A stretch of 30,190 nucleotides of DNA from a bacterium. Lineage in GTDB: Bacteria > SAR324 > NAC60-12. The stretch is from positions 1 to 30,190 of the forward strand of contig CBDDTI010000315.1 of NCBI GenBank assembly GCA_965233585.1, given 5' to 3'. The notes beneath the pieces are model-generated. The model worked only from the letters and a program-made list of their open reading frames with translations. It was not told the DNA's origin and ran no database searches. The position numbers were made by a program, and so were the translations under genes. This document shows, piece after piece, positions 1 to 30,190 of this stretch (position 1 is its first letter; the number at the start of each line of letters is the position of its first letter).

Positions 1-1339
1 GTAGACGCAAACAATAAATACATGAATGAAGATTATGATAAATCCAAACCTTCATCATACATAAGTTATTTAGATGCTAATAACCTTTACGGATTAGCAA
101 TATGTAAGAAACTGCCATATGGTGATTTTAAATGGTATTACGGCAGAATGGATGAGAAGAGGGTAATGAAATATAGTGATGATGATGACATAGGATACAT
201 ATTAGAAGTTGATTTAGATTACCCAAAAGAACTACATGATTTACATAAAGACTATCCATTAGCACCTGAAATCATGTGTATCAATGAGAGTATGCTTTCA
301 CAAGTCCAAAAGGATATACACAAATACTATTACGGAAAGGATGCCAGTGATGAAAAGGCAAATAAATTAGTATTAAATGTTATGGGTAAAAAGAAGTATG
401 TTTTACATATATCAGCATTGAAGTTCTATTTACAACATGGATTACGTCTTAGAAAAGTCCATAGAGCGATGAGTTTTAAAGCAAGCAAATTTCTTAAAAC
501 CATTCATTGAATTCAACACCGAAAAGAGAAAGAATGCCAAAAATGATTTTGAAAAAGATTTGTTTAAGCTAATGAACAACAGTGTATATGGCAAGACCAT
601 GGAGAATGTAAGAAAGCATGGTGATTATGAGATAGTCAATACGCCTGAACGCTTCCAAAAACTGGTAAATAAACCGCTATTCAAGCACATGTATATCATA
701 AATGAAGGCCTTGTAATTGTTGAAAAAGATAAACACACAGTGGAACTAAACAAACCTATCTACATGGGTATGTCTATTTTAGACTATTCTAAAATTCACA
801 TGTATTCGTTTTACTATGATGTTTTGAAACCAAAATATCAAGATAATATCAAGTTGGTATATACTGATACTGATAGTTATGTAATAAAAGTTGAGACTGA
901 TGACTTATATGAAGACTTTAAGGAGATTAATGAATACATGGATTTTAGTGATTATCCACCAGAGCATCCAAACTATGATAAAACAAATAAGAAGGTATTA
1001 GGCAAGTTCAAGGATGAAATGAACAGTAAAATAATTACTCACTTTATAGGATTGAAACCAAAGGCATATTGCTATAAAGTATATGGTGATGATAAAGAAC
1101 ATAAGAAGAGTAAAGGAGTAGTAAAGCATAAAGTGAGTAATCAGTTAAGTTATAAAACTTATGAAGAGACATTGAATAGAAACTGTAAAGAAGAAGTCAG
1201 TTTTAACACTATCAGAAGCAAGAACCATCAAATCTATAGCATTAATCAGACTAAGTATGCTTTGAGCCACTACGATAATAAACGCTACTGGTTTTCAGAT
1301 TTTGAAAGTCTCCCGTTTGGACATTATGCCATAAAATAG
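1..1339 (+). pseudogene. polB: Protein-primed family B DNA polymerase, C-terminal polymerase domain, one frameshift near 480
   Basis: Motif A YLDANNLYG, motif B KLMNNSVYGKT, motif C YTDTDS, plus GKFKDE and KPKAY. ORFs 22-510 and 560-1339 join if the extra A in TTTTAAAGCAAG is removed (arm B reads TTTTAAGCAAG). Confidence 0.93.
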
Positions 1340-1384
1340 CTACACAACGAAAAGATGGTTTAAGATGTATGGATATAAAAAAGA

Positions 1385-2007
1385 TGTAAACAGATATGAA
1401 ACGGACAAATCCATAAGATAGTTTATTGGTTAAAATAGTTGCTACATCGGTTCAACAACTGAAAAACTGAGTCAAAGAATGGCAAGACATAGAAGAGATT
1501 ATGAATCTTATCTATATACACAATACAAATCCCCAAAAACACCATATTAACTCTATGAAATCGTTTGATGAGTTCGGTGTTGAAAACTGTAAAATGGTTC
1601 TTATGGAAGAACGCCCATGCCAAAACAGAAAGCAACTCAAAAACAGAGAAGGTGAATATATTGAAAATGATAAGAGCCGTCTTAGCGGATGTTTTGTTGG
1701 TCGGACTTGAATGGAATATTACGATGCCACAGGAGAGCATCACCTTGAAGAAACGAAAGGACGCCACGTATTCAAATAGAGAATATTGAAAAATACAAAG
1801 AAAAAGACAAACAGCATCATGAGAACAAAAAACAAAATATAAGAACACTAGAAAAATAAAGATAGATATAATGAGAAGAATTTAAGTATAGAGAAGAAAA
1901 CAGAGAAGCAATGAGGCAAACACAAAGAAAAAGATACCAAAGGGAGAAAAATAGAAGTAATGCCCAAAACAAGAGAAAGGCCAAAACAGAAGAAAGAAGA
2001 ACAGTTA
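1385..2007 (+). pseudogene. GIY-YIG endonuclease remnant (viral type) with Lys/Glu-rich tail
   Basis: Manual translation from 1440 gives CYIGSTTEKLSQRMARHRRDY. After a frameshift it continues SFDEFGVENCKMVLMEERPCQNRKQLKNREGEYIEN...GRT*. Several stops and frameshifts; ends are approximate. Confidence 0.8.
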
Positions 2008-2944
2008 CTAATCAACCAATAGTAATTCATGCCTATTATATCTTTTACTCATTCCATCCAATTTATAATATCTATTATTCATCATATCACGACCAACTAA
2101 TATCAATTTGTATTTCCTTTCACTCCATTGACTTCTAGTTTCTTTCCTTGATACATAGTTGCCCTTTCCTTTATCAAATATCTTAACATAATCTCCTTCA
2201 CTTATGTTTGGATATTTTCTCTTGTGCTTTTCTTTCAGTATCAGATTTGTTCTGACCTGAATTACGTTATCAAGATTGTGCGCATTATTAGGTGTTGTCT
2301 TGGTGCTACCGTGGATTTGGTTGTTGTATCTATTCAACGAGGGCTTTAGCACTTCCACCCATGTTTTGGTTTTGTAATGCCTCAATCTGTCCCCAATCAT
2401 TTTTTTGACCGTGCGTATCATCCTTTCTGCCTGATTTGCATGCGTCTTTGTTATTACGTGTGTTATACCTTCCTCCTTAAAGAATGTTTTCAGTTTCTTG
2501 CTGTTCAACGCTCCTTCGTCGTCGCTGTAAATCGACAAAGGCTGGCCTAATACCTTGAAACACTCCATGACTGCTTTATAAACGTCATCACCATCTTTAT
2601 TCTCGGTAGGGACTATGTGACATTTTTTGCTGAATATATCTATGCAAGCCAAACCATATCTTAGTTGACTTTTGATTTCAGAACCTACGTCTCGCAGCAA
2701 ACTGGTGACATCCATCAAGTCAATTTGGAATTCATACTTGGGAAACGGTGCAGTGTAGGAATTGTAGTTCTTGTAGTTTCTTGTTTGCTTGTTCGGTTGC
2801 GCCCTCATCCATGCAGATACCATATCCAAAGTTATGCCCACATCGACTTTCCTCGCCTTTTCGTATAAGTCCCTCACCGAACCGAAGCCCTCCTCCACGT
2901 CGTAATATTTTTTCCAATACCTTTTCTTTTTCCAATCTTGTCAT
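2008..2944 (-). CDS. int: Retroviral-type (rve/c-integrase) DDE integrase of Polinton type; likely ATG at 2944 is separated from the 2008-2898 ORF by an A-run frameshift
   Basis: DDE triad context FQIDL / YSDDEG / AERMIRT, also IDIFSK, YNNQIHGSTKTTP and C-terminal GDYVKI...WSE...Y.L...EL. MTRLEKEKVLEK joins YYDVEEGFGS with a 1-nt correction. Confidence 0.92.
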
Positions 2945-2958
2945 TAGAAATACTTAGA

Positions 2959-2998
2959 TTATAATTTTATGATGTTTTCTTGCATCATAAAATCATAA
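2959..2998. terminator. 16-bp stem / 8-nt loop hairpin just downstream of the Zn-finger ORF (arm A copy)
   Basis: TTATAATTTTATGATG-ttttcttg-CATCATAAAATCATAA with one mismatch. A 3'-end signal role is inference. Confidence 0.5.
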
Positions 2999-3009
2999 CG
3001 AACTTACAC

Positions 3010-3357
3010 TCAGCACCTTTGGCACTTTTTGGTTTTCTTGTGCTTTGCCAAGTTTGATTTACAACTTAAGTCAGAACCGCATATATCGCATACGCACGGT
3101 TGTTTCGTTTTCTCTTGGTAATATCTTTGGAAATACGTTTCGTCGTTCGGTTTTCTGTTGTAGTATCCGTCGTCCTGCTTTCTCCATTCAGCATTTCTAG
3201 CCTTTTCACCAAATGAACCTGTTTTATCACCTTCTTCAGACGAAGAAGACGTTTCGCTGTCAGTCAGTTCTTTGTTTCCAAAACCGTTCCAAATAACGTC
3301 GAAGGTTTGATTAGTCGTTGACATTTCAACTCCGTTGCTTACAAAGTAACAAGGCAT
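3010..3357 (-). CDS. Small protein with C-terminal zinc finger (115 aa)
   Basis: ATG-initiated ORF ending CVCDICGSDLSCKSNLAKHKKTKKC; conserved in arm B. Confidence 0.75.
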   Translation of the reverse strand: MPCYFVSNGVEMSTTNQTFDVIWNGFGNKELTDSETSSSSEEGDKTGSFGEKARNAEWRKQDDGYYNRKPNDETYFQRYYQEKTKQPCVCDICGSDLSCKSNLAKHKKTKKCQRC

Positions 3358-3654
3358 ACTGCAAATATAGTTAACTATATATCTAAATATTTGTTTAAGT
3401 ATTTTTCATCAGAAACATTAGATTTGTCCTGATGTCATCTCTGCGTGCCTTTTCGCGCAAGACTTTAATTAACAGAACAAGACCCAATTTTCAACATCAA
3501 AGTTTATAGGTTTGAGCAGTTTACCTTTCCAACTTCCCACCGGTTGACTTATTTTTAGAGACGCCCCGTCCTAAAACCTCAAAAATCCAAACCCAAACAT
3601 GCTTTGCGTTCAAAACAGTGAGACTTGAGCTTTGTCCCAAGCCAATCCAAAAAC

Positions 3655-3990
3655 CAAGCCAATTTCCCCGCAAATCGAAACCGTTTTTCCCAAAAAACGG
3701 AGCCTGTTCTTCCCAAAAACGGAGCATGTTTTTTCCCAAAAAAGGAACATGTTTTTCCCAAAAACGGAGCTTGTTCGTCCCCAAAACGGAGCATGTTTTT
3801 CCCAAAAACGGAGCATGTTTTTCCCAAAAACGGAGCCTGTTTTTCCCAAAAAAGGCACATGTTTTTCCCCAAAATCGGTGACGCATTTCCCCAAAATTGG
3901 AACGGATTTCCCCAAAATCGGTGACAGATTTCCCCAAAGTCGGTGACGGATTCGGTGACAGATTTCCTCAAAGTCAGTGGCTGATTTCCT
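3655..3990. repeat. ~22-bp tandem array, about 14 degenerate units of two subtypes
   Basis: Units CCCAAAAACGGAGCATGTTTTT (CGGA at ~3698, 3720, 3765, 3787, 3809, 3831) grade into CCCCAAAATCGGTGACAGATTT. Confidence 0.9.
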
Positions 3991-4421
3991 GAGAGCCCAG
4001 CCTCGTTAGCCGGAACCCCAACTCCCAAAGCCAAAAAATACCAAACGCATTTTTAAGTATGTACATACTTGCTCAAAACACAAAAACAATGAGGGATTTC
4101 CAGCCCGCAACCACTCATGGAGCTTGCAGGAAAACGCAAACGAGGGTGAACCTGTGGATTTCTTGCGTCAGCACGTTGAAATGTATTTGCAAACATGGCA
4201 TGCTTCCATGCGCGTCTGGGTTTGATGTTTAGTTTCAAGCTTTCGGCTCAGCGTTTGCAGATGAATTCCGGGGCAACAGCCCCTTCCGTGCAGCTCAGTC
4301 TTAGAAGGCTCAATTCAGAACGCATCGAACAAACAGTGTTGGGTAGCCAGAACAAAGAACTATTCCAGAACGGGTCGAAACTCAGTTTTGATTGCTTGAT
4401 TGCGACCCTTTTTTCAGTGCA

Positions 4422-6220
4422 ATGGCTTCCAAGAGAAGCGCTTCAGCTTCTTGTCTGCGTCTTGCTGCAATTAGTTGTTTTTTGGTCGGCGCCTTCCAAA
4501 ATTTGACCTTCAGCATCCCAAAGCAGATAGAGGAAAGCGCCCAAAACAAAGGCATCAGTCCCGCCCAATACCTGAAAGATGTGAGCAACAGAGCAGAGCT
4601 TTACCAAAAGAGCAACGCGGTTGCTGGGCGAGAGGAGTTTGTGAAGACATTGAATGAGGCAGTGCGGTTGAGCTATCCGTTGTTTCTCATGAACTTGTTT
4701 TAATTCTGTTTGGAGTTTAGAGGTTCAGTATGGTTAAGGAAGTTTATGCGGTTATTAGACGGTTTTTCCTGTCCATTTTTGAAAAGACTTCAGCTCAGCT
4801 AAATTGTGATACAGTTCAAGATGTCACGCAACTTCGTCAGGCTATGGGAAAGTCTGGTTTGCACCTTGTCATTGGGGGCAAGTCCCTCGGAGAGACCAAA
4901 ATTGTGCAGACCGTTGTTGACAATGCTGGCGATGAAGCTCCTTTGCTCTACGTCAATATGCGTCTCCCTAGCAAAGCCCAGTCAACGGATGCATTGGAAT
5001 GTTTGCAAGAAGAAGCTAAGCGAAGATGGACCGCAAAGAATTTGCCATTCGGGGCAGAGCGGCTGGTTGCCGCCGGTTCTGCGGTTCTTGGAGCACTTGG
5101 CAAAGCGAACTTAAAGAAGAGTGACGATGAGGAGATAGGAGAGGGTGCAGTGGAAACTCTTCTCTCTTTGTTTCTCAACATCACCAAGCCCGAGGAGTTC
5201 ATCAAGGCTTTTGTTGCGGCAACAATGGCTGCAGAGACGGTTCCAGTCATGATTGTTGATGAAGCCAACATCGCCTTTCCCAATGGTAACGGTGGGAATG
5301 GGAATGGCAGAAGAGAAGCAGCTTACAGAGCGCTCGCAACCTTTGTGGCGCTGACAAAGGAGCAGGGGAAAGCGTCTATTATTCTGGTTGCCTCTGACTA
5401 TGATTTCCCATTGGGACTACAAGCTCTTGGCTTCAACAAGTATGATGCCCTCAATACGATTGTAGCTCCGGAGGCTGAAGAGAAGCCTATGCTTTCTTTG
5501 CTGCAAGAGTGGGGTTTGTCTCAAGACTTGGCACAGGAGCTATGAGCAACTTTGCGCAGTGCTTTTCTAAAGCTTGCTTTTGTTAGCTCATGCTCGTGTA
5601 AAACAGGGTCGAATTTTGGTGTTCTTTGTTTTGTTGAATTTCTTGTAATCAGTTTATCACGGGATGCATGGGTCGGAACTGTTTGCGTGCAATACCATGT
5701 GAAATCGGAATATGGCAAATGCTTTTGTGTTGTGGGCTGGCAGGAGTTCTATGAGACCTTCGGTGGAAACGTTTTTTTGTGCCACCAGGCGGTCGACAAG
5801 CTCCGTGAGCAATTCGAGTTGGGTCAGGAGAGGCTCTTCGACCCCTTCAACGTCCGAGGCAATGCCGGCTTAGATGACCTCGTTGGTGACCCGCTCACTC
5901 GGAAGCACATGGAGAACTTGGCTCAGAAAGGATGGTCGCAAGTAGAGGGTGGCGCTGCAGAAGCGGAGACGGAGAGCCAGAAGGGTGCTCGCATCATCGC
6001 CAAGAAGAACTTCGGCGCCATCATCGAGAGACAGACCACTACTTTCTTTGACCAAGCCTTGAAGGAAGATATGTTCAGAGACCCAGATGCTGTGCGGGTT
6101 TTAATTCCACCAACTACATATGCACGCAAGTGCATCCAGCGGATGGTGGACACGGTGAAACCAAGCAACTTGGACTTCAAAGAAAGACTTTTCTTTTGGA
6201 GCAACCTCTCGTCACTATGA
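4422..6220 (+). CDS. Spliced P-loop NTPase (archaeal-ATPase/STAND-like) gene; exons 4422-4658, 4841-5536, 5744-6220; Walker A K->E
   Basis: In-frame joins give GREEFVKTLNE|AMGKSGLHLVIGGKSLGETK, Walker B VMIVDEAN, and QDLAQ|EFYETFGGN. Intron 1 is GC-AG (4659-4840) and intron 2 is GA-AG (5537-5743). The N-terminus is hydrophobic and the ATG follows TTTTTTCAG. The 3' end is uncertain. Confidence 0.75.
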
Positions 6221-6624
6221 GCCCCATTCATTTTGCAGTTTGTTTCTCAATCTTTCAGGAGCATTTATCGGATACGCGAACCATTTTTTCTCCATCCGTT
6301 CTCGGTTGAACATGTTGAACGTAAGGCATCACCAGACCACAAGCTGGAGCAGTGTGGGTGAGGCAACTAAAGGCGGACAGGAGTGACCGGTGCCAGTCAG
6401 TTGCTTCACCAAGGAAGCACTATTGTATTGGGTTCTACGATAAATTTAAACAATCATGTCTATGCCAACTCAGCAGCAAACTGCATGGATTGATGGTGGT
6501 AATGCAACTTTCCTCCCAAGCCAAACATGTGATTATGTGTAAGCCCGCTATGCAAAATAATACTGTGTCATTTTATGTTCTTGAGACAGCTCAGCACTAT
6601 TTGGGGAGAAGATTGCAGGGTTGT

Positions 6625-7880
6625 TCATTCCTCAGGATTTGTTTAAACATATGTTCCAATAATCTTCCTGCGATTGATAGAGAGGATTTAGACTGAAGAC
6701 TTTGTATGTTTTTCTGCCACGCCCTTGTTCCTTTGCTGTGCCCTTTTGTCAGGTGTAGGAAGAACTTTTATTATCGAAAAGCCATGCCCCAAACTAAAAG
6801 CGTGATTAAGGGTAAGTCCACTGTGCAAGAAAATACACTGTCATGCTACGAACTTGGTAGGGTGCAGGGCGTCTTAAGGGAGAAGATAATGGGTTTTTTC
6901 CTTCAGGATTTGTTGAATGATATCTTCCCAACATTTGCCTTAAATTGGTAGAGAGGATAGACTAAAGACGTTTGTGCGATTTTCTGCCATGCCCTTGTTC
7001 CTTTGCCGTGCCCTTTTGTCTGTTCCCACCTCAACATCTCACCTTTTGAATGATACAGCAAGTGTTGAACAAGCAGCCTTGTCATTCCTATATGTTCCTC
7101 TCATGTGTTGCTTTGAATGGTTCGTGTGCCAAAAACGGTGTTGATTGGTCGTGTGGATGAAAGTAGGCTTGAGCTCCATCAATTCTCCCACTCAAGCGTC
7201 AAAAGCATTGTTATTTACAAGAGCCACTGCAACAGTTGATGCCATTGTTCCCTTCAAAGTTCCTCTGACTAGTGTTAGGTTAAATACAAGTGATTTGTTC
7301 AGTCGACGCTTCAAGAGATTTCCCACTGCCATGTTGCCATGTTGCCAAATGTTTTGCAAGGTGCGTTGCGTTGCTTGTCATGCGCGTTAAGTGTTTGCTA
7401 TGTGTTTTTTTGAGCACGGCCGGACATTGGTTGAAAGGGTGGCGCTGGAATCAAGATATCTTTCAAACGTTTCCCTCAATTTGATAGAGAGGATTTCGAC
7501 GAAAGACTTGGCATGTTTTCTGGAATGCCACTGTTTCTTTCCCATGTTCATTTTGACTCTTCCTACTCAACACCTCATCTTTTGAGAAACACTGCAAGTG
7601 TTGAACGAGCGGCTTTGTCGTCCCTATGTGTTCCTTTCATGTGTTCCTTTTTGTGGTTCTTGTGCTAAAAGCCGGTGTTAATTGGTCATGTTAACACAGG
7701 TAGGGTTGTGTTCCATCATTTCTCCTAGTCGAGCATCAAAGGCTTTGTAATTTGCAAAAGTCAATGGAACAGTTTATGCCTTTGTCCCTTTTCGTTTTGA
7801 CTAGTGTTAGGTTAAGATTTAAGTGGTTTGTTCAGCCAAAACTTTATCAAGAGATTTCCTTCAGCCATGCGTTCATGTCT
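6625..7880. repeat. Diverged direct repeats: ~6915-7345 is similar to ~7455-7875, with a shorter third copy at ~6630-6752
   Basis: Shared TTG(A/G)TAGAGAGGAT at 6674, 6945 and 7481. GACTAGTGTTAGGTTAA is exact at 7267 and 7799. GCCCTTGTTCCTTTGC-GTGCCCTTTTGTC occurs at 6721 and 6991. Confidence 0.8.
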
Positions 7881-9499
7881 TCCTCGCCAGTCAAGAGATT
7901 GGTTGCGGGCAAGCGGCTTGTGCAACACGGGTTTGGGTTTGAATGTCTTGGCTGTTGACCTTGCAGGACGGCAAAGGTGGCTTCGAGTTCGTTGGCAATG
8001 GATTTCAAGTCAAGGATAAGGACGCTAGAAAAGTGATGCGAAATGCCAGCAGTTTCAACTCACCTAAGTTTGATTCGCTTTTGTCAGTTTTTTCTTTTCA
8101 GGACATCCAGAATATGGATGACTTGAAAAAAGTGTAGACCTCAAGCGAAATTTTGTTTGTCTCTTGTTCTGGGAACATTTTTCAGAAGAGACGTGACAAA
8201 GATTGAGCAGAGCAAACATTTTTGCAATCTGTGCTGTGAGTTCATGGTTTGCATTCATGTCAAAAACTGTGCCGTAACGTTCAAACTTGGTGCATTGACT
8301 AAACCAATTTAGCGTTTGGTTTCCGGCAATGCGTGAGGCTTAGTGAGCGTTGAGACGACAAAGTCGACAGTGAAAATCAGAGCATGTTTGTCTTTGAAAG
8401 AGTGTAAAAGTGGGTCGTTTTTCTGTGAGGCGATTGAGAAGGAGATGAAATTGTCAATCGCAGCTCCCTTGATTGACATCTACAGCCTGAAGGACAGCTT
8501 CGCTATTTTCTTCCACCATCCACCGCACTATCTAACCTGACCTTTCGAAACAGTGCTTCAAGTTGTCGTTTGAGTATTGTGATATGCCAGTTTGCTCATC
8601 GTGGATTTGCAGGGTGGAAGTTGGACGCGGGAAGATGAAGAAGCACCAGTCAATCGTGGCAAGTCCAAGCCCATCACTTGGTGTTTCGTTTTGAGCAGCT
8701 TTTGCAATGCTTCGGTTCAGATTGATGTCATTGTTTACAACTTTCTGATGTATTTTTGTTGCCGCCTCTGAGCATTCAGGACAGACTGCTATGGTTTCAC
8801 GATACCATCAGCGTGAGTGTGTGTCTCAGCTTTCTCAGCAACCTGCTGTAGCTTGACGGTAATGGAGTTCCGTGGTCACCGCAACAAATTTGGCTCTCAT
8901 GAGGGTCTGTTTGTTGCTCTGTCGGCTGAGGCTGTCGAAATCCAATGAGAGCACGCATGTGAGCGTGTATGTAGTCTATTAATGTTTCACTTCGTATCAC
9001 AGAATCAGCACAGTTGGTTCGTTGTGGTATGACCTTGCGTCAATGATAGAGTATGCGTTGCAGTTGGACAATTCCAACTTGGACTGAAGGGTTGACTTTT
9101 CCTGACAAACAGGTCATGCATGCAACGGGTGCAGGAGCAATGACCCAAGAGCTGGTCATAGCATGTTTCATTCAGGCGTTGCACATAGCGCCCAAGCACA
9201 GACCAAGCAACATACAGTTTCCTAAAAAAAGACTTGCGCTTAATTTTGGACAGGCTTTCCTGGGAGTCGGAGCTTTGAATGGACAACTAGAAGAAAATTT
9301 AAGGAAAATCGGTGGAAAACTAGTGGACAAAGTTTTGGCAACTAAGGGTGCCTTTTCAACATGCTAAACTCCTTGTAGTCACGAAAAGCATGCCACCGAC
9401 TTATATGAGACGGCGTAAAGATATTATACACAAAACCCCCATCGGGCAAAAAGTACTTAAACAAATATTAAGATATATAACTGACTATATATACACAGT

Positions 9500-9867
9500 A
9501 TGCCTTGTTACTTTGTAAGCAACGGTTTGTAAGCAACGGAGTTGAAATGTCAATGACTAATCAATCCTTTGACTTTATTTGGAACGGTTTCGGAAACAAA
9601 GAACTGACTGACAGCGAAACGTCTTCTTCGTCTGAAGAAGGTGATAAAACAGGTTCTTTTGGTGAAAAGGCTAGAAATCCTGAATGGAGAAAGCAGGACG
9701 ACGGATACTACAACAGAAAACCGAATGACGAAACGTATTTCCAAAGATATTACCAAGAGAAAACGAAACAACCGTGCGTATGCGATATATGCGGTTCTGA
9801 CTTAAGTTGTAAATCAAACTTGGCAAAGCACAAGAAAACCAAAAAGTGCCAAAGGTGCTTAGTGTAA
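9500..9867 (+). pseudogene. Zn-finger ORF, arm B copy, frameshifted by a 14-bp tandem duplication
   Basis: ATG at 9500 (MPCYFVSNG), then TTTGTAAGCAACGG twice; the remainder matches 3010-3357. Confidence 0.8.
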
Positions 9868-9872
9868 GTTCG

Positions 9873-9912
9873 TTATGATTTTATGATGCAAGAAAACATC
9901 ATAAAATTATAA
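9873..9912. terminator. 16-bp stem hairpin between Zn-finger stop and integrase start (arm B copy)
   Basis: TTATGATTTTATGATG-caagaaaa-CATCATAAAATTATAA, beginning 6 nt after the stop at 9867. Confidence 0.5.
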
Positions 9913-9926
9913 TCTAAGTATTTCTA

Positions 9927-10864
9927 ATGACAAGATTGGAAAAAGAAAAGGTATTGGAAAAAAATATTACGACGTGGAGGAGGGCTTCGGTTCGGTGAGG
10001 GACTTATACGAAAAGGCGAGGAAAGTCGATGTGGGCATAACTTTGGATATGGTATCTGCATGGATGAGGGCGCAACCGAACAAGCAAACAAGAAACTACA
10101 AGAACTACAATTCCTACACTGCACCGTTTCCCAAGTATGAATTCCAAATTGACTTGATGGATGTCACCAGTTTGCTGCGAGACGTAGGTTCTGAAATCAA
10201 AAGTCAACTAAGATATGGTTTGGCTTGCATAGATATATTCAGTAAAAAATGTCACATAGTCCCTACCGAGAATAAAGATGGTGATGACGTTTATAAAGCA
10301 GTCATGGAGTGTTTCAAGGTATTAGGCCAGCCTTTGTCGATTTACAGCGACGACAAAGGAGCGTTGAACAGCAAGAAACTGCAAACATTCTTTAAGGAGG
10401 AAGGTATAACACACGTAATAACAAAGACGCATGCAAATCAGGCAGAAAGGATGATACGCACGGTCAAAAAAATGATTGGGGACAGATTGAGGCATTACAA
10501 AACCAAAACATGGGTGGAAGTGCTAAAGCCCTCGTTGAATAGATACAACAACCAAATCCACGGTAGCACCAAGACAACACCTAATAATGCGCACAATCTT
10601 GATAACGTAATTCAGGTCAGAACAAATCTGATACTGAAAGAAAAGCACAACAGAAAATATCCAAACATAAGTGAAGGAGATTATGTTAAGATATTTGATA
10701 AAGGAAAGGGCAACTATGTATCAAGGAAAGAAACTAGAAGTCAATGGAGTGAAAGGAAATACAAATTGATATTAGTTGGTCGTGATATGATGAATAATAG
10801 ATATTATAAATTGGATGGAATGAGTAAAAGATATAATAGGCATGAATTACTATTGGTTGATTAG
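9927..10864 (+). CDS. int: DDE integrase, arm B copy (main ORF 9974-10864; ATG 9927 is out of frame at an A-run)
   Basis: Same motifs as arm A. Three amino-acid differences over 296 aa (SDDEG/SDDKG, KLKT/KLQT, KHKR/KHNR). Confidence 0.92.
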
Positions 10865-11495
10865 TAACTGTTCTTCTTTCTTCTGTTTTGGCCTTTCTCT
10901 TGTTTTGGGCATTAATTCTATTTTTCTCTCTTTGGTATCTTTTTCTTTGTGTTTGCCTCATTGCTTCTCTGTTTTCTTCTCTATACTTAAATTCTTCTCA
11001 TTATATCTATCTTTATTTTTCTAGCGTTCTTATATTTTGTTTTTTGTTCTCATGATGCTGTTTGTCTTTTTCTTTGTATTTTTCAATATTCTACAATTTG
11101 AATATTTGGCGTCCTTTCGTTTCTTCAAGGTGATGCTCTCCTGTGGCATCGTAATATTCCATTCAAGTCCGACCAACAAAACATCCGCTAAGACGGCTCT
11201 TATCATTTTCAATATATTCACCTTCTCTGTTTTTGAGTTGCTTTCTGTTTTGGCATGGGCGTTCTTCCATAAGAACCATTTTACAGTTTTCAACACCGAA
11301 CTCATCAAACGATTTCATAGAGTTAATATGGTGTTTTTGGGGATTTGTATTGTGTATATAGATAAGATTCATAATCTCTTCTATGTCTTGCCATTCTTTG
11401 ACTCAGTTTTTCAGTTGTTGAACCGATGTAGCAACTATTTTAACCAACATAAACTATCTTATGGATTTGTCCGTTTCATATCTGTTTACACCTTT
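10865..11495 (-). pseudogene. GIY-YIG endonuclease remnant, arm B copy
   Basis: The reverse strand reads GQIHKIVYVG*NSCYIGSTTEKLSQRMARH..., and the 11163-11372 fragment is identical to arm A 1501-1710. Confidence 0.8.
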
Positions 11496-11536
11496 TTTTA
11501 TATCCATACATCTTAAACCATCTTTTCGTTGTGTAG

Positions 11537-14500
11537 CTATTTTATGGCATAATGTCCAAACGGGAGACTTTCAAAATCTGAAAACCAGTAGCGTTTATTA
11601 TCGTAGTTGCTTAAAGCATACTTAGTCTGATTAATGCTATAGATTTGATGGTTCTTGCTTCTGATAGTGTTAAAACTGACTTCTTCTTTACAGTTTCTAT
11701 TCAATGTCTCTTCATAAGTTTTATAACTTAACTGATTACTCACTTTATGCTTTACTACTCCTTTACTCTTCTTATGTTCTTTATCATCACCATATACTTT
11801 ATAGCAATATGCCTTTGGTTTCAATCCTATAAAGTGAGTAATTATTTTACCGTTCATTTCATCCTTGAACTTGCCTAATACCTTCTTATTTGTTTTATCA
11901 TAGTTTGGATGCTCTGGTAGATAATCACTAAAATCCATGTATTCATTAATCTCCTTAAAGTCTTCATATAAGTCATCAGTCTCAACTTTTATTACCTAAC
12001 TATCAGTATCAGTATATACCAACTTGATATTATCTTGATATTTTGGTTTCAAAACATCATAGTAAAACGAATACATGTGAATTTTAGAATAGTCTAAAAT
12101 AGACATACCCATGTAGATAGGTTTGTTTAGTTCCACTGTGTGTTTATCTTTTTCAACAATTACAAGGCCTTCATTTATGATATACCTGTGCTTGAATAGC
12201 GGTTTATTTACCAGTTTTTGGAAGCGTTCAGGCGTATTGACTATCTCATAATCACCATGCTTTCTTACATTCTCCATGGTCTTGCCATATACACTGTTGT
12301 TCATTAGCTTAAACAAATCTTTTTCAAAATCATTTTTGGCATTCTTTCTCTTTTCGGTGTTGAATTCAACGAATGGTTTTAAGAAATTTGCTTGCTTAAA
12401 ACTCATTGCTCTATGGACTTTTCTAAGACGTAATCCATTTTGCAAATAGAACTTCAATGCTGATACATGTAAAACATACTTCTTTTTATCCATAACATTT
12501 AATACTAATTTATTTGCCTTTTCATCACTGGCATCCTTTCCGTAATAGTATTTGTGTATATCCTTTGGACTTGTGAAAGCATACTCTCATTGATACACAT
12601 GATTTCAGGTGCTAATGGATAGCCTTTATGTAAATCATGTAGTTCTTTTGGGTAATCTAAATCAACTTCTAATATGTATCCTATGTCATCATCATCACTA
12701 TATTTCATTACCCTCTTCTCATCCATTCTGCCGTAATACCATTTAAAATCACCATATGGCAGTTTCTTACACATTGCTAATCCGTAAAGGTTATTAGCAT
12801 CTAAATAGCTTATGTATGATGAAGGTTTGGATTTATCATAATCTTCATTCATGTATTTATTGTTTGCTTCTACTTTCTTAAAGGAGCACTGCGTCATTCC
12901 TCCTCTTAATCCATGTTCAATCATCTCATACATTTCTTTTATGTGTACTTGTTGTAGTCTAACTCCTGTCAATGATAAAAACGCATTCCAAGAATAGTTA
13001 GGTAAAGTGATATAATATGCTGGGTCTAAACCATAATAGTTTAAGCACATGTCCCTAAAATTTTCAAATACATCGGTTAGTAAATATACATCAGTCATCA
13101 AATATAAATCATGATATTCACCAAGGTTTTTAATGTTAAAATGTTTCCATACAATATTTGCTCTGGCGTAGTCTTTGTCAGTTATGTTTTCTTCATATAA
13201 TTGACTGTAAAAGTCTTCTTTCTTTGGTAGTTTTGTTTCATCAAATTTATCCCATGAATTCATATAGTCGTATGGATAGACACCCTTATCAGTCAGTAAA
13301 TTCAAATCAGTTTTAGATTTAATGTATGGGTTGGTGCTTGTATATCTGAAACGAGTTTCCCAATCTTTAATCTTTTCGTTTCCCTCATATTTGTTTAATC
13401 TAACTAGTTTATCCAATGACGCAGTTAAGAAAGCAAAACTATCTTTAAACTGACAGGCACCAAATGAAAAGGTTATGAACTTTTCGCTGTTGTGTGCTAT
13501 TACCTCTATTCTTTTGTTTTGGTTTAGTTCTATGTTTAGTTCATTTGCTCTGGCAATGATTAAGTGAGCGTCATAGTTTTTAAGATTATGAAAGAAGATA
13601 GGGATCTTAAAATATCTAAATGAATAATCCAGATTACATTTTACATGCGCTGCGCCTCTGTATTTGCCTGTGAAGTGGCAGTGGTCGCGGACTTTCTCAT
13701 CATCAGGTTCAAATTTCTTACCGCAGATGGAACAATGAGACGATAATTTAAACTCTAATTTTTGTTCGTTTGTTAATTCATCCATTGGTTTATTAACATT
13801 CATTTTTTCAAAAATATCTTTCTTAATTTCGGTCAGTTGTTCTACAAACTGTTTCATACAATCCTCACCTCTGTATAAATACGGTTTGCAAGTATTATCA
13901 ATCCTGCTTACAACATTCAACATATAACCGCAAGGTTTATGTTCTTGGTAAGTTCCTCTGGGAGCACTGCTTCCAGAGCAACTTAGGGCACCTTCGGTGC
14001 CGTAAGTTCCCTTTATTTCAGTATTAGAGTTAGTGGTTAGACATTCAGAATCACCATAGATTACAAAAGGACAAGGCAATTTAGTATTATGCTTTTCAAA
14101 TTCTATATACGTGTCTTTATTTGGCATCTTTGTTTGTTGTCCTTCTGATGCCATACATCCTTTTCAAGCTGGTTCTTATATGCCTTTTCTGATTGAAATG
14201 GATTTAAGCAATGGTGACAGTAGTGTTTTTGCTTTGTATTAGTGTTGCTTTGACAGTTAAGTAATCTACTTTTTTTAAAACTAAAACATAGTGATAATTA
14301 TTGTCTTCATCATAGACCTTTAATAAATCAATCTCATATTTGGCATTTGTATTTTTAGTGCCTCTATGTAATATGATTTTATTATCATTCAAGCAGTCAT
14401 CAGGTTCAAAAACATTTATTGACACTAATTTATTGTTCTCTTCAAATCTGTCTATGTCCCTATTACCAGTCGGAAAATTTACACCATCCCAGTTCAAAAT

Positions 14501-15350
14501 ATCATCTTTTAGTTTATTGTAGTGGAACATTTCTTCTGGGTGATGTTTGCTTATTTTGTCATAGACTACCGATTGAATACAATATCTAAAACATTTTTGG
14601 TCTTTGTTTTTAATGTTGATACATGCCTTTTTTAATTTAATCCATTCTGCTAGTTCTATGTATCTCCCTGCCCTTGTTGGGTCATATCTGTCATAATGAA
14701 TGGTTATTGACAAAATCTTTTTGAAGTGTAAATTAGATGCTGATGCTTCTAAATTTTGTATTTGTAATAAGATTTGTATAAACTGTCTTCTAATGCTTGT
14801 GTCAGTTCATCCTCATTACTGATATTGAAGCGGGTTGAAGGTAAAGCATATACAAGTTCTTGACTGCCGATGTCATTTCCTCCATCATCATATTCAGGTT
14901 TTTCAAAGAGTGCTTCTGTTCTTATGTTAAGTTTCACGCTTCTATTCTTTCTAAAAATTCTACTAGTCTTGGTTTTTGGTGTGCAATCATGTCCAGTCCT
15001 CTTTCTCCTTCAAAGTGTCTATTTTCTAAAACTATTGAATTAGCATATCTTCTGAATGCTGATTGAATATCTCTGACCCTAAATTTGTTTCTGATTGCGT
15101 GTTTGGTCAGTATTTGTCTCACTCTTCCTTCACTGAACGAATCTTTTGCCTTGTTTAAAGCATAACTTCTGTATTCATTAGTTTTCTTTACTGTTAATAG
15201 TTTCTTTGTTAAAACAGTAGATATTGGTTTGTCTTTGTTGTATCTAAATCTTTTATCATCTATTATTCTTGACTTTAATTCTCTCCTTCCTCGTTTTGGT
15301 ATTTCTGCTAAATCATTACTTAGTAGATAGTCTATAACTTTTTTCATCAT
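11537..15350 (-). pseudogene. polB: Full-length protein-primed PolB (~1270 codons) in six ORF fragments: N-terminal extension, OTU-like region, Zn finger, exonuclease with EndoVII-like Zn insert, polymerase
   Basis: YIELAEWIKLKKACINIKNKDQKCF...HYVLV; Exo I VIYGDSE; CSICG...VRDHCHFTGKYRGAAHVKCNL; Exo II FHNLKNYDAH; Exo III YLMTDV; motifs A, B and C. About five frameshifts plus a TAG right after YTDTDS (11996-11998). Confidence 0.93.
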
Positions 15351-15475
15351 ATAATAGTATATATTTTATCTAGTTAATTTATCTTTAAGTAGGTTTTTAA
15401 AGAATGATATATTTTAATCTGAGAATATTTGCGGAAAGAATAGTTATTTAAGTATATATTATTAGGATGAATTTT

Positions 15476-16064
15476 ATGAAGGATTTGCCTGTTGATGTAC
15501 TGAGTAATATTGTATCATATACTCATGGAGATCCTGAATATGTGAAAATGAAATATAGACATAGTGAAGCATTGGAAGAGTAGAGGATACATATAGAGTA
15601 TCAAAACTTGGTCCGAAAAAGGACAGAACGATAAGACAAAGAGACAAGATGTATATAGAGTATTGTATTTTGAGAAAGGGAGTACCATTTAGTTTGAAAA
15701 GTATAAGAAACATCATAACAGAAGAAAGAAAGAATTACTATTTTTAATTTATGAAGAAGTAGAAGATGATTTAGATTATAGAGTTAAACTTGATATTGAG
15801 GTTCAATTAGTGGCAAAACTCCCAGAAAAGGAATATGGAGAAAATGAATTTAGTTATACAGAGATTTATTTTATGAATGGCTTTGATGAATATTTAGATG
15901 AAGATAGTATAGATACAATATTAGAGAAAGCAGTTGAAGAAATACAGGAAGATATAGATGAAGACCGACATAAAGATAGTATCATAGGAATACAAGCATT
16001 TCATTTTAAATTAATAATTATTGAAGACATTTACTACTATTTGATTTATGAATTATTAAGATAG
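15476..16064 (+). pseudogene. Decayed acidic-protein gene divergent from polB, starting with an F-box-like motif
   Basis: ATG 15476 gives MKDLPVDVLSNIVSYTHGDPEY...EE*. The downstream fragment 15810-16064 is Glu/Asp-rich. Joining the two is inferred. Confidence 0.45.
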
Positions 16065-16244
16065 GATTATTAAAGGTGAGGAAATTGTCTTTATTATGGT
16101 TTGTTGTTTTGTTTTTTTATTTTGATGTTTTTTTTGTTTTTGTTTTGGGTATGGAATGGATGAGGTCATGATGTGATTTTCTATGCACGAAAAATATCAA
16201 AAAAATCTGAAAACAGATTTAAGAAAATGACTGTTTTAAGATAT

Positions 16245-16559
16245 ATGGATGATAAAACCTGTAAAACTTGTGAAAGAACTATGGACATTGATAATTTTGA
16301 TGAAGGGTTAAAAACTTGTAAAATGTGCTTGTCAGATAAAAGAACCAGTTATCACAAACATAAACATAAACGAAATGAGGTTCAAAGAAAAAGATATGAA
16401 GAAGATGAGGAATATAGAAAAATGAAGCAGGACTATAATAACACATTTCAATCTAAAATTGTTAGTTGTTCTGTTTGTAATTGTTCAATGACCCAAGCAA
16501 ATTACTATAAGCATAAGAAAACAGAGAAGCATCAAAGAAACTTAAATAATAGTCAGTAG
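16245..16559 (+). CDS. Small double zinc-binding protein (CxxC...CxxC plus C2H2-type finger), 104 aa
   Basis: MDDKTCKTCE...TCKMCL...VSCSVCNCSMTQANYYKHKKTEKH; in-frame ATG at 16245. Confidence 0.75.
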   Translation: MDDKTCKTCERTMDIDNFDEGLKTCKMCLSDKRTSYHKHKHKRNEVQRKRYEEDEEYRKMKQDYNNTFQSKIVSCSVCNCSMTQANYYKHKKTEKHQRNLNNSQ

Positions 16560-16704
16560 TTAGGTTTCAATAAAATGAATGAGGTAATTAGGTATTGACT
16601 TTTATGATTTATAGAAATGAAAGAGGTAATACATGGTTAGTAGTGATGATTTTGAAAAAATGAATGAGGTAATTATGCCTTGACTGTTTTTATTTTCATT
16701 ACAG

Positions 16705-16747
16705 TTTTAATATTGTTGAACAAATGAAGTAATCAACAATATTAAAA
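16705..16747. other. Perfect 15-bp inverted repeat with 13-nt loop near the outer end of arm B
   Basis: TTTTAATATTGTTGA ... TCAACAATATTAAAA. Confidence 0.85.
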
Positions 16748-16815
16748 ATCTGTGTTTAGACGGTTATAATTGAAATTAAAAACTTCTATGAACTGTGGTT
16801 TTTTACATTTTTTCT

Positions 16816-16915
16816 CCAACCCCACCCCAAACCCGTAAGCCATCCTTGGTTTGCCCGTGTGAGCGAACGTTAACATCCCAACCCCACCCCACCCCAACCC
16901 CACCCCAACCCCGTG
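16816..16915. repeat. (CCCCA/CCCCAA)n low-complexity repeat
   Basis: Repeated CCCCACCCCAACCCC runs directly after the AT-rich arm. Confidence 0.8.
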
Positions 16916-17457
16916 GGCCTAAAAGGTAGAACCATTGCTAAATGTAAGACAATTGTATTGTAAGTTGGCTCATAGTATCGTTTTATGGACTGCTTTGCAC
17001 GTAATCAGCTTGTAATTCATAGGGTTTCACAGAAATTTCGGCGCAACTGATCGGCAAAAAAGTAGGGCCACAGTTTCGTCGCAAGTGATCGGCGAAATTT
17101 CGTCGTAAGATGTCGTAAGTGAATGGCAGACCAGTTCAACCCAAACAATTGCAAGGAGAGAACATAAAGTGATAATGGGTGATTATCATGTTGAGTAGAA
17201 AGGTGATGGGAGTAATCGGGGGGTACATGCAATATCATGCAATCATTTCGGGGGATGTATGAGAGATACCAGAATTATACATAATTACATAAATCAGATA
17301 TAATTTATGATATAATCATATAATTATATGTTTGTATAAATATAAATATATACGGTATACACACTATGTTTATTGGATTTATCCAAGAATTGGGGCATGT
17401 AGCTCAAAAAAGTTCGGTTTTTCAATGGGGGTCCCACGTCTGTTCTACATCGCCAAG

Positions 17458-20400
17458 GAAGAAGCGATACACCGTCGCCCAGTACGCCGCTGTTGGCCTA
17501 CTTACCGCTGGTGCCTACCACTGGGGCTGCCTGACATTTCCTGTCAGCCGTTGAGATGAACAGTGATGAACAGTGACTAATAGATATATCCACTTGTTTA
17601 TAACAGTGACTAACGGTTCACTATTAATGTGTTTATAATAGTGATATATCCACTATTAGTCCTGTTTATATTGAGATGACTAATAGTGGATACAATATAT
17701 CCACTGGTTTTTATAAGATTTGCGCAAGGTTCTGTTGCTGCTCACTTGCTGATGTTTGAAAGGATATTTGTGGAGTGTAGCTGGCTCATTCCAGGAATGC
17801 TTTAGCGGATCCCAAGCTTTAGCGGCACTTCTCCTTGTTATTTTCTCTAACTTGTGGGGTAATTCTTATCCCTTTGCCCCTTCGATGAATTTATTTTGTG
17901 AGCTTTGCTCATTGGCTCATTCACCCGCCTTAGCTTCAAATCATTCCCCTTTGCACATGCATTTCCTTGTTTCTCATTGGGGATGGATCCAGCACCTAGA
18001 CCATATTTTCCCGAGAGCGTCTGAGCGCAGGGTTCTTCCAATAGTGGGGGTCTGTATCTCATCTTCTCATCTTCACACCTTCTCATCTTCACACCTTCTC
18101 TCACACCTTCTCATCTTCACATCTGCTCATCTTCACATCTGCTCATCTTCAAATCTGCTCATCTTCACATCTGCTCATCTTCACATCTGCTCATCTTCAC
18201 ATCTTCACATACTCACATCACCTTCTCATCTTCACATCTGCTCATCTTCACACCTTTTCATCTTCACATCTGCTCATCTTCACATCTGCTCATCTTCACA
18301 TCTGCTCATCTTCACATCTTCTCATCTTCACATCTGCTCATCTTCACATCTGCTCATCTTCACATCTGCTCATCTTCACATCTTCACATACTCACATCTT
18401 CACTTTCTCTCTCTCGCACTCACATCTTCACATACTCACATCTTCTCTCTCTCCCTCTCTCTATCTCTCTCTCTCTCTCCCTCCTCTTTCCTCTCTCCTT
18501 TCTCTCCCTCTCTCCTTTCTCTCCTTTTTCTCTCTCTCGCCTTCTTTATCTTTCTCTCTTTAGGCCGAGGGTGGTGCCGGCGGGGAGTCACGAAACGTCA
18601 ACCCTTTCGCACGAAATGAGGGTCGATCGTCAAAAACTGAGGAAAAATTGCGATTTTACTTGTGCCGGAGCAACCCTTTCGCACGAAATGAGGGTCGATG
18701 CGCAAAAACTGAGGAAAAATTGCGATTTTACTTGTCCCCGAGCAACCCTTTTGCACGAAATGATGGTCGATGCGCAAAAACTGAGGAAAAATTGCGATTT
18801 TACTTGTGCCGGAGCAACTCTTTCGCACGAAATGAGGGTCGGTGCGCAAAAACTGAGGAAAAATTGCGATTTTACTTGTCCTGGAGCAACCCTTTCGCAC
18901 GAAATGAGGGTCGATGCGCAAAAACTGAGGAAAAATTGCGATTTTACTTGTGCCGGAGCAACCCTTTCGCACGAAATGAGGGTCGATGCGCAAAAACTGA
19001 GGAAAAATTGCGATTTTACTTGTCCTGGAGCAACCCTTTCGCACGAAATGAGGGTCGATGCGCAAAAACTGAGGAAAAATTGCGATTTTACTTGTGCCGG
19101 AGCAACTCTTTCGCACGAAATGAGGGTCGATGCGCAAAAACTGAGGAAAAATTGCGATTTTACTTGTCCTGGAGCAACCCTTTCGCACGAAATGAGGGTC
19201 GATGCGCAAAAACTGAGGAAAAATTGCGATTTTACTTGTCCTGGAGCAACCCTTTCACACGAAATGAGGGTCGATCCGCAAAAACTGAGGAAAAATTGCG
19301 ATTTTACTTGTGTCGGAGCAACCCTTTCGCACGAAATGAAGGTCAATGCGCAAAAACTGAGGAAAAATTGCGATTTTACTTGTCCTGGAGCAACCGTTTC
19401 GCACGAAATGATGGTCGATGCGCAAAAACTGAGGAAAAATTGCGATTTTACTTGTCCCCGAGCAACCCTTTTGCACGAAATGAGGGTCGATGCGCAAAAA
19501 CTGAGGAAAAATTGCGATTTTACTTGTGCCGGAGCAACCCTTTCGCACGAAATGAGGGTCGGTGCGCAAAAACTGAGGAAAAATTGCGATTTTACTTGTC
19601 CTGGAGCAACCCTTTCGCACGCAATGAGGGTCGATGCGCAAAAACTGAGGAAAAATTGCGATTTTACTTGTCCTGGAGCAACCCTTTCGCACGAAATGAG
19701 GGTCGATGCGCAAAAACTGAGGAAAAATTGCGATTTTACTTGTGCCGGAGCAACTCTTTCGCACGAAATGAGGGTCGATGCGCAAAAACTGAGGAAAAAT
19801 TGCGATTTTACTTGTCCTGGAGCAACCCTTTCGCACGAAATGAGGGTCGATGCGCAAAAACTGAGGAAAAATTGCGATTTTACTTGTCCTGGAGCAACCC
19901 TTTCACACGAAATGAGGGTCGATCCGCAAAAACTGAGGAAAAATTGCGATTTTACTTGTGTCGGAGCAACCCTTTCGCACGAAATGAAGGTCAATGCGCA
20001 AAAACTGAGGAAAAATTGCGATTTTACTTGTCCTGGAGCAACCGTTTCGCACGAAATGATGGTCGATGCGCAAAAACTGAGGAAAAATTGCGATTTTACT
20101 TGTGCCGGAGCAACCCTTTTGCACGAAATGAGGGTCGATGCGCAAAAACTGAGGAAAAATTGCGATTTTACTTGTGCCGGAGCAACCCTTTCGCACGAAA
20201 TGAGGGTCGGTGCGCAAAAACTGAGGAAAAATTGCGATTTTACTTGTCCTGGAGCAACCCTTTCACACGAAATGAGGGTCGATCCGCAAAAACTGAGGAA
20301 AAATTGCGATTTTACTTGTGCCGGACTTGTCTGTGTGTAAAAGCGTCTGTGTGTAAGAGTCTCTGTGTGTAAAAGTGTTTGTGTGTAAAAGTGTTTGTGT

Positions 20401-23400
20401 GTAAAAGTGTTTGTGTGTAAAAGCTTCTGTGTGTAAAAGCTTCTGTGTGTAAAAGCGTCTGTGTGTAAAAGACTGTGTGCAAAAGCGTCTGTGTGTAAAA
20501 GCGTCTGTGTGTAAAAGCGTCTGTGTGTAAAAGCGTCTGTGTGTAAAAGTGTTTGTGTGTAAAAGTGTGTGTGTAAAAGCCTCCGTGTGTGTAAAAGCGT
20601 CTGTGTGTAAAAGCGTCTGTGTGTAAAAGCGTCTGTGTGTAAAAGCGCCTGTGTGTAAAAACATCTGTGTGTAAAAGCGTCTGTGTGTAAAAGTGTTTGT
20701 GTGTAAAAGTGTTTGTGTGTAAAAGTGTCTGTGTGTAAAAGCGTCTGTGTGTAAAAGCGTCTGTGTGTAAAAGCGTCTGTGTGTAAAAGCGTCTGTGTGT
20801 AAATGCGTCTGTGTGTAAAAGCGTCTGTGTGTAAAAACATCTGTGTGTAAAAGCGTCTGTGTGTAAAAGCGTCTGTGTGTAAAAGCTTCTGTGTGTAAAA
20901 GTGTTTGTATGTACAAGTGTTTGTGTGTAAAAGCGTCTGTGTGCAAAAGCGTCTGTGTGTGTGTAAAAGCTTCTGTGTGTAAAAGCTTCTGTGTGTAAAA
21001 GCGTCTGTGTGTAAAAGTCTCTCTGTGTAAAAGTGTTTGTGTGTAAAAGTGGTTGTGTGTAAAATCGTCTGTGTAAGAGCGTCTGTGTGTAAAAATCTCT
21101 GTGTAAAAGTCTCTGTGTGTAAAAGTCTCTGTGTGTAAAAGTGTTTGTGTGTAAAATCGTCTGCGGGTAAAAGCCTCTGTGTGTAAAAGTCTCTGTGTGT
21201 AAAAGCGTCTGTGTGTAAAAGCGTCTGTGTGTAAAAACGTCTGTGTGTAAAAGCGTCTGTGTGTAAAAGCGTCTGTGTGTAAAAGTGTCTGTGTGTAAAA
21301 GCGTCTGTGTGTAAAAGCGTCTGTGTGTAAAAGCGTCTGTGTGTAAAAGCATCTGTGTGTAGAAACATCTGTGTGTAAAAGCGTCTGTGTGTAAAAGTGT
21401 TTGTGTGTAAAAGCGTCTGTGTGTAAAAGCGTCTGTGTGTAAAAGCGTCTGTGTGTAAATGCGTCTGTGTGTATAAGCGTCTGTGTGTAAAAACATTTGT
21501 GTGTAAAAGCGTCTGTGTGTAAAAGCGTCTGTGTGTAAAAGCTTCTGTGTGTAAAAGTGTTTGTATGTAAAAGTGTTTGTGTGTACAAGCTTCTGTGTGT
21601 AAAAGCTTCTGTGTGTAAAAGCGTCTGCGTGTAAAAGCGTCTGTGTGTAAAAGCGTCTGTGTGCAAAAGCGTCTGTGTGTAAAAGCTTCTGTGTGTAAAA
21701 GCTTCTGTGTGTAAAAGCGTCTGTGTGTAAAGGTCTCTCTGTGTAAAAGTGTTTGTGTGTAAAAGTGTTTGTCTGTAAAAAGTTCTGTGTATGAAAAACT
21801 TTACAAAAACACGATGCAAACTATTGTCTTGTACTAGTCATATATTGTCTTGATACTACTCTTCTCGTCTGCCTATAATACATCTTTAATATATTATCTT
21901 GTAATATAGTGTCTCCATACTAACAACAGAAGACTCTGCTCCTCTACGCTCTCGCTCCGTCGTCTAGTTTTTTTGGGATGAACATCCATAAATCCCCAAG
22001 CTGGGGGGTTCACAGGGTACTCTGCCAGGTGTGGTGGTCTTCACCCTTGGGGACGCCAAAGGCAGATGAACATCCGGCCAGCTGTAGCTTCACCATTGGT
22101 CCGACCAGTAACCACATCATGAAATCCAACCATGGATTAACCTTTCGAAATCAAACCAACAAAAACCGTCATGATCAACCATGATCTCCCATAAAACATT
22201 CCCATCTAAAACATATTTGCATTGTGGTTTCATCAGTTTCATCCCCATTTCGGGTGAAAATCCTGTGGCTTTCATCACCATTTTGGCTGTTCAAAAAATC
22301 CCTATGAAAACCATCCCATCATCCCAGTTCCATCAGTTTCATCCACATTTTGGGTGAAAATCCCATGAAAACCATCCTGGGTTCTGGAGGCCGCGCCTTC
22401 TTCAACCCCGTGGGCATCGCCTTCATTGTGGCCGGCTCGCTGTCGGACGCCATGGCGGCGAACTACGAGGAGAAGGTCTTCTTCTCCAGGCGGGGCGCCT
22501 GTTATGGGGGGTTTGGGTGATTTTCTGGGATGTTATGAGGATTTCTTGGTTTTTTTTGGTGGTTGGACTTGGTGGAATAAACGGGATATGAGGGGATAAG
22601 CAATAGTACTAGGATATACTAGGAGATTACCGGGATAACCATATGTGGTTTATATACACTTCGTACATAGCCAGTGTTTTGTAAACTACTTAGTCAGTAC
22701 CCAATCAGTTAATAACCATAGTAGAAGGTAGTTATATGGAATGTCCCCTAAGATGAAGAGATTTTGGGCTCAACACTTGGGATGCCTGGGATGCACCTGC
22801 TGCAGGTGACAGTTGCTCCTTTAAAATCACCATAAAATCCTATGAACCCCCAGACATGGGAATTTGACATGAGACTCTAATGAGACTGGGTCAAACTTTC
22901 GAGCCCAATGTGGGCCGCTTGACCCAGTGCGTTCTGGTCCCAAAGTGGGGGATAGAACCAATGATGGATTCCCATCTGGTAATTTAACATAACTATGGAA
23001 AATCACCATTTTTAATGGGAAAATCCACTATAAATGGTCATTTTCAATAGCTATGTTAAATTACCAATGGTCTACCATCTGGTAATGAAACGCGGCAATG
23101 GAAAATCCAAGATATTCATGGAGGCTTTAGGAAAATCCATTGCCATGTCAGATTACCGGAGGGCAGCAATAAAATCCACCGTGCATCTGGGTAGGTGCTG
23201 AACCTTGGTGCGATACAGGGAGAACTGAACCACCATAGAAACATCACAAACTGAGAGTTAATACCCTCTGGTGAACTAACATAGCAATTGAAAATGGCCA
23301 TTTATAGTGGATTTTCCCATTAAAAATGGTGATTTTCCATTGCTATGTTAGTTCACCAGAGGGTAAACACATGACATATCCGGCATTTTTCAGTGTTCAA

Positions 23401-26400
23401 GGTCTGTGTTTTTGTTGCTCAACTTCCCAACGAGTGAGTGCAATTTTTGTTGCCCAGTTGATTTGCGATGGTCCTGGATTTCTGGCTCAAATGAGAATCA
23501 ATATCCTCCAGATATTTTTGAATCGAACGCACGCAAACTCGCAAACTTTCTGAAACATCAACCAACCCACCATATCCCCGCTGGACAATTAAGCTGCATA
23601 AGCAGCTTTTCAACTGCTGAAGAAAATGATGGTGCTGAGCTGCAGAGCCTCTGAAACTTGGACTGTCCTGTCAATCATACGTAGCCATAGCAACCTCGCA
23701 TACATCCTTTGACTTAAGTAGCTTGCGTACCCCTCCAGTCGGTCCAATGGAGATCAGTTTGGCTTGCAATTTGCGGGTCGTTCTTCCCAGCGGTCGCTGC
23801 GAAATTGTGGCAGTTCCACAGGATTCACGCGTTTTTGCCTTGAAAGAGGCTGCTCAACGAGCTCTTCAACAGGGATTCCTGAGATTGGTCGCTGGTGACG
23901 TGCGACTAGATGGGATGCAAACTTTGGAGGCCTGTGGCTTAAGGGATGGAGACAGTCTCACAGCAGTAGCACTTCCAACCAGGGTTGCGGCAACTGAACG
24001 AGCCTTTGCCATGTGGTGCCCAGGAGGGGACCGGATCGTCACATGGGGCGATCCTGCGTACGGAGGTGGAAGCTTTGAAGCGCATGAGAGGTTCCGAACA
24101 GTGCAATACGTGCAAGCGACACATCGTGCCTTTGCTGCCATCCTTGGTGATGGACGCGTCATTGCTAAGGGCAACGCTGGTTATGGTGGGGACAGCTCGA
24201 GAGTCCAAGATCGCTTAAGGAACGTTCAGCAGCTGGTCTCTACACTACGTGCCTTTGCTGCGATTCTGGAAAATGGAAGTGTTGTGACCTGGGGCCACGA
24301 CGAATATGGTGGCGATAGCTCCAATATCCAGCACCAACTGCAAGAGGTACGACACGTCCACAGCACGGATCAAGCCTTTGCAGCGATTCTGTCCACTGGA
24401 CGAGTTGTTGCTTGGGGCCTGCATCAGTGGGGCGGCGACTGCCCCACGGTCCAAGGGCTGCGAGACGTGCAGAGATTGGAGGCCACGGGTGGTGCTTTTG
24501 CTGCACTACTCTCAGATGGAAGGGTCGCGACCTGGGGACATGCTGACTTCGGAGGTGACAGCATTTAAGACCTGTTGAGACGAAGTTTTGAAATCCTAAC
24601 CTTTTAAGTTTCATTTGAAATCTTGGAATGGAATCTCTTTGACCATAAACATACCTTTCCCACAGGGAAGACATCCAAGCTGAGGCGCTTCGGTGGCCAA
24701 TCTCTTGACGGATGTGAAAGAAGTGAAGGCCAACATGCGCGCTTTTACTGCTTTGTTGTCTACTGGCTCTGTGATCACCTGGGGCCATCCGCGCTACGGG
24801 GGTGACAGCTCTGAGGTTCAACATCTGTTGATTGATGTCGAACGGATCCATCCCAGTAAGGGCGGGGCCTTCGCAGCCGTCTTGGCAAATGGTACGGTGG
24901 TGACCTGGGGGCTTCCAGCCTATGGAGGCGACAGTTCGGCAGTGCAACCTCTGCGAAATGTGCGGCAGGCGGGGGAAACGAGTGGGTGATGGGTTGGACT
25001 TTGGACCCATCAACTAAGATGTATATATATATATTTATACAGTATAATTATATATATATAGGTCTGTGTAAAAAGAAAAGATACCCCCAAATCCAAGGTT
25101 ATGAATGTAATGAATTGTAATGATCATTTTTCCTGCTCAGTGCTGCACATGTCTAGTTGGGATTCGTTGTTTGGCCATCCAAGAATGTTTTTTTTTGGTA
25201 CTGTCTGGCAATCTCAGATAAATCAGATAACTTTTTCGTAGATGGCCAATGTTGCGATGATTTAACAAACACTGGTCTTTACAATCGGTATGTTACATTA
25301 CCATGTCGGACATCCGTTCCAAAGACCTGGAAGTTGCGGCAAAAAAAGTGCCAGGTTCAAGCCACCTCCGGAGCCTTTGCAGCGACTGTCTCCGATGGTT
25401 CGATCGTCACTTGGGGCGATTCCAGGTATGGAGGGGACAGCTCTGGGGTCCATGATCGGCTGAGGAATGTGCAGCAGATCCACTCGACGTCGCGTGCGTT
25501 TGCTGCCATTCTGATGGATGGACAAGTAGTGACCTGGGGCGATTTTGGCTTTGGGGGCAACTGCAACAGGGTCAGGGAGCAGTTCACGTTGATGTCGTGA
25601 CGGCCAAAGTGCTGCGTCTCCGCTTGTTTGAAAAGCTGCCCAAAGTGGCAGCACTTCAGGATCAAGGCAGTGGTCAAGTTGACCTTGGCGCTCCAAGGGG
25701 TTGCGACTTGAGACATGGAGATTGTGAGTCTGCTAGTGACTGCTAGTTGTATCTTGGAAGTGAAGAGTATCTGGTAGAATCTGGAGTGACAATGAGGGGA
25801 ATTTGACCACAGCTTTGGCTTCAGCAATGTTTCAAGAGCCAAAGAAATTTGCTCCTTAATCGAGACTTGCCTAGACAGTCAAAGTGCAAGGAAATATGTT
25901 TCTGGGTAAATTATGATGGCAAAAAAAGAGATCATCCCACAATAGCCTTAATTCAGGTTAGCGAATTATTATGATTTACCCAGATGTTTGAGTGGGGGTG
26001 CCTTTTACACGTCTAGTATCTTGCAGTTGTTCCACAAATAATTGAACGTAAATCGGCAGGATGATGGACAGGGCTCATGCTGCAGGTGGCTGCAGCAGCA
26101 GCGGCGATGATGAGGATGAGGATGAGGATGAGGATGATGATGATGATGATGACGACGACGACGACGATGATGATGATGATATTGATGATGATTGATGATG
26201 ATGGAATAATATGAACATGTTGTTCCATGATATTAACAGATATGATAAACATCCGAGTTAGTTTAATATAATCGTTATATCATTTATGTAAACCCTTTTT
26301 GATATCTATATAATATATCATGGTATATCCCATAATATCCCATATATGAATATCTATATATCATTATATATCCCATAATATCCCATATGTCTCCAGACTC

Positions 26401-29400
26401 TCCGACAGCCAGGATGGGCTGCTCGGCCAGTGAGGTGGTCTTGTACAGCAGTGCGCTGGGAAGTGTGCCTGGTTCCGCGGGACGTTGAGTGTTTTTTTGG
26501 TTGAAGAAAGCATCAAAAACCAAGAAGACCTGGAGATTTTCATGGGATTTATATGGTGTTCTGGTGATTCTATGGAGATTTTCATGGGATTTTTCATGGT
26601 GATGTTGTTTTTGTTTGATTTGATGATGATTTTTGATGTCGATGTCACTGGGATTTAATGGTAATTTCATGCTGATCGAATGGCGAATTCGACCAGCACG
26701 GTTCCAACACACCTACTGTGGTGATGGTGAAAAGGACATCCACCATGGCATGGTCACTAAGTAAGTAGCCTCCAGTTTAGACTCTAGTTTTATGAAACCT
26801 GGTGCTTCGGGGGTCGGAAAATCACTTGTAGATGAAGAATAATGAGTCAATGAGGGATCACTCCAAGGTGGAGATTACGCAGCATGTCTATTTGATTGTC
26901 TAATGTAAATGGATGCACATGGAATATTCTCGAGTCACATTTGAATCCCATTTCCGGAAACCATTCAATGTGTTCTTTATTCCCATCCGAAAATACTGTA
27001 AATGAATGTTTTCATGGCATGACACATCCCCTTAAAATGACTTTGATCAGGTGGCTGAAGCACCAACTATACACCAGTCAGCTTGACTGGTGGTTCGGGT
27101 TTTGGTCGGTGATACACCAAGCTGACCTTTATTTCCAGGGAATTCCAGGTACCAAATTTCCTACCAATCAACCCCTTAGGGTGTACCAAACTGACGATAA
27201 GTTGGTCCATTCTGAGCCATCCTTGGTGTTTTGGGGCCAAGCAATGAAAATATCTCCATTTTGCTCGTGAAATTCCGATGTTTGCTGGGGACATGGGATA
27301 CAGGATACATAATCTATCATAATATATCATAATATTATGTATAAATAAGATTAAATAAGTTAAGCAAATAAGGTAGATAAAAACTAAATAGCTATGTATA
27401 TATATATATATAGATCCAGATCCATACCTATCCTCATATCCTCACTTGAAAAACATAGTGACATGGAACATAGTCAAATTTAGTTGCGGACCGAATATCC
27501 TCATATCCCATACCCTCTGCTAATCAAACATGGCAATCGGAAATCCCCATTGGTATTCATGTTTTTCCGAGCCATAAACATCCATCTCTACCAGGTTTTC
27601 CAGCAAGCCACGTTTAATTATTGAAGGGTAAATAGGGATAAATCTCTGTTCTATTTCAAAACATTATTCATACCATATTAATTACACATATCATATCGAC
27701 ATAAATATATGTCGTTTGTGAATATGATAACTATAATATTTTTGTTGTGCCCATTCTCATATTTATAACACTATTATTCAATACGCACTATATTATCATA
27801 TTAATTATATGGTCATGAATGATAAATTTAGTTACCATTAAACATCCCAATTAGTCAATAGTTTTATTAAAACATAACAGGTATACATAGTCCCATCGTA
27901 TAGTATCCCATATTAATCCATATCATCATCCTATAGTTAAATTTAATTATATAATACTGTCTTAATCCAGTTATTCTTATTAATTATAATCAAAAATAGT
28001 ATCCCATATGTATCCCATAGTATAGTTATTCATATCCCATACCGGGTTCCCGGTATCAACATCGTTTTGCCGAAGACTGGGCCCTCCCCAGGTCTGGGCT
28101 CTGCTGGCGGAGGCCTTCACCGGTGAGCTGCTCCCCGCGCTGCGCCATTCCTGGGACCACCTGGAAGCGGCGCCGCGACACAAACATGGCGAGATCATGG
28201 GGATTTTTGAAGCACCAAACATGTCACAATAACCATGAAATATAGCTTATGGGCTTATGAGAGGGGATTTTGAACTACCAAACATGTCAAAACATGGTCG
28301 TTTTAGCAATGGAACATATCAAAAATGCTGGTAGAATGGGTATTTTCAACCACCAAAGCATGGGGAATTTCACCATGGACATGTCAAACATGGGATGTGT
28401 TATAAGGGGATTTTTATGGGAGGGTGATAGAATGGGGATTTTGAAGCCCCAAACATATCAAAACATGGTGGTTTCAAGTATGAAATAGAGCTTATGAATG
28501 GGATTTAACCACCAACCATATCAAGCATGGTGGTGGAATGGGGATTTAACCCTAAAATTGCATTTAATGGGGATATAATTTTTCATGGAATACGTGAACC
28601 AGCAAACATTGATGATCTGCCGAAACCTATCTAAGTGACATTCAGAAAACGGGACGCACAATTGTCATGGGGATGGTGAAGGGAGAACCAGCCGCAGATT
28701 TGCCATGGCCATATGAAGCTTTCAATTGACGGCTGCTTTTCCTAGCTTCTAGTTTGGTCAAGACCATAACAGAAAAAACTGTGGTTAAAGCATGAGTGGG
28801 CACGGGCCGAAAGTCCGCCACCCCCAAATAGGTTGGGGAACATTCTCCAAAAATCAACTCTGTTCATGTTTGATATCACCAAAGCAAACCACCAGGGTGA
28901 AAGGAGCCCCTAAACGATAGACATGGTATTAGAGCATCGGGCTGGCCACAGTTTTCGGTCACTTTGAATGGTAAATGACCCAAATTTTGATCCTTGAGGT
29001 GCCACTGATGCTTTTCGTGCCAAGCTCAGACATGACCTGCGGCAGGAATCCCAATGGGCTACGCGCCTGGCAGATTTCACACCCATGCAGACAATAAGAT
29101 TCCTTGCAGACCAGTGTAGCAATCCCCAAAAAGATAGAACAGTAAAGTCAAATCCTAGAAAAAAGTGGGAAGTAAGTTTTCTATCTTGTTTTTTCCTGGT
29201 GTATATATAATATATTTACTATTCCTTAAGAACTCTGCAGCTCCTGGTGAGGCGTCAGTCTTTGGTTATATCGCCCAGAGCGGGGTGCAGCTCGGCGGCA
29301 GCCAAGAAAGCGCCGTAGCATCAATGGCAAGGTGGAAGTGACCATCTTGGGGAAACTCAGATGTGGAAAATGGATGAACATTGCCCATTTATAGATGATT

Positions 29401-30119
29401 ACCCTCTGGTAAACATACAAAAAGCTATTGAAAATGGCCATTTATAGTGGATTTACCCATTAAGAAATGGTGATTTTCCATAGTTATGTTGGTTTACCAG
29501 AGGGTACCTATAAAACATGGTGATTTGAAGCCAGAGCTGTGTTAGTTTACAGGAGGGTCGATGTCATGATGTCATGAAAATGATTTCAGCACACGATGCT
29601 TAGACTTGGCATTGATGATATATATATATATATACATATATATATGTATATATATATATGTATATATATATGTATATATATACATATATCTGGGTAAATT
29701 ATAACGACCTCACTGTTCTCCCTCACTGGAATCATGGTTAGTAAGGGAAATCATCCCCTTTTATGGCCCAACAATTCAGGTTAGTGAATTATTATATTTT
29801 ACCCATATATATATATATACATACATATATACATATATAGATATATTTGTTGGGGAGGTTTGATTCGGACTTCTCATCCAGCTGGAAATAGTTGGAGCTT
29901 AACAGGTATCCACTGGCTTTTTGTGGGTTAAGATTCGGCCTCACTGTTTAGCCAACCATTATTCCGGGGGGTTAAGATTGGCCTGGGGTTGAGTTGAATC
30001 CACATGATGTCTACAAGATCTCTTCAAGTCTTCACTGAAAAATCTGCCAGGGCTGCTCCCAAGGTTGCTTCTCATCAAACACTTTGGCGCCACGGCTGCG
30101 GAGATTGTGAAGAGTTGTC
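17458..30119 (+). CDS. Host UAA-family nucleotide-sugar transporter (SLC35B3/PAPST2-like), partial; exons 17458-17510, 22029-22061, 22390-22489, 26413-26464, 28092-28166, (28999-29016 tentative), 29252-29286, 30064-30119
   Basis: Phase-compatible AG|exon|GT/GC joins give KKRYTVAQYAAVGLLTAGVVVFTLGDAKGRAFFNPVGIAFIVAGSLSDAMAANYEEKVFFSRMGCSASEVVLYSSALGSVWALLAEAFTGELLPALRHSWDHLE(VPLMLF)ASVFGYIAQSGVLLLIKHFGATAAEIVKSC. This follows the SLC35B motif order KRY / FTL.D / DA...N..EK / E.VLYS / LIK.FGA. 5' and 3' exons are not found in the window. Confidence 0.85.
17555..17710. repeat. Short intronic repeat built of direct and inverted CAGTGA / ATATATCCACT / AGTGGATA motifs
   Basis: ATATATCCACT occurs three times, with GACTAATAGTGGATA and its reverse complement TATCCACTATTAGTC. 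Confidence 0.6.
18055..18560. repeat. 16-bp minisatellite (TCTTCACATCTGCTCA)n followed by a CT-rich tract
   Basis: Direct reading; the array runs to ~18440, then polypyrimidine. Confidence 0.95.
18600..20326. repeat. 72-bp satellite, 24 units
   Basis: GCACGAAATGAGGGTCGATGCGCAAAAACTGAGGAAAAATTGCGATTTTACTTGTGCCGGAGCAACCCTTTC; starts at 18609, 18681 and so on, with no spacers. Confidence 0.98.
20330..21785. repeat. 16-bp minisatellite (TGTGTGTAAAAGCGTC)n, about 90 units
   Basis: Direct reading. Confidence 0.98.
22970..23165. mobile_element. Two adjacent degenerate MITE copies of the TACCCTCTGGT family
   Basis: CCATCTGGTAATTTAACATAACTATGGAAAATCACCATT... is a diverged reverse-orientation copy of 23262-23365. 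A second runs TACCATCTGGTAATG...ATTACCGGAGGG. Confidence 0.65.
23262..23365. mobile_element. 104-bp MITE with perfect 27-bp terminal inverted repeats including terminal TA
   Basis: TACCCTCTGGTGAACTAACATAGCAAT ... ATTGCTATGTTAGTTCACCAGAGGGTA. Confidence 0.9.
23747..25600 (+). CDS. Ubiquitin-like domain + RCC1-like repeat protein (447 aa); exons 23747-24560, 24685-24968, 25355-25600
   Basis: The N-terminal LPSGR...LKEAAQ...LRLV...TLEACGLRDGDSLTAV is ubiquitin-like, followed by repeats AFAAIL.DG.VVTWG...YGGDSS.VQ..L.NVQQ. Two GC-AG introns restore GGDS|ASVANLL and NVRQ|VQATSGAF; 1344 nt, open frame. Confidence 0.88.
25901..25985. mobile_element. Short MITE, family 2 (internally deleted)
   Basis: TCTGGGTAAATTATGAT ... 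ATTATGATTTACCCAGA inverted ends; shares AATTCAGGTTAG.GAATTATTAT with 29687-29809. Confidence 0.7.
26090..26205. repeat. Compound trinucleotide microsatellite (GCA/GAT/GAG/GAC)
   Basis: Direct reading. Confidence 0.9.
27511..27630. mobile_element. Degenerate TACCCTCTG-family MITE
   Basis: TACCCTCTGCTAATCAAACATGGC ... GCCACGTTTAATTATTGAAGGGTA imperfect inverted ends. Confidence 0.6.
29400..29506. mobile_element. TACCCTCTGGT-family MITE
   Basis: TACCCTCTGGTAAAC ... GTTTACCAGAGGGTA; interior TTGAAAATGGCCATTTATAGTGGATTT is shared with 23262-23365. Confidence 0.85.
29687..29809. mobile_element. MITE family 2 embedded in a (TA)n microsatellite
   Basis: TATCTGGGTAAATTATAA ... TTATATTTTACCCATATA; TA tracts at ~29618-29690 and ~29805-29845. 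Confidence 0.75.
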
Positions 30120-30190
30120 GCCCTTTGGCTCGAATGGCAAGGAGATTTACCGGTCCCCAGAGGTGGAATCTCTAATGGGAGAATGAGGGG

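Follow-up and report, generated by a model that had tools for sequence, protein, structure and literature searches.

Two inverted copies of a capsid-less Polinton/Maverick-derived unit around host-like DNA, probably the result of two insertions

The window, i.e. the whole stretch of 30,190 nucleotides analysed here, holds two copies of a capsid-less, Polinton-like unit in opposite orientation on either side of a segment of host-like DNA, and the genes of both copies are decaying. We consider it probable that the two copies represent two insertions, inverted relative to each other, of one capsid-less Polinton/Maverick-derived family, and that they flank a piece of host DNA.

In a comparison of the window with itself (blastn), positions 9448-12873 aligned to 3406-1; the alignment spans 3,428 columns and shows 98.075% identity, 42 mismatches and 10 gap openings. 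A global alignment of the arms up to 3406 counted 43 substitutions and 8 indel events, and a separate repeat search recovered the arm repeat as pieces I1-I6, I8 and I11. The inverted repeat is confirmed as real and lies far beyond chance; of the repeat first proposed between 1-3416 and 9448-12873, the inversion stands, and the boundary of the left arm is moved to 3406. This left arm (arm A; 1..3406, minus strand) shows only part of the unit, as the window begins inside it, and is inverted relative to arm B (9448..16813, plus strand), the full unit of 7,366 bp. From its match to arm B and from tblastn of P0002 and P0255, arm A contains the 3' part of polB (1-1360, plus strand), a GIY-YIG remnant (about 1400-1710, plus strand), the integrase body (2901-2026, minus strand) and Zn-finger ORF 1 (3357-3010, minus strand); the content shared by both arms comprises the 3' third of polB, the rve integrase and the Zn-finger ORF. 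The homology between the arms ends at ~3 nt or less from 3406/9448, where the 32-34% GC of the arms gives way to 45% in the core. Since the stop of homology coincides with the GC jump, the inner ends represent element termini and not arbitrary duplication breakpoints.

Arm B is AT-rich (GC 32.0%) and comprises two Zn-finger ORFs, a rve integrase, the GIY-YIG remnant and a 1,262-codon gene for a protein-primed PolB with an HNH/EndoVII insert. Its outer end at ~16813 is set only by a composition change and the end of a T-run, and not by comparison with a second copy; in size, the arm is close to two contigs, of 7,354 and 7,368 bp, on which relatives of polB sit. We compared the unit with the features of Polintons/Mavericks, namely the polymerase, the retrovirus-like (rve) integrase, terminal inverted repeats (TIRs), a 6-bp target-site duplication and a morphogenesis module of double jelly-roll capsid, penton, packaging ATPase and maturation protease.

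The polB gene (11516..15350, minus strand) was traced by tblastn with the intact 1,262-aa relative P0002, which aligns as six pieces in frames -3, -2, -1, -3, -2 and -1. In arm B, the reading frame shifts five times and is interrupted once by an in-frame stop, at 11996. In addition, a GC-rich, in-frame insertion of 54 bp (18 codons; 13948..14001, minus strand, read directly) is absent from P0002 and is flanked by the 9-bp direct repeat GGAACTTAC. PF03175 matched 11996-12493 (E=5.8e-8, 32.5 bits, cut-off 25.8), and PF02945 (Endonuclease_7) matched the polB ORF above its cut-off (E=1.8e-5). PF03175 reached E<=0.001 in only one of 20 full-length polB relatives, Endonuclease_7 was found in 16 of 20, and the conserved motif residues, which we take to be those of the Exo I-III and Pol A-C motifs, are invariant across 20 relatives. 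A fold search gave no match at E<=0.001; the best matches were family B polymerases, including that of phi29 at E=0.023, and the best small fold match was a beta-beta-alpha-Me nuclease. Judged from these features, the unit carries the Polinton/Maverick polymerase, in a gene that is broken in both arms.

The rve-family integrase (9926..10864, plus strand) matched PF00665 (E=2.5e-8, 34.5 bits, above the cut-off of 32.6) and is 96% identical to P0255 (313 aa); its relatives are ~313 aa long and carry PF00665. The ORF of the catalytic body (271 aa, with its ATG at 10049 in arm B) is open in each arm, while frame analysis placed the first 12 codons out of frame with the body, again in both arms. 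Its look-alikes in an atlas search include clusters labelled Preplasmiviricota, and the integrase clusters have 650, 288 and 133 members. The unit therefore possesses the retrovirus-like integrase expected of Polintons/Mavericks. In three-frame translations, the remnant of a putative GIY-YIG endonuclease (11166..11475, minus strand) is disrupted by frame changes and stops that the two arms have in common; PF01541 matched its piece at 11326-11439 (38 aa; E=0.0045, 17.7 bits, below the cut-off of 22.6) and did not match the second piece. Zn-finger ORF 1 (9547..9867, plus strand) and Zn-finger ORF 2 (16227..16559, plus strand), of 106 aa and 110 aa in the ORF list, are related in their C-termini (BLASTP, E=3e-4). 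The C-terminus of the first is C2H2/C2HC-like, zf-C2H2_4 matching no better than E=0.05, and the second matched phrog_2340 'endonuclease' at E=4e-4. The gene calls of the preliminary description were correct for the protein-primed PolB, the rve integrase and the Zn finger; its GIY-YIG call is probable, and weakly supported by the profile match.

No TIR was detectable between the 400-nt ends of arm B (local alignment score of 40, against a shuffle mean of 42.1 with sd 6.9), and no inverted ungapped match with at least 12 matching bases was found between 9380-9620 and 16560-17000, as had been stated before for the ends of this arm. A single unit thus lacks TIRs, and the arrangement would possess them only if the whole arms are counted as repeats. 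At most, an outward-reading TAC(A)T5-6, read by eye, may be common to both ends of arm B. Three 43-bp subterminal direct repeats (16565..16696, plus strand; Tandem Repeats Finder) are confined to the outer end of the unit, with 3 matches to the motif against 0.09 expected. No capsid, packaging ATPase or protease matches were obtained in arm B with Pfam and PHROGs. Outside polB and the integrase, the arm has ~2.6 kb, made up of two ~110-aa ORFs, the GIY-YIG remnant and AT-rich spacer, and therefore offers no room for capsid genes. The morphogenesis module is absent from the unit, in agreement with its initial description as Polinton-like and capsid-less.

A candidate 6-bp target-site duplication, AACCCC, was found on either side of arm B, at 9434..9439 and 16818..16823 (both plus strand), the right copy opening a (CCCCA)n-like tract that extends to 16912. 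The two copies stand 8 and 4 nt off the set boundaries of the arm, no duplication directly abuts these boundaries, and the 8 nt that the candidate would add to the element are not common to arm A. AACCCC occurs nine times on the plus strand of the window, and when host positions were paired at random, 2.1% of the pairs had a 6-mer in common within 14-nt windows (p about 0.02). Its position around arm B alone fits a lone insertion of arm B into DNA continuous with the core.

The core (3407..9447) is a unique spacer of 6,041 bp with host-like composition: its GC is 45.4%, compared with 43.9% in the right flank and 32.0% in the unit. It shares no repeat with the arms or the right flank within the window, so that the unique ~6 kb core noted earlier was borne out. 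A tandem satellite of 22-bp and 34-bp repeats (3683..3986; Tandem Repeats Finder, repeat family D10) begins 277 bp beyond the edge of arm A, and its translation is matched by the N-terminus of P0256, a predicted integrase-fusion protein on another contig. Further along, tblastn of P0121, P0122, P0129 and others delineated a host-type STAND/ATPase_2-like gene (4586..6487, plus strand) with exons at ~4586-5545, ~5741-6199 and ~6328-6487 and an intron at ~5546-5740, where the splice region was read directly. This copy has a glutamate in place of the Walker A lysine, and the gene runs in the same direction as an RCC1-repeat gene in the right flank. It has 134 relatives at E<=0.001; among 11 core-gene relatives, the ATPase_2 profile was found in seven, always under the cut-off, and the Crinkler profile in two, above the cut-off. 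The closest named relative is from Cladocopium goreaui (91% identity), followed by a record labelled Skav (84%), Symbiodinium microadriaticum (59%) and Effrenium voratum (55%). As a candidate packaging ATPase the gene was rejected, being of the STAND/ATPase_2 type from a Symbiodiniaceae family. Near-identical copies form clusters of 126, 48, 37, 18, 16 and 15 members; the core ATPase is therefore also multi-copy, and core and arms cannot be told apart by copy number. The core looks like host DNA with a host STAND-ATPase gene and not like cargo. The intron-containing cargo proposed at first is indeed a eukaryotic, intron-bearing gene, but the GC of the core (45.4%) and the Symbiodiniaceae family of the gene are host-like.

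The arms differ from each other by ~1%, less than from any database representative (89-96% identity at the protein level). A polB frameshift near 478 is private to arm A; one near 12567 and the stop at 11996 are private to arm B. The 16 polB substitutions between the arms divide into 12 nonsynonymous and 4 synonymous, and comparison with six outgroup proteins assigned six derived substitutions to arm A and 5-6 to arm B. The substitutions look neutral, and both arms are decaying independently. The 5' frameshift of the integrase and the GIY-YIG breaks are common to both arms, which indicates that the common source was already defective; a 271-aa integrase form of the same extent constitutes the P0258 cluster of 288 members, so the defective version is itself widespread. 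Five of the eight arm-to-arm indels fall in short homopolymer runs, and some of the frameshifts in such runs could be assembly errors. Of 8,000 candidates scored for the polB family, 6,471 matched at E<=0.001 (best cluster, 412 members), and the longest contigs of polB and integrase relatives are equal in size in four cases (256641, 944695, 144280 and 23065). With both families at very high copy number, neighbouring copies are to be expected.

We propose the following scenario for the two insertions. The setting would be the nuclear genome of a Symbiodiniaceae dinoflagellate, a coral-symbiont-type alga, and the family would consist of small (7.4 kb), AT-rich elements. An active family may copy itself with its own polymerase and insert by means of its integrase; alternatively, its members may have been served in trans by intact relatives. 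Two copies would have landed independently in one burst, near each other (~6 kb apart) and in opposite orientation, and would have decayed neutrally since. The only remaining effect of the pair of arms may be to allow the host segment to be inverted or gene-converted.

A single insertion followed by a local inverted duplication 6 kb away, through replication or repair and possibly followed by gene conversion from arm to arm, is an unlikely alternative, even though arms that are only ~1% diverged with 6 kb between them would also fit a local event. The substitution rate in the global alignment is 0.95% over 1-3279 and 9.4% over the last 127 nt, a gradient that is not predicted if one copy had recently been duplicated locally; gene conversion would keep the arm interiors alike, and the rise in divergence toward the inner ends could mark the edge of a conversion tract. 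The integrase 5' and GIY-YIG defects common to both arms would follow from such a duplication, but are also explained by the widespread defective subfamily (P0258, 288 members), and the duplication breakpoint would need to hit within ~3 nt of an element terminus.

The composite self-synthesising transposon of the preliminary description, in which the inverted pair is mobile and the host segment of the core is its captured cargo, appears decidedly unlikely and weaker than two independent insertions, which that description had itself listed. One feature of composite transposons is present, in that two inverted element copies, ~99% alike over most of their length, bracket unrelated DNA, with arm A visible over 3.4 kb only. 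Both protein-primed replication and the integrase would find identical outer termini in the arms, hence a unit without TIRs; the inverted pair would solve the two-end replication and integration of such a unit. The 7,354- and 7,368-bp contigs, which belong to diverged relatives, would also arise from collapsed arms, and a satellite resembling that at the left edge of the core sits upstream of an integrase at one other locus (P0256). Against this, both the GC and the genes of the core resemble those of the host, each arm is decayed and has a broken polB, divergence climbs to 9.4% at the inner ends, and none of the longest contigs listed for the closest ATPase clusters is also listed for the closest polB or integrase clusters, a weak test because each cluster is represented by only one contig. 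A mirror-image composite of ~20.7 kb with cargo is not supported, given the host-like core, the private defects of the arms and the AACCCC repeat that brackets arm B alone.

An assembly artefact, in which a high-copy repeat joined non-adjacent sequences or mis-extended an arm, is very improbable: the window does begin inside arm A and five of the eight indels lie in short homopolymer runs, but the 42 substitutions between the arms mark two distinct copies, the repeat is joined to unique core sequence at both inner junctions, C-rich motifs present on either side of arm B fit a correct join through it, and the spacer measures 6 kb instead of the zero length typical of fold-back read artefacts.

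Published work on related elements is consistent with two insertions from a high-copy family. Dinoflagellate eupolintoviral elements, in the portions of PMC12166617 and PMC10120064 considered here, resemble the unit in their protein-primed PolB, rve integrase, GIY-YIG, high copy number, GC unlike that of the host, and apparent stops and frameshifts. Such Polinton-like elements are described as high-copy in Symbiodinium and Polarella, with endogenous copies usually having lost the morphogenesis genes (PMC12166617, in part). The published full-length elements measure 15-30 kb, encode a capsid, a packaging ATPase and further morphogenesis functions, and often have TIRs, whereas the unit in the window has 7.4 kb, no morphogenesis genes and no TIR. 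The same two sources report that high-copy Polinton-like elements cause fragmentation and spurious stops in protist assemblies, which would favour an artefact, and a passage of PMC10120064 warns of assembly errors behind apparent frameshifts. In Breviolum, Mavericks cluster at dinoTAD boundaries, according to a section of PMC11071213. At eri-6/7 of C. elegans, as outlined in part of PMC11414722, multiple Polinton copies likewise flank host genes and provide repeats able to invert them; there, population data demonstrate the inversions, and 744-bp TIRs are the source of the repeats, whereas the repeats of the window are gene-bearing element bodies and inversion would be a potential only. A nuclease within the polymerase, as in the window, is described in an excerpt of PMC10748475 for Polinton pPolB2 of oomycetes and nematodes, which has an inserted HNH domain, and homing-endonuclease inserts in polinton pPolBs are mentioned in a portion of PMC11161782. 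The likeness to pPolB2 concerns the nuclease insert; the window polymerase may belong to either the pPolB1 or the pPolB2 clade.

The bacterial composite transposons Tn10 and Tn5 offer an analogue of a mobile inverted pair, since in them, too, unrelated DNA lies between two copies of a mobile element in inverted orientation. Every IS there is bounded by inverted ends of its own, and the composite is known to move, whereas both arms in the window are broken and the likeness stems from the arrangement of the sequence alone. That the replicating and transposing form of the family is an inverted dimer, with identical outer ends and carrying the intervening DNA, is highly doubtful; if true, this dimer would be a eukaryotic, self-synthesising counterpart of the bacterial composite transposon, with a captured host STAND-ATPase gene.

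Aligning the window with itself bore out the long inverted repeat reported in the preliminary description. By blastn, 9448-12873 pairs with 3406-1 in an alignment of 3,428 columns that contains 42 mismatches and 10 gap openings (98.075% identity), and a repeat search of the window recovered the same inverted repeat as pieces I1-I6, I8 and I11. The global alignment of the two arms (arm A, a partial copy entered midway by the window start, and arm B, the full unit at 9448-16813) comprised 43 substitutions and 8 indel events up to position 3406, with 5 of the 8 indels located in short homopolymer runs. Since the sequences are unrelated past this point, arm A ends at 3406 and not at 3416 as first described; the unique core of about 6 kb between the arms was correctly recognized and measures 6,041 bases (3407-9447). 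At the inner ends of the arms, the boundary in composition coincides with the boundary in homology, GC content being 34% in arm A and 32% over 9448-16813, compared to 45.4% in the core and 43.9% over 21900-30190. A repeat comparison within the window found no repeats common to the core, the arms or unit, and the right flank, and tetranucleotide signatures gave no separation of host and element on segments this short. Substitutions amount to 0.95% over 1-3279 (31 in 3,279 nt) versus 9.4% in the innermost 127 nt (3280-3406 and 9448-9591), where 12 substitutions, a 14-nt tandem duplication and a 2-nt indel make the arms roughly ten times more diverged. The cause could lie in variable termini, in a gene-conversion tract that ends there, or in the instability of TA-rich sequence.

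The unit in arm B spans 7,366 bp, from 9448 to about 16813, where its outer boundary was placed at the end of a T-run and the switch to a C-rich (CCCCA)n-like tract. Its inner part carries a 106-aa C2H2/C2HC-like zinc-finger ORF (9547-9867, + strand; Pfam E=0.05 at best), an rve integrase (PF00665, E=2.5e-8; 34.5 bits, above the cut-off of 32.6) and a GIY-YIG remnant (about 11166-11475, - strand), matched below cut-off by PF01541 over a 38-aa piece (E=0.0045). These are followed by polB, the large protein-primed DNA polymerase gene (15350-11516, - strand), an AT-rich spacer and a second zinc-finger ORF (16227-16559, + strand), whose C-terminus resembles the first (E=3e-4). Three 43-bp subterminal repeats (16565-16696) occupy the outer end, and the motif, when sought elsewhere, was present there alone. 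Apart from the below-threshold GIY-YIG match, the earlier gene calls of polB, rve integrase and zinc finger therefore hold. So does the reported absence of a terminal inverted repeat (TIR): none was detected between the ends of arm B by alignment of the unit ends or by an inverted-match search, and a direct, LTR-like repeat between them scored 40, no better than shuffles. The unit had also been called capsid-less, and its ORF list, Pfam and PHROGs indeed offered no coding candidate for capsid proteins, packaging ATPase or protease. NCBIfam and PHROGs returned nothing useful for the small ORFs of the unit, and neither tRNA genes nor Rfam families were found within the window. With the polymerase and integrase of a Polinton, and with neither its TIR nor its capsid module, the unit works like a stripped-down Polinton without being a canonical one.

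The polB fragments match both DNA_pol_B_2 (PF03175, E=5.8e-8) and Endonuclease_7 (PF02945, E=1.8e-5) above cut-off, and P0002, an intact relative of 1,262 aa, maps along the entire gene, with 90% identity to a 549-aa ORF and 70-92% in tblastn pieces. Among 20 full-length relatives, PF03175 appears at E<=0.001 in 1 and Endonuclease_7 in 16; in their alignment, the Cys, His and Asn residues of the nuclease insert are invariant, as are residues that we take to be the Exo I-III and Pol A-C motifs. When the 549-aa ORF was modelled with AlphaFold (mean pLDDT 68.3), a fold search with the model gave zero PDB matches at E<=0.001. The best matches of this predicted structure were nearly all family B polymerases (HSV-1, E=0.011; phi29, E=0.023, probability 0.87), and its putative nuclease insert matched a beta-beta-alpha-Me nuclease, again at E>0.001. 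By sequence, no polymerase was retrieved from the PDB with P0002 or with a 20-sequence profile, whose sole match was a C2H2 finger at profile positions 348-387; P0002 found no polymerase relative in the phage collection, and the integrase no relative in the PDB. Nuclease domains within Polinton polymerases are mentioned in parts of PMC10748475 and PMC11161782, and we found no paper joining the terms 'endonuclease VII', 'protein-primed' and 'Polinton'.

Of 8,000 candidates scored with the polB ORF, 6,471 proteins reached E<=0.001; the six best (89-91% identity) are 988-1,262 aa long, and the top cluster comprises 412 members. The integrase search returned 223 proteins at E<=0.001 among 560 candidates, typically 313 aa long, and its near-identical clusters have 650, 288 and 133 members. 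In four cases, polB and integrase relatives are listed with an equal longest contig (256641, 944695, 144280 and 23065), and their pairing is thus conserved in diverged lineages. Contigs of 7,354 and 7,368 bp, about the size of the unit, carry two more distant polB relatives (67% and 56% identity); this supports the outer boundary while fitting a solitary unit or collapsed arms alike. A compact unit of some 7.4 kb, equipped with polB and integrase and devoid of capsid genes and TIR, seems to be the form in which the family exists; we found no such unit described in a title or abstract, and a description may still be in print. In the Atlas, polB resembles eukaryotic PF03175+PF02945 clusters, among whose known phyla Arthropoda is the commonest, and look-alikes of the integrase include clusters labelled Preplasmiviricota.

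The core contains an intron-bearing eukaryotic gene, as the preliminary description had proposed. Its exons, located by tblastn with relatives, lie on the + strand at about 4586-5545, 5741-6199 and 6328-6487, and its first intron reads GA...AG followed by G, which fits dinoflagellate splice sites. An exhaustive profile search returned 134 relatives at E<=0.001. Relatives match ATPase_2, AAA_16 and AAA_22 (ATPase_2 in 7 of 11 scanned, all below cut-off), and a Crinkler domain exceeds the cut-off in 2 of the 11. The closest named relative is from Cladocopium goreaui (91%, with a second at 87%), followed by a record labelled Skav (84%), Symbiodinium microadriaticum (59%), Effrenium voratum (55%) and Symbiodinium sp. 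KB8 (47%); all are Symbiodiniaceae, which identifies the host as a dinoflagellate of this family. The ATPase gene is co-directional with an RCC1-repeat gene in the right flank, and unidirectional gene arrangement is usual in these genomes. Judging from the Walker A motif, this ATPase copy may be inactive, as a glutamate stands where the 96%-identical relative P0121 has the lysine (GGKSLGET versus GGKSLGKT). Copy number does not decisively set the core gene apart from the arm genes, since the ATPase, too, is multi-copy.

Downstream of the ATPase exons, 6604-7869 holds a core-internal duplication about 76-80% identical (6919-7333 with 7455-7869; 6604-6750 with 6878-7020). A tandem satellite of 22-bp/34-bp units (3683-3986) is separated from the inner end of arm A by 277 bp. 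In P0256, a predicted 381-aa protein from another contig, the integrase N-terminus is joined without a gap to the translation of a similar satellite, which has the side and orientation seen in the window. The unit family may be associated with this satellite, or the coincidence may be due to chance.

Beyond the outer end of arm B, the C-rich (CCCCA)n-like tract starts after 5 nt (16818-16912), and a single AAAACCCCCA is found just beyond the inner end. Three adjoining tandem arrays fill 18069-21900, with units of 8 bp (18069-18457), 72 bp (18455-20410; about 24 copies, 93-97% identity) and 16 bp (from 20252; 82 register-shifted copies), giving rise to long spurious ORFs on both strands. The RCC1-repeat gene (23723-25600, + strand; RCC1_2, E=9.4e-12) contains a 46-nt repeat in eight copies spaced by about 123 nt. 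Short palindromic MITE-like repeats at three places in the right flank, 22969-23066, 23262-23366 and 29423-29506 (I7, I9, I10, I13 and I15), have arm complementarity of 88-93% and 6-nt loops, and by analogy could be of the dinoflagellate introner kind touched on in PMC12166617.

Both arms are in decay. Relative to P0002, arm B polB falls into six pieces in frames -3, -2, -1, -3, -2 and -1, i.e. five frame changes, with an in-frame stop at 11996 and an 18-codon insertion. This 54-bp, GC-rich, in-frame insertion (13948-14001, - strand) is bracketed by a 9-bp direct repeat (GGAACTTAC), starts with a short hairpin and is missing from the intact P0002; it resembles the trace of a very small insertion event that duplicated 9 bp of target sequence. 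The gene is broken in both arms, which have 1.3 kb of it in common, and each has a private frameshift (arm A near 478; arm B near 12567, in addition to the stop at 11996). The common stretch carries 16 substitutions, 12 nonsynonymous (one nonsense) and 4 synonymous; polarized with six outgroup proteins, six of the changes fall to arm A and five or six to arm B. The pattern is that of two copies decaying neutrally from a common ancestor intact in this stretch. The GIY-YIG remnant has identical breaks in both arms. The catalytic body of the integrase is open in both; in both, too, the start codon and the first 12 codons lie in a different frame from this body (9926-9975; 2895-2949), the 5' end having one base more in arm B than in arm A. 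A 271-aa form, P0258, has the same internal ATG start and extent and represents the 288-member cluster, so the defective version is common. Stops in such elements can be assembly artefacts according to a part of PMC10120064, which, together with the homopolymer setting of 5 of the 8 indels, is a caveat for all breaks in the arms.

On balance, we favor two separate insertions, which would have left host DNA enclosed by two neighboring, inverted copies of a known kind of element, both in decay. This reading draws on the homology ending at the element terminus, the host-like core, the high copy number of the family, the independent decay of both arms and the hexamer AACCCC just outside both ends of arm B. 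The hexamer, a candidate target-site duplication, is located at 9434-9439 and 16818-16823, has nine + strand occurrences in the window, and is offset by 8 and 4 nt from the set boundaries; a shared 6-mer occurs in such windows in 2.1% of random host position pairs. Polintons were tested for 6-bp duplications in the methods of PMC10748475. Several points stand against two insertions or are at least unexplained by them: the unit has no TIR, the extra 8 nt implied by the AACCCC offset are not common to arm A, no database representative comes as near to either arm as the arms come to each other, the arms have two defects in common, and the P0256 locus places a similar satellite beside an integrase.

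A local inverted duplication, with or without gene conversion, would derive both arms from a single insertion, and we hold it to be unlikely. The jump in substitutions from 0.95% to 9.4% at the inner ends is not predicted by a recent duplication of one copy and speaks for two insertions. Under an inversion scenario, the inner flank of arm A and the outer flank of arm B had no common 4-7-mer in either orientation that could represent a target-site duplication. The mirror-image composite of the preliminary description, in which arms and core move as one unit, appears more doubtful still: its sole support is the missing TIR of the unit, set against a host-like core, decayed arms and AACCCC bracketing arm B. 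Misassembly is the least credible of the explanations, and quite improbable.

High-copy Polinton-like endogenous viruses are reported for Symbiodinium and Polarella in parts of PMC12166617 and PMC10120064, with pPolB, rve integrase, GIY-YIG and capsid genes; morphogenesis genes are, by the same accounts, usually lost from endogenous copies or self-synthesising transposons. Those elements extend over 15-30 kb with capsid genes and often TIRs, whereas the unit has about 7.4 kb and neither. Maverick elements are enriched at dinoTAD boundaries in Breviolum, as a part of PMC11071213 states, which would favor clustering of copies, and several Polinton copies reshuffle and invert the eri-6/7 locus of C. 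elegans in the portion of PMC11414722 concerned with it.

The composite, if true, would represent a new route of host-gene capture by eukaryotic self-synthesising elements. Read as two insertions, the locus would be what a high-copy Polinton-like family ordinarily produces in a dinoflagellate genome, valuable mainly as an annotated example, and how a TIR-less unit of about 7.4 kb replicates and inserts is a point for specialists. With at least 3.4 kb of inverted sequence on either side of a host gene, such a pair lends itself to inversion, gene conversion or hairpin RNA formation, and could matter for structural variation in Symbiodiniaceae.
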